A DNA stretch of 64,000 nucleotides from a virus. Its lineage: Duplodnaviria > Caudoviricetes. The translations under genes were made by a program, and so were the position numbers. Under the pieces are notes generated by a model. The model ran no database searches. It was given only the letters and a program-made list of their open reading frames with translations, and had not been told where the DNA came from. The stretch covers positions 91,464-155,463 of the IMG/VR virus record IMGVR_UViG_3300020577_009322, one strand, 5' to 3'. Below are positions 1-64,000 of this stretch, one piece after another (position 1 is the first letter of the stretch; every line of letters begins with the position of its first letter).

Positions 1-2
1 AA

Positions 3-941
3 GGTGATGTTATTATCAGATATACTGGAGTATCAGAACCATTTATCAGAGTATCTGAAAGATCTGCAACAAAAGTAGGTGTTGATGGTGCAGGAAATCC
101 AAAACTGATATATAATACAGGTTTAAATCCTGAAAAAGTAGATTTTTATCAGTGGTATAATAATGAAGAGAAGAAGGCTGTAGTTAAGCAAATAAAGGAA
201 TTAAGACCAGAGATAGTAAAAGCATATGGTGGTGAGGATGTTATTAATGAAACAAATGCTTATTTCTGGGGAGAAACAAGAGATGTTAATAGATTATCTC
301 TTACTAATAACGATATGGATGTCTTTTATGACACTAAAATTCCTGTTCATGCATTATTATATTTATCAATAATTTCTGGAGCATTTGGAGAAATAGTTTC
401 TCCAACAAGAGATTGGGCTGAAAGACATCAGATACCACACTATCTGGCACTAGAAACTGAAGAATCATTTGATGAAGAAGATGGAATTAAGAGAAGTGAT
501 GCTCATGCTGCTTTAGCAGAATTGAGAAGAGATGAAACTCCAGAAGCACTATTTATATTAGCATGGTGTATTCAATATGATACAAATGCATTTGGTGCTT
601 ATCTTAAGAGTACTCCAATGAAAGATCTGATAAATTATCATATCAAATATATTGATGGTAAGTTAGTAACAAAGAGAAAGAAAGATACAGCAAGAGTATT
701 TATTGAATATGCTGAGAAATGGAAAGGGCAACAAACACGTCCAGCATTATATGTAGAAGCCTATGTTAAGGCAGGAGAATACTACAACTTTATAAATCAG
801 AGAGAAAAGAAATATGTGATGAATGATGGAACAGTTCTTGGAAATACAATAGAAGATGCTGTTGCAAATTTGATGAAACTTAAGTACACTCAGGATCTCG
901 AGAAATTGAGAAAGCAAGTGGAAGATAAATGGAAAGAATAA
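3..941 (+). CDS. crAss-like conserved structural-module protein (usually next to the major capsid gene), 5'-truncated
   Basis: Frame of ORF 315..941 is open back to position 3 (GDVIIRYTG...NAYFWGET...); first gene of the structural run. Confidence 0.6.
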   Translation, partial: GDVIIRYTGVSEPFIRVSERSATKVGVDGAGNPKLIYNTGLNPEKVDFYQWYNNEEKKAVVKQIKELRPEIVKAYGGEDVINETNAYFWGETRDVNRLSLTNNDMDVFYDTKIPVHALLYLSIISGAFGEIVSPTRDWAERHQIPHYLALETEESFDEEDGIKRSDAHAALAELRRDETPEALFILAWCIQYDTNAFGAYLKSTPMKDLINYHIKYIDGKLVTKRKKDTARVFIEYAEKWKGQQTRPALYVEAYVKAGEYYNFINQREKKYVMNDGTVLGNTIEDAVANLMKLKYTQDLEKLRKQVEDKWKE

Positions 942-1597
942 TGACTCTCAGAGATATATCAAAAAAAATAGATTTAAGATTAAATAAAGGTGCTTCTGGA
1001 GATTATGATAATATCTGGAATTACCAAAAAGAAGAAGCTCTTAATAAAGCTATTAATGAGTGGGTTAGAAGACAAAAGAGAGGAAAGAATAGTACTCAGG
1101 AAGGTGATGAAGAAACTGTAGACAGAATAGACGATTTACAGTTATTATTAAAAACTGAAGTTCTTACCACAAGAGATAAAGGTATATTCAATCAAACAAA
1201 TAAATTACCTATAGATTACTTGTACTTTAAGAGATTAAGTCCATTAGTTAGTAAAGGAATATGTAAAGGGATAAATATAAAATCTCATCTAAGAGAAGAG
1301 GCAAATGTTAACGATTTGATAACAATGCCATCATTTGAATTTGAAGAGACCTTTCATACAATAATAAATAATAAAATACATATCTATCATAATAAAGAAT
1401 TCTCAATAGATAAGGTAGAATTAACATACTATAGAAAACCTAAAGTATATTCCTTTAAGAAATTAGATACAGTATTAGAGTTTAAAGATGATGTTTGTGA
1501 GTTACTTGTAGACGATACATGTAAAATTTTATCATCAGATATTGAATCAATTAATCAAAAAAACTTGGCACAAGAACGAGCCGAATTCAATAATTAA
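941..1597 (+). CDS. crAss-like head-tail connector / ring protein
   Basis: TAATG stop/start overlap at 939-943 favours start 941; LRLNK...EALNKA...DDLQ...LPxDY...YYRKP pattern typical of crAss-like ring proteins. Confidence 0.55.
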   Translation: MTLRDISKKIDLRLNKGASGDYDNIWNYQKEEALNKAINEWVRRQKRGKNSTQEGDEETVDRIDDLQLLLKTEVLTTRDKGIFNQTNKLPIDYLYFKRLSPLVSKGICKGINIKSHLREEANVNDLITMPSFEFEETFHTIINNKIHIYHNKEFSIDKVELTYYRKPKVYSFKKLDTVLEFKDDVCELLVDDTCKILSSDIESINQKNLAQERAEFNN

Positions 1598-1619
1598 TAA
1601 CAAAAATAAATAGAAATTT

Positions 1620-3830
1620 ATGGAAAATTTTAGCTATCACGTACCCTTTTATGTGGTTACTGGTGGAATCGACACAGCGGGACATTCATCAGAATTAACA
1701 GCTGGTCAAGTTGGTCTGTTTGACAGAGCAACATTTAGTGTAGCAACAGCTGCAGGAAACGGTAAAGAGCTGTTTTTTGCTCAGGGTGCTATTGGAGGTA
1801 AAGATTGGTATGGTCAACCTGTTACCGAATCTCATAAATCTCCTTTCTTTTATGGTAAGGATGTTAGTAATATGTACTTATCCCTTCCACAAACTATTCA
1901 GAACGAAGAATGGGTTATTGGATTCAATGGTGCTGCGTCTTCTAAAAGCCTAAAATTTGAGAAAGGTAGAGCAACAAGAGTTAAATTCTTCTTCCACGGA
2001 AATCCTATTAATCGTTTCTTTGGAGGTCCAAAAGAGTATGTAGTATCATATACACCATCTGAAGATTGTAGTGATCCTTGTGATGGTAATGATTGTCCAG
2101 AAGGAATTACTGACTGTCTAACTCATACACAAACATTAATAGATAGTATTAATACACACACAGAATTAAAGAAATTTGGCGTAACGGCTAAGTTGGTTAA
2201 CACACCTTATTCTGCAGTAGCTACTAATATGACAAAATGGTGTCTTAATGTATGTGATAATGGGGATGTGCAGGCACTTCAGGCTGTAAAAGCTCAGTAT
2301 CCTTCTCTTTCTATTGTTAGAAAAAGTAGAGTTGGTTCAACATCAACTTATGAGTTTTGTCAACCAGATGCCCTGGCATGGGAACCAGCTGACTACCGTC
2401 AGTCAGGAAGTGTTTCTTTAGCAGTTTGTGGTGTGTGTCCAGCTGGATCTACATTAACTGCAGGGGCTGATACTTACTTTGTTGATAGAACTGTTACTCC
2501 ATCTACTGATTTATCAACAGGTGGTGCACAGCAAACTTATGCTGATTCAGTGGGTACTGCTTATGAAGCAAGCTTAGCTGCTACAATTGCTACAGCTGAT
2601 GTTAATACTACTACAGATGTTATTACAGAAACTGCTCATAATTTTGTTACTGGTCAACCAGTTACTTATGATGATGGTGGTGGTGCTGCAATGACTGGAT
2701 TAGTAGATAATGCTGTATACTACGTTATTAAATTAACAGCAAATACATTTAAGGTAGCTACCACTTTAGCTAATGCTTTAGCTGGAACAGCAATTAATAT
2801 CACAGGTACAGGTAATAATGCCCAGTCATTTACTCCAATCATTACTGCTTCTTTTGTAGCATTAAATGGTTCAGTAGCTCGTGTTAAATTATCAATTGCT
2901 CAAGGAGCAACACTTAATACATTACTTGCTGATGAAGTAAACTTTGAACAATCAGTTGGTGCAACTTGTGTTTTTTCTGCCCCTTCTGATATTGCATGGG
3001 TAACTTGTGGAACTGGTATCTCTTCAGAGAGAACAATGAAAATTGAAGCTCTTCAAAGAGAGGATTGTAATGGAGGTGATAGATTAGCTGATTTGACATC
3101 AATTTTATCAGGTGTTAAAGGAATTAAAATTAATACATTAACTAAAATTGCTGGAACAAATTGTGCTGATGATTATACAGTTGTTCAGTCTTCAATTGAC
3201 TGCTTAGCAGAAGATTGTTTGACAAACAATGTAACTTTTACTTATGATGAGTTACCAGCATTTGAAAGCAAATATTGGAAACTAGTTCCTCCAGCAGTAT
3301 CTGCAGATCCTACAAGAAAATGTGGTATTCGTGTTACAGCTGGTTATATTGATCCTCAATTTGGTAATTGTTCATTCCAACCAGATGATTTCTATGAAAC
3401 TGAACCAATTAAAATGGAAGTTTCATTACTTGGTGAGAATGATAGCAATTGTGATGTAGCTAACTGGCCTTCAGTTCAACAGACAAGAGTTGGTAGAACA
3501 GCAAGACAATCAGGTGAATGGGTAGTAAGAGAAGTTATCATGAAAACTGATGCCTATCTTAAACACATTAATCAATATTCTTCTGATCCAAGAATGAGAG
3601 AAGCATTTGATCAGAATTTGTTAGGAATGGTTGATAGAAAAGCTTTTTATAAACTATACTATATTACTTATTCTGCTAGTTATGGTCACTCTTTCAGAAA
3701 AAATGAGCAAGAGAAGTTTACTACTATCTTTGCTTTCAAAGAAACAGATCCAACCGTTGCTAGTTTTGAAACTAACATCATTGATGTTCTTACTGGAAAA
3801 TCTGGTGTAGTTCTTCACGTAAACAGTTAA
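1620..3830 (+). CDS. Large Cys-rich virion structural protein (auxiliary capsid-like) with internal FCCH-like beta domain
   Basis: 736 aa followed by a strong terminator; HNFVTGQPVTY...YYVIKLTANTFKVA segment resembles FCCH-like modules of phage structural proteins. Confidence 0.55.
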   Translation: MENFSYHVPFYVVTGGIDTAGHSSELTAGQVGLFDRATFSVATAAGNGKELFFAQGAIGGKDWYGQPVTESHKSPFFYGKDVSNMYLSLPQTIQNEEWVIGFNGAASSKSLKFEKGRATRVKFFFHGNPINRFFGGPKEYVVSYTPSEDCSDPCDGNDCPEGITDCLTHTQTLIDSINTHTELKKFGVTAKLVNTPYSAVATNMTKWCLNVCDNGDVQALQAVKAQYPSLSIVRKSRVGSTSTYEFCQPDALAWEPADYRQSGSVSLAVCGVCPAGSTLTAGADTYFVDRTVTPSTDLSTGGAQQTYADSVGTAYEASLAATIATADVNTTTDVITETAHNFVTGQPVTYDDGGGAAMTGLVDNAVYYVIKLTANTFKVATTLANALAGTAINITGTGNNAQSFTPIITASFVALNGSVARVKLSIAQGATLNTLLADEVNFEQSVGATCVFSAPSDIAWVTCGTGISSERTMKIEALQREDCNGGDRLADLTSILSGVKGIKINTLTKIAGTNCADDYTVVQSSIDCLAEDCLTNNVTFTYDELPAFESKYWKLVPPAVSADPTRKCGIRVTAGYIDPQFGNCSFQPDDFYETEPIKMEVSLLGENDSNCDVANWPSVQQTRVGRTARQSGEWVVREVIMKTDAYLKHINQYSSDPRMREAFDQNLLGMVDRKAFYKLYYITYSASYGHSFRKNEQEKFTTIFAFKETDPTVASFETNIIDVLTGKSGVVLHVNS

Positions 3831-3852
3831 TATCTAAAATAAAGAAAAGGTT

Positions 3853-3885
3853 GAGCGTGGTAGGCAGTAGTCTGCCACGCTTTTT
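3853..3885 (+). terminator. Intrinsic terminator
   Basis: agcgtggtaggc-agta-gtctgccacgct hairpin plus T-run. Confidence 0.85.
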
Positions 3886-3934
3886 AATTTAGAGAATTAT
3901 TTTAATTTATCATATTTTTTAACTATATTCTACT

Positions 3935-4498
3935 GTGAATAGAACTGAATTAAATTTAGATGTAGCTAAATCTTTTAATCTTAAGATTATGAGATTAGTA
4001 GATACATCTAATTATTTTGATGGAGAAGAAATAGATAACTATTTAATAGAAGTTTTACCAGTAAACAGATCAAAATGGGTAACTTTTAATGTTGCAAAAG
4101 ATTTTTCACTAGTATTAAATTCTTCTAACTTAGGATATCAAAAAGTAGATAAAAGCATAGGATTAGCTGATTTACCAGATGGAATATATGAAATAAAACA
4201 ATCATATAAACCAAATAGTCAAACGGTTGGTCACTATTATCATTTACGTACATCTTCATTAATTCTTAAATATATAGAAGTATTAGGAGAACATTTTTCA
4301 GAACAATGTGCCAAGGATAAAAGAACATATAGAGAGGAAGAAGATTTATTAGTATCTATTAGACAATATATAGAAGCTGCGGAATATATGGTTAGTGAAA
4401 AGTTAGATAAAGATTCTGGAATCAAATTTTATAATCAGGCAGTAGATTTAATAAAAAAACTAGAAGATGACTGTGGATGTAGACCTGTTAAAAGATAG
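3935..4498 (+). CDS. Hypothetical structural protein
   Basis: 187 aa ORF, LPDGIYEI motif, C-terminal CGC. Confidence 0.6.
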   Translation: MNRTELNLDVAKSFNLKIMRLVDTSNYFDGEEIDNYLIEVLPVNRSKWVTFNVAKDFSLVLNSSNLGYQKVDKSIGLADLPDGIYEIKQSYKPNSQTVGHYYHLRTSSLILKYIEVLGEHFSEQCAKDKRTYREEEDLLVSIRQYIEAAEYMVSEKLDKDSGIKFYNQAVDLIKKLEDDCGCRPVKR

Positions 4499-4694
4499 AT
4501 TTGTCACTGAAATGGCAAATAAATATAATCAAGAGATGTTTTTTATTGAAAGTTGCTTAAAGCACTCATCTCATGCAGATAACTCATTACGTATATTCTT
4601 TGAGGAAAATAATAAGATGATATCTTGTGGAAAAGAAATAAAATTCTATGATAAATGTCATCCACAGAAATTAACTCTTAATAAAATCCACTAA
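4467..4694 (+). CDS. Hypothetical protein
   Basis: 75 aa ORF filling the gap between co-oriented genes. Confidence 0.5.
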   Translation: MTVDVDLLKDRFVTEMANKYNQEMFFIESCLKHSSHADNSLRIFFEENNKMISCGKEIKFYDKCHPQKLTLNKIH

Positions 4695-4710
4695 GAGAAA
4701 AAAGTATTAA

Positions 4711-5922
4711 ATGAAAAAACTACAAAATTGTATTGTTGAAAACTGTATACCTACACCAACTTCTTGTAATGAATGGAATGGTGGAGAGATAACATATCTT
4801 GGTATATGTAATGGAGACTCTTTAAATAATGTAGTTTGGGAAATAGTTACTAAGCTACAAGCAATAGCAGGAGACGATTTATCTCAATTTGATTTAGATA
4901 GTTTACTTACAATATGTAATCAGCAAGCTCCATTAGAAGTTAATTTGATTAGTATTCTTAATTTGCTTAAGAACAATCAAATATGTCTTAAGGATTACAT
5001 TGATACATTAAATGAAAAATTATCTGAATTATCAGGAGCAGGATCTGTTAATGTTAACTTAAAATGTTTTGCTGATTTTGATAATCTAGGTAATTCTCTA
5101 TCAATAAATAGAGAGCAATTAGATCAGTTAGTTATTAATGCATTATGTGACAATAAAGATCGTATAGAAACATTAGAGGGAAAAGTAATATTATTACAAA
5201 AAGAGATAGATGATATTGAAAATAATACAACAATAGATGAATTATCTTTTGCTACTTGTATAGATCCAGGAATTAAGCCAACATCTTCTCAAGTTATAAT
5301 TACAGCTCAAGAAGTCTGTGATTTAGAAACTGCTACAGGTATACCTACTGATATAGCTTCCGCATTATCTAAAACTGCAACTGATCTTAATCCTGAATTT
5401 GGATTAATACCTGGTTGGAATTTAACTCCATCAAATTGGGCACAGAATTATGGTAATCTTCTATTAGAAGTAGAAGCCTTAAGAAAGCGTCTTATTTTTA
5501 TGGAGACTAACTGTTGTGCTATTACTTGTGATGATGTTAAGATTGGATTTACTGCAGTATTTAATGATGATATGACTAGTGTAATAATCAAATTTACTTC
5601 AGGTGCAGGAACAAATATACCTTCTGGATTCTTAGATATTGGCTCTACAATAACAATAACAGATGAACAGGGTAATATAGAAGAATTTAATACAGCTGCT
5701 CCAGATTTAATTGCTAATAATGCACAAATAGAAGTTCCAATATCTACATTGATGACAACAGGAGATGTTAATATAAATATTCAAAGTAATATAAGTAATG
5801 GTACACTAACATGTAGCAAATGTTCTAATAAGACTATAAAGAGACCTTCTTGCTCATTCTGTATATTAACTGCAACAGATACTGTAACAGTTGTTTATAA
5901 GGTTTGTACTATAAATTCATAA
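4711..5922 (+). CDS. Cys-rich coiled-coil structural protein (head/tail fibre-like)
   Basis: 403 aa, heptad segments, many Cys. Confidence 0.55.
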   Translation: MKKLQNCIVENCIPTPTSCNEWNGGEITYLGICNGDSLNNVVWEIVTKLQAIAGDDLSQFDLDSLLTICNQQAPLEVNLISILNLLKNNQICLKDYIDTLNEKLSELSGAGSVNVNLKCFADFDNLGNSLSINREQLDQLVINALCDNKDRIETLEGKVILLQKEIDDIENNTTIDELSFATCIDPGIKPTSSQVIITAQEVCDLETATGIPTDIASALSKTATDLNPEFGLIPGWNLTPSNWAQNYGNLLLEVEALRKRLIFMETNCCAITCDDVKIGFTAVFNDDMTSVIIKFTSGAGTNIPSGFLDIGSTITITDEQGNIEEFNTAAPDLIANNAQIEVPISTLMTTGDVNINIQSNISNGTLTCSKCSNKTIKRPSCSFCILTATDTVTVVYKVCTINS

Positions 5923-5931
5923 AATAATAAT

Positions 5932-6591
5932 ATGGCATCATTACCAAAATGTATATATAAAACAATAGTATTATCTGCAGGTGAGACGTTTGTACTACCG
6001 CCTGGTGCGGAGGTAGTAAGTGTATCAAATAGTTCAGCAATATCGTCAAGTTGTCCTGGAGATTTACCTGAAGTAGCAATAAAATGCTATAGAATTAGAT
6101 GGGTAGTAAATAAAGATCCGGAAGGAAGAATTACCTATATTAGTCCTTTTTTAGGACCACAGGGAATTAGTATACCTAATACAAATAATGCTTGGGAAGA
6201 TGATGATGATGATAGTTTACCAATAATAATTAACAAGGTTTATGTTGGTGGACAATTAGTTGATGCGGGATCTATAAATTGTAGAGATCTTGCTTCATTA
6301 GAAAGTGTAATTCATGGATCTAGTGGAGGTGGAGCAATAACTGAAAGAAAATATTTAACAGGAACTCAATTGGGTGCTCTAACAGTAGCGGAAACAGTCA
6401 GTTGGGGAAGTCGTTGGAAATCAGGTTATGTATGGTTTGAAATATACTTTAAGGCACCTGAAGAAATAGGAAAACAGGTATATTTAGAATTAGGTGGAGG
6501 TAATGGAAATATAGCAGACATACCTCGTTTGTTTGCAGCTGAAATTGATTGTACCGCATATCCAACAACAACAGTAGTAACTAGTTGTTAA
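5932..6591 (+). CDS. Hypothetical structural protein
   Basis: 219 aa ORF in operon; ends in Cys. Confidence 0.6.
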   Translation: MASLPKCIYKTIVLSAGETFVLPPGAEVVSVSNSSAISSSCPGDLPEVAIKCYRIRWVVNKDPEGRITYISPFLGPQGISIPNTNNAWEDDDDDSLPIIINKVYVGGQLVDAGSINCRDLASLESVIHGSSGGGAITERKYLTGTQLGALTVAETVSWGSRWKSGYVWFEIYFKAPEEIGKQVYLELGGGNGNIADIPRLFAAEIDCTAYPTTTVVTSC

Positions 6592-6606
6592 AAATAAAAT
6601 AATAAT

Positions 6607-7188
6607 ATGGCAGCTTGTTTAATAACAACAGGAGGGACTTCAGGAACTTTAAGAATTGACTATAAATTAGGATCTGATAGTAATACTATCTTCTCAAATT
6701 ATGGTGATATAATATATATTGATGATTCTGCTACAGATATAACATACACACGATTAAGTGGAGATGTTACTGCAGCTTCTGGATGTGTAACAATAACTGC
6801 ACGTCCACAAACATGTTATAAGTTTATATATGATACAGTTGATGGAACATCACTTCCAACCGATTCTACTATAGACGCTATAGTAGTTGGTACAACATAT
6901 ACATTCACAGAAGCTTCATACAGATTGTCTGGAACAGAGGCTATTATCTATGGTATAAATACCGAATTAAATAATGATAATATAAAAGTTACAGCAATCA
7001 AAGTTGATCAATTAACAGAACCATACTTTAATGTTTCTCTTATAGTAAAAATTATCGGGACAGATATTCCACGACTAAGAATTGTAACAACAAATGGTAA
7101 TTATGTTTATCTAATTGGAACAGTATCGGTAGATTGTGTACCGAGTGGATATATTGATTTAAACACTTCCTCTATACCAGTAATTTAA
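6607..7188 (+). CDS. Hypothetical structural protein (beta-rich)
   Basis: 193 aa Thr/Ser/Ile-rich ORF in operon. Confidence 0.6.
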   Translation: MAACLITTGGTSGTLRIDYKLGSDSNTIFSNYGDIIYIDDSATDITYTRLSGDVTAASGCVTITARPQTCYKFIYDTVDGTSLPTDSTIDAIVVGTTYTFTEASYRLSGTEAIIYGINTELNNDNIKVTAIKVDQLTEPYFNVSLIVKIIGTDIPRLRIVTTNGNYVYLIGTVSVDCVPSGYIDLNTSSIPVI

Positions 7189-7199
7189 AAAAATAAAAT

Positions 7200-8171
7200 A
7201 TGCCTTGTAATACAACACCTTGTGATGATAAATGTTTACCTTATAATCCATGTTATGATGATTGTGGTTGTTTAAACCCAACTACTTTTGAGTGTGTAAC
7301 AAAACCTGGAACATGGCCTGCATTAGGAATTACTAATGATATGAATGGGGTAGAGGCTTTAGAAGCCTTAAATACCGTTATTAATAATTTAACTATAACC
7401 CCGCCATCTCCTGGATCAGACGTTTATGTTAAAGCTACATCTGCAGATACAACTGCAAACTACCTTTCTAGTAAGTTAGTAGTTGGAGCATTTTTAACAA
7501 AAACAATAGTAAATCCGTCAGGAAATGAACAAATTCGTCTGAATGTTTCACCTGCAGCCTTGGTTTCTTCTGATTCTGGAAATATTCTAGATATAGGAAC
7601 TGATGGAAAATTACGTGCTATAGTTACTGTTCCTTTACCTGATATTTCAGTAGTTGGAGGAAGTGGTGTAACTGTTACAGGAACAGGTCCATCATCAGAT
7701 CCTTTTGTTGTATCAATAAATCCATCAATAGAAGTAGTAAGAAATTGCTTTGATAATGTATGGAGAGATGTTACATTAGTTGCTACAGGAAATGCTAATG
7801 TTGTTTATGTTAGTGGAATTCCAAAATATCGTTATCGTTTTGATGGAACAATAGAATTTAAAGGATCAGCAACTTATACTGTAGCTTTTGGAGCATATTC
7901 TACAGGAAATAGAAAATATACAATAACAATTGGGAATATTCCAACAACATGTGTAACATCAGGTGAGCAAGCGGGAGTATCTGACCTGAAGAATATCAAT
8001 TATATAGATGTACCACAAGCTGGTGCAGATCAAATAACGCAACAATATGGGTATATTATTAGAAAATCAACAGCCAATCTAATAGTAGAATTTCAGTCTT
8101 CTTTTACCTCATCAACAAGTAAAACAATTGTTGTTAACTTCGAGGGAGCTATATCATACCCATCTCTTTAA
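7200..8171 (+). CDS. Fibre-like structural protein with Cys-rich N-terminus
   Basis: 323 aa; MPCNTTPCDDKC start; VTGTGxxxDP and SSDSGNILDIGTDGKL fibre-type repeats. Confidence 0.55.
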   Translation: MPCNTTPCDDKCLPYNPCYDDCGCLNPTTFECVTKPGTWPALGITNDMNGVEALEALNTVINNLTITPPSPGSDVYVKATSADTTANYLSSKLVVGAFLTKTIVNPSGNEQIRLNVSPAALVSSDSGNILDIGTDGKLRAIVTVPLPDISVVGGSGVTVTGTGPSSDPFVVSINPSIEVVRNCFDNVWRDVTLVATGNANVVYVSGIPKYRYRFDGTIEFKGSATYTVAFGAYSTGNRKYTITIGNIPTTCVTSGEQAGVSDLKNINYIDVPQAGADQITQQYGYIIRKSTANLIVEFQSSFTSSTSKTIVVNFEGAISYPSL

Positions 8172-8207
8172 AAACTCGTGGTTAGTTGGTTCTCCACAAA
8201 ATGAGTT

Positions 8208-8234
8208 AACGATCCGTTTCTACGGGTCGTTTTT
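8208..8234 (+). terminator. Intrinsic terminator ending the structural operon
   Basis: aacgatccgt-ttct-acgggtcgtt plus T-run. Confidence 0.8.
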
Positions 8235-8247
8235 ACTTTAAAATAAA

Positions 8248-8279
8248 TTTGGTAAATTAAAAATAAAATCGTATATTTG
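8248..8279 (+). promoter_or_regulatory. Bacteroidota-type sigma70 promoter (tRNA block 1)
   Basis: TTTG 8248-8251 and TATATTTG 8272-8279. Confidence 0.8.
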
Positions 8280-8283
8280 CACT

Positions 8284-8361
8284 ATGAAAGCAGTAGAAAA
8301 ATTGTATGGCTGCGGTTGTGGTAAACCAAAACCAGTAGTGGTTAAACCACCTTCAAGATAA
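8284..8361 (+). CDS. 25-aa micro-protein MKAVEKLYGCGCGKPKPVVVKPPSR
   Basis: ATG 4 nt after the -7 element; GCGCGK motif; below ORF-track cutoff. Confidence 0.55.
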   Translation: MKAVEKLYGCGCGKPKPVVVKPPSR

Positions 8362-8372
8362 AAATAAAAACT

Positions 8373-8459
8373 ATGATAACAGTAAATCATGCATGGCCCA
8401 TCTTTACGCAATGTCCAACAGGACAATGTGAGGGACTGTGTACGTGTATTAAGAATTAA
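8373..8459 (+). promoter_or_regulatory. Attenuator leader peptide L1 MITVNHAWPIFTQCPTGQCEGLCTCIKN
   Basis: His/Trp/Pro/Phe/Thr/Gln/Cys codons match downstream tRNAs; followed by terminator. Confidence 0.8.
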
Positions 8460-8479
8460 CTCTTAACCACAACCGAACT

Positions 8480-8507
8480 AACCCCTCCATAAAAAGAGGG
8501 GTTTTTT
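8480..8507 (+). terminator. Attenuator terminator T1
   Basis: aacccctc-cataaaaa-gaggggtt plus T-run, just before tRNA-Pro. Confidence 0.85.
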
Positions 8508-8512
8508 ATTAT

Positions 8513-8587
8513 CTAGATGTTCCACAGTTGGTTATATGGGCTTGCCCTGGAAGCAAGTGTTCGTCAGTTCGAATCTGACCATCTAGA
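8513..8587 (+). tRNA. tRNA-Pro(TGG)
   Basis: ctagatg/catctag acceptor; cttgc-CCTGGAA-gcaag; TTCGAAT T-loop. Confidence 0.85.
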
Positions 8588-8590
8588 CAT

Positions 8591-8662
8591 GCTTTCTTAA
8601 TAGTAATGGTAGCTACTCTGTTTTGTAATCAGAAAGTGTCAGTTCGAGTCTGACAGAAAGCT
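8591..8662 (+). tRNA. tRNA-Thr(TGT)
   Basis: gctttct/agaaagc acceptor; tctgt-TTTGTAA-tcaga. Confidence 0.85.
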
Positions 8663-8670
8663 CTTAACTT

Positions 8671-8742
8671 GGTCCTTTGGGTGAGTGGTTTAACTATTAG
8701 TCTGCAAAACTAATTACAGCAGTTCGAATCTGCTAGGGACCT
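8671..8742 (+). tRNA. tRNA-Cys(GCA)
   Basis: ttagt-CTGCAAA-actaa; U73. Confidence 0.9.
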
Positions 8743-8811
8743 CAAAGGCTTGTCCTTGAAACAACCTTCCCGTGGAGGGAACTGTAAGACAGTTTAAATA
8801 AGAGGATAGCT

Positions 8812-8883
8812 GGAAATATAACTCAGTTGGTAGAGTGCCAGATTGAAGATCTGGTTGCATCAGTTCGATTCTGATTATTTCCA
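8812..8883 (+). tRNA. tRNA-Phe(GAA)
   Basis: ccaga-TTGAAGA-tctgg; canonical cloverleaf. Confidence 0.92.
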
Positions 8884-8888
8884 CATAT

Positions 8889-8960
8889 ACGTGTGTAGTG
8901 TAGTTGGTAACACAGCAGTCTCCAAAACTGTATTCACCTGTTCGAATCGGGTCATACGTG
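8889..8960 (+). tRNA. tRNA-Trp(CCA)
   Basis: gcagt-CTCCAAA-actgt; G73. Confidence 0.9.
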
Positions 8961-8965
8961 CTTAT

Positions 8966-9036
8966 TTTCTTGTAGTGTAATGGTAACACATGAGATTTTG
9001 GCTCTCATATTTTAGGTTCGAGTCCTAACAAGAAAA
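8966..9036 (+). tRNA. tRNA-Gln(TTG)
   Basis: tgaga-TTTTGGC-tctca. Confidence 0.9.
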
Positions 9037-9038
9037 CT

Positions 9039-9111
9039 GGTGATTATAGCATAATGGTAGTGCAAAAGTTTGTGAAGCTTACAGGTGGGAGTTCGAATCT
9101 CCTTAGTCACC
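9039..9111 (+). tRNA. tRNA-His(GTG)
   Basis: G-1:C73; loop TTGTGAA. Confidence 0.88.
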
Positions 9112-9118
9112 CTTATAA

Positions 9119-9194
9119 ACTCCGTTAGCTAAACTGGATACGGCACCAGAATACGAATCTGGAGATTTTGAGGGTTCGAATCCTTCACGGAGTA
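9119..9194 (+). tRNA. tRNA-Arg(ACG)
   Basis: ccaga-ATACGAA-tctgg. Confidence 0.88.
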
Positions 9195-9247
9195 CAATTT
9201 TAAATAATAATTTTCCTAAAATAAAATATATACTATATCTTTGTTCT

Positions 9248-9433
9248 ATGATAGGAAAAATAATAAAATCAGATATGAAATCTAGGATCAGTTATAATAT
9301 AACTGGTTTAGATAAGGGAATATTATTTGTTAATAAAAATACATCATCATTATCTCCAGATGGATATGAAGGAAAATGTCCACAAGGGGAACTATTTAAC
9401 AATAATGGAAATAGTTGGAGATCGAGTTGTTGA
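9248..9433 (+). CDS. Small hypothetical protein
   Basis: 61 aa; TATCTTTG at 9236-9243 just upstream. Confidence 0.35.
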   Translation: MIGKIIKSDMKSRISYNITGLDKGILFVNKNTSSLSPDGYEGKCPQGELFNNNGNSWRSSC

Positions 9434-9489
9434 TAGAGGGAGACTTTCTATAGAAGTAGATGAGAATGGATATGTTACTATAAAATAAA

Positions 9490-9521
9490 TTTGGTAATTG
9501 TTAAAAATAGTTGTATATTTG
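9490..9521 (+). promoter_or_regulatory. Bacteroidota-type promoter (upstream of tRNA block 2)
   Basis: TTTG 9490-9493 and TATATTTG 9514-9521. Confidence 0.8.
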
Positions 9522-9564
9522 TGCTGCACTGACCAAGTAGGCGTGTTACTAAAAATATACAAAC

Positions 9565-9870
9565 ATGAAGAGTACAATTAGAGTGGACTTTCAGGGTCCG
9601 GAGACATCGTCTCAAAATGGTTTTGAACCAGTTATTAGAGTAAATTTAGTAGAAAGTGATGACACACGAGATAAGTTACTAAAGACATTCTTTCAGTCAT
9701 TAGGTGGAGAAAGTTCCTGGCTACATGTAAAACATGTAAAAATTGATCAATCGTGTCATTCTGGATTAATTAATGATAGTATAGTAATTACTCCAGTAAA
9801 AGAGGCTGATATTGAGAACTTGAAGAAAGAGATAGAAGATAGAATAAATGATAAGAGAAATATTTTTTAA
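9565..9870 (+). CDS. Hypothetical protein
   Basis: 101 aa ORF after promoter. Confidence 0.65.
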   Translation: MKSTIRVDFQGPETSSQNGFEPVIRVNLVESDDTRDKLLKTFFQSLGGESSWLHVKHVKIDQSCHSGLINDSIVITPVKEADIENLKKEIEDRINDKRNIF

Positions 9871-9887
9871 ACCTTAAATATAATAAT

Positions 9888-9998
9888 ATGATAATAGGAT
9901 TAATTATTAGTGGAGTAGTGGGTTTCATAGTTGGAGCCTTGGTATTTAGAAATAATGCTAAAAAGGGAGAAGAAATTATTGATAATCTTAAAAAGTAA
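9888..9998 (+). CDS. 36-aa single-pass membrane protein MIIGLIISGVVGFIVGALVFRNNAKKGEEIIDNLKK
   Basis: Hydrophobic helix plus charged tail; A-rich upstream region. Confidence 0.65.
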   Translation: MIIGLIISGVVGFIVGALVFRNNAKKGEEIIDNLKK

Positions 9999-10010
9999 TA
10001 AAGACAACTA

Positions 10011-10079
10011 ATGCAACAATTTTATATGATAGTTAGAAATATTTTAGGGGCGGATGAAAAATCTGGCTCTAGGGAATAA
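10011..10079 (+). promoter_or_regulatory. Attenuator leader peptide L2 MQQFYMIVRNILGADEKSGSRE
   Basis: Codons 6-17 cover all 10 amino acids of block-2 tRNAs; gctctaggg complementary to terminator 5' arm. Confidence 0.85.
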
Positions 10080-10104
10080 TTTTACTATCTTATAATAGAA
10101 AGTT

Positions 10105-10141
10105 AACCCTGGAGCATATTAAGCTTCAGGGTTTTTCTTTT
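10105..10141 (+). terminator. Attenuator terminator T2
   Basis: aaccctggagc-atattaa-gcttcagggtt plus T-run. Confidence 0.88.
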
Positions 10142-10146
10142 AAAAT

Positions 10147-10221
10147 ACCTTCGTAGCAAAATGTGGCTTTGCTCCTGACTTTTAATCAGAACAAAAATGG
10201 GTTCGACTTCCTTCGAAGGTA
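10147..10221 (+). tRNA. tRNA-Lys(TTT), atypical
   Basis: accttcg/cgaaggt acceptor; loop CTTTTAA; mismatches in anticodon and T stems. Confidence 0.75.
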
Positions 10222-10224
10222 CTT

Positions 10225-10299
10225 GGGATCTTAGCAAAAATGATATTTCTTCAGCCTCTTAAGCTGAATAAAAGTAGAGTTCGATTCTCACAGATCCCA
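10225..10299 (+). tRNA. tRNA-Lys(CTT), atypical
   Basis: gggatct/agatccc; tcagc-CTCTTAA-gctga; weak D-arm lacking GG. Confidence 0.7.
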
Positions 10300-10309
10300 C
10301 ATAAGTATA

Positions 10310-10341
10310 TTTGGTGGTTCGAAAATTATTTCGTATATTTG
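10310..10341 (+). promoter_or_regulatory. Bacteroidota-type promoter of the HNH gene
   Basis: TTTG 10310-10313 and TATATTTG 10334-10341; ATG at 10346. Confidence 0.8.
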
Positions 10342-10345
10342 ATAT

Positions 10346-10876
10346 ATGAAAGAAAGAATAGAACAATTAAGAAAAGAAGGAAAAAGTTATAGTGAAATAT
10401 CAAAGATAACTGGATTAGTCAAATCTACAATATCATACTATGTAGGAAATAGAACTGGAAAAGGTAAGCTAACAGCTGAAAAAAGAAATTGTAGAAATTG
10501 TGAAAAAGAAATCAGTTCTCCAAAAGTTTTCTGTGATAAAAAATGTGATTTTGAATATAAACAGAAACTTAGGTTAGATAAATTTGAAAAAAGCAATTTG
10601 TGTACAAATAATTCTATTAGAAAAGCACTTATTTCTATAAATGGAAATAAATGCAGTATTTGTGAAATCTCTGAAATATGGAATGATAGGAAATTAACTA
10701 TGCATGTAGATCATATTGATGGAAATTCTGATAATAATGATAATAAAAATGTTAGATTAGTATGTCCTAATTGTCATTCTCAACTAGAAACATCTAAAAA
10801 TAAAGTTAAAAAACAAACAAAAAGAAATAAATACTTAAGAAAATACAAAGGTTATATAGATGCCCCTGTCGTATAG
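10346..10876 (+). CDS. Free-standing HNH homing endonuclease with N-terminal HTH and Zn-finger
   Basis: CxxC pairs; HVDHIDGNSDNNDNKNVRLVCPNCHS. Confidence 0.9.
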   Translation: MKERIEQLRKEGKSYSEISKITGLVKSTISYYVGNRTGKGKLTAEKRNCRNCEKEISSPKVFCDKKCDFEYKQKLRLDKFEKSNLCTNNSIRKALISINGNKCSICEISEIWNDRKLTMHVDHIDGNSDNNDNKNVRLVCPNCHSQLETSKNKVKKQTKRNKYLRKYKGYIDAPVV

Positions 10877-10934
10877 TGATTTAATATCTCTCTCTTACAA
10901 AGAGAAGACGGCAGTTTGATTCTGCACAGGGGTA
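10862..10934 (+). tRNA. tRNA-Val(TAC)
   Basis: tctct-CTTACAA-agaga; T-loop TTTGATT. Confidence 0.8.
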
Positions 10935-10939
10935 CAAAT

Positions 10940-11011
10940 GGTTCTATAGTGTAATGATTAGCACAACTCTCTTCTAAAGAGTTAGTATAAGTTTGACCCT
11001 TGTTAGGACTA
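10940..11011 (+). tRNA. tRNA-Arg(TCT)
   Basis: actct-CTTCTAA-agagt. Confidence 0.8.
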
Positions 11012-11051
11012 CAGATGAGTTACCCTTCTCCGTGTATTAAAAAGGGATAAT

Positions 11052-11126
11052 GTCTGAATAGCTGAGTTGGTTTCAAGCACTTGACTGTTAATCAAGAGTA
11101 GTTGGGTTCGATCCCCAAATCAGACG
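11052..11126 (+). tRNA. tRNA-Asn(GTT)
   Basis: cttga-CTGTTAA-tcaag; G73. Confidence 0.9.
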
Positions 11127-11132
11127 CTTTAT

Positions 11133-11203
11133 TGTGCGGTGGTGTAATGGTAGCATATTGGGCTCATAACCCAATGATGAAAGTTCGACTCTTTCCTGCG
11201 CAA
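11133..11203 (+). tRNA. tRNA-Met(CAT), initiator-like
   Basis: ttggg-CTCATAA-cccaa with three consecutive G-C pairs. Confidence 0.85.
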
Positions 11204-11206
11204 CTT

Positions 11207-11422
11207 ATGAAAAATTACATAGAAGATCAAATTAGAAAAGGTTACAGGGTATACGACCTTAAAGAAATACTCGGAGAAACACCAATGCAATCAGATATAG
11301 ATAATTTGATTGAAAAATTAGGTCCTAATAAGTTAGGTGAAGTTGATGAAAATGGTTATCTTTACGTGAAAACAGATCAATCGTGGAGAAATATTTTAGG
11401 ACAGCGGATGGAGAAATGGTGA
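11207..11422 (+). CDS. Hypothetical protein (71 aa)
   Basis: Start reassigned to ATG 11207 because the track's 11102 start lies inside tRNA genes. Confidence 0.55.
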   Translation: MKNYIEDQIRKGYRVYDLKEILGETPMQSDIDNLIEKLGPNKLGEVDENGYLYVKTDQSWRNILGQRMEKW

Positions 11423-11856
11423 ATATAATCTCTCACTGTAGAGAAATATTAGCAAAAGAACCAGATGCTAAGATATTAATTGGAACTGACTCACAGGATG
11501 AGGATGGAAAAAGTAAGTATTGTACTGTAATAGTATTTAGATATGGATTACGTGGTGCTCACTTTATCTACAGTAAGGATGATAGGAAAAAGATAAGAGA
11601 TATTTTCACTCGTTTATTTACTGAGTGTGAGTACTCACTAGAAATTGCTGAGCATATAACTAAGAATACTAGTTATAAAGTATCAACAATAGAGTTAGAT
11701 TTCAATGATTTCAAGAAGACAAAATCAACACCTTTAATATCAGCAACAAAGGGATGGTGTGAATCTTTAGGTTACTCAGCTACTCTAAAAAGTGGTGAAA
11801 TGTTTGCTTGTAAAGCAGCAGATCATATCCTAAGACATCCATCATTATATAAATAA
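11383..11856 (+). CDS. RNase H-like YkuK/DUF458 family protein
   Basis: ILIGTDSQ...IELDFN...KAADH acidic motif layout. Confidence 0.8.
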   Translation: MEKYFRTADGEMVNIISHCREILAKEPDAKILIGTDSQDEDGKSKYCTVIVFRYGLRGAHFIYSKDDRKKIRDIFTRLFTECEYSLEIAEHITKNTSYKVSTIELDFNDFKKTKSTPLISATKGWCESLGYSATLKSGEMFACKAADHILRHPSLYK

Positions 11857-11884
11857 TACTTTCAAACAAAAATAAATTTAGTAA

Positions 11885-11958
11885 GCAGTATACGCATAAA
11901 TGGTGGTGCACCAGTCTTCCAAATTGGAATAGAGTCAGTTCGATCCTGACATGCTGCA
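11885..11958 (+). tRNA. tRNA-Gly(TCC)
   Basis: ccagt-CTTCCAA-attgg. Confidence 0.85.
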
Positions 11959-12020
11959 CCCTTAAGAGAGATTAAATAAAGTCTGCAGCTTTTGGCCAAT
12001 ATTGGTTCTCTCTTTTGCAG

Positions 12021-12092
12021 GGCCCTTTCGTCTAATGTGTAGGACGACGCTCTTTCCAAGCGTAGATTTCGGTTCGAATCCGTGAGGGGCTA
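12021..12092 (+). tRNA. tRNA-Glu(TTC)
   Basis: Glu-type D arm gtct...ggac; acgct-CTTTCCA-agcgt. Confidence 0.78.
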
Positions 12093-12098
12093 CAATAA

Positions 12099-12172
12099 GG
12101 TCTATGGATGTGGCAGGGTGTGGCTACTGGATTGTCAATCCAGGGAGACGGGTTCGATCCCCGTATAGACCG
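12099..12172 (+). tRNA. tRNA-Asp(GTC)
   Basis: ctgga-TTGTCAA-tccag; G73; atypical D arm. Confidence 0.8.
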
Positions 12173-12229
12173 CAACGAGGAACATGGTAATTCATGTCTG
12201 AGGCTGAAAGAAGCAATCCCCTCGTCTAT

Positions 12230-12302
12230 GCTTCTATAGCTCAATGGTCAGAGCAGGACGCTTATATCGTCAAGGTTTCCAGTTCGAGTCTGGATAGAAG
12301 TA
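12230..12302 (+). tRNA. tRNA-Ile(TAT)
   Basis: Loop CTTATAT; canonical D and T arms. Confidence 0.85.
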
Positions 12303-12307
12303 CATAT

Positions 12308-12380
12308 TGGAGTGTAGCTCAAATGGTAGAGCGCCTGCCTGATACGCAGGAGGTACAGGGATCGTTACCCTGCATTCCAA
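12308..12380 (+). tRNA. tRNA-Ile(GAT)
   Basis: cctgc-CTGATAC-gcagg; T-loop ATCGTTA atypical. Confidence 0.85.
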
Positions 12381-12507
12381 CGGAGTGTTACGCATAGCCT
12401 CTCAACGATGTAGCGTTTCTCCTCGGTAGCCCGTCGACGTAATCCGAGACAGTTCATTACCTAATAAGAATGAGTTAGGGAGATATGGGAAACCTGCTCC
12501 CGATTTT

Positions 12508-12580
12508 GGGGATAAAGCTCTAGTGGATGAGCATCTGCCTTGCACGCAGAAGGTTAGGAATTCGAGTTTCCTTATCTCCA
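12508..12580 (+). tRNA. tRNA-Ala(TGC)
   Basis: G3:U70 pair; tctgc-CTTGCAC-gcaga. Confidence 0.92.
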
Positions 12581-12588
12581 CAAATAAA

Positions 12589-12620
12589 TTTGGTAAATAT
12601 AAATATTTGTAGTATTATAT
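12589..12620 (+). promoter_or_regulatory. Possible promoter for tRNA block 3
   Basis: aaataaaTTTGgtaaat matches the 8241-8257 context, but the -7 element is degenerate (tattatat). Confidence 0.45.
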
Positions 12621-12626
12621 AATATA

Positions 12627-12698
12627 ATGAAGAAACTATATACATATTATTCGTTAAGTCTCTTGTCCTTAAATGGACTAGCTAGGAATACTATGTGA
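12627..12698 (+). promoter_or_regulatory. Attenuator leader peptide L3 MKKLYTYYSLSLLSLNGLARNTM
   Basis: 11 of codons 4-15 are Leu/Ser/Tyr; downstream tRNAs are Leu, Leu, Ser, Ser, Tyr. Confidence 0.88.
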
Positions 12699-12729
12699 TA
12701 ACAGTGGGCAATCGTTAGATCATTCGTGT

Positions 12730-12760
12730 AAATCCTGGCTTTAATTAGTCAGGATTTTTT
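12730..12760 (+). terminator. Attenuator terminator T3
   Basis: aaatcctggct-ttaatt-agtcaggattt plus T-run, 4 nt before tRNA-Leu. Confidence 0.88.
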
Positions 12761-12764
12761 ATTT

Positions 12765-12838
12765 GTGGGTATGGCGGAATTGGAATACGCAACAGGTTTA
12801 GACCCTGAAATTTAAGAGTTCGAGTCTCTTTACCCATA
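12765..12838 (+). tRNA. tRNA-Leu(TAG), short variable arm
   Basis: Leu-type D loop gaattggaata; loop TTTAGAC; A73. Confidence 0.85.
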
Positions 12839-12844
12839 CTATAT

Positions 12845-12918
12845 GTCCTTGTGATGGAATTGGAATACATGTCAGACTTAAAATCTGAATTTTACGGGTT
12901 CGAGTCCCGTCTTGGACA
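12845..12918 (+). tRNA. tRNA-Leu(TAA), short variable arm
   Basis: tcaga-CTTAAAA-tctga; two T-T mismatches in acceptor stem. Confidence 0.8.
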
Positions 12919-12923
12919 CATAA

Positions 12924-13006
12924 GGAAGAGCGCATTGTGAGAGCTTATCCGTCCTGAAAACGGTGAAGGTGTAATAGCTGTGAGAGTTCGATTCTCTCCT
13001 CTTCCG
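12924..13006 (+). tRNA. tRNA-Ser(TGA)
   Basis: Loop CCTGAAA; long variable arm; G73; degenerate D arm. Confidence 0.75.
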
Positions 13007-13011
13007 CTTAT

Positions 13012-13094
13012 AGAGAAATGACAGAGTGGTAATGTAGCAGTTTGCTAAACTGTAGATGGTAACACATCCGTGAGTTCGATCCTCACTTTCTCTG
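13012..13094 (+). tRNA. tRNA-Ser(GCT)
   Basis: gcagt-TTGCTAA-actgt; long variable arm; G73. Confidence 0.9.
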
Positions 13095-13099
13095 CAGAT

Positions 13100-13183
13100 G
13101 GGTATGATGGTAAATGTGGTTAAATCAGGAGACTGTAAATCTCTCGTCATTAGACTGTTGGAGTTCGATTCTGTACATACCCA
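13100..13183 (+). tRNA. tRNA-Tyr(GTA)
   Basis: ggaga-CTGTAAA-tctct; long variable arm. Confidence 0.85.
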
Positions 13184-13200
13184 CAATTATTTTTTTATTT

Positions 13201-13243
13201 AAATGGAGTCTTGTACCTTTGTTGGGCTAAGACTCCATTTTTT
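13201..13243 (+). terminator. Terminator closing the tRNA cluster
   Basis: aaatggagtctt...aagactccattt plus T-run. Confidence 0.75.
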
Positions 13244-13359
13244 GTTCAGGCAGGAGGATACACTATGAAAATAGTGCTACTACGTCTAAGGATGCTTATG
13301 TCCCCTAAGTAGATTGGGAGGGGGCTGGGGGGTGGGTCAGAAAATAAATTAAAAATAAA

Positions 13360-13391
13360 TTTCGCTATATCAAATATTCATTGTAACTTTG
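13360..13391 (+). promoter_or_regulatory. Bacteroidota-type promoter
   Basis: TAACTTTG 13384-13391, with tttcg 24 nt upstream. Confidence 0.6.
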
Positions 13392-13411
13392 TGGAAACAA
13401 AACAGAAAAAT

Positions 13412-13573
13412 ATGACAAAGAAAATTACAGAACACTTGAAAAGAAACAACAGTTATTTTAAATGGTCAGCTAAAAGATTAGCAGATAAGTTTGGTTGTTC
13501 AGAAAGAACTATCACAAATATTATCAAGACTCTTGCACCAGTTAAGAGAACTTATTTAAATAACTTAAAGTAA
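13412..13573 (+). CDS. Small HTH DNA-binding protein
   Basis: SAKRLADKFGCSERTITNII helix-turn-helix; ATG 13412 preferred over GTG 13391. Confidence 0.7.
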   Translation: MTKKITEHLKRNNSYFKWSAKRLADKFGCSERTITNIIKTLAPVKRTYLNNLK

Positions 13574-13577
13574 GAGA

Positions 13578-14414
13578 ATGTTTAAGAAGGAAATAGAAGC
13601 TTTTTTACTAGAAAAAAGAGGATACTTGAAGAAGTCACCTTTACATGTGGCTAAAGCTATATGGAAATCTTCAATAAAACACAGTAAACCAAAGACTCAA
13701 GCAGATGTAGAGAAAGAATTAGAGGTAATCAAGGATGTTCAGGCCACAATGAGACTAGTAACTGTCCATCCACAGGATTCTGCAGATAACAGTATTTTGG
13801 AAGCTTACGAAAAGATAGTAGCTGAGAAAAATCGTCCAAGAAAAAAGTTATTCTTTGATCTAGAAGTATCAGCTAATATCGTATTCTCTTGGAGAATTGG
13901 TAAGGATGTAGATCTATCACCAGATAGTATTATTCAGGAACGAGCTATTATATGTGCTTGTTATAAGTGGGAAGGAGATGATAGAGTTTATTCTCTAAAG
14001 TGGAATAAAGGTGATGATAAAGATTTATTAGAAAAATTCTCAAAAATTATAGATTCAGCAGATGAGGTAGTTACCCAAAATGGGGATGCATTTGATATTA
14101 AGTGGTTAAGAACACGCTGTATCTATCATGGAATTCCAGTATCACCAAAGTTCAATTCAATTGATACTTTAAAAATGGCCAGAAGTGGGTTTAAATTTAA
14201 CTCCAATAAATTAGATTATATGGGAAAGTTTCTGTCACTTGGACAGAAAATAAAGACAGAATATAATTTATGGAAGGATATTACCTTAAATAACAGTAAG
14301 GTGGCTATGGATAAGATGGTTGAGTATTGCAAACAAGATGTTACACTGTTAGAACAGGTATATCAAAAATTACAGGCTTTCTCACCAGTTAAGAAGTTCA
14401 AATACAAACTGTAA
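13578..14414 (+). CDS. DnaQ/RNase H-like 3'-5' exonuclease
   Basis: Exo I FFDLE, Exo II QNGDAFD, Exo III YCKQD. Confidence 0.88.
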   Translation: MFKKEIEAFLLEKRGYLKKSPLHVAKAIWKSSIKHSKPKTQADVEKELEVIKDVQATMRLVTVHPQDSADNSILEAYEKIVAEKNRPRKKLFFDLEVSANIVFSWRIGKDVDLSPDSIIQERAIICACYKWEGDDRVYSLKWNKGDDKDLLEKFSKIIDSADEVVTQNGDAFDIKWLRTRCIYHGIPVSPKFNSIDTLKMARSGFKFNSNKLDYMGKFLSLGQKIKTEYNLWKDITLNNSKVAMDKMVEYCKQDVTLLEQVYQKLQAFSPVKKFKYKL

Positions 14415-14436
14415 TAAAAGTCCAAAACTACTGATT

Positions 14437-14459
14437 ACCCCTTATTCTTAAGGGGTTTT
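14437..14459 (+). terminator. Intrinsic terminator
   Basis: acccctta-ttct-taaggggt plus T-run. Confidence 0.75.
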
Positions 14460-14555
14460 CTGTTTTTAACATATGAGGTTAATTTGTGTTTCTTATTAAT
14501 TTTTAGTATATTGTAGTAGGAATAGTCCATAATTAAATAATTTTATAAGTGAAAT

Positions 14556-15077
14556 ATGTATTCAAATGATTTGAAAGCTCCAAGAATGAAAAAATCTAAG
14601 TATACAGAACATGTTGTTACTGAAGATTTATATAGAGCTTTTAAGAAGAAGTTTCCAGAATATAAGAGGATGAAATGGAGAGAATTTTCAGATAAGTGGA
14701 ATGATATAGCTGAGACTATTAGGCAGGAAGCCATTACTAATCCACTGGGAGTAAAGCTGGGAAGTTATACAGGTGAACTAAAATTACAGTTCCATAAACC
14801 TGACCAGAAGATGTTAAATATTCCTCTATCAATGAAGTTAGGAAAAGCTATAAATTATGTTAACTTATTAACTAGAGGAAAAACGGCATCAATACGATGG
14901 GAAAGAAGATGGGCTGTAAAATTTAATAAAATACTACAATTCTTTGCCTTCTCCCCTTGTAGGGAACTACATAAAATGGCCAAGAAACAAGTAGATACTA
15001 ATCCAGATCGGTTAAGAATGATACGCCCAACTACCGGAGGATTTCATGTCTGGACTGAAATAAAAAAGAAGCTATGA
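14556..15077 (+). CDS. crAss-like IHF/HU-like DNA-binding protein
   Basis: Basic protein; VKLGSYTGEL...FSPCR layout; position before tail genes. Confidence 0.55.
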   Translation: MYSNDLKAPRMKKSKYTEHVVTEDLYRAFKKKFPEYKRMKWREFSDKWNDIAETIRQEAITNPLGVKLGSYTGELKLQFHKPDQKMLNIPLSMKLGKAINYVNLLTRGKTASIRWERRWAVKFNKILQFFAFSPCRELHKMAKKQVDTNPDRLRMIRPTTGGFHVWTEIKKKL

Positions 15078-15748
15078 CAAAGCGTACAGCAATAGATTTA
15101 TTTAGGGAAGAATTAAGAGAAAGAAACGCTGATTCTAAATATAGTAATCAGTTTCTTTATAATGAGTTAATTAAACATTCTAGATGGCTAATTAAAAGAG
15201 AGGTATCTGGAGGACGTATTTATGTAAATAACTCATTCTTTCAGACCCTATCTTGTATAGAAGTAATAGAAACTTCTACAATAGATACATGTTGTCCAGT
15301 TAAGACAAATTGTAAAATATATCGTACAAAAAATAAGTTACCAGATATGTGGACTGATAATGGGGGACCTATTATCAAGGCTATAAACTCAGTTGATAAT
15401 ACTACTAAATTTATCTTTACTAATCCAACTACATGGCAAAGTAAGAGAAATGATCCATATTTAAAAATGGGAGATAATAAATATGTATTTTATAGTGATG
15501 GGTATTTATGGTTTCCTGAACATAATCCTCATCGTATTAATGTATATAGTTTCTTTACTGATGATATTTCAGATAAAAACGAATGTACAGAAAATAAGTC
15601 ATGTGTTCGTTTTTTAGATACTAAATTTATGTTACCAGATTGGTTAGAGGCAGAAATGTTTGCAAAAGCCTTAGAACAGGTAGCAGGAATAAGTAAGAAA
15701 TTGCCTGAAGATGAACAAATCGATAAGAATGTTAACAGAAAAAATTAA
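15074..15748 (+). CDS. Tail ring/tubular protein
   Basis: QTLSCIE...RTKNKLP...YSDGYLW pattern; crAss-like gene order. Confidence 0.6.
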   Translation: MTKRTAIDLFREELRERNADSKYSNQFLYNELIKHSRWLIKREVSGGRIYVNNSFFQTLSCIEVIETSTIDTCCPVKTNCKIYRTKNKLPDMWTDNGGPIIKAINSVDNTTKFIFTNPTTWQSKRNDPYLKMGDNKYVFYSDGYLWFPEHNPHRINVYSFFTDDISDKNECTENKSCVRFLDTKFMLPDWLEAEMFAKALEQVAGISKKLPEDEQIDKNVNRKN

Positions 15749-15876
15749 TATCTCAAGAATTAAAAGAAAGATGGAGTAAAATAAAATTGGGAAAGAAAAT
15801 ATCCAATGAAACCAAACTCAAAATGTCAGAAGCTGCAAAATCAGCATGGACAAAAAGGAGAAAAATATGTCTATAA
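15748..15876 (+). pseudogene. Relic of a homing endonuclease C-terminus (NUMOD3)
   Basis: Frame without upstream start: ISQELKERWSKIKLGKKISNETKLKMSEAAKSAWTKRRKICL*. Confidence 0.7.
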
Positions 15877-16712
15877 ATGATAAAACGTTTGATCATCGTC
15901 CAATAGAGGAACTGATGGCAATTGTTAAAAATGACTTTAGAAAATTTGATGCTGAAAATCTAATTGATGAAGGTAATCTTATCAAGACAGTAATGTATTG
16001 TAATGACAAGCTAGGTATCCCTATTAGGGAAGTTAGGGAAGTGGCTATTCCTGTAGAGGATTTTAAGGGAGAATTACCTAAAGATTTTGAGAAAATATAT
16101 TATGTGTGTGGACTACAATGTAGTAATACAGCTGTAAGAATAGATAAAAATCCATTTGATAATAATGTTGATCAGGATGTTATTTATAATGCGCACTTAA
16201 ATAGAGATCAATTAGGGTGTGTAGAAAATTATCAAGTTGTTGTTGAAAGAAAAAGTAAAGAAATTGTTTATAGATATGGAGAATGGACTACTTTAGAGGT
16301 ATCACCATCTTCTCATAAACACTGTCATATAGATTCACCGAATAAAAGGAAACATGGAAAATATCAGGTAGAAATAAATGATGATCATATAAAGACACCT
16401 TTTAGAAGCGGAATCCTATATATAATGTATATAGGAATGATGAAAGATGAGAATGGAAATATTACATTTCCTTTCCATCCTATGATTACACCTTACTACG
16501 AATGGACAATTAAGGAAAAAATCTTAATGGATATGATCTTTAATAGTGATGGAAATGTAGGTGATATGTTAAAGTTGGCTCAACAAGAACGTCTAAAAGC
16601 ATGGTTAGATGCATTTAATTTTACTACAGAGAAGGGTTATGGGGAGTTTGTACAATATCAGAAGAAAAAAGAATTAGGTTGGTACAATAGATGGTTTAAA
16701 TATTTACAATAA
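15867..16712 (+). CDS. Tail ring/tubular protein
   Basis: ELPKDF...YQVE...IKTPFRSG..Y.Y.G...DENG pattern; precedes muzzle gene; start 15867 or 15846. Confidence 0.6.
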   Translation: MSINDKTFDHRPIEELMAIVKNDFRKFDAENLIDEGNLIKTVMYCNDKLGIPIREVREVAIPVEDFKGELPKDFEKIYYVCGLQCSNTAVRIDKNPFDNNVDQDVIYNAHLNRDQLGCVENYQVVVERKSKEIVYRYGEWTTLEVSPSSHKHCHIDSPNKRKHGKYQVEINDDHIKTPFRSGILYIMYIGMMKDENGNITFPFHPMITPYYEWTIKEKILMDMIFNSDGNVGDMLKLAQQERLKAWLDAFNFTTEKGYGEFVQYQKKKELGWYNRWFKYLQ

Positions 16713-17194
16713 TGATATTACATTTATCAAAAGACGTTAATTATGAAACGTTTAATGCTTTAGTTAAAGCTTTTAACGCATTAACTACAAATGATTGTTT
16801 ACATATATACTTTACTTGTCCTGAAGGAGGATTAACAGATGTTTCCGAAGCTATAATAGATTTTATTAATAAAAATAAAGATTATATAGGAATGACTTTT
16901 TATGGTGAGTTGTTTTCATCAGGAATGGTAATTTTCTTATCAACACAATGTGAGAAGAAAATATTACCATTTACTAGAGGAATGTATCATTTAGCATGGC
17001 AACAAATGGATATAGCAGAGAATGGAAAACCGTCTTCAGAATATGATATATTTTCAATGAAGGAAATGAGAAAATCTAAAGAAAAGAATCTTTCTTTTCT
17101 TAAAACTACAAAATTATCAGAAAAAGAAATAAATGCTATTAGGAAAGGAAAAGATGTCTATTTTTCTTATGATCGTATGTTAGAATTATTATAA
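16712..17194 (+). CDS. ClpP-like protease
   Basis: TCPEGG, GELFSSG (Ser nucleophile), MYH, KDVYFS motifs. Confidence 0.7.
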   Translation: MILHLSKDVNYETFNALVKAFNALTTNDCLHIYFTCPEGGLTDVSEAIIDFINKNKDYIGMTFYGELFSSGMVIFLSTQCEKKILPFTRGMYHLAWQQMDIAENGKPSSEYDIFSMKEMRKSKEKNLSFLKTTKLSEKEINAIRKGKDVYFSYDRMLELL

Positions 17195-20100
17195 TGCCTG
17201 AACAAAATACTTCAGTAGTAAATACTACCACTACATCAAAAGCTGGATTAATAACAGATTTAAATGCTTCTTATATAAGTAAGGAGCAGTACAGTCATGC
17301 TAGAAATGCAGTAAGAAATAGTAAAGATGGTGATCTTGGAACTATTAGTAATGAACCTTCAACTTCTTTTTGTTTTCAAGCACCTTATGATATTGTAGGA
17401 CATGTTGATTTGCCAGATGATGAGGTAATGATATTTTCTGGAGATGGATCATCTTCAGAAATAGGAATTGGGAATATTAAAACATGTGTATATAGAAAGA
17501 TATTAGATTGGCCATGCTTAAATTTCTCTACTAAATTTCCAGTTACAGGAGTATCTAAAAAACATTTTAATAAAGGAACAGTTGTATATTTTACAGACAA
17601 GCATAATCATATAAGAAGAATAGATTTGAGTAAGATAAATAAAATCACATCATGTGATGATATTTTGTTATTCAAGAATATAGATTTACCATGTATTACC
17701 GTTAAAAAAGGACAAGTTGGTAATATACCAAATGGTATGTATTCTGTTGTAATGGCATATACTGTTGATAATCAATTATTTACAGATTGGTTTTCTATAA
17801 CTAATAGAGTACAATTATATTCAACAAATAATTCTAATTCATTAGAGGTTAAAATCTCAGGATTAGATAAAGAATTTGATAATTTTCAGTTAGCTGTGGT
17901 TGGAACTTATGTAGATCCAGTAACCAAAGGGGCAACTAAATTAGCAAAGATAGTAGGAACTTATTCCACAAAAATAGGTTCTATATCAATTACTGATTTT
18001 CTTAATACTACTTATAAAGAGATACAATTATCTGATTTAGTAATCAAAAAGAATACTTGGCAGAAAGCTGGTATTATTTCATCTAACTCTAATCACCTAA
18101 TGTTTGGTGATCTAGTTGGTAGAGATGAGGAGAATTATCAGTTAAAGGCAATGACAATTGAAAGTGAGTATGTAATTGAACAGGTTCCTGCAGATTATTA
18201 CGAAGTAGATGGAAGTGATGTTAGTTATTATGCAGATGAGAACTACGATTTTTATATAAATGGTGTGTATAGTTCCGGGGAAGAAACAGATAAATATCAT
18301 ATTCCTGGAAGAAAATCTACTAAGGATGATCGTTCACTAGTATCATCAAAAGATGTATACGAATATGATACAGATTTACAGGATTGTGACCCTGTTACAA
18401 AGATAGAGAAATGGCAAGTATATAATACTGCAGATGAGGTTACACCAACAAATGACAAATTTAAGTGTGATAGAAGAGTATGGGGAACTGGAAAAATGGG
18501 ATATTTTGAAAGTACAGATTTATATCCTGATAATAAGGATATGTTTGGAGAAGATGCCAATAAACCAATTCGTTATCATAAATTTCCTGATGAGTGTAAG
18601 ATATCTCGTTATTCAGTAATAGAGGGAAAAACTTATGTTAATATTAAAGGAGTTCGTTTTAAGAATATTCCAAAATTTGATAATCCTGATATTGTTGGTT
18701 ATAAAATAACTCGTTCAGATAGAAAAGGTGGAAATGGAACTGTTGGAGCAAGAGGATTAATGACAAATGTTCGTAGTTATTTCGATAGTACTACAAATCA
18801 GACTGTTATGTATAATAACTATACAGTTAATGATTTAAATCCAGATATTTATCTATCATCTAAACAAACATATTATAAAAATAATAGTGAGCACGATTTT
18901 GTTCCAGTAGAAGATTACTATAAGGATCGTTTTAACTTCTATTCACCTCACACTTCTTTTGAACCACGCTATACATTAGGTAGTGAAATTAAGATTGAAA
19001 GTGAGGAAATAGCTCAGGTAACCGGTAAATTTGAACCAGTATTTAATCACCCTCAACAAAAATTACTTAATCAGTTTGCCTTTTGGGTAGCCGCCTCTGT
19101 AGGATTTATTGAGGCAACATTAACATTATTAGGAAAAGGAAATGCCAGAGTTACAACTTCATCTGGTGAAGTATTGGGTCAACAAAATAATACACATTCA
19201 GATGTAACATCTACAATAGATTATAACTTATCTACAGTAGAGGACTTAATAAACTTTGATGTTATTGGATTTCTAACAGGGTCATTAGTATCAGTTACTG
19301 GAGTTCGTTCAGCAGCGGGAGGATTAAGTAAAGTAACTCAAATTGTTAAGGTTATTAAAGCCGCTCTTACTATAATAGCATCACTTGCTATTAAAGTTCC
19401 CTTTTCTATTTTAAATGGAATTCAAGAGGCGGATAAAATCTTTGATATTATCTATAAGTTTACCGGATATACCAATTATGTTTATCAATATAATGCTCAT
19501 GCCCTTTTTAATCAATCAATATGTGTAAATCCTGGAAACAAAAGAAGACGTCTTAAAAGAGATGCTTTATATATTCCATCCGATATAGTTACCATAGATG
19601 ATACAGTATATAATAATTTACTTAGAGAGAAAACAGTATATCTTCATTTAAATAATGAAGTTAAAAATCCTGTAAATAAAGATAATAGTAGATTAACTAT
19701 CTCATCAGCTAATATATGTGGAAAACCGGATACCCAAGTAACATCAACAGGATCAGCATTTTATGTAACAAGTAAGATTGTTAATCCTAATCAATATGGA
19801 AGTTTAGGTTCATCTTCTCCGGTATCAATGCATTCTTGCGTATTAAGATTTAATGAAGAAAAACCACAGCCAGGATTACCAAATCCTGAACCCATCTTGA
19901 CAACTTCACCCATTTTATATGGAGGTGATTGTATAATTACTCGTTTTCAATTTATGAAGAAAATGAGATTCTTTAATCAGGATTTATCTTCCGTAAATGA
20001 GGGAACAAATTCAGGATATCCAGATGGTACAGAATATGATTATAAATTATATAGAAATATAGCTTATCCACGTTACTGGATGGACACAACTAAATATGAT

Positions 20101-21861
20101 TTTGCAGAAATAGTAACTGGAAAATCATTATCTTTATCTAGCTTTTCACGTACGACTCAGAGTAGGCATAATTTAGATTGTAAGAAAAATAATGATGGAA
20201 AGGCTTTAACTCGTATAGATGATGCTTATATGTATCTATCTAATAATGTAGTTATGGACTTTTTTGTTGAATGTGATTATAATATTAACTTTAGAGATAA
20301 AACTGAACATCCTTTTTATTCAAAAAATAATACTAATATTTCTCAGATATTTCGTTCAGATAGATTAGGATTTGCAGAAGAATTTTCTATTAATAGAGCA
20401 TTTTCTGATATCTATACAACAGAAATATATCTTCAACAACAAAGAAGTGACTTTGATCCAACTAATCCAATACCAGTAATTCAAAAGAATTCTGTTATTT
20501 ATTCCCTTCCTTCATTTAATTTACAGAAGGCTGATAATTGGCAATACTTCTTACCTGCAAATTACTTCTCATTCAGTGAGACAGACTTTGGTAATTTAAC
20601 TAGTATGCATAAATTAGATGAAGATAGAGTAATATTCTTATTCTCTAAAGCCTCACCTTTTGTAACAATGGGAAGAAGTCTTCTTCAGTTAAGTGGTCAA
20701 ACTGTTACTATTGGTGATGGTGGATTATTTGCCCAGGATCCAAGAGAAATAATGCCAACAGATAATAACTATGCTGCATGTAATAGTAGATATGCTTTTT
20801 CTAATACTCATACAGGAAGATATTATCCATCAGAAAGACAAGGTCGTATAATAAATTATGGTCAATCGTTAGATGATATAACAAGAGAAGGAATAAGTTA
20901 TTGGTGTAAAAATTATATGCCAATCTTTTTATATAAGTACTTTCCTAATTATGAAGAGATAGAGAATCCTATATCAGGAGTTGGTTATTTAACATCTTTT
21001 GATTCATTTAACGAGACTATTTATATAATAAAAAGAGATTTCTCTCCAAAAAAGGAATATATAAAAGATATAACTTATAATAATGGAAATTTTTATTATA
21101 AAGATATGTTAATCTCATTAAGAGATTCATCCTATTTTAATGATATTTCTTGGACCCTATCATATTCTCCTGGAGATAAATCATTTGTTAGTTGGCACGA
21201 TTGGCATCCTGATTGGGTTATTCAAACTGATAACCATTTTATGTCAGTTAAAGGAAATAAAGTATGGAAACATAACGAAAGTTATGATTCATTCTGTAAT
21301 TTCTATGGTATAGATTGGCCATTTGAAATAGAGTTCTTAAGTAGTAGTGGACAACAAGTAGAGATAGTTAGAAGTATTGAATATATATTAGAAGCATATC
21401 ATTATAAAAATATGGGAAGGGATCGTTTTCATTTACTTAATGAAAATTTTGATAGACTAATAGTTAGTAATACTGAACAAATATCCCCATTATTAAACTT
21501 GGTACACGGATCTGCAGATCCATCTATCAATTTAGATTATCCTAAAATAAATATCTCTAATGCAATTAGCTATGATGTTATATTTTTTAAAGAGGAAAAC
21601 AAATATCGTATTAATCAATTTTGGGATTCTGTAAAAGATAGAGGAGAATTTACAACAACAGAAGTTCATTTATTTCCTACAGATGAAAGTGGATATAAGC
21701 AGATAATAAATCCTATGGCTATTGATATTAACAAACCAGAAGAAGAAAGAAAGAAATTTAGACATTATTATAATAAATTTCGTCTTATAAAGACTGTATC
21801 TGGTCCAACTAAATTTTTGAGTAAACTATTAAATATTAAAAAATTAATATCATTTAAGTAA
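17194..21861 (+). CDS. Tail stabilisation / muzzle protein (P22 gp10-like)
   Basis: 1555 aa; A.N...G...NE start, YFTD, IRYHKFP, YGGD, WTLSY, SWHDWHP motifs of crAss-like muzzle proteins. Confidence 0.8.
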   Translation: MPEQNTSVVNTTTTSKAGLITDLNASYISKEQYSHARNAVRNSKDGDLGTISNEPSTSFCFQAPYDIVGHVDLPDDEVMIFSGDGSSSEIGIGNIKTCVYRKILDWPCLNFSTKFPVTGVSKKHFNKGTVVYFTDKHNHIRRIDLSKINKITSCDDILLFKNIDLPCITVKKGQVGNIPNGMYSVVMAYTVDNQLFTDWFSITNRVQLYSTNNSNSLEVKISGLDKEFDNFQLAVVGTYVDPVTKGATKLAKIVGTYSTKIGSISITDFLNTTYKEIQLSDLVIKKNTWQKAGIISSNSNHLMFGDLVGRDEENYQLKAMTIESEYVIEQVPADYYEVDGSDVSYYADENYDFYINGVYSSGEETDKYHIPGRKSTKDDRSLVSSKDVYEYDTDLQDCDPVTKIEKWQVYNTADEVTPTNDKFKCDRRVWGTGKMGYFESTDLYPDNKDMFGEDANKPIRYHKFPDECKISRYSVIEGKTYVNIKGVRFKNIPKFDNPDIVGYKITRSDRKGGNGTVGARGLMTNVRSYFDSTTNQTVMYNNYTVNDLNPDIYLSSKQTYYKNNSEHDFVPVEDYYKDRFNFYSPHTSFEPRYTLGSEIKIESEEIAQVTGKFEPVFNHPQQKLLNQFAFWVAASVGFIEATLTLLGKGNARVTTSSGEVLGQQNNTHSDVTSTIDYNLSTVEDLINFDVIGFLTGSLVSVTGVRSAAGGLSKVTQIVKVIKAALTIIASLAIKVPFSILNGIQEADKIFDIIYKFTGYTNYVYQYNAHALFNQSICVNPGNKRRRLKRDALYIPSDIVTIDDTVYNNLLREKTVYLHLNNEVKNPVNKDNSRLTISSANICGKPDTQVTSTGSAFYVTSKIVNPNQYGSLGSSSPVSMHSCVLRFNEEKPQPGLPNPEPILTTSPILYGGDCIITRFQFMKKMRFFNQDLSSVNEGTNSGYPDGTEYDYKLYRNIAYPRYWMDTTKYDFAEIVTGKSLSLSSFSRTTQSRHNLDCKKNNDGKALTRIDDAYMYLSNNVVMDFFVECDYNINFRDKTEHPFYSKNNTNISQIFRSDRLGFAEEFSINRAFSDIYTTEIYLQQQRSDFDPTNPIPVIQKNSVIYSLPSFNLQKADNWQYFLPANYFSFSETDFGNLTSMHKLDEDRVIFLFSKASPFVTMGRSLLQLSGQTVTIGDGGLFAQDPREIMPTDNNYAACNSRYAFSNTHTGRYYPSERQGRIINYGQSLDDITREGISYWCKNYMPIFLYKYFPNYEEIENPISGVGYLTSFDSFNETIYIIKRDFSPKKEYIKDITYNNGNFYYKDMLISLRDSSYFNDISWTLSYSPGDKSFVSWHDWHPDWVIQTDNHFMSVKGNKVWKHNESYDSFCNFYGIDWPFEIEFLSSSGQQVEIVRSIEYILEAYHYKNMGRDRFHLLNENFDRLIVSNTEQISPLLNLVHGSADPSINLDYPKINISNAISYDVIFFKEENKYRINQFWDSVKDRGEFTTTEVHLFPTDESGYKQIINPMAIDINKPEEERKKFRHYYNKFRLIKTVSGPTKFLSKLLNIKKLISFK

Positions 21862-23339
21862 TGCCATTTTTATCAAAATCTCAATCAAAAGCATGTTTTG
21901 CTACACATGGATTTGGTCATAATGTGAATTGTGATGAATGGGCAAAATCTACTAATTATAAGAAGTTACCTAATAAAGTAAAGCATATGAAGCATAAATC
22001 GAAATATCGTAGTGCACAAATGGGAGGCGTTCCAATAGGACATTATGATAAAGTAACAGATAGTTGGCAAGAAGATGAAGTCGGACAAGACTTATTTGGT
22101 ATAAAGAAAATGCTTACTCCTCAATCTACACAAGAAGGGTGTCCACCAGGTTATTATTTTTCTTCCCCAGAAGGAAAATGTGTTCCAAATTTTACTAGTC
22201 AATCTATACCTTCTTTATTTCATCCAAATCCAGAATTTGAAGAAGGTTTATTAGCAAATAGAGAAAGTTCTACTATTTCTAATAAAGAAAATTCTATACC
22301 AAAACCTATTGGAAGCAGACCATCTTCTCCAAAGATCGATCCTTATTTTGCTTTACATGGAGTAACTACAGGTCTATCTTGGTTATCTGGAATTGTTGAT
22401 AGAAATAGACAAAATCAATATCAACAAAATCAATTCTCCTCCCTTGGCCAGAATAATCCATCTCCTGTAGAAAATTATCAACCAAACCCATTTTCCTTAT
22501 ATAGTAAATATGGAGGATCAATAAAGAAGTATCAACGGGGTGGACGTTCTCCTATTATGGTAAATAATCCTAATGATCCTCGTTTAAAAGCTTATAGTGA
22601 TAGTTTGAATTTGTATAATATGTCACAATATGATATAAATAATAATGATTTTGTTAATGATTGGAAAAAAAGAGAAGATATTAAAAATAAGACAGGTAAA
22701 GATGACGCTAATATTACTTTAAAATCTTTTATTAAGGCGTTTGATAATGGTTCAAATAAATTTTTACTTTCTCAAAAATCACAAATAAAACCAATAAAAC
22801 AAATTTTTGATGATGATGTGAATATTAGTAAAGGTAAAATCGAACCTTTACTTAAAGATGTATATAAAAAACCAGTACAACCAGTAGTATATCAGAAACC
22901 ACAATTAAAACTGATAGAACAACTTGAAAAGATATTTCCAAAACCAACCCCTGCACAGAGTAGACCAGCTCAAATTACTACTCCTCAACAGAGTGTAATA
23001 CCAGAACCTCAAGGAGATTATGTATATGGTCCAGCTAATAGTGTAATAGGTACAAATGTAAATGGTAAGTTTGTACCATATCAAGGTGAAAATACAGTTG
23101 GAGCTAATGGTAGTCAAAGAGGAAAAGTTAATAAAGCTGATTCAGATTTAATGAATGATACAGAAGCCCTTAAGAAGTATTTAAGAGGAAAGGGATTACA
23201 ATTTAAAAAAGGTGGAAGTTTTATGGGGATAAATCCTGATCATAAAGGGTACTGTACACCAATGTCGAAATCAACTTGTACACCTCGTAGAAAGGCATTA
23301 GCAATGACTTTAAAAAAACATCATGGATTTCATAAATAA
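21861..23339 (+). CDS. Low-complexity putative virion cargo protein
   Basis: 492 aa; repeated xxGG motifs; RRKALAMTLKK C-terminus. Confidence 0.55.
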   Translation: MPFLSKSQSKACFATHGFGHNVNCDEWAKSTNYKKLPNKVKHMKHKSKYRSAQMGGVPIGHYDKVTDSWQEDEVGQDLFGIKKMLTPQSTQEGCPPGYYFSSPEGKCVPNFTSQSIPSLFHPNPEFEEGLLANRESSTISNKENSIPKPIGSRPSSPKIDPYFALHGVTTGLSWLSGIVDRNRQNQYQQNQFSSLGQNNPSPVENYQPNPFSLYSKYGGSIKKYQRGGRSPIMVNNPNDPRLKAYSDSLNLYNMSQYDINNNDFVNDWKKREDIKNKTGKDDANITLKSFIKAFDNGSNKFLLSQKSQIKPIKQIFDDDVNISKGKIEPLLKDVYKKPVQPVVYQKPQLKLIEQLEKIFPKPTPAQSRPAQITTPQQSVIPEPQGDYVYGPANSVIGTNVNGKFVPYQGENTVGANGSQRGKVNKADSDLMNDTEALKKYLRGKGLQFKKGGSFMGINPDHKGYCTPMSKSTCTPRRKALAMTLKKHHGFHK

Positions 23340-23347
23340 TAACAAAA

Positions 23348-23866
23348 ATGGAAGTAATTAAAAGAATTAAAAGAAAAAATTCATTTGCTACTGATTCTGT
23401 TCTAAATATTCTAAATCTTAGAATAGAACAAGAAGAACAATCTTCTCGTCTATACCACTCTATGTCAATATGGCTTAATGATAAAGGATATATGGGAGCA
23501 TCAAAACGTTGGCAATCTGATGCTGATGGTGAAATGGAACATGCAAATTGGGCAAAAGAATATTTACTTGATTTAGGTGTTAAACCTATAATACCTGCAT
23601 TAAAACAACCTCCACAGGAATTTGAGGGATTGGCTGATATAATCAGAAAATCATTTGAACATGAAATTGTTGTTACTGAACAATGTAATGATTTAGCAAA
23701 TCAGGCACTTCGTACTAATGATAATCTTCTTTATCAATTAGCAAACAAGTTTCTACAAGAGCAGCAAGAAGAGTTAGGTAAACTTCAAACGCTTCTTGAT
23801 AAATTAGATGCATTTGGTGAAGATAAAATTGCAATGAGATTATTAGACAATGAATTAGGTTCTTAA
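23348..23866 (+). CDS. ftnA: Non-heme ferritin
   Basis: EEQSSRLY, EMEHA, FEHE, QEQQEE ferroxidase-centre motifs. Confidence 0.9.
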   Translation: MEVIKRIKRKNSFATDSVLNILNLRIEQEEQSSRLYHSMSIWLNDKGYMGASKRWQSDADGEMEHANWAKEYLLDLGVKPIIPALKQPPQEFEGLADIIRKSFEHEIVVTEQCNDLANQALRTNDNLLYQLANKFLQEQQEELGKLQTLLDKLDAFGEDKIAMRLLDNELGS

Positions 23867-23867
23867 T

Positions 23868-24689
23868 ATGGATTTACAATCAATACTAGGATATAGTAAA
23901 AATTCTCCCTATATTAATAATCCCTATCTGGATATTCATAGTCCAGAAGGATTAATTGATATGAGTAATACAGCTATTGATTTAATAGGAATAGATAATC
24001 AAGGGAATAAAAAGAAAATGAAGGCATTCAATAAAAATCCATATAAGTTTAATGGAGATGTAATAAGAGAAATTCCTTATCAAAGAGGAGGGAATGTCTA
24101 TGATTTCCTATTTAAAGATGATGAAGAAGATAATGATAAAAGTTTGGAGAAAGATGCTGATAAACCATCAGCACCATCTACTGCAGAAATACCTCAGATT
24201 AGTAATGATGAATATGAGAGTACATTAGCAATGGCTATGCAATCCTATAATGATCCATTTCTAAATAGAAGACAATTTCAATCTATTCCACACGGTTTAG
24301 ATGCTAATATTAGCAGTGAGGATATGAATATTGTTACTCAATCTGCACAGAAATATAATATACCGCCTGAAATATTAGCAGGAATATATGGAGCAGAAAC
24401 ATCATTTGGTAAAAATATACATCAATCTTCAGTTGGGGCACAGGGACCATTTCAATTTATGCCAGCAACAGCTAAGCAATATAATGTAAATCCATATGAT
24501 TTACAATCTTCTTCAGAAGGTGCTGCTCATTATTTAAGTAATTTATATAACCAATTTGGTAACTGGGAACAGGCTATAGGAGCTTATAATGCTGGACCAG
24601 GGAATATAAGAAAGGGAAGAATACCACAAGAAACAAGAAAGTATGTACCTAAAGTATTAGGATATGCTCAATCATTAAAAGGAAAATAA
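23868..24689 (+). CDS. Virion-associated lytic transglycosylase (SLT domain)
   Basis: AETSFG, GAQGPFQFMPATA, AYNAGPG, ETRKYV. Confidence 0.92.
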   Translation: MDLQSILGYSKNSPYINNPYLDIHSPEGLIDMSNTAIDLIGIDNQGNKKKMKAFNKNPYKFNGDVIREIPYQRGGNVYDFLFKDDEEDNDKSLEKDADKPSAPSTAEIPQISNDEYESTLAMAMQSYNDPFLNRRQFQSIPHGLDANISSEDMNIVTQSAQKYNIPPEILAGIYGAETSFGKNIHQSSVGAQGPFQFMPATAKQYNVNPYDLQSSSEGAAHYLSNLYNQFGNWEQAIGAYNAGPGNIRKGRIPQETRKYVPKVLGYAQSLKGK

Positions 24690-24690
24690 T

Positions 24691-26544
24691 ATGAATAAAG
24701 TACCAGGAGTAGGAGATAATAAGACATATAAGGATATGTATCCTTTTAATCAGACACGTTATTTTACAATAGATAAGAAAGCCTTATCTTCTGTTAATGC
24801 CAGTCCTGATATTAACAGTACTATTAAGGAAAATCCTTATCGCAGTAATGTTGAAATTGAAAAAGATGAGGTAGTATTACAACCAGATTTATCTGCTCTC
24901 TTTAAAGCTAAAGGGAAAACCCACAAGCAAGGTGGTATTGATGTTACATTAAGACCTGATTCTTTTGTTTTTTCTAATGATCCAACATTAGCATTTTCAG
25001 AGAGTGATCATAAATTATTTGAATTTAAAGAAGGTGGTACTTTTAAGAAGGATAAAAATACACCAGCTGATGTATTAAAGAGAAATATTGATGTTAAGCA
25101 TTATAATACTTTAATAGCTAATATAACTGATATAAAAAAGGATGACCTAGCTAAAAAATCATCTGCAATGATGCTTGAAAAATATATAAAAACATTAGGA
25201 GGGATAGCTTATCTACAAGAACAAAAGAAAAATTTTCCTCAGGGATTACCTGCATTTTCAGATGGAAGTGCTCCTGTATACAATAGTAATGTTAAAGAAA
25301 AAGTTATGGAACAAAAGCAATATGCTAAATATGGAGGAACAATTAATCCATATTCTGTAGGTGGGCCAATTCTACCATGTCCTTGTGGAAAGGATGCTAA
25401 TGGTAAATGTTTACCTTGTTCAGATGATGTGTATAATAGTATTCTTCCAAAAGCTAGGAAAGTTGATAAAGCACTACCAGGTTATGATCCACTTTATACA
25501 GCCCCTAATGGAACTAAATTATATGGTAAATTTGGAGAAAAAAATGTATCAACTCCTTATAATGGACCATTAATGTCAAATGATAAATGGAGGGCTTTTC
25601 TGGCTTCTCCACAAGGAATTAAATGGAAACAAACAAGAGCCACACAGGATACTGAAGATTATCTACGCATAGATCCATCTAATCCAAATCCTCCACAAGA
25701 TAATCCAGGAGGAATAGGGGGAAGACCATATCAAGTAACTCCACAAGTATCTATTATTCCAGGAGATGTTACAGGTGCTTCTATGCAGGGTAAAGATATT
25801 AATTGGCAATTTTCACCTTGGCAAAAAATAAGTCAAGGTTATAACTTGGCAAAATTAGCCTCTGTAAAGCGCTACATGCCTTATAGAAGTCATTTAAATG
25901 CTAGTTATATAGATCCTTCTCTTGTTAATTCAGAGCAAACTGTTGGGGATATGAAAGCTTCATTTAATCAAAATTTAAATGGAATTAATTCCCTTTCTCC
26001 TATTCTGAGAAATGCTCAGGCACAATCTACTTATGGTCAGTTACTTAACCAGATTCCAGGAGTTCGTTCTCAATATGATAATCAAAATGTTGGGATAATT
26101 AATCAGTTTAAACAATATAATAATCAGATAAAGAATAATGAAAGTGTCCAGAATATGCAAAATGACCAGAATTATTATCAACAAGTAGTTACTGGTAATG
26201 TTAATTTTGATAATATGAAAACATTCCTTGGAGATCAATACATGAACAATTTAATGGGAGATGTTCAAGATAATCAAGCACTGGCATATAACTTAGCTAC
26301 TCTTAAGAATCCTGCTTATGGATATAACTTTCGTTCTGGAAACTTTTATCGTAATCCAAAAAGTGTACTGGATGTTGATTCAACAAGTAATACACAAGAA
26401 AATTTGATAGAATTAGCCAAATCACTTAGATCGCAAGGATTTGGAGAAAAGTTAGTCGGAGATATAATAAAAAGTAAAGCCTTCCAGACATGGAATCCAA
26501 CTCAAAAAAAGGGTGGAAGAATAGGATATAATCCATATAAATGA
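24691..26544 (+). CDS. Putative virion cargo protein
   Basis: NVEIEKDE...GKTHKQGG motif; Gln/Asn-rich coiled C-terminus. Confidence 0.6.
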   Translation: MNKVPGVGDNKTYKDMYPFNQTRYFTIDKKALSSVNASPDINSTIKENPYRSNVEIEKDEVVLQPDLSALFKAKGKTHKQGGIDVTLRPDSFVFSNDPTLAFSESDHKLFEFKEGGTFKKDKNTPADVLKRNIDVKHYNTLIANITDIKKDDLAKKSSAMMLEKYIKTLGGIAYLQEQKKNFPQGLPAFSDGSAPVYNSNVKEKVMEQKQYAKYGGTINPYSVGGPILPCPCGKDANGKCLPCSDDVYNSILPKARKVDKALPGYDPLYTAPNGTKLYGKFGEKNVSTPYNGPLMSNDKWRAFLASPQGIKWKQTRATQDTEDYLRIDPSNPNPPQDNPGGIGGRPYQVTPQVSIIPGDVTGASMQGKDINWQFSPWQKISQGYNLAKLASVKRYMPYRSHLNASYIDPSLVNSEQTVGDMKASFNQNLNGINSLSPILRNAQAQSTYGQLLNQIPGVRSQYDNQNVGIINQFKQYNNQIKNNESVQNMQNDQNYYQQVVTGNVNFDNMKTFLGDQYMNNLMGDVQDNQALAYNLATLKNPAYGYNFRSGNFYRNPKSVLDVDSTSNTQENLIELAKSLRSQGFGEKLVGDIIKSKAFQTWNPTQKKGGRIGYNPYK

Positions 26545-26572
26545 CACTACCTGTAAATAACATTAAATATTA

Positions 26573-26604
26573 ATTGGTTTTCAATGAATTATATTGTATC
26601 TTTG
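26573..26604 (+). promoter_or_regulatory. Bacteroidota-type promoter of the LAGLIDADG gene
   Basis: attgg at 26573 and TATCTTTG 26597-26604; ATG at 26609. Confidence 0.7.
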
Positions 26605-26608
26605 TAAG

Positions 26609-27448
26609 ATGCAAAGAAGATTAAATAAAGAAGAAATAGAAAAATTATGTGAAATGTATGAAACTGGTAAATATACATTTTTAGATTTATCTTCATATTT
26701 TCCAGTAACAAAGGATGCTATTAGAGGTTTATTACTTAGAAGGGGATATAAGGCTAAGTCTCATTCTGAATTGAATAGAAAATATTCACTAAATGAAGAA
26801 TTTTTTGATGAAATAGACACTGAGGAAAAAGCCTATATGTTGGGATTTATATATGCTGATGGATGCAATTATCCTGAATCTACAAGAATTTTACTAGGTT
26901 TGGCAGAAAAAGATAAGGAAATATTAGACAAATTTTCTATTTTATTGGAATCTTCAAGACCATTACAGTATAGAAAATCTGTTGGAACAAGTGCGCCTCA
27001 ATATATCTTAAATATATCTAGCAAGCATATGTCTAATAAATTAATAGAATTAGGAGTTGTTAAAGCTAAATCTTTAATTTTGACTTTCCCTAAATGGTTA
27101 AATAAAGAATTATATCATCATTTCATAAGGGGTTATTTTGATGGAGATGGTTGCATTACTTCTTCATCTCCTAATAGAAATAAAGAAGGTAGAAAATCAG
27201 ATGTTAAATGGAGTATTGTAGGAACTGAAGATTTTGTAATTAACATTCAAAGAATAATGATTGATAAATTAAACTTTAATAAAACCAAAATTAGAAAGCA
27301 TAAAAGTGCATATTATTTGGAATATAAAGGTGGAAAACAAATAGAAACAATAAAAGAATGGTTGTATAAAGATGCAACTATTTTCCTAAAAAGGAAATAT
27401 AATAAATTTATAAATTATGCCAGCAACCTCGCCATTTCAGGGCAATGA
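26609..27448 (+). CDS. Free-standing LAGLIDADG homing endonuclease
   Basis: MLGFIYADGC and FIRGYFDGDGC motifs; overlaps next gene by 32 nt. Confidence 0.92.
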   Translation: MQRRLNKEEIEKLCEMYETGKYTFLDLSSYFPVTKDAIRGLLLRRGYKAKSHSELNRKYSLNEEFFDEIDTEEKAYMLGFIYADGCNYPESTRILLGLAEKDKEILDKFSILLESSRPLQYRKSVGTSAPQYILNISSKHMSNKLIELGVVKAKSLILTFPKWLNKELYHHFIRGYFDGDGCITSSSPNRNKEGRKSDVKWSIVGTEDFVINIQRIMIDKLNFNKTKIRKHKSAYYLEYKGGKQIETIKEWLYKDATIFLKRKYNKFINYASNLAISGQ

Positions 27449-30278
27449 TTATCAAGCTGTATCTCAGTATAGACCATATTCTTTAAGAGTTAACGATATC
27501 TTCAAAGCCAATTCAGCATTAGATGCTTATTGGGATGATGGGGCACGTTCTGTTAAGAAAGCTTATGAGAATGTTGTCGACTTGAAATTACATACGACTG
27601 AAAATAGACAGATAAGAGATCAATTTGTACAAGATGCACAAAAACAGATAACTAAAATATCTTCTATGAATTTAGCTGATCCATCTGTACAGAGACAGGG
27701 AATTGATATATTTAAGCCACTATATAAAGACCAGAATATAGTTGGTGAAGATTATGTTATAAGAAACGGAGAACAAGAGTTAGCTACAGGAGAAACATTT
27801 CGTACAAAGGATGGTGGTAAAAACTATAATCCTTTATCTATAGAAAATATTAAGTTTGAACAGAATTTACTATCTATTGATCCAGCTAAAGGTGGATTGA
27901 ATAAAAGAGATGGATGGAAAGCTATAGTTAATAATCAATCTACCTATACTCCATATACAGATATAAGTAAAGAATACAAGCAAATTCAGGATGCTGTTAA
28001 AGCAGAAGAGATCAAAAATGCATCCATTTCTGGAGATCAATGGTATATTGAGGAAGTTAGTAAGAAAGGTGTAAGTAAGGATAGAATGCAAGCCGCTATA
28101 GAAGAAATGGGAAGTCCTCAGTTAAAAGAACAAATGAGAGTAGAGGGAAGAAATATTTATTATAAGAAGTTATCTGCAGATCCTACGCAAGTTGATGGAT
28201 ATTTCCAGTCTCTTGCAGGTTCTTATTATGATACAAAAATTAATGAATTAAAAAATAGAAAAGCAGAGATAGAATATAATAATTATATGACTCCTGATAA
28301 ACCTGAATATGCAGCTAAGAAGCAATCATATAAGAATACATCAGAGGAGTTAGATAAAACTATTACTTCTCTTGAAACTAAATATAAGCCTGATTATATA
28401 AGAGAATTTAATGGATTATCCAATTTGGATAATCTATCATCTAATATCTCAAAAATAGAGCAGTTATGGCAACAGTCATCTATTGATAATTTATCAGGCA
28501 AGTTAGCTTATGAAACCTCTTCTAGAGAAATAAAAGCTAATCCTGCCAAAATAGCTAAGGAAAATCTGAATCTAGGAATGCAACGTTTACAGGAGACTAA
28601 ACGTCATAATTTGTCTACTGAACAAATTGATCTTCTTAAGAATATAAATAAATCTACAGGTAGTGCTGGAGGTGGAAATAGTAATTTCCTTTTACCTGGA
28701 GGAAATGGAACAGCAAATGTTCCCGTAAATTATAATACACCTTCTCAAAAAGATCTTGATACCTTTAGAAAGGTAGCAGATACAATGCAGAAAGAGTTCG
28801 ATAATAATGATGAACCAATAAGAGAGGCTGCTGTAACAAATATTGTTGGTAATCAAGCCTGGAATTCTATTCAGGATCCGGCAAATGTTGGTAAGAAAAC
28901 AAGTGATGTTTTAGTGGATACTGAAATACAGAAAGCTGCTGAATTCTTAAAAGCGTATAGTGACAAGCATACAGCAGAAGAATTACAAGTTGGTAGAATT
29001 CCTATACTTAATAAACCTATTTTAGTACCAAAAGGATTATCAATTGATCAATATAAAGAGTATTTAGGAAATTTGTCAGCAGCCGGATTTAAAAATATAG
29101 TAGGAAAGCTAGTAAAATCTGATGTAGATTTAACCAGTGATTTAATTGGAAAACTAGCTACAGAAAATGGAGTAGACAAAGCAGCTAATTTTAGAAACAC
29201 ATATAACAATACTTTAAGAAATCAAATGAATTTATCTGCTAATATAACAAATCAAGTAGCGGAAAAATTAGGAGATTATGCATCACTTTTTCGTAATAAC
29301 GGTAAAGTAAACTTAACAGATAGTGAAATTGCAGATGCATACAATAAAGGCATTCAATCTAATAAATTAATTGCTCATTATAATGTAGTAATAACACACC
29401 CTTCAAGTAACCCAAATACAACGGAAGAAAAATATATTCCTCTTACAGAAAAAGAATTTAATGATTATAAGTCTGGAAAAGTAAAAAATTATGACGGGTA
29501 CGTAGTTAGTCGTGTACCATCATTAAGTGAATTTTCTTCTACCATAAGAAGAAAAACGGATCCAGTATATTATCGTCTTAAGATGGAAAATAATCAAGCT
29601 GGAAATCAATATACTTATAATGATAAGAATAATGAAGAGAAGATTGCTGCATTAAATCGTTTTGAGACAATTTCTCCAGATGTACAAGGAACAGATGCTA
29701 CTCCTGATAATAAGGAAATATTTAGTTTTTTAAAGAGTAATGCAAAACATTTGATTGCACAAGAAATAAAGACACCTGGTCCGGATGAAACTTTACCATC
29801 AGTTAAATTTACTATGGAAAACTTTGGAACAGGTAAAGAACAAGAGGAATTAAAGAAAATGGTTGATAAAGTTAACTCTACATGGTTCAGAACTACCGAT
29901 GTTCCTGCAGATTATTTCTCTAAAGGAAACTCTTCGGGATCTGTAAGATACAGGGGAGCCTATGTTTCTTATATTCCATCTAAAATGCCAAATGGTCAAG
30001 AGGCAGGAATATTTATAAGAAATTTATCTACTAGTCCTGCTACTATTGAACCTGATATCCAGGTTAAGAATTTATATGTACTGAGAGATATTAATAAAGG
30101 TCCAGTAGAAGAAAATAAACTATACATAACAAAAGATCTAGTAAAGAAACAATTTCAAGATAGTCATAATAATACTCCTATAGAAGTATATATGCAAAAT
30201 GATGTTGATGAAGTTAATCGTTTTTTATCAGCATTAGTAACCAACATTGAGCAGAAAAATAAAGTAAAAGAAAAGTAA
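27417..30278 (+). CDS. Virion cargo (ejected) protein
   Basis: 953 aa helical protein directly upstream of giant cargo genes. Confidence 0.6.
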   Translation: MPATSPFQGNDYQAVSQYRPYSLRVNDIFKANSALDAYWDDGARSVKKAYENVVDLKLHTTENRQIRDQFVQDAQKQITKISSMNLADPSVQRQGIDIFKPLYKDQNIVGEDYVIRNGEQELATGETFRTKDGGKNYNPLSIENIKFEQNLLSIDPAKGGLNKRDGWKAIVNNQSTYTPYTDISKEYKQIQDAVKAEEIKNASISGDQWYIEEVSKKGVSKDRMQAAIEEMGSPQLKEQMRVEGRNIYYKKLSADPTQVDGYFQSLAGSYYDTKINELKNRKAEIEYNNYMTPDKPEYAAKKQSYKNTSEELDKTITSLETKYKPDYIREFNGLSNLDNLSSNISKIEQLWQQSSIDNLSGKLAYETSSREIKANPAKIAKENLNLGMQRLQETKRHNLSTEQIDLLKNINKSTGSAGGGNSNFLLPGGNGTANVPVNYNTPSQKDLDTFRKVADTMQKEFDNNDEPIREAAVTNIVGNQAWNSIQDPANVGKKTSDVLVDTEIQKAAEFLKAYSDKHTAEELQVGRIPILNKPILVPKGLSIDQYKEYLGNLSAAGFKNIVGKLVKSDVDLTSDLIGKLATENGVDKAANFRNTYNNTLRNQMNLSANITNQVAEKLGDYASLFRNNGKVNLTDSEIADAYNKGIQSNKLIAHYNVVITHPSSNPNTTEEKYIPLTEKEFNDYKSGKVKNYDGYVVSRVPSLSEFSSTIRRKTDPVYYRLKMENNQAGNQYTYNDKNNEEKIAALNRFETISPDVQGTDATPDNKEIFSFLKSNAKHLIAQEIKTPGPDETLPSVKFTMENFGTGKEQEELKKMVDKVNSTWFRTTDVPADYFSKGNSSGSVRYRGAYVSYIPSKMPNGQEAGIFIRNLSTSPATIEPDIQVKNLYVLRDINKGPVEENKLYITKDLVKKQFQDSHNNTPIEVYMQNDVDEVNRFLSALVTNIEQKNKVKEK

Positions 30279-33200
30279 TGCCAGATTTAATAAATCCCAC
30301 ATTTGATACTAAGATAGATCAGCCAGATATTCCAGTAGTTGTTGATACTCAATGGAATAGACCAACTGTTCAAATACCAGATTCTTTAAAACAATCTCAA
30401 GCGTTGTTTCAGGAACCAGGTGATGTATCTTTAATGGACTTTACTAACAAGGTAAATAATCACTTAACTCCAGATCAAGTAAAGAGAAATAATGAAGATG
30501 CTAATATTATGGCATCTCTTACACCTAAAATTACTACTCCATCAAAAGAAGTCCCTTTCAGATATTTCTCATCTATTGATGCGATGCGCTATAAGCAGAA
30601 TAGTAGATTATGGAATACTCAAGGATACAATCCTGAAGTTCCATCTGATATTACAGATGCTATCTATGATTTTCATGAGACTAAATGGGAGTCTATTAAG
30701 AATATTTTACCAAAATTATGGTCAACAACTGCCTTTTCCTTTAAGAATTATTTTGCAGAATATGCAGATACAGCTCGTGCTATTTCACAATTAGATGCTA
30801 ATTTATTACATGATAGTCAGCGTTTTGAAGATTATCAAAACGACCAAAATGAATTAGAAGCATTAAATCCTGACTATAAAACTGATAAAGAAGTTAAATG
30901 GTGGCAGTTAGGTAGAGGGGATTATTGGGAACAATCGGCTTCATCTTTAGGATTTACTATTGGTACAATAGCTGCAGCGGTAACAGAAAATGTTGGTATT
31001 ACACTGGCAACAGGAGGATTAGGAGAATTTGGTGAATTATATAATTCACCTCGTAAAATATATAAAGCAATTTCAGATTATTATTCTTTAAAAAGAGCCT
31101 ATTCTTTAGTAAAAGGTGCCCTAGGTGCTAAGTCACTTGTTGGTAGATTAGGTAATGCAGCTAATATTTGGAGATTAACAAATGGTGCACTATCAGAAGC
31201 TGCTTTTGAAGGAGCAACAATTGCTTATGATTATTTACAATCATATAAACAGAATTACATAGATAAATATGGCAGAAATCCTTCTGAAGAAGAAATGAAG
31301 GGTGCAAAAATGGCAGCTAATTCTATGGCTAATGCCACCATCTTATTTGAGACCCCTTTCTTAATGGCTAGTAATGCTGTTCAGTTTGGTAACTTAATTG
31401 CTCCAAAGACAATTGGAAAATTAGCTAAATTGGGAGAAAAGGGAGCCTTTAAGTTAGGTACCGAGTTGATAGATGGATTACCAAAGACAATAGTACAATC
31501 AACAGAAAATCAAGCAAAAAATATATTCACTAAATATGGAGAGAAAGGATTACATGCTATAAAAAATGCTACATGGGAAGGTACTGAAGAAAGTTATCAA
31601 GCATTGGTAACTACTTCCACTCAAAAGTATTATGGAGATAAGTATAAGAATGGAGATGATGGAGATATAATGAAAGCTCTCGGAGCAGGATATGATTATA
31701 TTACTTCTAATCAAGGTCTAATAGAGTTTTCTGCGGGATTTGCTACAGGAGAAATTTTTCATTTAGCTGGAGTACCTCTACATATATTTGCTAAACCTTC
31801 AGTAAGAACTGCTGAAGAACAAGCTACTTATAAGAAAGCTAATCCAGATGCTACAGATATTGATGCTAAATACAAAACTAATGTATTAAACAATGTCTTT
31901 GGATATGGAATGGATAAGATAAATAAAGAGAGAGAAAAAGCTAATCTGGAAGAAATAGCTAAAAAGCTCAATTCAGTTGATCTTGAGAAATTCTTAAAAG
32001 AAGAAGGATTTTTATCATTAGTAAAAGATAAACAAACTCAGTTTGCTTTAGCAAAGTATTTACAAAATAATGATCAATTTAATATGCAGAATGCTCAAAA
32101 TCTGCAGTTAAATCGTTACTTATATGCTGGTTTGACTACAGGTAAAATTGATTTACAAATAGATAAATTAAAACAATTTGCTAGTCAAGATTTTCATACC
32201 TTGAGTGAATTTTTTGGGTTAGATGAAAATGATTATTCTACTCAGGAAGATAAAGATAAATTTATTAACGGATTTAGAGCATGGACGGCTGAATTAGGTA
32301 ATAAAACTAAAGAATTTGAAAGAATTTTTAATCAACAAAAGGATTCATTTTCTTCTATTATATCTGCAGCAGCTAAGGAACATGATAAAAATTTATCAAT
32401 CAAGAATAGTTTTCTGACCGATCTACAAAGAAAATATTCAGAAGATAATATAGAAAATCTAAGTAAGAAAATATCATCTGATGAGATCACTCAGTTAAAT
32501 GATATGAATGTAGCTACTGTCGCATCACATTTTCGTTTCTATGCTGTAAATGAAGCTGTAAAAGCCTCTGTATTTTCTCAAGTTGGTATGGATGATGCTG
32601 CTAATCGTGCTAAAGATATTGTTAGACAATTAGTTAAGAATGATTCTACTCATACCTTCTATCATGAATTAGGAAGTTTCTTTGATATTGGTTATAGAGA
32701 AAATCGCCTTAAGGACTTACAAAGTAAAGTAGATTTAGCCAAATCATCTAATGATGAAAATTTATCATTATATGAACAGCAGTTAAATTCTTTTAAAAGT
32801 ATGACCAAGAAATTAGATGGTCAATTTAATAGAGCTTCTAACTATAATATAGATAGTGTTGCTAATAGTATTCTTGATTATTTACACAATACTCAAAGAG
32901 AATTAAACAACTTAGATAATTCTACTTCATTAGAGGATCGTATAGCCAATCAAGAAGTGGGACAATATTCTCTTCTTAAAGAATTTGTTAAGTTACAAAA
33001 ATCTCATCAAGAGAATCTTAACCTATATAATTATTTATCTTCTCAGGCTAATAGAGAAGATTATACCCGTTTCCAGTCAAGAAAATTAACAGACTTCTTC
33101 TCTAAAGCTGTAGAGTTAACTGATAATGAGGAAAAAGATAAGCAAGTTAAAGAAGCTGTTGATAATAATGGAGTTCAGGAAGCTGAAGTAGTGAAATCTT

Positions 33201-34213
33201 ATGTTAAAAAGACTGAAGAACCTATTCAAGTTTCTAACACTTTATCAGAAAATACAAAAGTAGAAAGTAAACCTAAATATAATATTGATAATGTTAATGC
33301 ATTAATATTAGCTATTATACAAAAAAACTTTCAGAAGATTTCTGATTTAAAATCAGAGATAGCAAAAATTCCAAAAGATTTAGTAGAAGAAAGAGTTAAT
33401 TTACTTATCTCAAGAGTTGCTACATATAAGAAACCAGAGAATGCTAATAAAATAAAAGAAGAATTTAGAAGGATTTTTGGTGAAGATTTCTTACAGAATT
33501 CTCCTACTCCAAAAGTAGAGGAAAAACCAGCGGTTAAACAACCATCTACTAATCCTTTAGATAAGATTAAGATAACCTTAACTCCACAAGAAGATAAGAG
33601 AGCTGATATAGAAAGAAGAAGACAAGAAGAACTAAATCAAAAAACTGATGCAGGGTATTCAATTATTGCATTGGACTATTTATTTACAGGAGGTAGAGAT
33701 GTAATACAATCTACTGATTATTTATTACAGGCTTTAGTTGGAGGATTTACAAGTGCAGCTAAAGAAATAAATGATATTAGAAATAAATATGCTGATAAGT
33801 TAGGTAATATTAAAGATGATATTAACTCTGATGTTTATAATCAAATGATGTTAGAAATTAGGGATGTTATAAATAAAAATTATAATGACCCTAAAGCAAA
33901 TGAAATTTTTGATAAAATATTAAAAAATGCAACAGGATTTACAACTAGAGAAGGAAATCAAACAAGTATTGAATTAGATAAATTAAATGAACAAAATGAT
34001 TCTAAAATCAATGCTAAATATTATGCAGAATTAGCTGCTTTAGGAGCTACTACAACCACTTCAATTAAACCCGGAGTAGAAGAATTATTCGATGAAAACC
34101 CTGAATTAGCTAATGCTGTATATTCAAAAATATTAACTAATTCTGGACTTTCTTCTGAAAATTTATTATCTTTGCTATTGAAAGATAACTTAATAGAAAA
34201 ACAATGTCCATAA
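30278..34213 (+). CDS. Giant cargo/RNAP polyprotein fragment 1 (Gly/Ala-rich membrane-inserting N-terminal region)
   Basis: SASSLGFTIGTIAAAV, EGTEESYQ; ends ...LLLKDNLIEKQCP*. Confidence 0.7.
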   Translation: MPDLINPTFDTKIDQPDIPVVVDTQWNRPTVQIPDSLKQSQALFQEPGDVSLMDFTNKVNNHLTPDQVKRNNEDANIMASLTPKITTPSKEVPFRYFSSIDAMRYKQNSRLWNTQGYNPEVPSDITDAIYDFHETKWESIKNILPKLWSTTAFSFKNYFAEYADTARAISQLDANLLHDSQRFEDYQNDQNELEALNPDYKTDKEVKWWQLGRGDYWEQSASSLGFTIGTIAAAVTENVGITLATGGLGEFGELYNSPRKIYKAISDYYSLKRAYSLVKGALGAKSLVGRLGNAANIWRLTNGALSEAAFEGATIAYDYLQSYKQNYIDKYGRNPSEEEMKGAKMAANSMANATILFETPFLMASNAVQFGNLIAPKTIGKLAKLGEKGAFKLGTELIDGLPKTIVQSTENQAKNIFTKYGEKGLHAIKNATWEGTEESYQALVTTSTQKYYGDKYKNGDDGDIMKALGAGYDYITSNQGLIEFSAGFATGEIFHLAGVPLHIFAKPSVRTAEEQATYKKANPDATDIDAKYKTNVLNNVFGYGMDKINKEREKANLEEIAKKLNSVDLEKFLKEEGFLSLVKDKQTQFALAKYLQNNDQFNMQNAQNLQLNRYLYAGLTTGKIDLQIDKLKQFASQDFHTLSEFFGLDENDYSTQEDKDKFINGFRAWTAELGNKTKEFERIFNQQKDSFSSIISAAAKEHDKNLSIKNSFLTDLQRKYSEDNIENLSKKISSDEITQLNDMNVATVASHFRFYAVNEAVKASVFSQVGMDDAANRAKDIVRQLVKNDSTHTFYHELGSFFDIGYRENRLKDLQSKVDLAKSSNDENLSLYEQQLNSFKSMTKKLDGQFNRASNYNIDSVANSILDYLHNTQRELNNLDNSTSLEDRIANQEVGQYSLLKEFVKLQKSHQENLNLYNYLSSQANREDYTRFQSRKLTDFFSKAVELTDNEEKDKQVKEAVDNNGVQEAEVVKSYVKKTEEPIQVSNTLSENTKVESKPKYNIDNVNALILAIIQKNFQKISDLKSEIAKIPKDLVEERVNLLISRVATYKKPENANKIKEEFRRIFGEDFLQNSPTPKVEEKPAVKQPSTNPLDKIKITLTPQEDKRADIERRRQEELNQKTDAGYSIIALDYLFTGGRDVIQSTDYLLQALVGGFTSAAKEINDIRNKYADKLGNIKDDINSDVYNQMMLEIRDVINKNYNDPKANEIFDKILKNATGFTTREGNQTSIELDKLNEQNDSKINAKYYAELAALGATTTTSIKPGVEELFDENPELANAVYSKILTNSGLSSENLLSLLLKDNLIEKQCP
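34003..34043 (+). repeat. 41-bp direct repeat, copy 1 (KINAKYxAELAAL)
   Basis: taaaatcaatgctaaatattatgcagaattagctgctttag; 39/41 identical to 38948-38988. Confidence 0.9.
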
Positions 34214-34818
34214 GCGGTATATATAAAATAACAAATATAATAACTCAAGATAGTTATGTTGGTTCTGCTGTAAATTTAAATAGCAGAAAAAGAACTCATT
34301 TTGCCAACATGAATTTGTCAAAACATCCTAATAAACATCTACAAGCATCTTGTAATAAGTACGGTATTGATAATTTTCAGTTTGAAATTTTAGCTAATTG
34401 TCCTAAAGAATATTTATTAAAACTTGAACAGTTTTTTATAGATAGTTTAAAACCTACTTTCAATAAAAGAAAAGAAGTTAATAGTAATTTAGGAATGATA
34501 TTAACAGAAGAACATAAACAAAAGATTTCTGAAAGTAATACTAATAATCCTAAAAGAGTTGGTAGAAAGTTATCTGATGAACATAAAGAAAGTATTAGAA
34601 AATCTCACTTAGGTAAAAGTCTTTCGGAAGAAACCAAACAAAAAATATCTGAAAAGTTTAAAGGTGAAAATCATCCAATGGCTAAACTTAACCAAGAAAA
34701 AGCTAATGAAATTAGAACTTTATTTGGTAAAATGAAAATAAAAGAAATAGCTTCTAAATATAATATTTGTGTAGGAACAGTAGAAAAAATTAAAAGTAAT
34801 AAAATATGGGTTGCATAA
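34204..34818 (+). mobile_element. GIY-YIG homing endonuclease gene with NUMOD3 repeats, splitting the cargo gene
   Basis: SGIYKITN...YVGSA; EEHKQKISE, SEETKQKISE repeats; overlaps both flanking ORFs. Confidence 0.9.
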
Positions 34819-36881
34819 TAAAATATAAAAAACAATCAATACCAGAAGAACAATTTCTTCAATATCTTAATAAGCAAATTGCTATTAATAATTTATTTGA
34901 AACAAATGGTGATTTTGCTTCTAAAATTTATGAAGCTTTAGGGTTTAATAAACAAATAAATGAAATAGCAGATACTAAAAAAGTAGATGAATTTATTAAA
35001 AAATATAAAGATGCTTTACCAAATATTAAAGATGGTAAAACGTTAATATCTCATTTGCAAACTGTTTCTAATAGGAATACAGGAACAACTAAACAGTTTG
35101 CAGATTTAATAATTAAACTATCTAAATCAAATAAAGGATTAGAAAAATTATTAAATAATCCTAATTTATATGCTAAACCAAACAGTGTAGGAGATGAAGG
35201 AGCTTTTCATTGGTCATTGTTTAATAATTTATCTGTTAACAAAATTGTTTTAGAATTAGACCATTTTAAAACTAATACTTATGATGATGTTTTTTTACAT
35301 GAGTTAATTCATAATTTAACCACTCAATTTATTGTAAAAGATTCTGATTTATTTAATCAAAATTTTTATAATAAAGTAAAAGAACTATATTCTGTTTTTG
35401 ATAACCATCTTGAAGCTAACAAAAAAGTAAATGAACCTTTACTTAAATCTACAAAAGATGATGTTAAAAACCTTAAAAGGCTAAAAGAATATTTTGAATT
35501 CTTACCCTCAGATGCTATTCAGCAAGAATTATTGTTTGGTAAAATAGGTAGTCTATCTACCGTTAAAGATGTAAAACTTGATTATAAGTCATTAGAAAAT
35601 AAGTCTAAACAAGATGTTATAAAAGAATTAGAAAGATTATTATCTTTTAAAGAAAGTAGAATACAAGAAATAGAAAAAGGAGATAAAGATTACTATTATT
35701 TTAATTCTAAAACATTTAAACAAGAAAATGTTCTATCTGAATTTTTAGCAACTTTTATAAATGATGCTAACTTTAGGGAACAACTTAAAAACATAGACTA
35801 TAAAAACAATAAATCTATTTTTCAAGCTATTATTGATTTAATATCTGAATTTATAGGATTAACTAAAAATGATAGTTTGTATAATGAATTTGTTTTAAAT
35901 CTTACAAACTTTATTAATAATAATGATTATTCTACAATAGCTGAACAAACACAAAAAACAGCTTATCAAAATAGAATAAATTTACTTGAACAACAAAAAC
36001 AACAAGCTCAACAACTATATTCTCAATATCTACAACAAAATCCTAATGGTAGTATAGAACAGTTTAAAAGTTGGATTAGTAATAGAAACACTTTTGATAA
36101 AGAACTTGCTCAAAAAATACAAGATAAACTTCAAAGACTATATCCTGAAATTAAATTAAATATTACTAATAATCCTATTTGGGAAAAAGGTGATAATGTA
36201 TTTAATCAAGAAGAATATAACAATCAAGTTAATTATAGATTGAAAGCTACTGAAAAAGTATTAGATAATTTAGCTAAAATTAAACAATGGGAGTCTAATA
36301 AATCTATTGATAAAAATACTTTATGGAAAAAAATAGGGGAATTGGGTATTTCTAAACAACAATTAGAATTACTAAAAGAATCTGAAGGAAACACTATAGA
36401 AGAAAAGTTAACAAATTTTGTAGCTAATTATAGTTATACTGTAGAGATTAATACTGCTAAAGAAAATCTTAAAATACCTAAAGTTGATTATCCAAATGTT
36501 AATTCAATATTTATCAATGGAAAAGAATATAAAAAAATAGGAAAAAATAAATATACTTTAGATGGAAATACTATAAACTACGAAAGTCTTCCTGTTTCAG
36601 TTAAAGAATATTTAGATAATATTGAAGTTGAAGAACTTGTTGAGCCAATACTTACTCAACATTACTCTAATCTAACAGTTCCAGGAGGTACTAATTATAC
36701 AGAGAATGAAATAGCTACTCCTGGAATTACACCTTCTATTAAAGGTCATGCTCAATTTGCTACTGATAAAGGATTGATGTGGAGTAGAACAGATGAAAAA
36801 ATACAATATCAAGAACAAGACATTGATAACTTGTTGAAAATTATGGAAAATAGTAAAATTCTTCAAATAAAATGCTCTTAA
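34806..36881 (+). CDS. Polyprotein fragment 2 with zincin metallopeptidase domain
   Basis: HELIH...SEFLA; starts MGC, ends QIKCS*. Confidence 0.75.
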   Translation: MGCIIKYKKQSIPEEQFLQYLNKQIAINNLFETNGDFASKIYEALGFNKQINEIADTKKVDEFIKKYKDALPNIKDGKTLISHLQTVSNRNTGTTKQFADLIIKLSKSNKGLEKLLNNPNLYAKPNSVGDEGAFHWSLFNNLSVNKIVLELDHFKTNTYDDVFLHELIHNLTTQFIVKDSDLFNQNFYNKVKELYSVFDNHLEANKKVNEPLLKSTKDDVKNLKRLKEYFEFLPSDAIQQELLFGKIGSLSTVKDVKLDYKSLENKSKQDVIKELERLLSFKESRIQEIEKGDKDYYYFNSKTFKQENVLSEFLATFINDANFREQLKNIDYKNNKSIFQAIIDLISEFIGLTKNDSLYNEFVLNLTNFINNNDYSTIAEQTQKTAYQNRINLLEQQKQQAQQLYSQYLQQNPNGSIEQFKSWISNRNTFDKELAQKIQDKLQRLYPEIKLNITNNPIWEKGDNVFNQEEYNNQVNYRLKATEKVLDNLAKIKQWESNKSIDKNTLWKKIGELGISKQQLELLKESEGNTIEEKLTNFVANYSYTVEINTAKENLKIPKVDYPNVNSIFINGKEYKKIGKNKYTLDGNTINYESLPVSVKEYLDNIEVEELVEPILTQHYSNLTVPGGTNYTENEIATPGITPSIKGHAQFATDKGLMWSRTDEKIQYQEQDIDNLLKIMENSKILQIKCS

Positions 36882-36882
36882 A

Positions 36883-36914
36883 TTTGGTACATTCAGAATT
36901 TTGTTGTATATTTG
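36883..36914 (+). promoter_or_regulatory. Bacteroidota-type promoter of second GIY-YIG gene
   Basis: TTTG 36883-36886 and TATATTTG 36907-36914; ATG at 36920. Confidence 0.82.
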
Positions 36915-36919
36915 TAACT

Positions 36920-37657
36920 ATGGAGAAATCAGGAATATATCAAATAAGAAATAAAGTAAACGGAAAATCTTATATAGGAAGTTCTACAAGACTTAATAAA
37001 AGATGGAAAAGACATTTAACAGATTTAAAATGTAATGTTCATCATTCTTTAGCTTTACAAAGAGCTTTTCACAAATATGGTTATGATAACTTTGAATTTA
37101 TTATACTAGAAAATTGTGAAGAAAATTTACTCTTGGAAAGAGAGCAATATTATTTAGATAATTTAAAACCTGAATATAATATTTGTAGTATAGCAGGTAA
37201 TTGTTTAGGTATAAAACAATCTGAGGAAACAAAAGAAAAAAGAAAACTATCTAATTCTAAGTATTGGGATTCTGTAGGAAGAAAACATAAAGATAAAATT
37301 AAAGTTATTAGAGAACAAAACTTTTTAATTAAACAACAAAGAGAGCAAAGAAATATACAAATAGTAGAAGATTTAAAATCTGGTATTAGGCAAGATGTAA
37401 TTGCTGAAAAATATAATTTATCTCCTTCAGTAATAACTCAACTTAAAAAGAAACACAATGTTGTAACAAATATTATTTCTAAAGGTAGTAATAATGGATT
37501 TTCTAAACTTACAGAAGAACAAGTAAAAGAAATTAAGCATCTTTTAAAAGATAAAGTAAAGCAGCAAACTATTGCTGATAAATATAACGTAAAACTTAGG
37601 ACAATTAAGGCTATTCAATCTGGTCAAAATTGGAATCATATTAAAATAGAAGAATAA
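36920..37657 (+). mobile_element. GIY-YIG homing endonuclease gene splitting the cargo gene
   Basis: SGIYQIRN...YIGSS; SEETKEKRK; C-terminal HTHs; start reassigned from 36872 to 36920. Confidence 0.9.
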
Positions 37658-37658
37658 A

Positions 37659-40600
37659 ATGGCATGTAAATATATATTTAACGGTATTGAATATAAGGAT
37701 AAACAAACTTTTATAGAAGAGTTTGTAAAACCTAATTTTATAAATCAACCTAAAACTCTTAGGGTTCAAGAATACCAAAGTGATTATTTTCAAAAATTAA
37801 GAAATGATTTTACTTTTAATGGAGAAAAACATTTTATTATCATTGATTCAACTGGTAAGAAACATTATTATATAAATAAAGAAGGAAAAAAAGCTACTCC
37901 TGATAAATACGAAGTCTCTTCTAATGAATATAATAAAGCCTTTGATGCTTTTATAGATGCGGGTGGGGATAACCAATTTCTAGCATTATTACATAAAAAT
38001 GATAATTGGATTACTTTTGGAATTAAAGCTATTATTCAAAATGCAGCAAAGCAAGGTTTTTCTAAAATACTCTTCCCTACTGGTAATACTGCTAGTAAAG
38101 TTGAAGGTCATACTACTTTAGAAGAGTTTAAAAAACAGAAAGAAGATAGAATTAAAGAACTTGAAAATAAACTTAAAGAAATATCTACTGATGAATTTTT
38201 TAATAAAACTTATAAAATAGTTGATAATCAAATTCACAAAAAAGAATCAACTAAAGAATATCCTAATTTAGCATTTACTACAAAAGTTTATAGTGAAAAA
38301 GAAGCTAAAGAAGTGGCTTATGAGTTTATGAGTAAATCTTCTAAACAAGAAATAGCTCAACTTAAACAAGAACTTGAAAGAGTTGAAACAGAAGGATTTG
38401 CTGCATTAAAACCTATTTATAATTTCTATGAAAATACTGTATCTAATATTCTTAAAAAACAAGGATATAATACTAAAGTAGTTACTGATGAATATGGTAA
38501 TACTTGGAATGAGGTGAATATTAATCAAGTAAGAGATTTAGCAGAAGTTTTATTACAACGTAATGAAGCTAATCAAATAATAGGTCAAGCTAATATTAAA
38601 GCTATGACTGTGTTAATTGATGCTATTAATCAGAAACAAGATACTTTACCACATGAATATGCACATCATTATATAGCTTGGTTTAGAAATACACCTATTG
38701 TTCAAGAAGCTATTAAAAAATGGGGTAGTGAGGAAGCATTGGTACAATCTATAGGTGAACAAGTAATTAAACAAAAAGGAGAAGCTTATAATTGGTGGAA
38801 TAATTTTGTTAAGTGGGTAATGAATCAATTTAATTCTTTATCTAAATTACAAAAAGAAGAATTAACTCAAATACTTACCGATGCTTTTTTAACAAGACAA
38901 GATTTAGGTTCTAAACAAGATATAGAAGGATTTAAAACCTTTGTAGATAAAATCAATGCTAAATATGATGCAGAATTAGCTGCATTAGATAAGGAAGAAA
39001 AGAAACCAGTAGGAAAAGAGTTAACCAAGGAAGAAAAAAACTTTATTGATTCAATTAAAGGATTGGATACTAGTAAATTAGGAGTATTTAAAGTATTAGT
39101 AGATACCTTAAATGACCCAGATTCTACTATAGAAGATAAGCAACAGACAATAAAAGAATTGGCTGAACAATTAGCTGATAAAAGAAGTGAAGAGTCTCTT
39201 GGATCAGCTTTAGGACAAAAGGCTTCAGATGCTCTATATAACTATATAGATAAAAATAACATAAAGGTAGAGCCAGTTGTAATTAAAAGTGAACCTCAGG
39301 AATTTGATGAAACAATACCACCTACTACACCAAAAAGACAGGAGGTTGTAGGATATGGTCCTATTGGAGAAAATCTTATATCTATCTTAATTGATAAAGC
39401 CAGAGAGAGTGGTTTATTTACGTTTGATAGTACTAATCCAGAAGAAATAGATAAGATTGAAGATGATCATATGATATTAAAGACAGCTAGTGATCCACTA
39501 GCTCTAAGACACCATATGATCATGGAGAAGTTGGATAGTATTTTTGCTAAAGATACTACTGATAAAGATAACTTTAAAGTTAAATTAGAGTTTATTAATG
39601 ATAATAATAAGGATTGGTTTTATAAGAAAGATGATAGAAAGAGAAATGAAGAAGCTATTATTGCCGTAATAGTAGATAATGATGGAAATTATCATTATTT
39701 TGATAAGATGGGAAATCTAACTACAAAAGAGTTAGGTTCACCATTTGCTGTAGAATATAGGGATCTTTTCTATACTTCAGAGTACTTAACATCCTCTAGA
39801 AACAATCTGGGTGATAAGACTTTAACAACTATTACCCCTAATTATAAAGGAGATAAACATCCTCTTTCTAAGATTTATACATTAATAGGTAATAATATTC
39901 CAGTATATGGTTCTATAAAAGGAATTACAGCTGGAGTATTATCATCACTTAATGCAACTAATTCTTTTAACAATACAACGAAATCCTCCTATAAGACTCG
40001 TCCTTTACAAGAATTATTCGATAAAGGTGAGTTAGATGAACAATTAATATCAGTTAAAGTAGATAAGGGTTTCTATTTAGATTACTCACCGACTAGTGAT
40101 AATCAGATGATTAAAGTTGGTCGTCCTACCGTTATTGATTATAAAACAGGTTTATCTATTCCTCTTATTGGTAGAAAAGTAAAAGATTTAACGTTTAATG
40201 GTCAGAAGATAGATAAATCTTCTCAAATGTATGAGGTTATTGATTGGTTAGATAAAAAGGGAAAAATATCCTTAGATAGTCTACGTCCAGACAAAACTCG
40301 TATTATTGCTACACTTGATGATATAGATAATATTTATCATTTCTTAAGAGAGTTATTATATAGTAAATTATTCTATGTTTCTCAATCTTCACCAGATACT
40401 ATTGAAATAAAGAGAAATATGAATAAAGATAAATCTGCTGTATCTTTATGGGATGCAGAGATTAATTATGTAGATAAGAGAGGTCCACTTATTAGTATTC
40501 CATTTACATCAGCTATAGACGAAAGTGGTAATACTGTTGGTGGTAAAATGGATTATGAGGATTTTCTTAGAGAGAACTTTGAAACAGGTGCTATACAAGC

Positions 40601-43600
40601 TACTATATCAAGTAATGATAAACGTTTTACTAAATTAAATAAAAGAGTAATATTTGGGTTAGATGATAGTTATTCTGATATGTTAAATAAACTGGATAAT
40701 AAAACTATCAGAACAGAGGATATTAAAGTAGGTGATAGATTTTCTCCAAATAAAGACTTAAGTAGACAATATGAGGTTATAGAAGTAGATGAAGATCGTA
40801 TTACATTACATGATGAAGTAAATGATGAAGATAAATCTATTAACGCAAAGGATTTAGTTAAATCTTGGCAGAAAGTTGAAAAGATAGTTGAGCCAGAACC
40901 AATTGTTTATAATGATTCACAAAAAGCAACTATTAAGAAAATAAAGGAATTATCTGTTCCAAAGGAAAAATCTACATATAGAGTTACTACCTTAGCTAGA
41001 CCATCCCAGGTAAAGAAAACATCAGGTTCTTCTTCAACTGTTATGGGAAATGTTATTGATTATATTGCAAAGAATATTTTCTCAGGAAATAAAGTAACTG
41101 CAGAAGATGATATTAGCATGTTAGATCAAAATGGTAGCAAGATCACTGGAAAATTAGGAAGTTATTTCCTTGGAAAAACTAATCTAGAAGATACTATTTC
41201 TAAATTAGTTTCTATTAAAGAATCTCTGGAGAAAGAATATGCATTTGTATCAGGAGTTAGAGTAAGAGATGAAGAAACAAATACAGGTGGTGAAATTGAT
41301 TTGGTATTAATCAATAATAAAGGAGAAGCTATTATTGCTGATTTCAAAACCGCTGGTCAATTATTTGATGATGCTCATTTAGAGCAACATTATAATACAG
41401 GAGTTACTGATAAAGAATATTTTGCTACTCAGGCTTATCTTTATGGATTAATGCTAGAGAAGCAAACTGGTATTAAAGTTCTATCAGAAAAAATTGTTAT
41501 TGGATTACCTATAAGTTTTTCAGAAGGAAAAAATAATATCTATGAAAGCAAGATAAAGGAAATAAAAAAGAAGGATAATTATATAGTCAGTTTATCAGAT
41601 GCTAATATATCTGGTTACTATAAAGTTGATAATAAACCATTTACATCTGTTAAAAAAATTGTTGATAAATATAATGAAGTAATTAAACAAAATGCTATCA
41701 CTCCAGAAGAAGGGTTAGATGCATTAACTGGAAAGAAAAAGAGAGGAAAGCCTTTAGAAATGAACATTAAAGGTATAATGGGAATAACTGCTTCAAATGA
41801 AGCTTTACAGAGAGCTATTGATCATATGTCTTCGATGTTTGGAGAGGAATTTATTGTTACATTTTCTAATACTATGAATAAATTTAAGTATGGTGAATGG
41901 ACAACTAATGGAACTATTCTTTACAAAAATGCAATCATTGATACACCTTATCACGAAGGATGGCATCAATTTAGTCAGCTTTTTCTTACTCGTGCAGAAA
42001 AATTAAAGATGTATAAATCTTTAAGGGATCAGGCTATTTCGTATATAGATAGAGATGGAGAAAAAAGAAATACATCTGATCATTATGATCTGGAAATAGA
42101 AGAATTTTTAGCTGATGAATGGGTAAAGTATGTAAAATCACCATCATCTTATAAATTTCCTGGAAAATATAAAGGAATTCTAGGATTCTTTAGAGATCTA
42201 TGGAGATTAATAAAAAACTTCTTCTCCTCTACCCATTCACCAGAAATATTGTTTAAGGATTTATATAATGGTAATCTGACAAATTATACCAAGGATATTA
42301 ATAATGCTTTATGGGGTAATCTTACTTCATCTATTTTAGATAGTGAGGGTAATGAAATATTAAATCATGTTCGTACAAACTTATATATACAAACTACTTC
42401 TTATTTTATTGGAGAAGTATTGAGAGAAAATAATAAATCATTCTCTTGGTTAAGACAGAATAGTAAAAATGAGTATATAAAAGATAATATTTTTGATAAA
42501 TTTGTTGATTTACAGGCTGATAGATTATCTAAATTATCACAGGAATCAAATTTATTACATAAAGTTTTAACAGATCCAGATAGTGTTCTACAAAAAACTG
42601 TTAAGGAAAAGAATATTCCAGAACAGGAGGTTACCAGATATATTGCTCAAATACAAGAAATAGAAAATTTATTAGCTGATGAAAATAATGCCTTTAATAG
42701 GTTTTATGATTATTATCTAAAGAACTCTGATATCGATACCTTAAGAGAAGGTAATGATAGAGAAGAAATATTAGATCCTCTTGATACTGAAGAAATTAGA
42801 GAAATACTAGAAGAGGATGGAGAAACAGAAGCACAAGAATACGATGAAGATACACCTTATCAAAAAGGATATAATGAAGGACCTAATGAGAAAAATCCTT
42901 TTACAAAAGCTAGTAAGGAAGTACAGGATTTTCATAGAACTATGCCTATAGTAATAGGTTATGATGAAGATAATAATCCTACTTACTTGACAAATGAATT
43001 AGGAATTCCATTAACTTATGATTATGCTAGCATTTTTAATATGACCAAAAGTATATTATCCGGAAAAGATAATATAGAAGATATTATAGCAAAATTAAGT
43101 GATCCTTATGTAATTAAAGTATTCCCACAAGCTAGATATATTAAGGAAAAACTACAAGGGTACATAACAAACACTACTCCAGAAAACTTCTCATTTCTAC
43201 AGAGATATGTGAAGATCATGGGAATGCCGGAAGTTGATAATAAGAAACTAACTGTTAATGAGGATGCTTTTAAATATGAAGGTTTAGATAAAACCTTAGT
43301 GAAAGTTAGAAGTTTATCACGTACAGGAGAGATATCTGATATAAATCAATGGACATATCAATTCAAACGTCCATCTGACGAAAGAGAAGCTATTAAATTA
43401 GATGATACATTATCCCCATATGATATATTTTCTTCTAACAATATCCTGTTTAATGTAGAAGGTCAATTATGGCTTAATCCATTTGTAGATTATTCAGTGA
43501 TTAAAGCCAATATGACAAGTAAGAAATTCTTATCATTAATGGGAATAGAATTAAATGATACGTTTTGGGATAATCCTTATTCAACACCATTTGCTGATAA

Positions 43601-46600
43601 GGTTGTTAGTTATCTATTAAATGATTTAATAACATATAGAGAATACTTAGGATCTCTTTTACAGAGAGATAAGGGTAGTATGTCAGATGAAGAATTAGAT
43701 GAGTTTTTAGTTTCTAAGAATCCTAATCCGATGGCTGTTAAAGCTATTATTAAGGATTACTTTATTAATAATCCAATACAACAATTTCGTGAAAGAAAAA
43801 CGTATAAGTATGGTGATAAGATTTTGGAAACTTTTTCTATCCATACATTACTGGAAGATTTGAGTAGACAAAACTCACTTTATTCACTTAATGCACCTTC
43901 TCGTTCATTTACAGATGGTGGTGGAAAAACCAAATGGCCTTATTATGAGCCATCATTAATAACTCGTAGAACTCAGTTATTAAATAATATAGAAAATATA
44001 GGACAATTTGATAACAATTTAGAAATGTTATCACTTAATCCAAATAAGAATCCTTGGTTAAAGAATACCCTTTTCTATAAAGTAATGTTTGACAGTGAAG
44101 GTAATAGAGCATATGTTAGTAAGAAGAATAAAACAGGTATATATGATGATGAAAAGATCAGAATAGATTTAGCTGATCTCTCTTGTTATGAGAATATATC
44201 AGAAGGATTCTATACAAGAAAGCATCCAAAGGACCTATCTGCTGTAGATAAACTGTTTTTTGATACTGTAACATTAATAACTGATGGATGGTTAGAAGTG
44301 CCTCGTGCGGCCACTTCCTCTTCTATTTTTGCTATAAAATTGAATAGTTATAACTCTGTTCCAAAAGGAACTGGGGTAGTTTCCCAATATCTTCCAATCA
44401 ACGTAACATCCTCTGCAGTATTTAGTGGTGAACGTTTCCGTGGAATAATGAGGGGTTATTTAACAGGAGAACTGCAGAAATTAAAGTGGTATTTTGATAA
44501 TAATCCTAATGCAGAGGATCTATCTAAGAAGATGGATGATCCTTCCCGTAACTATTTTGCTCATAATCTTAATGTATTTAAAGATATATTATCTCCAGAA
44601 TTAGCTAAAACTCTAATTGAAGCTACTCAAAATATGTCTGGAAAGAATAAGTATGATAATATTAAACAATTAGTTGAAGATAATAAGGATGCCTTTCATA
44701 CTGATTTAAGTAAATACTTTGTTAAGTATGTTGCTGATTTAATGAATAGTAAGGAGAATGCTAATTATAATGCAATGTCTAATAAACAAAAGAAGGTATT
44801 AAGAAATATACTTTCTTTATATCAGGACAAATCTAAATCTCAAGATATACAGGATGTAGAAAGAGATAAACAAATTGCTAGTATTCTACAGGAAACTGGA
44901 GGAAAATCATCAGCCTTGTCTTCCAAAGAATCAGCTAAGGGTAAGATTGATTCAGCTATGAATATTGTAGCAGCTATTTTTGCTACAAACCAGTTTATCT
45001 TAAATATTGAATACCATAACTGGTATATGGGTGATAATTATCTCTTTGCTAATCCATTTAAAAGAGGTAACTTAACAACAAATACTGGAACAATGGCTAT
45101 TGTTTCTCCACATGTTAATGAGATATTAAACAGTCTGAAGGAGAATACAATGCATTATATTTATACAGGAAATAAAGAAGGAAGAGATTATCGTATATTG
45201 AATACTATTCCATTAAAAGAAATGGTTGTGGAAAGTAAATATTATGATATGATGATTAATGATGTTATTAATTGGGAAAAGATGTTTAATCCTTTTCTTA
45301 ATATTTCCAATAGAAAAATTGAGTTGGAGAAAGCATATTCTGCCTATAAAGATATAAAAGCTGCTGATGGTCAAGCCAAGATAGGATTGGATGCTTATCG
45401 TAGATTACGTATTATCTATGGTAATTGGGATAATTCTACTGACGAGAAGGAATATATGAGACAGTTAGCTATTTTAAGAGTTAGAAAAAATCTATATTTT
45501 GATGAGAAGAGAAATCCGCTTACTGCAGATGCTAGAGAAGAGGCTATTAAAAGAGATCAGAAATTAATAGATGCTGGACCCCATAGTAGTTTTAATCCTC
45601 AAAAATTTGCTTATACAGGTCCTGAAATAATAAAAGATAGTAAGGGAAACCCTATTAGTGCTCCAATGCGTACTAAGTTTGATAAGACATCTCTTCATCC
45701 ACTTTTACCAGAAGTATTAGCTGGATCAGGGTTAGGTGATGAACACTTGATGAATGAAATGGCTAAAAATGATATTGATTATGCTAAGTTTGAGAGTGCT
45801 TCTAAAGGTGTTAAACATAACGATATTGTAGATTTTTACACAGAAGAAGGAATGGCTCAACCTAATATCAAGTTAGAAGACCATACTCCTGAATTTTTAT
45901 TATCTTCATTTTTGAAGAATCAGTTATCTACAGATGGTATGTATACTGAAAATACATTTGGTAGTCAACAACGTGTTATGTTCTTTGATGTTATCTATCA
46001 AGCGGAAGTACAAGGAAATCCTGCATTGCTAAAGAAATTAACTAGCTTACAGAATAAATTTTTACAGTCTGTTAATAATATTATGGATTATCAACGTGCT
46101 CAATTCTTGAATAGATTTGGTATGGAAGAGAGTGGTAGTGGTCAATCTTATAAAGTTGATATTATTGATAATGAACGTTTTGCAGCTGCTGTTAATTCAT
46201 TAGCTAAAACTAATAATTTTCCTGATAACATGATGGAATACTTAAAGTTTGATCCATCTACATCAACATATACATTTGATCCTTCTCTTGTTTTTAATAG
46301 AAAAGTTCTTATTGATACTATTGGTGGATTATTAGATGGTGAATTAAGACGTCTTAAGACTAAAGGGGCTGCGGCCATTCAGGTTACTTCTGGAGGTAAT
46401 ACATATAATAGATTTACTAATCCAACAGAGGAACAAATTAAGAAATTCGGAACAAATGGATTACACTATTATCATATAAAAAATGATGACAAAGGAAATC
46501 CATTACGCATCTCAACAATGGGTGTTAAATTAACATTACAGGGAGATTTTAAGAATTTACTTAATTTAAATTGGAACGGAAAGCAAATTAAGACTTTAAA

Positions 46601-49385
46601 GAACTTAAATAGAGCTTTAGCTGACGAAGCATGGAAAAATCAACATATTGATAAATTAACTTTTGTTTCTTATCGTATTCCAACAAATAATAACAACTTT
46701 ATTGATCATGTAGAAATTATGGAATTTTTACCTGAATCTGCAGGTAATATTATTATTGCACCACCTGAACATATTATTAAGACAGGTAGTGACTTTGATG
46801 TGGATAAAAGTAATTTAATATTTCCATCTATAGATAGTAAAGGTAATTTAGTATCCTTACCTACACGCTCTATTAAAGAGATTCAGGAGGAAATTAATAA
46901 AATTACGTACTCTCAGAAGGATTATAAGAAGTTACAAAGAGATATTAGAAATGACTTAGCTAATATCAAAAGTAGACATGATAAAGCAGAAAATAAATGG
47001 AATAAATTACAAAATACATTAAGAGATATTTATTTTAATATAGATGGAACTGGATATAGTGGATTAGTATCAGCTGGAAAAACTATATATGAAATAAATA
47101 AAGAATTTGAGAATTCCCTGGATGAAGGATCTGCTAAATTATTGGCACAATTTGAAAAATTAGACGAGTCATTAAAAGATGCTGGATATATTACTTATCC
47201 AAAAATAGATCATAACTTTGAAAGTTTATTTAGAGAATTGACTTCTTACAAGGATTATTATACTAATGAGATGCTTTCTTCTATGAAAGAAACATTACAG
47301 GATCCTGCTTATTTTAGAATGTTAACTACTCCTTCCAACGCTGATTATCTTTTAGATGAAGCAAAAAAAATAGGAGAATTAACAGGAAGAAAAACAAAAG
47401 ATGGATTATCTTCTTCAGATAATACTAAACAAACTACTGTAAATACAAAAGGTGAAGAATATTTAGGAGCTAATATTGGTCCATATTCTATTCAAAGAAG
47501 ATGGTTTTCTCTTCTTAACTTCTCTAAAATGGAGTTAAATAGACAGTGGAGTTATAAGACAGCTGCTAAAGAATATGCTATGAGAATAGTTACTCCCTTA
47601 GCAGGAAATGTTAATGAAAGAGAACAGTTAGGAACTAATGAAAATATAAGAATGTATGGAGATAACTTAGATGGTATTTCTCCTAGAGATCTATGGGATC
47701 AAATGATGACATTGACTATTGATCTACCTTCTAATACATCTTATGTATTATTTGGAATTAATAACTCTAACAAGAAAGTTGTTCAATATTTAATGGCTTC
47801 AAGATATAGTTTTCCAAAAATTATGAAGTTTATTAACCAACCTGTTTTACAAGAAGTATATAAATTATATGATAAAAGATCTAAAGAATTACCTACTTAT
47901 TCCTTAAAGAATGCTCTAGTAGAAGTATCTAAAAAATATGATGTTACAGAAGGGAATTTTATAGATTTACAAGATAAAAATATTATAAAAGACACAGAAG
48001 GAAATGAGATATCTGGTAATGCTTACTTACAAAATCCTGGTGTTTTTGCTAGTAAATTACTTAATGATGATATAACATTCTCTGAAGACGATATGAAAGA
48101 GGATATAATTAATCCACTTCGTACTAAAGATTTTATTCAGAGACAGAAAAATATTTTACTATATTTTATGACGGCTCATCTTGAAGCTAGCCAATTTACT
48201 TCTATGCAGTTTGCCTTCTCTGAAGACAGAAATAAGAATACTAACTATTTTACTATTAGAGAAAATGATAAAGCTAAAGATAGAATAAGAGGAAATGAGG
48301 ATGATATATCAGAAAATGATAGTATGTTTAGTAAACAAGCCCTGATAAAGTTAGAGAAACAATCTATTTATGCTCCATTTACTTATTCTAAGATAGCAAA
48401 ATTATTCTATAGACAATATGCTAAAGAGTTTACTAACTTGGATGTCTCTCTGCCTATAGAGAAATTATTAGCACAAACTAATACCTGGGGTATAGATAAA
48501 CAATTACTAGCCACTCGTATTGAGGGTGATTTTATTGAATTTATATATAAGAACTTTGCACAATTTGATATTGATATATATAATCCTTATAGTGATAAGA
48601 TAGAAAGAAGTGATAAGAAATTTAGTGATTTCTTTATGCAGAATATCTTTAATACAGAAGTAGATCCTGAGTTTAGAAGTTATAGTGATAAATTGATAAA
48701 GTTCCTGGAGAAATATCCAGAATTAAATCATATTCAGTTTGTACAAAAAATCTATCCTGAGGGACAACCTGCAAGAGAAGTTAATGAAAATTCCAATCCT
48801 TTAGATAAATACTCTTCTTCTACTATTAGATTTAGAAGAAGTCAGGATAATACTATTACTGAAAGAAATCACTTTTCTAATGAATTAGAGAATTTGATGG
48901 TATTTAATCCAGAACTATTTCAATTAAAAGAAAGATATACTGAACAGGATAGAAAGAATATATCTTCTTTCTTTACTGAACTAGCTTATCTTACCCTTTA
49001 TCAAAGTGGTCCGACAAATATTGCTGATAACTTCTCAGATTTATTACCAGCTAATTTCTGGAAAGATTTTTCAGGAAAGGCATTTGAGAATTATCATAAA
49101 GCAATTACTGATGGAACAGTTACTCATAAAACCCTTATGAAATTATTCAGTATGTTATATACTGAAAATAATCCAAAAGTTCCTTGGAAATCAGCTAAAA
49201 TGGTTTATGATATTAGATATTATGGTGAACAGTTATCAACTGAAGTTAAACAAAGTATGTATAGAAACAAAAAAATATATAAATTTACAAATTATTTTCT
49301 TAACTTTAGGGCTGGAAAAATGTATGATTTTAACAGATTTATAAAAAATAATCAATTCTTGGGAATCAAGGAGATTAAATGCTAA
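37659..49385 (+). CDS. Giant virion RNA polymerase polyprotein (fragment 3) with zincin and PD-(D/E)xK domains
   Basis: GSDFDVDK catalytic loop (46791-46805), RIP and ADGQ motifs; HEYAH and HEGWH...EEFLAD zincins; GEIDLVL...IADFKT nuclease. Confidence 0.88.
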   Translation: MACKYIFNGIEYKDKQTFIEEFVKPNFINQPKTLRVQEYQSDYFQKLRNDFTFNGEKHFIIIDSTGKKHYYINKEGKKATPDKYEVSSNEYNKAFDAFIDAGGDNQFLALLHKNDNWITFGIKAIIQNAAKQGFSKILFPTGNTASKVEGHTTLEEFKKQKEDRIKELENKLKEISTDEFFNKTYKIVDNQIHKKESTKEYPNLAFTTKVYSEKEAKEVAYEFMSKSSKQEIAQLKQELERVETEGFAALKPIYNFYENTVSNILKKQGYNTKVVTDEYGNTWNEVNINQVRDLAEVLLQRNEANQIIGQANIKAMTVLIDAINQKQDTLPHEYAHHYIAWFRNTPIVQEAIKKWGSEEALVQSIGEQVIKQKGEAYNWWNNFVKWVMNQFNSLSKLQKEELTQILTDAFLTRQDLGSKQDIEGFKTFVDKINAKYDAELAALDKEEKKPVGKELTKEEKNFIDSIKGLDTSKLGVFKVLVDTLNDPDSTIEDKQQTIKELAEQLADKRSEESLGSALGQKASDALYNYIDKNNIKVEPVVIKSEPQEFDETIPPTTPKRQEVVGYGPIGENLISILIDKARESGLFTFDSTNPEEIDKIEDDHMILKTASDPLALRHHMIMEKLDSIFAKDTTDKDNFKVKLEFINDNNKDWFYKKDDRKRNEEAIIAVIVDNDGNYHYFDKMGNLTTKELGSPFAVEYRDLFYTSEYLTSSRNNLGDKTLTTITPNYKGDKHPLSKIYTLIGNNIPVYGSIKGITAGVLSSLNATNSFNNTTKSSYKTRPLQELFDKGELDEQLISVKVDKGFYLDYSPTSDNQMIKVGRPTVIDYKTGLSIPLIGRKVKDLTFNGQKIDKSSQMYEVIDWLDKKGKISLDSLRPDKTRIIATLDDIDNIYHFLRELLYSKLFYVSQSSPDTIEIKRNMNKDKSAVSLWDAEINYVDKRGPLISIPFTSAIDESGNTVGGKMDYEDFLRENFETGAIQATISSNDKRFTKLNKRVIFGLDDSYSDMLNKLDNKTIRTEDIKVGDRFSPNKDLSRQYEVIEVDEDRITLHDEVNDEDKSINAKDLVKSWQKVEKIVEPEPIVYNDSQKATIKKIKELSVPKEKSTYRVTTLARPSQVKKTSGSSSTVMGNVIDYIAKNIFSGNKVTAEDDISMLDQNGSKITGKLGSYFLGKTNLEDTISKLVSIKESLEKEYAFVSGVRVRDEETNTGGEIDLVLINNKGEAIIADFKTAGQLFDDAHLEQHYNTGVTDKEYFATQAYLYGLMLEKQTGIKVLSEKIVIGLPISFSEGKNNIYESKIKEIKKKDNYIVSLSDANISGYYKVDNKPFTSVKKIVDKYNEVIKQNAITPEEGLDALTGKKKRGKPLEMNIKGIMGITASNEALQRAIDHMSSMFGEEFIVTFSNTMNKFKYGEWTTNGTILYKNAIIDTPYHEGWHQFSQLFLTRAEKLKMYKSLRDQAISYIDRDGEKRNTSDHYDLEIEEFLADEWVKYVKSPSSYKFPGKYKGILGFFRDLWRLIKNFFSSTHSPEILFKDLYNGNLTNYTKDINNALWGNLTSSILDSEGNEILNHVRTNLYIQTTSYFIGEVLRENNKSFSWLRQNSKNEYIKDNIFDKFVDLQADRLSKLSQESNLLHKVLTDPDSVLQKTVKEKNIPEQEVTRYIAQIQEIENLLADENNAFNRFYDYYLKNSDIDTLREGNDREEILDPLDTEEIREILEEDGETEAQEYDEDTPYQKGYNEGPNEKNPFTKASKEVQDFHRTMPIVIGYDEDNNPTYLTNELGIPLTYDYASIFNMTKSILSGKDNIEDIIAKLSDPYVIKVFPQARYIKEKLQGYITNTTPENFSFLQRYVKIMGMPEVDNKKLTVNEDAFKYEGLDKTLVKVRSLSRTGEISDINQWTYQFKRPSDEREAIKLDDTLSPYDIFSSNNILFNVEGQLWLNPFVDYSVIKANMTSKKFLSLMGIELNDTFWDNPYSTPFADKVVSYLLNDLITYREYLGSLLQRDKGSMSDEELDEFLVSKNPNPMAVKAIIKDYFINNPIQQFRERKTYKYGDKILETFSIHTLLEDLSRQNSLYSLNAPSRSFTDGGGKTKWPYYEPSLITRRTQLLNNIENIGQFDNNLEMLSLNPNKNPWLKNTLFYKVMFDSEGNRAYVSKKNKTGIYDDEKIRIDLADLSCYENISEGFYTRKHPKDLSAVDKLFFDTVTLITDGWLEVPRAATSSSIFAIKLNSYNSVPKGTGVVSQYLPINVTSSAVFSGERFRGIMRGYLTGELQKLKWYFDNNPNAEDLSKKMDDPSRNYFAHNLNVFKDILSPELAKTLIEATQNMSGKNKYDNIKQLVEDNKDAFHTDLSKYFVKYVADLMNSKENANYNAMSNKQKKVLRNILSLYQDKSKSQDIQDVERDKQIASILQETGGKSSALSSKESAKGKIDSAMNIVAAIFATNQFILNIEYHNWYMGDNYLFANPFKRGNLTTNTGTMAIVSPHVNEILNSLKENTMHYIYTGNKEGRDYRILNTIPLKEMVVESKYYDMMINDVINWEKMFNPFLNISNRKIELEKAYSAYKDIKAADGQAKIGLDAYRRLRIIYGNWDNSTDEKEYMRQLAILRVRKNLYFDEKRNPLTADAREEAIKRDQKLIDAGPHSSFNPQKFAYTGPEIIKDSKGNPISAPMRTKFDKTSLHPLLPEVLAGSGLGDEHLMNEMAKNDIDYAKFESASKGVKHNDIVDFYTEEGMAQPNIKLEDHTPEFLLSSFLKNQLSTDGMYTENTFGSQQRVMFFDVIYQAEVQGNPALLKKLTSLQNKFLQSVNNIMDYQRAQFLNRFGMEESGSGQSYKVDIIDNERFAAAVNSLAKTNNFPDNMMEYLKFDPSTSTYTFDPSLVFNRKVLIDTIGGLLDGELRRLKTKGAAAIQVTSGGNTYNRFTNPTEEQIKKFGTNGLHYYHIKNDDKGNPLRISTMGVKLTLQGDFKNLLNLNWNGKQIKTLKNLNRALADEAWKNQHIDKLTFVSYRIPTNNNNFIDHVEIMEFLPESAGNIIIAPPEHIIKTGSDFDVDKSNLIFPSIDSKGNLVSLPTRSIKEIQEEINKITYSQKDYKKLQRDIRNDLANIKSRHDKAENKWNKLQNTLRDIYFNIDGTGYSGLVSAGKTIYEINKEFENSLDEGSAKLLAQFEKLDESLKDAGYITYPKIDHNFESLFRELTSYKDYYTNEMLSSMKETLQDPAYFRMLTTPSNADYLLDEAKKIGELTGRKTKDGLSSSDNTKQTTVNTKGEEYLGANIGPYSIQRRWFSLLNFSKMELNRQWSYKTAAKEYAMRIVTPLAGNVNEREQLGTNENIRMYGDNLDGISPRDLWDQMMTLTIDLPSNTSYVLFGINNSNKKVVQYLMASRYSFPKIMKFINQPVLQEVYKLYDKRSKELPTYSLKNALVEVSKKYDVTEGNFIDLQDKNIIKDTEGNEISGNAYLQNPGVFASKLLNDDITFSEDDMKEDIINPLRTKDFIQRQKNILLYFMTAHLEASQFTSMQFAFSEDRNKNTNYFTIRENDKAKDRIRGNEDDISENDSMFSKQALIKLEKQSIYAPFTYSKIAKLFYRQYAKEFTNLDVSLPIEKLLAQTNTWGIDKQLLATRIEGDFIEFIYKNFAQFDIDIYNPYSDKIERSDKKFSDFFMQNIFNTEVDPEFRSYSDKLIKFLEKYPELNHIQFVQKIYPEGQPAREVNENSNPLDKYSSSTIRFRRSQDNTITERNHFSNELENLMVFNPELFQLKERYTEQDRKNISSFFTELAYLTLYQSGPTNIADNFSDLLPANFWKDFSGKAFENYHKAITDGTVTHKTLMKLFSMLYTENNPKVPWKSAKMVYDIRYYGEQLSTEVKQSMYRNKKIYKFTNYFLNFRAGKMYDFNRFIKNNQFLGIKEIKC
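38948..38988 (+). repeat. 41-bp direct repeat, copy 2
   Basis: taaaatcaatgctaaatatgatgcagaattagctgcattag. Confidence 0.9.
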
Positions 49386-49388
49386 TTT

Positions 49389-52300
49389 ATGGCTTATTGT
49401 AATATAGAAAATTACTTCCTTGGAAGGAAATTAGATAGTATGTTTTCTGAACATAACAGAAACATTATATCAAACATAATTGCTTCTGAAGATTTTAAGA
49501 AATGGTTTGGTAAAGGAAAAGTAGATATTGATGGTAATCCATTGATAGACAATATGTTATCTTTTACTAATGAGAAGGGAGAGAAAAGAACGCTATTTGA
49601 TTTAGATATTCAATTTGAGGGGAAGGGGGAAGTATATAAATTTGTTTCTTCTCTACCAGGAGTTCGTTTATATAACAGTACTTTATTTATAAATAATACA
49701 GTAAAAGGGACCGATGGTCATTTTTTAGCTAAAGATGCTGCAAAATCTATTAATGTAATTAATTATTACTATCCAAATCTACTATCTGTAGATATATATC
49801 AAAGACAAGGATTATCACAATTCTCAAAAGACAAAAGTATACCTTTACCAATAATAACTGTTAATGAAATAAATAGAACTGGTACCTTATTCTCTATTCA
49901 TGAGACAATGGTACCAGCTGAGTCTAAAAGTAATGAGCAAGTATTTTCTCAAATAAAATCTATAGATGAGTTAAAAGCTATTCAGAATACTCTTGATGAA
50001 TACAGACAATATGGTATTACTGAAGCAAACTATATGAATCTTGTTGAAAATAACAAAATCTCTGAGAAAACATATAATAAATTAAGAGATTTCCTTATTA
50101 AATTAAATCCATCTTTTAAGATAGAGGAAATGGATAATTTATCTGAAAATGGTAAAGCTTATATATCTCAATTCTTAATTCAGATCGATAGTGAGGCTAA
50201 GTATGAAGCTATGCCTGAAGAAGTAGCCCACTTCTTCGTTGAGCTATTGCCACAGGATAGTAAGTTAAGAATGGATATGATGGATAATATTACAGCTTTT
50301 GCTATATATCCAATTACATTAAATACATATAAGGAAAAGAAAGAATACCAAAAAGATAATGGTCAACCAGATTATGATAAGATAAAAAGAGAAGCTTCTG
50401 CAAAATTAATAGCAGAATATATCAAAAATCTATCTGAAGGCGACATGGCCTCTGCCAACCTTCTTCTGAAGACTAAAGATAATTTTATTAAAAGATGGTG
50501 GGATTCATTCATTAATTGGTTAAAGGATACTTTAAATCTAACTAGAAAAGAACGTTTTCATTCATATATGGAAGCAGCATCTGCTATTTTAGAAGGTAAT
50601 ATTGATTACTTAACAATGGATAATATTACAGAAAGTGCTAATAATGATGTCTTTTTTAGTTTGAGTGACAAAACTAAGATGGATATAGAGATGGGAAAGC
50701 ATATTCTAGATAATCTGACTAAACAGGGAAAGATTGGACATCTCCAAACTATTATTGATAAATTTAGAAGAGAATTACGTACAAACTTTATTAAGATAGT
50801 TAAAGAAGAAGGTTTTCAAGAATTAAATAATAAACTGTCTGACAAAGATACAGAAGTAAACTATCTTTCTGAATTATATGATATTATTAAGAAGGTTGAT
50901 GTTAGGGAAAGTAAATTAGACGATCTTGTTGCTTCTGATAGTCAAGTATTAAATTTCTCTCAATTTTTACATGTTATCCAACATATGGATAATGTAGCTC
51001 ATGCTATTGATGGATTAGTTGATCAATATACTGCAGATGGTAAGATGGAAAGTATTGCAGAATTACAATCCTTTATGGATATTTACTCAAATTTTAAATC
51101 TTTTGTTGATACTGATTTTGCTTCTTTATTAGCAGGAAGTGATGTTGAGTTAGAAGTAATTGCTCGTATTAAAAGTTCTATGGTTACATTCTCTGCCTTA
51201 CAAGATAAGATAATAAATAAATTAAGAGACACATTTACTGTATTCTATTCTAAATTATTAAAGCCTTATAACCAGGTAATATTAGATAAATTCTCAGAGG
51301 AAATTAAAAAGTCCTTTCTTTTCCAAGAAAGAAGAAATCCTGCACACGAACAAGCCATTATCTCTTCTGTAGAGAAATTTAGAAAGAATTTAATAGATAA
51401 TATGGATCTTTTTAAAGCCAAAGAAATTTTACTTTTAGAACTAAAAAGTGGTGGAATATCTGATAAAGTATTAAATTCAGCTTTAATATCCGAATTATTA
51501 AATCAAATTAATAATTTACATACTCCGGATAGTATGGTTCGAGATTTTATGAAAGGTTTAGGAAAACCTATTGATTTGACTAGTGAAGCTTTACATATGG
51601 TTTCAGCAGCTATTAAAAATCATGATATGATGGTTTCTAGTGCAGCAAATTTTATAGTAGAAAAGAGAACAGAGGGTCAACAGCTGGCCTTATATGCAAC
51701 AAAAGCATTTGCGCATACAGTAGCTCCTACACTAGAAAGACTTAATCAGTTAGGATTTGATGAATATAAAAGTGGAGAAGCTATTACATATATTGATTAT
51801 ATAACAGATATGTCTGTAGATGAAAAAACAGGAAAACCTAAATATAAAGATAACAAGAGACCAGTTGTAAAATTCTTAAGTCCAACATTAAATTCTGCAT
51901 ATATAGAGCAAGAGAGATTATTAAAGATTAAGAATGATTTATATACAGAATATTTAAAAGATCCTAATAGTGAAGAGGGTAAAAGATTAAAAGAAGAAGT
52001 TGCTAAGGCCAGAAGGGAATATATTAACTTTAATGATAACTATATGAATAGTCCTTTCACTAAAGAATATACTGATTTTCAGAAGACTTGGGCTAGTAAT
52101 GACAAATTTCTAGAAATAAAAGAAAGATATAATAAGCTAAGTAATGAGATTAGAGAATTACAAAATTTCTTTGAGAATGATAAGAGAGATGATCAAGCTT
52201 ATAAAGCTTGGGTAAATAAAATAAGAGAAAGGGGACAATTACTTGATATAAAAGGAAAGAGTGATGAAGAGGTAGAAAGTATTAACTTACTTAAGCAATT

Positions 52301-55300
52301 CTTTGAGGAATCTAGTAAATTTAGAATTACTGATGATAGACAAACAGCAAGAAATTTCAATGTTGCTTTAAGTAACTATGATGCTCGTCTGGATACTGCT
52401 ATTGGGGAGTTCTTAAGAGAAGGAAAGAGAACCGGTAACTATGGATTAGATAATCTGGAAAGAATTATGCAGGAAAAGATGAAAGATAATACTCTACGTA
52501 TTAAGTTTCCTTATCTTCTGCAGATAAGGGATGAAGAGGAAAATCTATCCCCTGATCAGGTATTTACAGATGATGAAGTAGCATTAGTAAAGAAAATACT
52601 AATGGACAAATTTGAGAGTAGAAATAGAGTAAAAGTAAGAACTGATCACTATTATAAGATTAGAGATGGCATTTTAAAGGAAATTGAAGACTTAAAGGCA
52701 AAGAATGGTCTATCTGAGATAGACTTAATGATTACTGATTTATGGAAGGAAATGCAAGATTTAATGGTTAGTAAAAGTGATTTATATGGACAAAAGAATC
52801 CAGAATTACTCAGTGATGATCAATTAGCTAGAGTAGATGAATTAGAAGATAAAATTGATAATTTAAAGAAATATACAAGTAAAGAATACAAAATATATCA
52901 AATATTAGATAGTGTAAAAGAAAATCCTTCTTTTATTCCATATAAAGCATATATGGATGAGTATGAACAGTTAGCAAAGGATATTCAAGATTACATATTA
53001 GAGAGAAGTTCTATTAGTGAAAAGGATTTTAATAAGAAGGCTGAACGTCTGGCTTATTTAAATGAAGGATTAGAAGCTGAAGGTATAATAACTCCTGAAC
53101 AGAAAAAATCTGTTAAAGATATTCAATTAGCTTACTCGGATTTAGCTGCTCTATCGGAGAAGAAACCAACTGAAGCATATTGGGAGATTATGGATACTGC
53201 TATTCCAGCCTTTGAAAATATGCTTGAAAGAGAATTGAATAATAAAGATGCTGGTAATAAATATAGTCAATCAGAGATTGAAAATTTACAGTACTTATTG
53301 GATGGCCTAATAGAAGCAATTCATGGTAAAAATCATGAGTTACTTGATGAAATCATCAATGACGAATATTATGTTACTATTCAAAAACAAGGAAAAGCAC
53401 CTTCATATAGAAAGATAGAATTTATTAAATATTTGCAGTCATATATAGAGGATATTGATTCACCAATGGATATAGAAGCAGGAGATTTCTCTAACTGGTT
53501 TCTTTCCTCTCATAAAGAAGGAAAAGTATGGGTTAAACAATATGATGAGGAAGGAAATCAAATAAAACCTGCTCCAAGGGAACGTATCTTTAATAGAAGA
53601 ATGTATTATAATTATTCCGATCCTACTATGAGAGTAGATCCTACTGGTGGAATATTATATGAAAACAAAGAAGCAAAGAGATATAGAGCTACAAAAATAA
53701 ATGATGGTCCTATCTATAATGAAGATGGATCATTAAAATCAGAGACAGGATATAGAAAGAAACAGATATCTTGGAAAGATACAGATAATATGGAGGACTG
53801 GACTGTAGATAATAAATCTAACACTACTACTTATTTACCATTATCTAGAAAACAATTACAAGAGAATGGTAAAACTGATACTAAATACACAAATAATGAT
53901 TATTATAATTTAATTAATGCAAAAGATGAAAAAGGTCTTCTTCTACAAAAATATTTAACTGATTCTGTCAAGACATTTATGGAAGAACAAGAGAATAAAC
54001 CAGATAGAATTAAGAGCGGTCTAAATTTACCTGTAACTAATCTAGATGAATATCAAAGAATGAAGGAAGATCTTATTCATACTCAAGATAGAGTAAAAAG
54101 GGCTGGTCAAACTATTCAGTCATTATTTACTAAGAATGATGCTATTATGGCAGAGGATCAGATATCAGGAATTCAGCAAAAAAGAGATGTAGACGAATAT
54201 TCTCAATCTATAATTAACGAGAAGTTACCAGCTATGGGAATGAATGCTAAGTTACCTGTAGAGAGAGTAAATAGAAATGTATTACATGCAATAAATCAGT
54301 ATATTATTCATTCTAAAGATTTTGATGTCAGAAGTGATTTAAATCCATTTGTTAGAGCTCTAATAGAAGTAATGAAAAAGAATGAAGAACAAGGACATAG
54401 AAGTCAAGAAAAAACTAGAAAAATTTACGAGAAGATCTATAGTCAAATGATATTAGAAGAAATGCCTAGCAATGTTACTAATAATGCTCAGTTCAGAAAA
54501 GCTGTTAGTATTCTTCTAAAAATGACTGGTGTAAAGTTAGTAGCAGATGGTATTGGTGGTGGTATTAACTATCTACAAGCAAATATAAACAATATAATAG
54601 AGTCATTTGCCAGTGAACATGCTACACTAAGAAGTTATGGAGTAGGATATACTAAAGCTTCAGTTATGATGGGAGATTTATTTCAAGATTTCTCAAAGAA
54701 AGATAATTTTCACTATTGGACAATGATGTATCAAACCTTTGATTTTATTCAAGGAGAATGGGAAGAAGATATAACGGAAAGGGCATCTTCTAAAGATAAA
54801 AAATTTAACTATAAGAAGATCTTAATGTATCCTAGAAAGAATGGAGAATTACATGCCCAATCTGCTATGGCTATAGCTATATTAGATAATAATAAGATAA
54901 AGAATCAGATAGATGGTAAATTATATCCAATGTGGGATATATATAAGAAGGATGGAAATAATTTAGTAGTAAAAGATGGTTTCTGGAAAGATGAACAAAA
55001 TGAAGACGGTACAATAACCAGAACATACCCATATGATCCTCTAACTGGTTCAGAATTTAAAAGGGTAAAAGCTCTTATTCATAGTGTTAATATGGATCTA
55101 CATGGTAACTATGCTAAACTAAACCAAACAGAAGCATCACGTTATTCTATAGGTAAGTTGGCTGAGAATATGAAGAGATGGTTTGTTAGTAATCTACAGA
55201 GGAGATTTGGTAGAGAGGGTATTGATGTTGGTAAAGGGGATCTTGATCAGGGTTATTATTTAACTCCAGTAGTTGCTATCACTTCTATAGTAAAACAATT

Positions 55301-55901
55301 ATGGAAAAAGAATACTACAGAAGCCAATAACTACTTTAATTACTACTGGACAACTCCTAGAAAAAGAGAAAACCTTAAGCGCTTCTCTGCAGATATGACT
55401 TTAGCTATTGGATTATTTATGTTAACTACGTTAGGTTTTGGATACGATAATGATGATCCTGATAAAAATAAAAAATTGACCAATTCATCATGGTTATATA
55501 ATGAGTCCCTTCTACTATTTTTAAGGACATATGCTGAACATACTGCATTTATTCCAGTTCCTCCGTTCGGATTTACTGAAATGACAAGAAATCTACTAGA
55601 TCCCTTCTCTGTAGTTAAAGGTTCTGTTGGTAACGCAGCTGGTGCTATATCCTTAACAATGTTTACTTTACTATATAAGTTAGGATTTGATTCATTCAAA
55701 AATAACTCTATCTATAGTAAAGATACGGGAGCAGGAAAAGGTCCAACTATACCACTTTTGGATGATATATTTATTCATGGTAAAGAAGGTGATTATAAAT
55801 TAGCTAACTATATAGCTAAGTTATTTGGTTATAATGGATCACAAGTGGATCCTGTATTCTATATTAAAAACTTTGAAAACTTACAAAATCGTCTTAAGTA
55901 A
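49389..55901 (+). CDS. Giant virion cargo protein (degenerate zincin, hydrophobic C-terminus)
   Basis: 2170 aa; PEEVAHF; LHGNY...RW...QRRF; TM-like C-terminal helices. Confidence 0.75.
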   Translation: MAYCNIENYFLGRKLDSMFSEHNRNIISNIIASEDFKKWFGKGKVDIDGNPLIDNMLSFTNEKGEKRTLFDLDIQFEGKGEVYKFVSSLPGVRLYNSTLFINNTVKGTDGHFLAKDAAKSINVINYYYPNLLSVDIYQRQGLSQFSKDKSIPLPIITVNEINRTGTLFSIHETMVPAESKSNEQVFSQIKSIDELKAIQNTLDEYRQYGITEANYMNLVENNKISEKTYNKLRDFLIKLNPSFKIEEMDNLSENGKAYISQFLIQIDSEAKYEAMPEEVAHFFVELLPQDSKLRMDMMDNITAFAIYPITLNTYKEKKEYQKDNGQPDYDKIKREASAKLIAEYIKNLSEGDMASANLLLKTKDNFIKRWWDSFINWLKDTLNLTRKERFHSYMEAASAILEGNIDYLTMDNITESANNDVFFSLSDKTKMDIEMGKHILDNLTKQGKIGHLQTIIDKFRRELRTNFIKIVKEEGFQELNNKLSDKDTEVNYLSELYDIIKKVDVRESKLDDLVASDSQVLNFSQFLHVIQHMDNVAHAIDGLVDQYTADGKMESIAELQSFMDIYSNFKSFVDTDFASLLAGSDVELEVIARIKSSMVTFSALQDKIINKLRDTFTVFYSKLLKPYNQVILDKFSEEIKKSFLFQERRNPAHEQAIISSVEKFRKNLIDNMDLFKAKEILLLELKSGGISDKVLNSALISELLNQINNLHTPDSMVRDFMKGLGKPIDLTSEALHMVSAAIKNHDMMVSSAANFIVEKRTEGQQLALYATKAFAHTVAPTLERLNQLGFDEYKSGEAITYIDYITDMSVDEKTGKPKYKDNKRPVVKFLSPTLNSAYIEQERLLKIKNDLYTEYLKDPNSEEGKRLKEEVAKARREYINFNDNYMNSPFTKEYTDFQKTWASNDKFLEIKERYNKLSNEIRELQNFFENDKRDDQAYKAWVNKIRERGQLLDIKGKSDEEVESINLLKQFFEESSKFRITDDRQTARNFNVALSNYDARLDTAIGEFLREGKRTGNYGLDNLERIMQEKMKDNTLRIKFPYLLQIRDEEENLSPDQVFTDDEVALVKKILMDKFESRNRVKVRTDHYYKIRDGILKEIEDLKAKNGLSEIDLMITDLWKEMQDLMVSKSDLYGQKNPELLSDDQLARVDELEDKIDNLKKYTSKEYKIYQILDSVKENPSFIPYKAYMDEYEQLAKDIQDYILERSSISEKDFNKKAERLAYLNEGLEAEGIITPEQKKSVKDIQLAYSDLAALSEKKPTEAYWEIMDTAIPAFENMLERELNNKDAGNKYSQSEIENLQYLLDGLIEAIHGKNHELLDEIINDEYYVTIQKQGKAPSYRKIEFIKYLQSYIEDIDSPMDIEAGDFSNWFLSSHKEGKVWVKQYDEEGNQIKPAPRERIFNRRMYYNYSDPTMRVDPTGGILYENKEAKRYRATKINDGPIYNEDGSLKSETGYRKKQISWKDTDNMEDWTVDNKSNTTTYLPLSRKQLQENGKTDTKYTNNDYYNLINAKDEKGLLLQKYLTDSVKTFMEEQENKPDRIKSGLNLPVTNLDEYQRMKEDLIHTQDRVKRAGQTIQSLFTKNDAIMAEDQISGIQQKRDVDEYSQSIINEKLPAMGMNAKLPVERVNRNVLHAINQYIIHSKDFDVRSDLNPFVRALIEVMKKNEEQGHRSQEKTRKIYEKIYSQMILEEMPSNVTNNAQFRKAVSILLKMTGVKLVADGIGGGINYLQANINNIIESFASEHATLRSYGVGYTKASVMMGDLFQDFSKKDNFHYWTMMYQTFDFIQGEWEEDITERASSKDKKFNYKKILMYPRKNGELHAQSAMAIAILDNNKIKNQIDGKLYPMWDIYKKDGNNLVVKDGFWKDEQNEDGTITRTYPYDPLTGSEFKRVKALIHSVNMDLHGNYAKLNQTEASRYSIGKLAENMKRWFVSNLQRRFGREGIDVGKGDLDQGYYLTPVVAITSIVKQLWKKNTTEANNYFNYYWTTPRKRENLKRFSADMTLAIGLFMLTTLGFGYDNDDPDKNKKLTNSSWLYNESLLLFLRTYAEHTAFIPVPPFGFTEMTRNLLDPFSVVKGSVGNAAGAISLTMFTLLYKLGFDSFKNNSIYSKDTGAGKGPTIPLLDDIFIHGKEGDYKLANYIAKLFGYNGSQVDPVFYIKNFENLQNRLK

Positions 55902-56104
55902 TGAATATCCAGTTGCCAACCGGAAATACTATATCTGTATCTGCTTATGAATATTACTTTATCCTAAAAGAAGATGAGGTGGATCTATTTTATCAATCCT
56001 GTATAGCAGATGATCTAGGAACTTATATTGATAACCCCTTCTCCAATAAAAGCTACTCCTCAAAGTTAGAAGTAGATGAAGAAGACATAAAAGACATATT
56101 ATAA
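55901..56104 (+). CDS. Small acidic hypothetical protein
   Basis: 67 aa, TAATG-coupled on both sides. Confidence 0.65.
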   Translation: MNIQLPTGNTISVSAYEYYFILKEDEVDLFYQSCIADDLGTYIDNPFSNKSYSSKLEVDEEDIKDIL

Positions 56105-56874
56105 TGAGCACACTATGCCAAAATTGTGATGAACAATTACAAGTATTACTAAAATGCATTCCTAAAAAATGGAGAGATCAGATAGTATATAGTATCTGTC
56201 AGTTAAATAATACCCCCCCTAATCATTGTGAAATAGATGTAGCTGCTTGGTTATGTCAATTACCTTCACAGTGGAAAAAGGAGATGATTGCAGCTATTTG
56301 TACAGGCTTTACTTTGTCAGCATGTACTACAGATTGCGCACGTTGTAGAAGGGTATATAGTACATATTTATTATCTTTTCCTGAAGATTGGAGAGATCTA
56401 ATAATTACAGCTATATGTAATATTATAGATTGTAAAGGATGTCCAACTCCTGTTAATTGTGTTACATACGTAATAACACCTTCTATTTTAATTAATGAAG
56501 ATCATCCATTTACTTATAGAGACTGTGAAGGAGTTCTTCAGAGTGGAATAATCTCTACATCTGATCCACTAACTATATGTGCTGATGAAGGATCTGTGGA
56601 AATAGACAATATATTTATTGTTACTCAGATAGATGATAATTGTAATATAACTACAGATAAATGTTATTGCTTTACTATAACTAATATAGAAGTAAGTTAT
56701 GGATTAGTTGCTTATAGATTTTCATATGAGGATTGTAATGGTGGAATATTTACTACCCAGACCCAATTAACTGATCCGGGATCATCTACAGTTATATGTG
56801 CTCGCCCATCAAGTATTGATTGTAATTTTGCCTTCTCTTTAGTTAGTAATGGAGAATGTCAAGATACTTGTTAA
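56104..56874 (+). CDS. Cys-rich structural protein with internal repeats
   Basis: Three PxxW(R/K)xx(I/M)..IC repeats and two YxDCxG...ICA modules. Confidence 0.65.
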   Translation: MSTLCQNCDEQLQVLLKCIPKKWRDQIVYSICQLNNTPPNHCEIDVAAWLCQLPSQWKKEMIAAICTGFTLSACTTDCARCRRVYSTYLLSFPEDWRDLIITAICNIIDCKGCPTPVNCVTYVITPSILINEDHPFTYRDCEGVLQSGIISTSDPLTICADEGSVEIDNIFIVTQIDDNCNITTDKCYCFTITNIEVSYGLVAYRFSYEDCNGGIFTTQTQLTDPGSSTVICARPSSIDCNFAFSLVSNGECQDTC

Positions 56875-56964
56875 AAATAACTTACAATATTATTTTTATA
56901 TTAGCTAATTTTTGACTATATTACTATTGCGAACAGGCTATAAAAAGCGTTAAATTTTTAAGAA

Positions 56965-57501
56965 ATGGCACAAAGTCAACAAGAATTGCTATCAGAGATA
57001 GCAAAGAAACTACGTATCTTAGAGTGTATTTGTAAAAATACAGCTTCTTCAGGTGGGGCAATAGTAAAAGATTATCAACCTTTAGATTGTAATGGGGATC
57101 CTGTTGGAACCCCTTTAGACGTTATGGCTACTATCTCTGTAGCCATACAAGATGTTTCAGTATGTAACTATCAACAATTAGCAGATGCTATAAATTTAGG
57201 TCAAACAAATCCCTACAATGTCCCTTTTATGACAATAGTAGGAGAATCTTCTGAGTTTAATTTAATAGTAGATGGTGGTTTAGATGTAACAAAACTACAT
57301 TCTGTATCATTTAGTGTATTGGGTACTACAGGTACTGTAGATATTAGTGGAGATTTGGGTGCCGGTAATCAAAATGGAACATTAATTCCAGTAGGTGCAT
57401 CTTCTGGATGGACAGCTACCACTACATTTGGTAGTGGTACTCTTAATTTTACTACTACAGCAAATGCTCGTGTTTTAATAACAGCAACATTATCAGCATA
57501 A
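56965..57501 (+). CDS. Putative tail/fibre protein
   Basis: 178 aa, beta-rich C-terminus. Confidence 0.55.
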   Translation: MAQSQQELLSEIAKKLRILECICKNTASSGGAIVKDYQPLDCNGDPVGTPLDVMATISVAIQDVSVCNYQQLADAINLGQTNPYNVPFMTIVGESSEFNLIVDGGLDVTKLHSVSFSVLGTTGTVDISGDLGAGNQNGTLIPVGASSGWTATTTFGSGTLNFTTTANARVLITATLSA

Positions 57502-57502
57502 T

Positions 57503-57862
57503 ATGGAAGCAACACACAGTCAATATACTCCCCCACAATCTTCATTATTACTTAGTGAACCTGAATATTCTTTAAGTGATGCAGAAAGATATACTTTAAG
57601 TAATAAATATTGTTATATTTTTTTATGCGTAAACCCTAATATAGCAGAAGTTAGACTTCCCGATTCAAGTTTAAATAATGGAGTTAGTTATTGTATTAAA
57701 ATAAGTTCTAACTCTACAGGAAATATTACTTTAAAAGCAGTTGGTGTAGGACAAATTGAAGGTGAAAACGGAATATATCAAAATGCTCATACACTTCTTG
57801 CTACCCGTAGATATATTTTCTTATCAGATGGAAGTAATTGGAGATTAATATCATTTAACTAA
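57503..57862 (+). CDS. Putative tail accessory protein
   Basis: LP...G...IK...SDGSNW fibre C-terminal motif. Confidence 0.55.
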   Translation: MEATHSQYTPPQSSLLLSEPEYSLSDAERYTLSNKYCYIFLCVNPNIAEVRLPDSSLNNGVSYCIKISSNSTGNITLKAVGVGQIEGENGIYQNAHTLLATRRYIFLSDGSNWRLISFN

Positions 57863-57872
57863 ATAAAAATTA

Positions 57873-58481
57873 ATGAAATACATAAAATATTTAACACTTA
57901 TATTATCTTTATTATTTATAAGTTGTACGAAAATTTCAACAGATAGTCCAGAAACGATAAAAATTTCTGAAAATTCTTTTCAATCTACAAGTAATTTTGT
58001 TGACCAAAGGATGTATTTGGATTTATATCGTTCTATAGACTCAGGGAAAAACTTTTATCTGGTAAGTAGTGTATTATTACGCTATCAAAATGGTTGGTGT
58101 ACTTGTGTTATTCCTAATACAGAAGATATAATAGCAATAAGTAGTGGTATAAATAGTTATAGAGAAGGATATCATATCATATCTGAAAGAAGACCTGTTA
58201 TAGGTTCTTCTGATACAACATTTTTATGGATAGACGGTCTTGGTAATTGGGGAACATATCCCACAGTTCAGTTTAGATTAGTATCAACCACTTATAATTG
58301 GGAATATCCACAAGTTAGTGCCATGCTTTGGGATAGCTATACAAACACAGCTAATACTAATTTTGGATTACCGGGTGGAGCTATAGCAACAATTTATGTA
58401 ACTTCTGACCCTAGAACTTTTGACCCACAAAGATTTCAAATTAGATTTTATAGAATAGGAATAGGAAGTGGAACATTTTAA
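57873..58481 (+). CDS. Lipoprotein
   Basis: MKYIKYLTLILSLLFIS-C signal peptide II / lipobox. Confidence 0.7.
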   Translation: MKYIKYLTLILSLLFISCTKISTDSPETIKISENSFQSTSNFVDQRMYLDLYRSIDSGKNFYLVSSVLLRYQNGWCTCVIPNTEDIIAISSGINSYREGYHIISERRPVIGSSDTTFLWIDGLGNWGTYPTVQFRLVSTTYNWEYPQVSAMLWDSYTNTANTNFGLPGGAIATIYVTSDPRTFDPQRFQIRFYRIGIGSGTF

Positions 58482-58484
58482 ATT

Positions 58485-58727
58485 ATGTCACAAGAACTAT
58501 CTAACGAATTAAAAAATTACTTAATATGCTGCGATTGTGTTTGGTATACACTTCATGGTCCAGATGATATTGGGGATTGGAGATTTTATTATCAAAAATG
58601 TAATGGGGAAATGAGCGAGTCTATACCATTAAGTCCTCTAGAGTGCATGAGTGTTCTGGCCAGAAGGAATCAGATTTTTGATGAGAGTAACGGATTTATT
58701 ACATTTCAAGAAGGAAAATTTTGTTAA
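58485..58727 (+). CDS. Small Cys-rich tail module protein A1
   Basis: Close paralogue of 60631..60870. Confidence 0.7.
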   Translation: MSQELSNELKNYLICCDCVWYTLHGPDDIGDWRFYYQKCNGEMSESIPLSPLECMSVLARRNQIFDESNGFITFQEGKFC

Positions 58728-58731
58728 AATC

Positions 58732-58869
58732 ATGCCACAAGAATTATCACAAGAACTAATAGACTATTTAGATAGTAAGTGTTGTATACCCCCTGAAACT
58801 TTTTATATACTAACAGAATTAGGTGAACCCCTAATGACTGAATTAGACGAACATTTAATAACAGAATAA
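58732..58869 (+). CDS. 45-aa tail module protein B1
   Basis: ATG 58732; YILTELGEPLMTE motif. Confidence 0.65.
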   Translation: MPQELSQELIDYLDSKCCIPPETFYILTELGEPLMTELDEHLITE

Positions 58870-58870
58870 T

Positions 58871-60628
58871 ATGGCAAATAAAAAAATATCTGCTTTACCA
58901 GTAGCTTCCCCATTAACAGGTATTGAATTAATACCTATTGTTCAAAGTGGTATTACCAAATATTGTACATCTGATGACTTAGGTACGGTTAATAGTTGGA
59001 AATTAAATGGAAATAGTGGCACATCTGCAGGAGTTAATTTTATTGGTACTGTTGATGATGTTGATTTAGTTTTTAGAAGAAATAATATTCAAAATGGAGT
59101 ATTAGGGGTTGAAAATATAGGTTTTGGACGTTTAGCACTATTTAATCGAACTTCAGGAACAAGTAACAGTGCTTTTGGAAATGATGCTTTGGTTGCGTTA
59201 ACTACAGGAAACTATAATGTTTCTATGGGAAATGCAACTCTTAATTTTTTATCTACTGGAGACTACAATACGGCAATTGGATATGGAGCATTAAATCTAA
59301 CAAATGCAGCTTCTAGTAATACAGCAATAGGATATGGTGCACTTGGAATATTAAGTGGAACTAATAATAATTTAGCAATTGGATTCAAATCAGGAGCATA
59401 TAATTTATCTGATTCAAATAGAATTTTTATTAATTCTATAGATAGAATTACATATACTGGAGATAAGACCGCCTCTCCTATATACATAGAACAAAATAGT
59501 ACAGTAGCTAGTCAAAAAATATTTTTGAATGGTTCTGTATCTAATTTAAGTGGAACTACTCGTAATATTACTACATCTACAGCAGGGAGTATTATTAATG
59601 GTGAAACTCAGAGCACATCCACAATCACTACATCAGCAATAGGTACATTAATAAGTGGACAAATTACTGGTTTAGGTGGAGCATTTTTAGCAAGTGGAAT
59701 AGGTTCTACAATATTAGCAAATGGTGCTCTTAGTGGTACAACAAACACTGCTGCTTTTTGTACAACTTCTGGAAATGGTAGTGCTATAATTGGAAGTAAT
59801 TCGGGAAGCATTATGACAGCTTCTGGTCAAGGTTCTATTATACTTGGAGTTGGTTCTCGTAATTCTACAATGACTGCAACTAATGTTGGTTCTAGTGTTA
59901 TAGGTTATGCAACTGCTACAAATGCATTATCTGGCTCTGGTGTAATGACTTCTTCTGGATTAGGTTCTATGGCAAGAGGTTCTTCTCAAGATACGGGGGT
60001 AATTTTAGCTTCTGGACAAGGTAGTTTTGCTTCTGGCCGAGCCTCTGGACCAAACGTAGGTACTTCTAATTTAACGGCCACAGCCCAAGGTTCTCATACT
60101 TTTGGTAATGCTGAACTTGGTGGGGACATTATAAATGCTGGTGCTGGTAGTTTAGTAAGCGGTCAGGCTGAAAATGATGCTACTTTATCAATTACAGGTA
60201 ATCATGGTAGTTTTGTAATGGGTTGGTCAACAGGGGGTGGTACTATAACAAACAGTGCAAATGCATCATTTGTTGGTGGTTATTCTTCAGCAGATACTCT
60301 TTCAAATAGTGGAGATAATTCTTTCTTGTGGGGTAAAGGGTTTACTAATAGTACAGCTAGTATGTTTAAAGTAGGCTGGGGTGCTGCAACATTTACAGTT
60401 AGTGGAACAAATTCTAATGTTGGGATAGGCAATCCTACACCTGATGCATCCTCAATATTAGATTTGACATCTACTACAAAAGGTCTTCTTTTACCAAGAA
60501 TGACAAAAGTTCAAAGAAATGCTATTTCATCACCCCCACAAGGATTACTCGTTTTTGTAAACGATAATGGCGGGTACCTATCTTGGTATAACTCTGGATG
60601 GCAGAAAATAACAAGCTCAGCTGATTAA
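58871..60628 (+). CDS. Tail fibre/spike protein (YadA-head-like beta-roll repeats)
   Basis: KKISALP..SPLTG.ELIPIVQ anchor; NTAIGYGAL repeats; STTKGLLLPRMT. Confidence 0.8.
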   Translation: MANKKISALPVASPLTGIELIPIVQSGITKYCTSDDLGTVNSWKLNGNSGTSAGVNFIGTVDDVDLVFRRNNIQNGVLGVENIGFGRLALFNRTSGTSNSAFGNDALVALTTGNYNVSMGNATLNFLSTGDYNTAIGYGALNLTNAASSNTAIGYGALGILSGTNNNLAIGFKSGAYNLSDSNRIFINSIDRITYTGDKTASPIYIEQNSTVASQKIFLNGSVSNLSGTTRNITTSTAGSIINGETQSTSTITTSAIGTLISGQITGLGGAFLASGIGSTILANGALSGTTNTAAFCTTSGNGSAIIGSNSGSIMTASGQGSIILGVGSRNSTMTATNVGSSVIGYATATNALSGSGVMTSSGLGSMARGSSQDTGVILASGQGSFASGRASGPNVGTSNLTATAQGSHTFGNAELGGDIINAGAGSLVSGQAENDATLSITGNHGSFVMGWSTGGGTITNSANASFVGGYSSADTLSNSGDNSFLWGKGFTNSTASMFKVGWGAATFTVSGTNSNVGIGNPTPDASSILDLTSTTKGLLLPRMTKVQRNAISSPPQGLLVFVNDNGGYLSWYNSGWQKITSSAD

Positions 60629-60630
60629 TT

Positions 60631-60870
60631 ATGTCAATACTATCTAATGAATTAAAAAGTTATTTAATATGTTGTGATTGTATATGGTATACAGTTTACG
60701 GTCCAGATGATATTGGAGATTGGAGATTTCAATATCAAAAGTGTAATGGAAAAATGAGTGGACATATTACATTAGCTCCTCTGCAATGTATGACTGTTAT
60801 GGCTAGAAGAGACCAGATTTTTGATGAGAGTAATGGATTTATTACTATCCAAGAAGGAAAATTTTGTTAA
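60631..60870 (+). CDS. Small Cys-rich tail module protein A2
   Basis: Paralogue of 58485..58727. Confidence 0.7.
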   Translation: MSILSNELKSYLICCDCIWYTVYGPDDIGDWRFQYQKCNGKMSGHITLAPLQCMTVMARRDQIFDESNGFITIQEGKFC

Positions 60871-60874
60871 AATT

Positions 60875-61012
60875 ATGTCACAAGAATTACCTGTTGCTTT
60901 AAAGAATTATATAAATAAAAGGTGTTGTTTTCCACCCTTACCTCCGCCATATTTACTAATAAATCCTTTTAAATATATCTTAATTAATTCATCTTATAGA
61001 CTTTTATTATAA
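60875..61012 (+). CDS. 45-aa tail module protein B2
   Basis: ATG 60875; same length and N-terminal motif as B1. Confidence 0.6.
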   Translation: MSQELPVALKNYINKRCCFPPLPPPYLLINPFKYILINSSYRLLL

Positions 61013-61380
61013 TGGCATACACATCTGATAAACAAATTTACGAACTTAATTCTGCAGCTCCTTTAACTGGAAGTGAATTAGTTCCTATTGCCTCTAACGG
61101 ACAAGAAGCAAAAATGACAACAACACAAGCAATAGCTGACTTGGCTACAAATAATACATATGTAGCAACAAAATTTCATACTGTTTCTGATTTATCGGCT
61201 TCTGGAACAACCATTACTCATAATCTGAATTTAGTAGATTATGATTCTTTTTTAATTCAAGTATTAACTTCTAACGATAGTCAAATATCAGTTGGTCTAT
61301 CAGAATTTAGTGCAAATTCTGTTAAAATAACTTCCCCTGGTGCATCCAGGTCTGGTTGTAAAATAACTATTATTGGGTAA
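61012..61380 (+). CDS. Short tail fibre protein
   Basis: KQIYEL..APLTGSELVPI anchor; TITHNL. Confidence 0.65.
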   Translation: MAYTSDKQIYELNSAAPLTGSELVPIASNGQEAKMTTTQAIADLATNNTYVATKFHTVSDLSASGTTITHNLNLVDYDSFLIQVLTSNDSQISVGLSEFSANSVKITSPGASRSGCKITIIG

Positions 61381-61384
61381 TTTA

Positions 61385-62023
61385 ATGAATAAGATAATAG
61401 ATAATTATATTTTTAATAGCAAAAAAAAAACTATTACCTTAACCGATTATCAATTAGTTAAGTTAGCTAGAATAGTATCTATTAAAAATGTAACGAAAAA
61501 TCTAATAATTTATGAGGTAGGTAAAAATATTCTATCAATATCAGGAAATGTAATAAATATCTCTTCTACAGATAAGATGGAAAGTTCTGATGAATTACAA
61601 ATTATCTATTATGATGATCCCTCTAATCAAGATATAGTTATTCATAATAATATTAGCACAGGTGGTGGATCTACTGTACGAAGAAGTTTTACTGCAGGTG
61701 CTATAATTAATGGAGGAAAGGCAGTATGGGTTGATACAGATGGATTATTATATCCATTTAATATAACAACCACATCTCAGTTTGGTAGATGTATTGGAAT
61801 AGCGGAATCTTCAACAGTAATAGGAGATTCTTGTTCAGTAGTATTATCAGGGGAATCAAATTTAGTAGGAAGTGGTTGGGTAGCTGGAGAACTTTACTAT
61901 ATATCTTCTACAGGATTTTTATCAACAACTCCCCCTACAAGTGGATGGTGTCAGGTAGTAGGGGCGGGTATAGATAATGAAAAAATATGTGTTAGCTTAC
62001 AATTGGGATTACAAATAATATAA
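61385..62023 (+). CDS. Putative tail/decoration protein
   Basis: IGIA...G..YYISSTG..STTPP motif; ATG 61385. Confidence 0.6.
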   Translation: MNKIIDNYIFNSKKKTITLTDYQLVKLARIVSIKNVTKNLIIYEVGKNILSISGNVINISSTDKMESSDELQIIYYDDPSNQDIVIHNNISTGGGSTVRRSFTAGAIINGGKAVWVDTDGLLYPFNITTTSQFGRCIGIAESSTVIGDSCSVVLSGESNLVGSGWVAGELYYISSTGFLSTTPPTSGWCQVVGAGIDNEKICVSLQLGLQII

Positions 62024-62033
62024 ATATAAAGAC

Positions 62034-62549
62034 ATGGCAGGAAATAAATACATTGCTAACTCTTCAGGGAAATTAAAAGAAGTAGTAGCAATTCAATCTT
62101 CAACAGGTGTAAGTGATGCAGGAAAAATACCAGCTCTAGATAGCTCTGGTTTATTTGATATATCATTAATGCCAGCAGGTGTGGGTGCAGAAATTGTAGT
62201 AGCTGCATCATCTGAAAATTTAACAGCTGGAGATTTTGTTAACTTGTATAATAATACAGGAACTATTAATGTACGAAAAGCAGATGCTTCAAATAATACG
62301 AAACCAGCTGATGGCTTTGTATTAGTAAATGTTACATCACCAGCAAATGCTACAGTATACCTTATTTCTGCTAAAAATACAGCGGTTTCAGGCTTAACTG
62401 TAGGAGCAGATTATTGGTTATCAACTACCCCCGGTGCTATAACGGCTACAGCTCCTTCTAGTACTGGAAATATTGTCCAAAGACTTGGAAAAGCTAAGTC
62501 TGCTACAGAATTTGTATTTGAAAATCAAGACTATTACGAATTAGCATAA
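62034..62549 (+). CDS. Putative tail/decoration protein
   Basis: ASSENL.AGD.V...KADA...GL..G..Y.LS..PG...QRLG motif. Confidence 0.65.
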   Translation: MAGNKYIANSSGKLKEVVAIQSSTGVSDAGKIPALDSSGLFDISLMPAGVGAEIVVAASSENLTAGDFVNLYNNTGTINVRKADASNNTKPADGFVLVNVTSPANATVYLISAKNTAVSGLTVGADYWLSTTPGAITATAPSSTGNIVQRLGKAKSATEFVFENQDYYELA

Positions 62550-62893
62550 TGGCAATTAAAAAACCTTTAGTAAATTATGGTGGAAGAATAAAAGAACTTA
62601 CCTCTGGAGATTCTATCTCTGGTGCATCTTCTAATATTACTGAAGTGGAAATTGATTTTGGTTCTATCCCCACTACAAGTAAGAAGTTTACTATAACTGA
62701 TGCTGGAGTAACTATCTCAAACAAAGTTTTAGTTTATGAGTCTGGAAATCCAGCAACAAATCGAGGTTCAGATGACTATCTTTGGGATAGTATTTCCTTT
62801 GCTGCTAGTGCAGGTACAGGCAGTTTTACATTGTATGCTAAAGCATCGGGTAGAATTAAAGGAAAAAGAAATATTTTGTATACAATAAATTAA
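62549..62893 (+). CDS. Putative tail protein
   Basis: 114 aa beta-rich ORF, TAATG-coupled. Confidence 0.6.
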   Translation: MAIKKPLVNYGGRIKELTSGDSISGASSNITEVEIDFGSIPTTSKKFTITDAGVTISNKVLVYESGNPATNRGSDDYLWDSISFAASAGTGSFTLYAKASGRIKGKRNILYTIN

Positions 62894-62897
62894 TAAC

Positions 62898-64000
62898 ATG
62901 GCAGCAATAGAAACGGGTTCATCACAAGCAGGTGTAGCCAATGTGGATAGTAATTATAATTTACAAGTAAATTTACCAACAACAGGATCTCAGGCAGGTT
63001 TTGCTAGACAGACCTATGTTCCAGCAACGGGAATAAATAAAGATATGCAGATAACTGAAGATGGTGCTGGCATGGTAGCTGCTATTGTTCCTATTTGGGA
63101 AATATCTTTTAATGGAACAGGTTCTACAACATGGGCACCTAAATTAGGAACTGTTGCTACAACTATGACCAAAGCTGTTACAAACGGTTTTATGCAGTTG
63201 AACTCTGGTTCTTCTGTTACAACTACACAAGGTATAGCAATCTATAGTAACTTAGTATTTAACTTATTTCAAAATAATGAGTTACGTATTAAAATGAATA
63301 TTAAGCCAAATAACCAAGCTGGTACTAATAAACAGATGGAATGGGGAATGGGCTATTATAACTTTGCTTCTGGACAAGCCAATGCCATGAATGAGTTTAT
63401 TGGATTCAGAGTTACTGCAGGTGGTGTATTACATGGTGTATTAGCATATTCTACTGGTGGTGCTCCAACTGAAACTAACGTAAATATCAATGGTGGTACC
63501 CCTTTTACAGATAATCAATCAAAAGAGTATGAATTAAGAATTTCAAATAGAAAAGTAGAGTATTGGGCAGCTGGTATTTATCAGAACAAAATAGATATTG
63601 CTACTGATGTATATGGATTATTAAAGGCTATTGCATATCCATTTATAGCCAGAGTATTTAACTCTGGCACGGCTTCAGCAGCACCTATATTATATGTTGG
63701 TTCTGTTCAAGTATCAAGAGTAGGTGATGATGGTATTATTGATTTACCTACTTCTAAATCCAGGATGGATAAAGCAAGCCATTATTTTCAACCAGATTTA
63801 CTTACAGGTGCTGGTACTAACCCATTCAACTTTCCAGCTTCTGGTTCTGCTCCTACAGCAGCCACAGGTTCAAATACTGCTTCTGTATTAAATAATGCTG
63901 CCCAATTAGGTGGCTTTTATTCGATGAATGCTGCTTCATTTTTAACAACAAACAACTCAAATATACTTGTTTCTGCATACTTAAATCCAGCAATTCCTCA
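62898..64000 (+). CDS. Tail-associated protein, 3'-truncated
   Basis: ATG 62898 (MAAIETGSSQAGVANVD...); frame appears open to window end; lectin-like beta-rich content. Confidence 0.6.
   Translation, partial: MAAIETGSSQAGVANVDSNYNLQVNLPTTGSQAGFARQTYVPATGINKDMQITEDGAGMVAAIVPIWEISFNGTGSTTWAPKLGTVATTMTKAVTNGFMQLNSGSSVTTTQGIAIYSNLVFNLFQNNELRIKMNIKPNNQAGTNKQMEWGMGYYNFASGQANAMNEFIGFRVTAGGVLHGVLAYSTGGAPTETNVNINGGTPFTDNQSKEYELRISNRKVEYWAAGIYQNKIDIATDVYGLLKAIAYPFIARVFNSGTASAAPILYVGSVQVSRVGDDGIIDLPTSKSRMDKASHYFQPDLLTGAGTNPFNFPASGSAPTAATGSNTASVLNNAAQLGGFYSMNAASFLTTNNSNILVSAYLNPAIP

What the first reader, a model, noticed from the sequence alone, without database searches (positions are those of the whole stretch)
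33602..38988. Nested cassette insertion in the giant RNAP/cargo gene bounded by 41-bp direct repeats
Seen: KINAKY(Y/D)AELAAL is encoded twice (34003-34043 and 38948-38988, 39/41 nt identical). Recombination between the copies would delete 4945 bp (both HEGs, fragment 2 and two zincin domains) and fuse fragment 1 to the RNAP ORF in register, since both copies encode the same peptide. The insert has further boundary-like motifs (ADIERRRQEEL, IKPGVEELF, QQKQQAQQLYSQYL, LGSKQDIEGFK) and looks more A/T-biased than its flanks. Inference: short conserved peptide-coding homology arms let effector domains be swapped into an ejected polyprotein, Russian-doll style.
Basis: partly seen in the sequence, partly recalled or inferred. 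Interest (0 to 1): 0.75.

Follow-up and report, generated by a model that had tools for sequence, protein, structure and literature searches.

The report
Motif-bracketed cargo cassettes in phage protein
The 41-base repeat is real: it is two copies of a widespread "end tag" which, with a matching "start tag", frames swappable protein modules inside giant phage virion proteins, so this phage's 5.4-kb cargo region is a patchwork shared piecewise with unrelated phages and cut into three genes by two selfish endonuclease genes.

Summary
Observation confirmed. 34003-34043 and 38948-38988 match at 39/41 nt and are in frame in F1 and F3. This is the only such pair in the window, against 0 in 20 shuffles.

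The literal reading, one nested insertion scarred by its own direct repeat, is not supported. The two copies are no more alike than copies in unrelated phages.

The general idea holds. INAKYDAELAAL is an end bracket found in 105 IMG/VR stretches behind about 90 different cargos. It usually lies 32-355 aa after a start bracket, ADIERRRQEEL. Third-codon identity among copies is 0.78, against 0.52 expected.

The variable slot is 33602-38988, which has low GC3. An orthologue has the slot empty. Another holds a 50-aa cassette between the same brackets.

Blocks inside the slot match different phages at 83-91% nt, with edges on the listed motifs. Two free-standing GIY-YIG endonuclease genes split the polyprotein at Cys-tail/Cys-head junctions that recur elsewhere. 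No read-level empty allele was seen.

Cargo function, RNAP identity and the recombination mechanism remain inferred. This scan noted similar bracketed cassettes with other motifs on other DNA.

The parts
30278..34213 (+). F1, 1311-aa first fragment of the giant virion protein. Residues 1-1080 are backbone; residues 1109-1311 are cargo.
   Evidence: ORF. P0002 residues 1-1071 align to F1 1-1080 at 60%.
33602..33634 (+). Start bracket ADIERRRQEEL, the left edge of the variable slot.
   Evidence: Coordinates. There are 69 IMG/VR stretches with this peptide and 60 unique contexts. Codons are skewed (Ile ATA 92% vs 42% background), and 42/60 are followed by an end bracket 35-356 aa later. The longest backbone contigs listed for X21 and X2 end at 33630. 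The GC3 drop starts here.
33635..34003 (+). Cargo A, an all-helical module of unknown function.
   Evidence: Window 33597-34046 is 90.7% nt identical to L003 and 33589-34046 is 90.6% identical to L091. It is also present in L182. The AF2 model has low confidence: pLDDT 51.7, helices only.
34003..34043 (+). End bracket copy 1, KINAKYYAELAAL: the first arm of the 41-nt repeat.
34064..34123 (+). IKPGVEELFDENPELANAVY motif, the left edge of the block shared with L212.
   Evidence: Window 34064-36028 is 86.1% nt identical to L212 over 1972 nt. L113 matches 34063-34123 at 87%.
34124..34213 (+). Cys tail of F1 (..NLLSLLLKDNLIEKQCP*). The F1 stop codon lies inside the 5' end of HEG1.
   Evidence: The same tail occurs in L212.
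34204..34818 (+). HEG1, a free-standing GIY-YIG homing endonuclease gene (204 aa).
   Evidence: Pfam GIY-YIG 33.1 bits (cut-off 22.6) and NUMOD3 46.8 bits. PHROG homing endonuclease at 5e-30. No Rfam intron. A 204-aa counterpart sits at the same junction in L212, and there is none at the homologous head in L213.
34806..36881 (+). F2 (691 aa). It holds a Cys head MGCIIKYKK.., a degenerate LFETNGDFASKIYEALGF motif (34893-34946), an HExxH cassette (HELIH at 35298), QQKQQAQQLYSQYL (35991-36032), a domain front half (TQHYSNLTVPGG..GHAQFATDKG) and a Cys tail ..LQIKCS*.
   Evidence: L111 matches 34894-36028 at 83% nt and then carries different cargo. The HExxH cassette is about 80% aa identical at different positions in P0008-P0013.
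36872..37657 (+). HEG2, a free-standing GIY-YIG homing endonuclease gene. Its likely start is the ATG at 36920.
   Evidence: Pfam GIY-YIG 51.6 bits. It is 33% identical to HEG1. L119 carries the same tail-HEG-head arrangement: 80% nt over 36265-38155.
37659..38947 (+). N-terminal cargo of F3: Cys head MACKYIFNG.., the back half of the split domain (RVQEYQSDYFQK..), a coiled coil, an HEYAHH module and LGSKQDIEGFK (38904-38936).
   Evidence: 66 IMG/VR loci carry this domain. In most it is contiguous with the F2 C-terminal part in one ORF. AF2 gave pLDDT 70 and no clear fold match.
38948..38988 (+). End bracket copy 2, KINAKYDAELAAL: the second arm of the repeat and the right edge of the variable slot.
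   Evidence: It is 42/42 nt identical to L003 6988-7029. The listed X21 backbone contig resumes at 38954, and depth spikes here.
38989..49385 (+). Conserved backbone of F3, a putative virion RNA polymerase. SDFDVDK lies at 46788-46808 (its DFDVD at 46791-46805).
   Evidence: It is 43-56% identical to P0002-P0004. G3043-K3050 and YRIPTNNNNF are invariant in six homologues. No PDB sequence match.

Best explanation
Region 33602-38988 is a variable cargo slot in a giant, virion-module polyvalent protein. The slot sits between a conserved N-terminal part (F1 1-1080) and a conserved C-terminal part (F3 551-3908, RNAP-like).

Cargo modules are framed by a start bracket (ADIERRRQEEL) and an end bracket (INAKYDAELAAL). 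Further seams are IKPGVEELF..EALGF, QQKQQAQQLYSQYL and LGSKQDIEGFK. The 41-nt repeat is simply the end bracket of two successive cassettes: small cargo A, then a large composite cargo.

The bracket DNA is conserved at synonymous sites across otherwise unrelated phages. It therefore offers 30-40 nt of near-identical sequence at which homologous recombination between co-infecting phages can exchange, add or delete cassettes while keeping the reading frame. This step is inferred.

Independently, two paralogous free-standing GIY-YIG homing endonuclease genes have entered the slot. Each comes with a portable gene junction: a Cys-ending tail, a stop, the HEG, a start and a Cys-bearing head. These cut the polyprotein into F1, F2 and F3.

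Shown: the repeat, the bracket family and its nucleotide-level conservation, sharp-edged high-identity blocks shared with distant phages, slot variation between orthologues, HEG identity, and presence/absence of the HEGs.

Inferred: that recombination uses the brackets as homology arms, that the proteins are packaged and ejected, and what the cargo does.
For: - Repeat and frames.
- End bracket: 105 IMG/VR stretches, 93 unique contexts with diverse upstream cargo.
- 75/108 end brackets have a start-bracket-like motif 32-355 aa upstream.
- 69 stretches carry the start bracket; 42/60 unique contexts have the end bracket downstream.
- Codon skew in the end bracket: Ile ATC 67% vs 11% background, Ala7 GCA 84% vs 34%, Leu9 CTA 51% vs 11%.
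- Mean pairwise identity is 0.91 in the motif against 0.39-0.40 in the 30-nt flanks. Third positions are 0.78 against 0.52 expected, with a maximum of 0.56 in 200 simulations.
- Module A is 90.7% nt identical to L003, whose backbone part matches F3 at only 31% aa with no other nt match. The edges fall on the brackets.
- Window 34064-36028 is 86% nt identical to L212. Window 34894-36028 is 83% identical to L111, which has different cargo beyond QQKQQALQLYSQYL.
- The HExxH cassette is about 80% aa identical at five different positions in P0008-P0012.
- Orthologues: P0002 has the slot empty; P0003 has a cassette of about 50 aa between the same brackets.
- GC3 is 0.075-0.125 inside the slot against 0.16-0.19 outside.
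- In three metagenomes, depth rises from about 31 to 250-650 at the brackets. The longest backbone contigs listed for X21 end at 33630 and resume at 38954. Many different loose ends leave 33590 and 38989. Some contigs join an end bracket to a start bracket through 25-27 nt.
- HEGs.
Against: - No recombinant or empty allele of this phage was seen. X21, X1 and X2 (three studies, 2019-2025) carry the insert at about 100% identity.
- Only 15 of 96 joints were displayed, and contigs drop rare variants.
- Nucleotide conservation of the brackets could reflect recent common descent or selection on mRNA rather than use as homology arms.
- Copies are not phylogenetically independent.
- Many BLAST edges inside 36650-38540 are just conserved and variable parts of one domain, not recombination points.
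- The second end bracket has no start bracket of its own, so the pairing rule is not strict.
- Pfam finds no polyvalent-protein domain in F1, F2 or F3 themselves.
- The AF2 model of module A is too poor to show whether the two brackets pair.
Confidence: 0.68

Rival explanations
1. The brackets are protein-level signals only. They could be cleavage sites for a maturation protease (perhaps the HExxH cargo itself), or a helical clasp that lets any domain be inserted without disturbing the chain. Their nucleotide conservation would then be a by-product of recent spread, and cassette exchange would use any available homology or illegitimate joining.
For: - Both brackets are predicted helical, at low confidence.
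- The start bracket is usually preceded by a conserved (I/V)E(A/S)KK, and the end bracket is usually followed by E plus a low-complexity linker, like a processing site.
- HExxH modules sit in the cargo.
- The peptide is invariant over about 90 contexts.
Against: - Third-position identity of 0.78 against 0.52 expected is not explained by selection on the peptide.
- High-identity blocks stop within a few nt of the motif edges.
- No protease family was recognised.
- This reading is not exclusive of the main one.
Confidence: 0.2
2. One reading: the 4945 bp are one nested insertion, and the two 41-bp copies are its paired ends. They would have been created or used by that single event and be poised for precise excision.
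For: - The repeat is unique in the window and in register.
- The interval is A/T-richer than the backbone.
- A circle excised between two end brackets in a donor could integrate at a single end bracket by one crossover (inference).
Against: - The copies are no more alike than copies from unrelated phages: 34/36, the mode of 93 comparisons.
- Low GC3 and the orthologue breakpoints start at 33602, not 34003.
- The interval is a mosaic whose blocks have different nearest relatives: L212, L116/L213, L119, L122/L123 and L113.
- No 4945-nt skip appears among the displayed joints.
Confidence: 0.08
3. Homing-endonuclease-driven gene conversion, not the brackets, explains the mosaic. Double-strand breaks made by the GIY-YIG enzymes are repaired from co-infecting phages and drag flanking cargo along.
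For: - The two largest shared blocks contain a HEG: L212 34064-36028 with HEG1, and L119 36265-38155 with HEG2.
- The same tail-HEG-head unit occurs in at least 7 other loci and at two different positions of one domain.
- HEG presence/absence is seen at the same head in L212 versus L213.
- Co-conversion of flanks is established for T4 free-standing endonucleases (general knowledge).
Against: - The module A exchange (L003) has no HEG called next to it: the four called genes are 77-2693 aa, and the only Pfam hit on record is a weak AAA_33 hit.
- A GIY-YIG motif scan of all fetched loci found HEG genes only in loci fetched with the F3 N-terminal cargo, none in those fetched with the end bracket. 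The scan needed an ATG start and missed one known case.
- Slot variation in P0002 and P0003 involves no HEG.
Confidence: 0.15
4. Chance similarity or low-complexity A/T-rich sequence.
For: The window has 31% GC, and many weak repeats of 69-83% identity are listed.
Against: There are 0 comparable pairs in 20 shuffles. The same 36-42 nt recur in over 100 viral contigs.
Confidence: 0.01

Closest known systems
Polyvalent proteins of phages and conjugative elements (Iyer, Burroughs, Anand, de Souza, Aravind 2017, PMC5512222)
   Same: These are giant multidomain proteins of phages that combine many enzyme-like domains in shuffled orders. Proteins carrying the same cassettes as F2 and F3 bear ART-PolyVal (PF18760), Zeta-toxin/AAA_33, PD-(D/E)XK and SprT-like domains. 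The paper raises 'recombinational variability' for one kinase system.
   Different: The paper's text holds no mention of linkers, shuffling, homing endonucleases or crAss. The paired start and end brackets with nucleotide-level conservation, and the HEG-borne gene junctions, are not described there. No searched paper holds the motif strings. F1, F2 and F3 themselves hit no Pfam polyvalent domain.
Polymorphic toxin systems: the CdiA VENN motif, the Rhs PxxxxDPxGL motif and their orphan cassettes (general knowledge)
   Same: A short conserved peptide-coding motif marks the point at which variable domains are swapped by homologous recombination, keeping the frame.
   Different: Those systems have one motif before a single C-terminal toxin plus an immunity gene, and they are bacterial. 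Here cassettes are internal, framed on both sides, arrayed in tandem, lack immunity genes and lie in a phage virion protein. I make no toxin assignment.
Free-standing GIY-YIG homing endonucleases of T4-like phages (Seg and Mob proteins; the nrdA split by mobE in Aeromonas phage Aeh1; general knowledge)
   Same: These are GIY-YIG plus NUMOD3/HTH genes that lie between genes, show presence/absence between relatives, and can split a host gene into two translated pieces.
   Different: Here the HEG sits in a stereotyped junction (a Cys-ending tail and a Cys-bearing head). That junction recurs with and without a HEG and appears at different positions of the same domain.
Virion-packaged RNA polymerases of crAss-like phages (phi14:2 gp66) and N4 vRNAP
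   Same: A giant ORF in the virion module, with an invariant DFDVD and an upstream R-x-P motif like the two-barrel RNAP catalytic loop (reading from general knowledge).
   Different: There is no detectable sequence match to any solved structure, by single sequence or by profile. The cargo slot and its brackets are not reported for those enzymes in the papers found.

Membership tests
Polyvalent proteins (Iyer et al. 2017) | Many (2-15) distinct domains in one polypeptide of a phage or conjugative element | tested here: met
   F1+F2+F3 carry at least five separable modules in a phage virion gene block. Homologues of 1250-5800 aa carry the same modules in other orders.
Polyvalent proteins (Iyer et al. 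2017) | Presence of the family's signature domains (ART-PolyVal, LPD families, zincin-like MPTase and others) | tested here: inconclusive
   No Pfam hit in F1, F2 or F3. ART-PolyVal is at its gathering score in L113, which shares the cassettes. PF18760, PF06414 and PF13671 are precomputed on F2 homologues. The LPD1/5/23/39 results are Atlas leads only.
Polyvalent proteins (Iyer et al. 2017) | Delivered into the host cell with the DNA | not testable with these tools
   Only the gene context is available: tail fibre and virion structural PHROGs nearby.
Free-standing GIY-YIG homing endonuclease | GIY-YIG catalytic domain plus a DNA-binding module | tested here: met
   HEG1: GIY-YIG 33.1 bits and NUMOD3 46.8 bits. 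HEG2: GIY-YIG 51.6 bits and HTH_23 25.6 bits. All are above the cut-offs. PHROG homing endonuclease hits at 1e-27 to 5e-30.
Free-standing GIY-YIG homing endonuclease | Not inside a self-splicing intron or an intein | tested here: met
   No Rfam match in 33000-40000 at E up to 1. The HEG ORFs overlap or abut the flanking ORFs, leaving no room for an intron core, and stop codons end F1 and F2.
Free-standing GIY-YIG homing endonuclease | Presence/absence polymorphism at a homologous site | tested here: met
   The HEG2 site is contiguous in most of 66 loci and split with a HEG in L119, L140, L154 and others. The HEG1-type head has a HEG in L212 and none in L213.
Free-standing GIY-YIG homing endonuclease | Site-specific cleavage of the HEG-less allele | not testable with these tools
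   This needs an enzyme assay.
Zincin metallopeptidase | HExxH motif | tested here: met
   HELIH at F2 165-169 and HEYAH(H) at F3 332-337. The motif is kept in homologues.
Zincin metallopeptidase | Recognisable zincin family or fold | tested here: inconclusive
   No Pfam hit and no PDB sequence hit. The Atlas structural rows Peptidase_M76 and SprT-like reach TM 0.40-0.46 by the target only. Fold searches of the F3 N-terminal model were dominated by its coiled coil.
Two-barrel virion RNA polymerase of crAss-like phages | DxDxD metal-binding loop in a conserved giant ORF of the virion module | tested here: met
   SDFDVDK is invariant in six homologues.
Two-barrel virion RNA polymerase of crAss-like phages | Detectable homology to a characterised enzyme (phi14:2 gp66) | tested here: inconclusive
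   phmmer and a six-sequence profile found no RNAP among PDB sequences. The fold was not tested.
Group I intron or intein as carrier of the HEGs | Intron RNA core, or an in-frame intein with splice-junction residues | tested here: not met
   No Rfam intron. In-frame stops precede both HEGs, and the residues at the junctions do not fit intein termini.

The most novel reading that the evidence does not exclude
Environmental phages of this group may share a community-wide 'plug standard' for virion-delivered proteins. A start bracket and an end bracket would be kept identical at the DNA level because they serve as homology adapters, so that any framed domain can be moved between unrelated phages in frame. 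A second layer would be a portable gene junction (Cys tail, stop, optional GIY-YIG endonuclease, start, Cys head). It can be dropped into linkers to cut a polyprotein into separately made pieces that still carry the terminal signals needed for packaging or chaining.
Probability: 0.3. Interest if true: 0.8.

Novelty: new variant of a known kind. Interest (0 to 1): 0.6.

Why it matters
Polyvalent phage proteins are known to be shuffled, but how domains move in frame is not described. Here the seams are explicit. A paired start and end bracket is conserved at the nucleotide level in more than 100 viral contigs. Sharp-edged blocks of 83-91% nt identity are exchanged between phages whose backbones are 30-55% identical in protein. 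Orthologous slots are empty or filled differently.

If the brackets act as homology arms, they give a testable rule for how phages renew the proteins they deliver into hosts. They would also be a natural design for in-frame domain swapping. The brackets also explain why metagenome assemblies of such phages break at these points.

Tried and rejected
- Megablast of 32000-41000 against 50,697 GenBank phages found no match.
- A single-sequence IMG/VR scan with F3 444-1247 found no relative.
- Rfam on 33000-40000 found nothing, so the intron reading was dropped.
- Pfam and PHROGs on F1, F2 and F3 found nothing useful.
- PDB sequence searches with F3, F2 and a six-sequence profile found nothing relevant.
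- AF2 of module A without an alignment gave pLDDT 51.7, too poor to test whether the brackets pair.
- AF2 of the F3 N-terminal cargo with 42 sequences gave pLDDT 70. Foldseek and VIA-wide returned only coiled-coil look-alikes, best Z 8.1.
- Self-BLAST of the ORFs found no tandem duplication of cargo; only HEG1 and HEG2 are paralogues.
- Read evidence for the precise 4945-bp deletion: none among the 15 joints shown, but 81 were not shown, and contigs drop rare variants.
- X3 showed cargo pieces at 98-100% identity without backbone cover. The tool states that a hole proves nothing, so I do not use this as evidence of transfer.
- Intein and split-intein readings of the Cys junctions were rejected. 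Stops precede the HEGs, there are no HN/C junction residues, and the head motif is never internal.

Full report
**Setting.** The window is bases 91464-155463 of a 155,463-bp IMG/VR virus record with direct terminal repeats. The region lies in a virion gene block: tail-fibre and virion-structural PHROG hits flank it. On the + strand the genes run without gaps:
- a 953-aa ORF
- F1 (30278..34213, 1311 aa)
- a GIY-YIG gene, HEG1 (34204..34818)
- F2 (34806..36881, 691 aa)
- a second GIY-YIG gene, HEG2 (36872..37657)
- F3 (37659..49385, 3908 aa)
- a 2170-aa ORF

**The observation.** The 41-nt repeat is real: 34003-34043 versus 38948-38988, 39/41 identical, with similarity ending abruptly on both sides. 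Both copies are in frame and encode KINAKY(Y/D)AELAAL. A crossover would delete 4945 bp and fuse F1 to F3 in register. No other 41-mer pair with at most 2 mismatches exists in the window, and none arose in 20 Markov shuffles. The two enclosed endonuclease genes pass Pfam thresholds for GIY-YIG plus NUMOD3 or HTH and match PHROG homing-endonuclease families. 'Zincin' rests on two HExxH motifs only; no family or fold search confirmed it.

**What the repeat is.** A back-translated INAKYDAELAAL pattern hits 105 stretches in IMG/VR, on contigs of 12-117 kb.
- In all of them the peptide lies inside a very long ORF.
- The 30 residues before it differ in about 90 ways.
- What follows is usually Glu plus a low-complexity linker, in several cases followed by KADIE(R/K)RRQEEL.
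- 75 of 108 copies have an ADIE(R/K)RR-like motif 32-355 residues upstream.
- Conversely, exact ADIERRRQEEL occurs in 69 stretches. It is mostly preceded by (I/V)E(A/S)KK and followed by diverse cargo. In 42 of 60 unique contexts the end motif follows within 35-356 residues.

So the two peptides are a start bracket and an end bracket of small cassettes. In the window the start bracket is at 33602-33634, and both repeat arms are end brackets.

**Nucleotide-level conservation.** Codon choice in the end bracket departs strongly from that of the same ORFs:
- Ile ATC 67% vs 11%
- Ala-3 GCT 92% vs 57%
- Ala-7 GCA 84% vs 34%
- Leu-9 CTA 51% vs 11%

The start bracket behaves alike: Ile ATA 92% vs 42%. 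Mean pairwise identity of 91 unique-context copies is 0.91, against 0.39-0.40 in the adjoining 30 nt. At third positions it is 0.78 against 0.52 expected, with a maximum of 0.56 in 200 simulations.

Copy 2 of the window is 42/42 identical to a copy in L003. Its identity to the 93 copies peaks at 33-34 of 36. The window's own two copies (34/36) are therefore not specially related. That argues against a scar of one local event.

**Evidence that cassettes move.**
1. Window 33597-34046 (start bracket, cargo A, end bracket) is 90.7% nt identical to L003 and 90.6% to L091. The L003 protein P0007 matches F3 at only 31% aa, and no other nt match exists.
2. Window 34064-36028 is 86% nt identical over 1972 nt to L212, from IKPGVEELF to QQKQQAQQLYSQYL, including HEG1. 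Window 34894-36028 is 83% identical to L111, which carries a different, P-loop-like cargo beyond QQKQQALQLYSQYL and a different N-terminus before EALGF.
3. The HExxH cassette (F2 29-417) occurs at about 80% aa identity at residues 185, 1, 596, 899 and 607 of five different giant proteins. In a sixth (66% aa) it is flanked by QQAQQLYS on both sides.
4. Further blocks have other nearest relatives: L116 and L213 for 36090-36467, L119 for 36265-38155, L122 and L123 for about 37970-38524, and L113 for 38469-38950.

Many edges between 36650 and 38540 only mark conserved and variable parts of one domain, so I do not count them.

**The slot in orthologues.**
- P0002 (4534 aa) aligns to F1 1-1080 and then, 109 residues later, to F3 551-3908. 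The slot is empty and no brackets are present.
- P0003 (4539 aa) has ADIEKRRQEEL, about 50 residues, then KINTKYDAELAAL. These align to the window's start bracket and to its second end bracket.
- GC3 is 0.075-0.125 from 33602 to 38948 and 0.16-0.19 outside.

The unit that varies is therefore 33602-38988. The first repeat arm is internal to it.

**Metagenomes.** Contigs of four runs were laid on 30000-42000.
- In X21 the backbone has depth about 31.5. The longest backbone pieces listed end at 33630 and resume at 38954, inside the brackets.
- Depth rises to 250-650 at 33208-34009 and 38822-39222 in X21, with parallel rises in X2 and X3.
- Many different loose ends leave 33590 and 38989.
- Several contigs join an end bracket to a start bracket through 25-27 nt.
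- Joints from 33623-33637 to 38944-38957 with unknown content between them are other cassettes with the same brackets.
- X1 (wastewater, 2019) and X2 (river, 2025) hold backbone and insert pieces at about 100% identity, so this arrangement persists.
- No 4945-nt skip was among the 15 joints shown; 81 were not shown.

**The endonucleases.** There is no intron and no intein. The F1 stop codon lies within the HEG1 5' end, and F2 starts within the HEG1 3' end.

The domain made of the F2 C-terminal part plus the F3 N-terminal part is contiguous in most of 66 IMG/VR loci. It is split, with a GIY-YIG gene in the gap, in L119, L123, L140, L154, L156, L164 and L170, at two different linker positions.

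Every such HEG lies between a tail ending ..(I/L)xC(x)* and a head such as MAC(K/Y)xxYKGxxY..EEF. That head was found 15 times, always at residues 2-5 of an ORF. Junctions without a HEG have the same Cys signature; an example is F3 ..EIKC* followed by MAYCN... L213 has the F2-type head without a HEG and L212 has it with one.

**Comparison with the literature.** The polyvalent-protein paper contains no mention of linkers, shuffling or homing endonucleases. No searched paper holds the motif strings. This scan has reported bracketed cassettes with other motifs in tape-measure and tail proteins of other phages. The theme therefore recurs, but this motif pair was not met there.

**Limits.** Cargo functions are unknown. 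The RNAP assignment rests on an invariant SDFDVDK and its context, without a match to solved structures. 'crAss-like' comes from earlier notes and I did not test it. Packaging, ejection, cleavage and the recombination mechanism are inferred.

Noticed in passing
window 34195-34213, 34806-34815, 36867-36881, 37659-37670, 49377-49400; also L003, L004, L005, L111, L212: Giant ORFs of this phage group end in ..xC(x)* and the next ORF starts M-x(0-3)-C. In the fetched loci, 76/198 ORFs of at least 600 aa have Cys in the last 3 residues, against 41/427 smaller ORFs. Cys in residues 2-5 occurs in 46/112 against 30/372. 14 of 14 best F2 homologues start this way. The meaning is unknown: a disulfide chain, a packaging signal or an endonuclease target are possibilities.
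   Followed up: partly
window 37659-37740; L119, L123, L140, L154, L156, L164, L170, L172, L063, L091: The head motif C..Y.(K/N)G..Y...E(E/D)F occurs 15 times, always at residues 2-5 of an ORF and never internally. In the AF2 model it forms a small beta-hairpin plus helix (pLDDT 76-89 for residues 1-40).
   Followed up: partly
window 34064-34123 and 34893-34946: The HEG1 junction cassette is flanked by two diverged copies of one motif (LFDENPELANAVY and LFETNGDFASKIY). In L111 and L031 this motif is a single uninterrupted ELF..NPELAN.VYEALGF.
   Followed up: partly
window 36654-36800 and 37968-38540: A widespread two-part domain of unknown function (TQHYSNLTVPGG..GHAQFATDKGIGWFRSD, then RRILEVQSDLFQKGR..VLFPTG.TA.K.EGH) is present in at least 66 IMG/VR contigs. 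It has a hypervariable linker where the junction cassettes land. It has no Pfam, PDB or fold match.
   Followed up: partly
L004 2380-3216: The relative with the empty slot has a gene with a faint LAGLIDADG_3 hit two genes upstream of the giant ORF. At the matching place in the window there is a 279-aa ORF (26609..27448) that I did not examine.
   Followed up: no
window 30000-42000 in runs X1, X2, X21: The same phage, with pieces at about 100% identity, is present in wastewater (2019), river (2025) and a 2025 sample of unrecorded origin. Other partial holders are freshwater, sludge and digester metagenomes, so the habitat looks like fresh or waste water rather than gut.
   Followed up: partly

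Follow-up and report, generated by a model that had tools for sequence, protein, structure and literature searches.

The window, the whole stretch of 64,000 nucleotides analyzed here, belongs to the 155-kb genome of a distant crAss-like phage and carries the module for a virion-packaged cargo/RNA-polymerase protein, possibly of the "polyvalent" kind. This protein is encoded by four successive plus-strand open reading frames (ORFs), A-B-C-D, with one homing endonuclease gene (HEG) at the A/B break (junction 1) and another at the B/C break (junction 2):

30278-34213, plus strand: ORF A, 1311 aa, first fragment of the cargo chain; single Cys, penultimate
34204-34818, plus strand: HEG1, predicted free-standing GIY-YIG + NUMOD3 + HTH homing endonuclease, 204 aa
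34806-36881, plus strand: ORF B, 691 aa, second fragment; Cys at residue 3 and penultimate only
36920-37657, plus strand: HEG2, predicted free-standing GIY-YIG + HTH homing endonuclease, 245 aa from the likely start
37659-49385, plus strand: ORF C, 3908 aa; Cys at residue 3, residue 2176 (internal), and the last residue
49389-55901, plus strand: ORF D, 2170 aa, last fragment; sole Cys at residue 4, none at the C terminus

By tblastn, residues 2168-3908 of ORF C matched 41 crassvirus records at 22-26% identity (E values down to 5e-16), and its translation contains zincin-type H-E-x-x-H motifs and the D-F-D-x-D motif of RNA polymerases (RNAP). Cargo-type neighbors surround the module, as in the RNAP/cargo module of Crassvirales, and the neighbor gene of one homologue gave a crAss_CARG1 Pfam match. 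ORF C is remotely similar to crassvirus RNAP subunits and fits the Crassvirales virion RNAP/cargo module. Polyvalent proteins are reportedly giant mosaics of effector domains (ART-PolyVal, Zeta-toxin kinase, zincin peptidase). Homologues of the window chain carry PF18760, PF06414, PF12705, and NADAR; A, B, and C themselves gave no Pfam match above threshold, only H-E-x-x-H motifs.

An earlier note, made from the sequence alone, had read the locus as a virion protein split by GIY-YIG HEGs at the A/B and B/C breaks, and both the ORF calls and the Pfam and PHROG matches agree with that reading. The GIY-YIG domain (PF01541) was matched at E values of 7e-8 in HEG1 and 1e-13 in HEG2, DNA-binding modules at 3e-12 (NUMOD3) and 1e-5 (HTH_23), and PHROG homing-endonuclease families (314/7168) at 1e-23 to 1e-30. 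HEG1 shares 10 nt with A and 13 nt with B, and noncoding DNA at junction 2 is limited to about 38 nt plus 1 nt (the longest ORF of HEG2 starts at 36872 and encodes 261 aa). Both are predicted to be free-standing GIY-YIG homing endonuclease genes, in ORFs of their own outside any intron or intein. Same-site copies of HEG1 in the related loci L016, L018, and L002 are 81-91% identical to it, and a same-site copy of HEG2 in L007 is 87% identical.

Every ORF-ORF break of the chain bears a matched pair of terminal tags. At its C terminus the upstream protein has an amphipathic helix, then a short strand and a cysteine at position -1 to -2 (C-tag); the downstream protein opens with M-x(1-2)-C, after which come a hairpin and a helix (N-tag). 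These tags and the host motifs that flank them are located as follows:

34082-34123, plus strand: linker motif, copy 1, an intermodule motif closing the host part of A
34124-34210, plus strand: junction 1 C-tag, 29 aa; helix, short strand, Cys, one residue, stop
34806-34889, plus strand: junction 1 N-tag, 28 aa; M-G-C, hairpin, helix
34890-34931, plus strand: linker motif, copy 2, diverged; homology to uninterrupted proteins resumes here
36744-36800, plus strand: N-terminal half-motif of the split domain, the G-H-A-Q-F ... W-x-R-x-D-E block at the end of B
36801-36878, plus strand: junction 2 C-tag, 26 aa
37659-37751, plus strand: junction 2 N-tag, 31 aa; M-A-C, hairpin, helix
37752-37796, plus strand: C-terminal half-motif of the split domain, the K-T-x-R-V-Q-E-x-Q-S-D block in C
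49326-49382, plus strand: C/D junction C-tag, HEG-free; Cys, then stop
49389-49454, plus strand: C/D junction N-tag (ORF D), M-A-Y-C..., 3 nt past the stop of C

The junction termini quoted in the earlier note were exact in the ORF translations, and the pairing of tags that it described at both HEG-bearing breaks was borne out: the tags are conserved, and the C-tag and N-tag designs recur. Within tag alignments the cysteine is invariant, with no conserved His or second Cys near it. Across the family it occupies positions 2-7 at the N terminus and, at the C terminus, anywhere between the final residue and nine from the end. Read from the sequences, the charges of the tags are not complementary in the way noted for the Aeh1 tails (see below). 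Tags and HEGs appear to be under purifying selection (pN/pS, 0.07-0.6, small counts), with values of 0.4-0.6 for the junction 1 C-tag, at few sites, and 0.07 for the junction 2 C-tag relative to L007. In an AF2 model of a 136-aa natural mini-fragment that bears both tags, which is of low confidence (pLDDT 50), the tags are the best-scored parts and are assigned as strand-strand-helix and helix-strand, a weak structural hint.

As the earlier note had stated, the fragments are otherwise poor in cysteine (A, 1; B, 2; C, 3; D, 1), the tag cysteines being nearly all there are among some 8000 residues. Together with an upstream 953-aa protein that has none, they contain 7 cysteines in 9033 aa, six of which lie at junction termini; the genome average is 1.3% Cys. 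Across 196 distinct large ORFs from 90 loci (382,538 aa), we counted 257 cysteines (0.067%), 171 of them within 8 residues of a terminus. At 99 distinct junctions between large Cys-poor ORFs, a cysteine was present on both sides in 72 cases, on neither in 21, and on one side in 6. First fragments lack an N-terminal Cys, and last fragments lack a C-terminal one. Unsplit giants are nearly Cys-free (two have no Cys at all), and the N4 ejection proteins, which are unsplit, have zero.

Comparison with uninterrupted homologues, a check proposed in the earlier note, was made by alignment at a third site, J3, and side by side at junctions 2 (J2) and 1 (J1), and came out in favor of the note: tags were absent from these homologues at all three. 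In related phages, the unit of C-tag, stop, HEG, start, and N-tag forms a clean insertion at three host positions placed by alignment, or five distinct sites when judged by their flanks, including the interior of a conserved domain. Site J3 is the cleanest case of joint insertion: seven uninterrupted sequences, window ORF C among them (approximately residues 115-135), are contiguous there, and L004, L128, and L141 carry exactly at this point a C-tag of 27-28 aa, a HEG, and an N-tag of 32-33 aa. Junctions 2 and 1 are concordant. About 25 homologues carry both conserved motifs that flank junction 2 on a single polypeptide, where a hypervariable loop, anywhere from 8 to about 170 aa long, lies between them; a domain is therefore truly split in the window, as the earlier note had suggested. 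That note had also described a duplicated host motif at junction 1. There are indeed two copies in the window and one in uninterrupted homologues, but the duplicated motif recurs at many module boundaries across the cargo protein family and is a pervasive intermodule linker. Since uninterrupted homologues lack the tags, C-tag, stop, HEG, start, and N-tag together behave as one inserted unit.

The association between this tag class and HEGs is close. Among GIY-YIG HEGs detected in the cargo module (90 loci), 19 of 20 are flanked by it, and a HEG was called directly upstream of 15 of its 21 distinct N-tags (17 of 21 by inspection). HEG-bearing, HEG-deleted, and uninterrupted alleles are all present among related genomes; in the deleted junction 1 allele of L184, approximately 50 nt of the HEG 5′ end is left between intact tags. 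In L097, L005, and L185, tags of this class occur without a HEG or without an adjacent C-tag partner, so that for some sites the reverse order, tags first and then HEG, may apply. HEGs of different sites are mutually only 30-40% identical; moves of the cassette would therefore be old, and phylogeny does not prove co-transfer of HEG and tags.

The same tag design also occurs without a HEG, at nearly all other breaks in the cargo protein family. In related contigs, 51 of 72 distinct tagged junctions are direct ORF-ORF junctions, and the gaps at HEG-free junctions fall in all three frames. Seven unsplit giants align to downstream fragments, in six cases with the alignment starting only near residue 14-45, and neither the tested HEG-free-type N-tag nor a Cys was found in the corresponding stretch of the seven. 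By this comparison HEG-free tags appear to be split-specific as well. The earlier proposal that the elements carry the tags is thus supported in part: the joint insertion with HEGs speaks for it, and the HEG-free tags show that the tags are neither an invention nor a monopoly of the HEGs.

Across Crassvirales, the RNAP cargo proteins of cultured phages likewise have ends tipped with Cys. In phi14:2, the only Cys of g067 is its last residue, g066 has Cys 3 and Cys 2179 of 2180, and g065 has Cys 3 only. Cys-tipped ends are likewise found in crAss001 gp47, gp50, and gp49 (gp47 being on the opposite strand), in p-crAssphage gp45/gp44, and at the cargo termini of cr108_1, cr271_1, and cr4_1. The rule that cysteines occur only at cut ends holds in the cultured and structurally studied phages phi14:2 and crAss001, and it yields a testable hypothesis for the ordering, cohesion, and ejection release of large cargo proteins in the most abundant gut phages.

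We favor, with moderate confidence, the reading that the tag pair is a portable docking clasp, probably locked by an interchain disulfide. Such a clasp would hold consecutive fragments head to tail and let the polyprotein be cut at the gene level with its function kept. A HEG lying between the two tags could bring the pair to a new site by a transposition-like event, and this co-transfer would render its own insertion harmless; the HEG might later be deleted, with the split and the tags remaining. The steps that involve the cysteines are less certain. The terminal pair may form an interchain disulfide in an oxidizing medium, stapling the cut hairpin turn; the cargo might exit the capsid as one linear thread and come apart in the reducing cytoplasm; and loss of all other cysteines would avert branched cross-links that could jam the tail channel. 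From the sequences we infer a disulfide or metal clasp, and two cysteines alone cannot tell a disulfide from a metal site or another thiol function.

Free-standing HEGs usually colonize harmless gaps between genes, and the tags could be host features of natively separate cargo genes, with HEGs settling in the gaps and never moving tags. This would suit the 51 tagged junctions without an intervening ORF and the window's own C/D junction, an order-wide pattern that includes phages without HEGs at these places, and HEG lineages that are site-specific and old. However, tags are missing from many uninterrupted homologues at J3 and J2, neither site is ever split without a HEG in our sample, the link of the tag class to HEGs is strong (15-17 of its 21 distinct N-tags adjoin one), and a clean in-frame gain of some 60 tag codons plus a HEG would be hard to achieve in two independent steps. 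We regard this explanation as unlikely. A somewhat fainter prospect is that the tags do dock and the terminal Cys serves otherwise, as a shared metal site, an anchor to some other component of the virion, or a redox sensor that governs release. A lone Cys at each terminus, lacking any conserved His or further Cys in its vicinity, makes a poor metal site, although the invariance of the Cys in tag alignments and its varying distance from the chain end across the family would agree with such roles, as would the building of phage particles in the reducing cytoplasm, which counts against a disulfide. The strict upstream-downstream pairing of cysteines (72 both versus 6 single) points to a partner-to-partner role, and their absence from the outer ends of first and last fragments also speaks against these alternatives.

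Inteins have a nucleophile as first residue, a T-x-x-H block, and a terminal H-N followed by Cys, Ser, or Thr, and span about 130 aa or more. The window tags are 26-33 aa each, contain neither H-N nor T-x-x-H, and place the Cys at the HEG-proximal end, opposite to an intein, and no Pfam intein match was found on A, B, or C. It is thus highly improbable that the fragments are rejoined, and the tags removed, by a hidden group I intron or by a split intein of minimal or atypical form, even though the terminal Cys recalls intein chemistry and the fragment-HEG-fragment order resembles the reported "fractured genes" with split inteins (PMC2677866). Tags stay as ORF termini after HEG deletion, the gaps at HEG-free junctions respect no frame, and a permissive search of 30-42 kb of the window gave no Rfam match at E values up to 1. 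We therefore rejected a group I intron (no catalytic RNA core, 0-38 nt of noncoding DNA) and an intein or split intein (short tags, Cys at the wrong ends, no splicing blocks), in accord with the earlier note, which had seen no room for the former and no motifs of the latter.

In favor of the clasp reading, disulfides exist between crassvirus virion proteins, and cargo must partly unfold to exit (PMC10172136). The fullest version of the clasp model, in which crassvirus cargo/RNAP proteins are stapled head to tail by single disulfides, ejected as a thread, and released by reduction, and in which HEG-carried "cut-and-staple" tags leave a lasting scar boundary, is put forward only tentatively. If true, a cut-and-staple module lets HEGs split even a folded domain harmlessly, and the scar outlives loss of the endonuclease as a new gene boundary. 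Selfish endonucleases would then be shown to be able to fragment giant genes and leave permanent boundaries in them. The tag pair could also become a small tool for split-protein assembly.

The closest known system is NrdA of Aeromonas phage Aeh1, an essential gene split by the free-standing HNH endonuclease gene mobE (Crona et al., Nucleic Acids Res 2011, PMC3045599). Its C- and N-terminal tails are unique: uninterrupted homologues do not have them, they originated with the insertion, and assembly requires them. Crona et al. explicitly set this solution apart from RNA splicing, protein splicing, and DNA rearrangement and predicted that it would prove general (PMC3045599). The third route besides RNA and protein splicing that the earlier note had inferred was thus already proposed and biochemically tested for Aeh1 NrdA/mobE (PMC3045599), a split that the note itself had named as precedent. 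Here too a HEG splits a gene, and both halves bear terminal extensions that uninterrupted homologues lack. In Aeh1, however, a single gene is split at a single site, and its tails, which are of opposite charge, lack recognizable relatives, whereas the window tag pair recurs at three aligned sites (five by flanks) with diverse GIY-YIG HEGs, and crassvirus tags have one Cys per cut end, occur without a HEG, and are common to a virus order. Aeh1 tails were tested biochemically, and the window tags are known from sequence. If the clasp reading is true, the single Aeh1 case of endonuclease-derived tails becomes a recurrent, recognizable module of defined design. The mobA-associated split of T4 topoisomerase gp39/gp60 also has tail-like extensions (discussed in PMC3045599), with no conserved portable tag pair, Cys tips, or multisite recurrence. 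Fractured genes reportedly place a free-standing HEG between split-intein halves (Dassa et al. 2009, PMC2677866) and share with our locus the gene order and the extra sequence at both cut ends; the window tags differ in being far too short, lacking intein blocks, having a misplaced Cys, and being kept in the mature ORFs.

Crassvirus RNAP/cargo proteins exist as individual polypeptides in some phages and as fusions in others (bioRxiv 10.1101/2020.03.07.982082; PMC10172136), and proteolytic processing of fused forms has been proposed (phi14:2, bioRxiv 10.1101/2020.03.07.982082; crAss001, PMC10172136). We found no mention of terminal cysteines or tags on cargo proteins in the texts of these two reports. 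The window shares with phi14:2 gp65-gp67 and crAss001 gp47/gp49/gp50 the same gene module and the D-F-D-x-D and zincin motifs, and differs in its larger number of fragments and in the merely distant relationship of its phage. A direct repeat was also present in the window's module:

34003-34043, plus strand: direct repeat, 41 bp; second copy at 38948-38988, 95%

Its two copies, which encode a second recurrent linker peptide of this cargo protein family, enclose the end of A, HEG1, B, HEG2, and the initial 430 aa of C.

The window forms the final 64 kb of one contig of 155,463 bp (31.6% GC), and the junction region belongs to a run of virion genes that share the + strand. Four consecutive ORFs (A to D), pieces of one chain, follow a 953-aa protein, and homing endonuclease genes (HEGs) occupy the A/B break (junction 1) and the B/C break (junction 2).

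ORF calls of the junction region (window positions)
27417-30278, + strand, 953-aa protein
30278-34213, + strand, ORF A, 1311 aa
34204-34818, + strand, HEG1, GIY-YIG homing endonuclease with a DNA-binding module
34806-36881, + strand, ORF B, 691 aa
36872 (longest ORF; likely start 36920) to 37657, + strand, HEG2, GIY-YIG homing endonuclease with a DNA-binding module
37659-49385, + strand, ORF C, 3908 aa
49389-55901, + strand, ORF D, 2170 aa

The termini of A, B and C quoted in the earlier note were exact. Its statement that the junctions leave no room for a group I core was also borne out: HEG1 overlaps both A and B, and the noncoding DNA at junction 2 amounts to only ~38 nt plus 1 nt. In agreement with its rejection of splicing elements, no Rfam family matched within 30-42 kb, even at E = 1, and Pfam detected no intein domain in A, B or C. 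PHROGs and Pfam searches with A, B, C and D were otherwise uninformative, ORF D had no match in a sequence search of the PDB, ORF B had none among GenBank phages by tblastn, and blastn of the junction region returned distant similarity to T4-type HEGs only. A scan of the region for promoters and terminators gave results at chance level. Elsewhere in the virion gene region, 24 tRNA genes cluster in three blocks at 8513-13184 (+ strand).

The C-terminal 1,741 residues of C gave remote tblastn matches to 41 crassvirus records (22 to 26% identity, E down to 5e-16), including annotated RNA polymerase (RNAP) subunits of p-crAssphage, and translated C contains D-F-D-x-D and H-E-x-x-H motifs. Relatives of B are giant mosaic proteins (1250 to 3400 aa) with varying combinations of ART-PolyVal, Zeta-toxin/AAA_33, PD-(D/E)XK, NADAR, or DUF7831 domains, and a neighboring gene at one homologous locus weakly matches crAss_CARG1. 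Given the RNAP matches of C, the mosaic domains and this neighbor, sequence comparison identifies A-B-C-D as a distant crAss-like phage's cargo/virion-RNAP protein, putatively of the "polyvalent" kind. Module boundaries across this family repeatedly carry two short peptide motifs: one is the motif seen duplicated at junction 1, and the other is encoded by a 41-bp direct repeat at 34003 and 38948.

Cys makes up 1.3% of the genome's proteins on average. Across the 953-aa protein and A to D, only 7 Cys were found in 9033 residues, 6 of them at the three junctions. To this we added a survey of 80 IMG/VR loci, fetched via the conserved zincin module of C, plus other loci. It covered 382,538 aa in 196 distinct large ORFs poor in Cys, with 257 Cys (0.067%); 171 of these are no more than 8 residues from a terminus. 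Consecutive large ORFs meet at 99 distinct junctions. Both ends carry a Cys in 72 of them, one end alone in 6, and neither in 21; the Cys-free junctions include those between separate cargo genes, such as the 953-aa protein and A. The N-terminal Cys is missing from first fragments and the C-terminal one from last fragments, and two unsplit giants (4895 and >5601 aa) contain no Cys. The same arrangement was found in cultured and reference crassviruses.

Cys positions in cargo proteins of two cultured phages
phi14:2 g067: sole Cys is the last residue
phi14:2 g066 (the crystallized RNAP): Cys 3 and 2179 of 2180
phi14:2 g065: Cys 3 only
crAss001 gp47: Cys 2339 of 2341
crAss001 gp50: Cys 5, 1334 and 2404 of 2412
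crAss001 gp49: Cys 5 only

The terminal pattern recurs in p-crAssphage gp45/gp44, cr108_1, cr271_1, and cr4_1. In the control, coliphage N4, the ejected proteins are unsplit, and gp50, gp51, and gp52 are devoid of Cys. On the basis of the survey, the references and this control, general Cys depletion fits the ejected proteins as a class, and the terminal Cys is a specific, retained feature of split points. An origin of the pattern at the nucleotide level or by read-through is excluded, since crAss001 gp47 lies on the strand opposite to gp50 and gp49 and the gaps between ORFs vary from -14 to +38 nt, in all frames. In the N4 record (L186, EF056009, 34523-47523), the virion RNAP (3500 aa), gp51, gp52 and the major coat protein are all free of Cys. 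The annotated cargo ORFs of cr4_1 (L182, NC_055893) contain 7 to 38 in-frame stops under table 11, consistent with stop codon recoding, and keep the terminal Cys pattern.

Each upstream piece ends in a C-tag (helix, short strand, Cys), and each downstream piece begins with an N-tag (M-x-C, hairpin, helix). The clearest test of whether the tags were inserted with the HEGs is a third site, J3, which is contiguous in seven sequences, including ORF C of the window. At exactly this position, three related loci (L004, L128, and L141) carry a 27- to 28-aa C-tag, a stop, a GIY-YIG HEG, a start, and a 32- to 33-aa N-tag, after which the host sequence resumes in register; alignment with uninterrupted homologs, as the earlier note proposed, therefore favors tags and HEG entering together as one unit. 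Junction 2 falls between two conserved motifs, correctly proposed to be halves of one domain: they are contiguous in ~25 homologs, spaced by a hypervariable loop of 8 to ~170 aa. The loops inspected have no Cys and no likeness to a C-tag; a few hold a hairpin-helix stretch like an N-tag. Six related loci (L004, L005, L007, L130, L135, and L183) are split at junction 2, each time with a HEG. At junction 1, five uninterrupted homologs run from a single linker motif directly into the B module, and the window reads linker motif, C-tag, HEG1, N-tag, second motif copy. The reported duplication is thus real, in a motif that marks module boundaries family-wide. Two more sites (L123/L126 and L150) combine a HEG with the same tag class.

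The 90 loci yielded 20 GIY-YIG HEGs in the module, 19 of them flanked by this class, and the N-tag profile found 21 distinct instances, with a HEG directly upstream in 15 by automatic call and 17 by inspection. Comparisons of close relatives indicate purifying selection on the tags (pN/pS 0.07 to 0.6, few sites) and on the HEGs (0.19 to 0.35); values for host segments of the window versus L007 were discarded as out of register from indels. No fused tag-tag segments were found within large ORFs. One region of L004 (14976-17101) has two GIY-YIG HEGs 413 nt apart with a 136-aa host mini-fragment between them, which bears an N-tag and a C-tag and Cys at residues 4 and 135 only. In L017 (3358-5995), a near copy of HEG1 precedes the junction 1 N-tag and follows an unrelated, Cys-containing 545-aa protein, which may be a rearranged context.

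Tags also occur without endonucleases. At the HEG-free C/D junction of the window, paired tags flank a gap of 3 nt. Direct junctions account for 51 of the 72 distinct tagged ones, and their tags form further conserved, cognate classes. Seven unsplit giants align to downstream fragments, six of them only from about residue 14 to 45, and none has an N-tag or Cys before the shared module; by this comparison, the HEG-free tags are split-specific as well. The junction 1 allele of L184 retains both tags around only ~50 nt of the HEG 5' end, the rest apparently lost by deletion between short similar sequences. The split and its tags thus persist once the HEG is gone, and a junction lacking a HEG can be the scar of such a loss. 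The HEG-associated class occurs without a HEG in L097, at what looks like a native junction, and the N-terminus of phi14:2 g066 resembles it. HEGs are 30 to 40% identical between different sites and 39 to 73% within site J2, so any cassette moves are old. The tags were not invented by endonucleases, and the proposal that they belong to the HEG elements is favored by the apparent joint insertion but not by the direct junctions or L184. Overall, the earlier observation is confirmed and its interpretation partly supported.

Upstream of some N-tagged fragments (L185:1967-4001 and L005:1-1440) lies a gene whose product has no Cys at its C-terminus, in one case with a faint PG_binding_1 match; as with crAss001 gp47, encoded on the other strand, tag partners need not adjoin. 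In three proteins (P0030, P0036, and P0038) the HEG-associated C-tag is internal, followed without a stop by 65 to 290 more residues; the P0030 tail ends in a small conserved C-terminal domain common to ORF ends in L005, L150, and L185.

A predicted tags-only complex at junction 2 (40 + 40 residues, 12-row alignments) scored 0.17 against a mark of 0.32, which counts neither for nor against an interaction. AF2 of the uninterrupted L101 module (666 aa, 10-row alignment; mean pLDDT 52) was too poor to place the break in the fold, and its drawing of the two flanking motifs as adjacent strands was not relied on. The double-tagged mini-fragment (pLDDT 50) gave a secondary-structure assignment taken as a hint only. 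A marginal hairpin-helix match of the N-tag profile to a SET-domain segment in the PDB (E = 0.002) was judged chance or motif likeness.

The terminal peptides are paired, conserved and split-specific, each bearing a single Cys where the chain is cut; they appear to have been inserted jointly with HEGs and were kept after HEG loss. We infer that the tag pair docks consecutive fragments, which would make the split harmless, and that a HEG between the tags could move both to another location by a transposition-like event. The earlier note offered such rejoining of fragments as a third route besides RNA and protein splicing; endonuclease-derived tails as such an alternative are already published for Aeh1 NrdA, with the docking logic demonstrated biochemically and a transposition-like origin proposed (PMC3045599). 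Unlike the Aeh1 tails, the crAss-like tags form a recognizable, conserved and putatively portable pair with Cys tips, recur at many sites, and have the same design as the native junctions across an entire virus order.

Less certain is that the two terminal Cys form an interchain disulfide. This reading is supported by the presence of one Cys at each end, where a conserved His or a further Cys is missing, its varying distance from the chain end, the purging of all other Cys, and the inter-subunit disulfides of crAss001 virions, whose cargo has to unfold in part on its way through the tail (PMC10172136). Such a bond would keep the chain linear and be reduced upon entry into the cytoplasm, and the possible disulfide-stapled cargo thread is directly testable in cultured phages. 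We found no mention of terminal Cys or cargo-protein disulfides in the crAss001 structure paper or the phi14:2 RNAP preprint, and a literature search on terminal cysteine in Crassvirales returned nothing; the pattern may still have been reported.

Small Cys-rich proteins (4 to 24 Cys each) are encoded in the virion region at 4711-8171 and 56104-56874, and for some neighbors (6591/6607) Cys closes one protein and opens the next; this recalls the junctions less strongly and involves proteins with no Cys shortage. Thioredoxin genes lie near replication genes in p-crAssphage (L177) and cr108_1 (L180); in cr108_1 the gene adjoins DNA polymerase I, which makes a polymerase accessory role more likely than a tie to the cargo cysteines.
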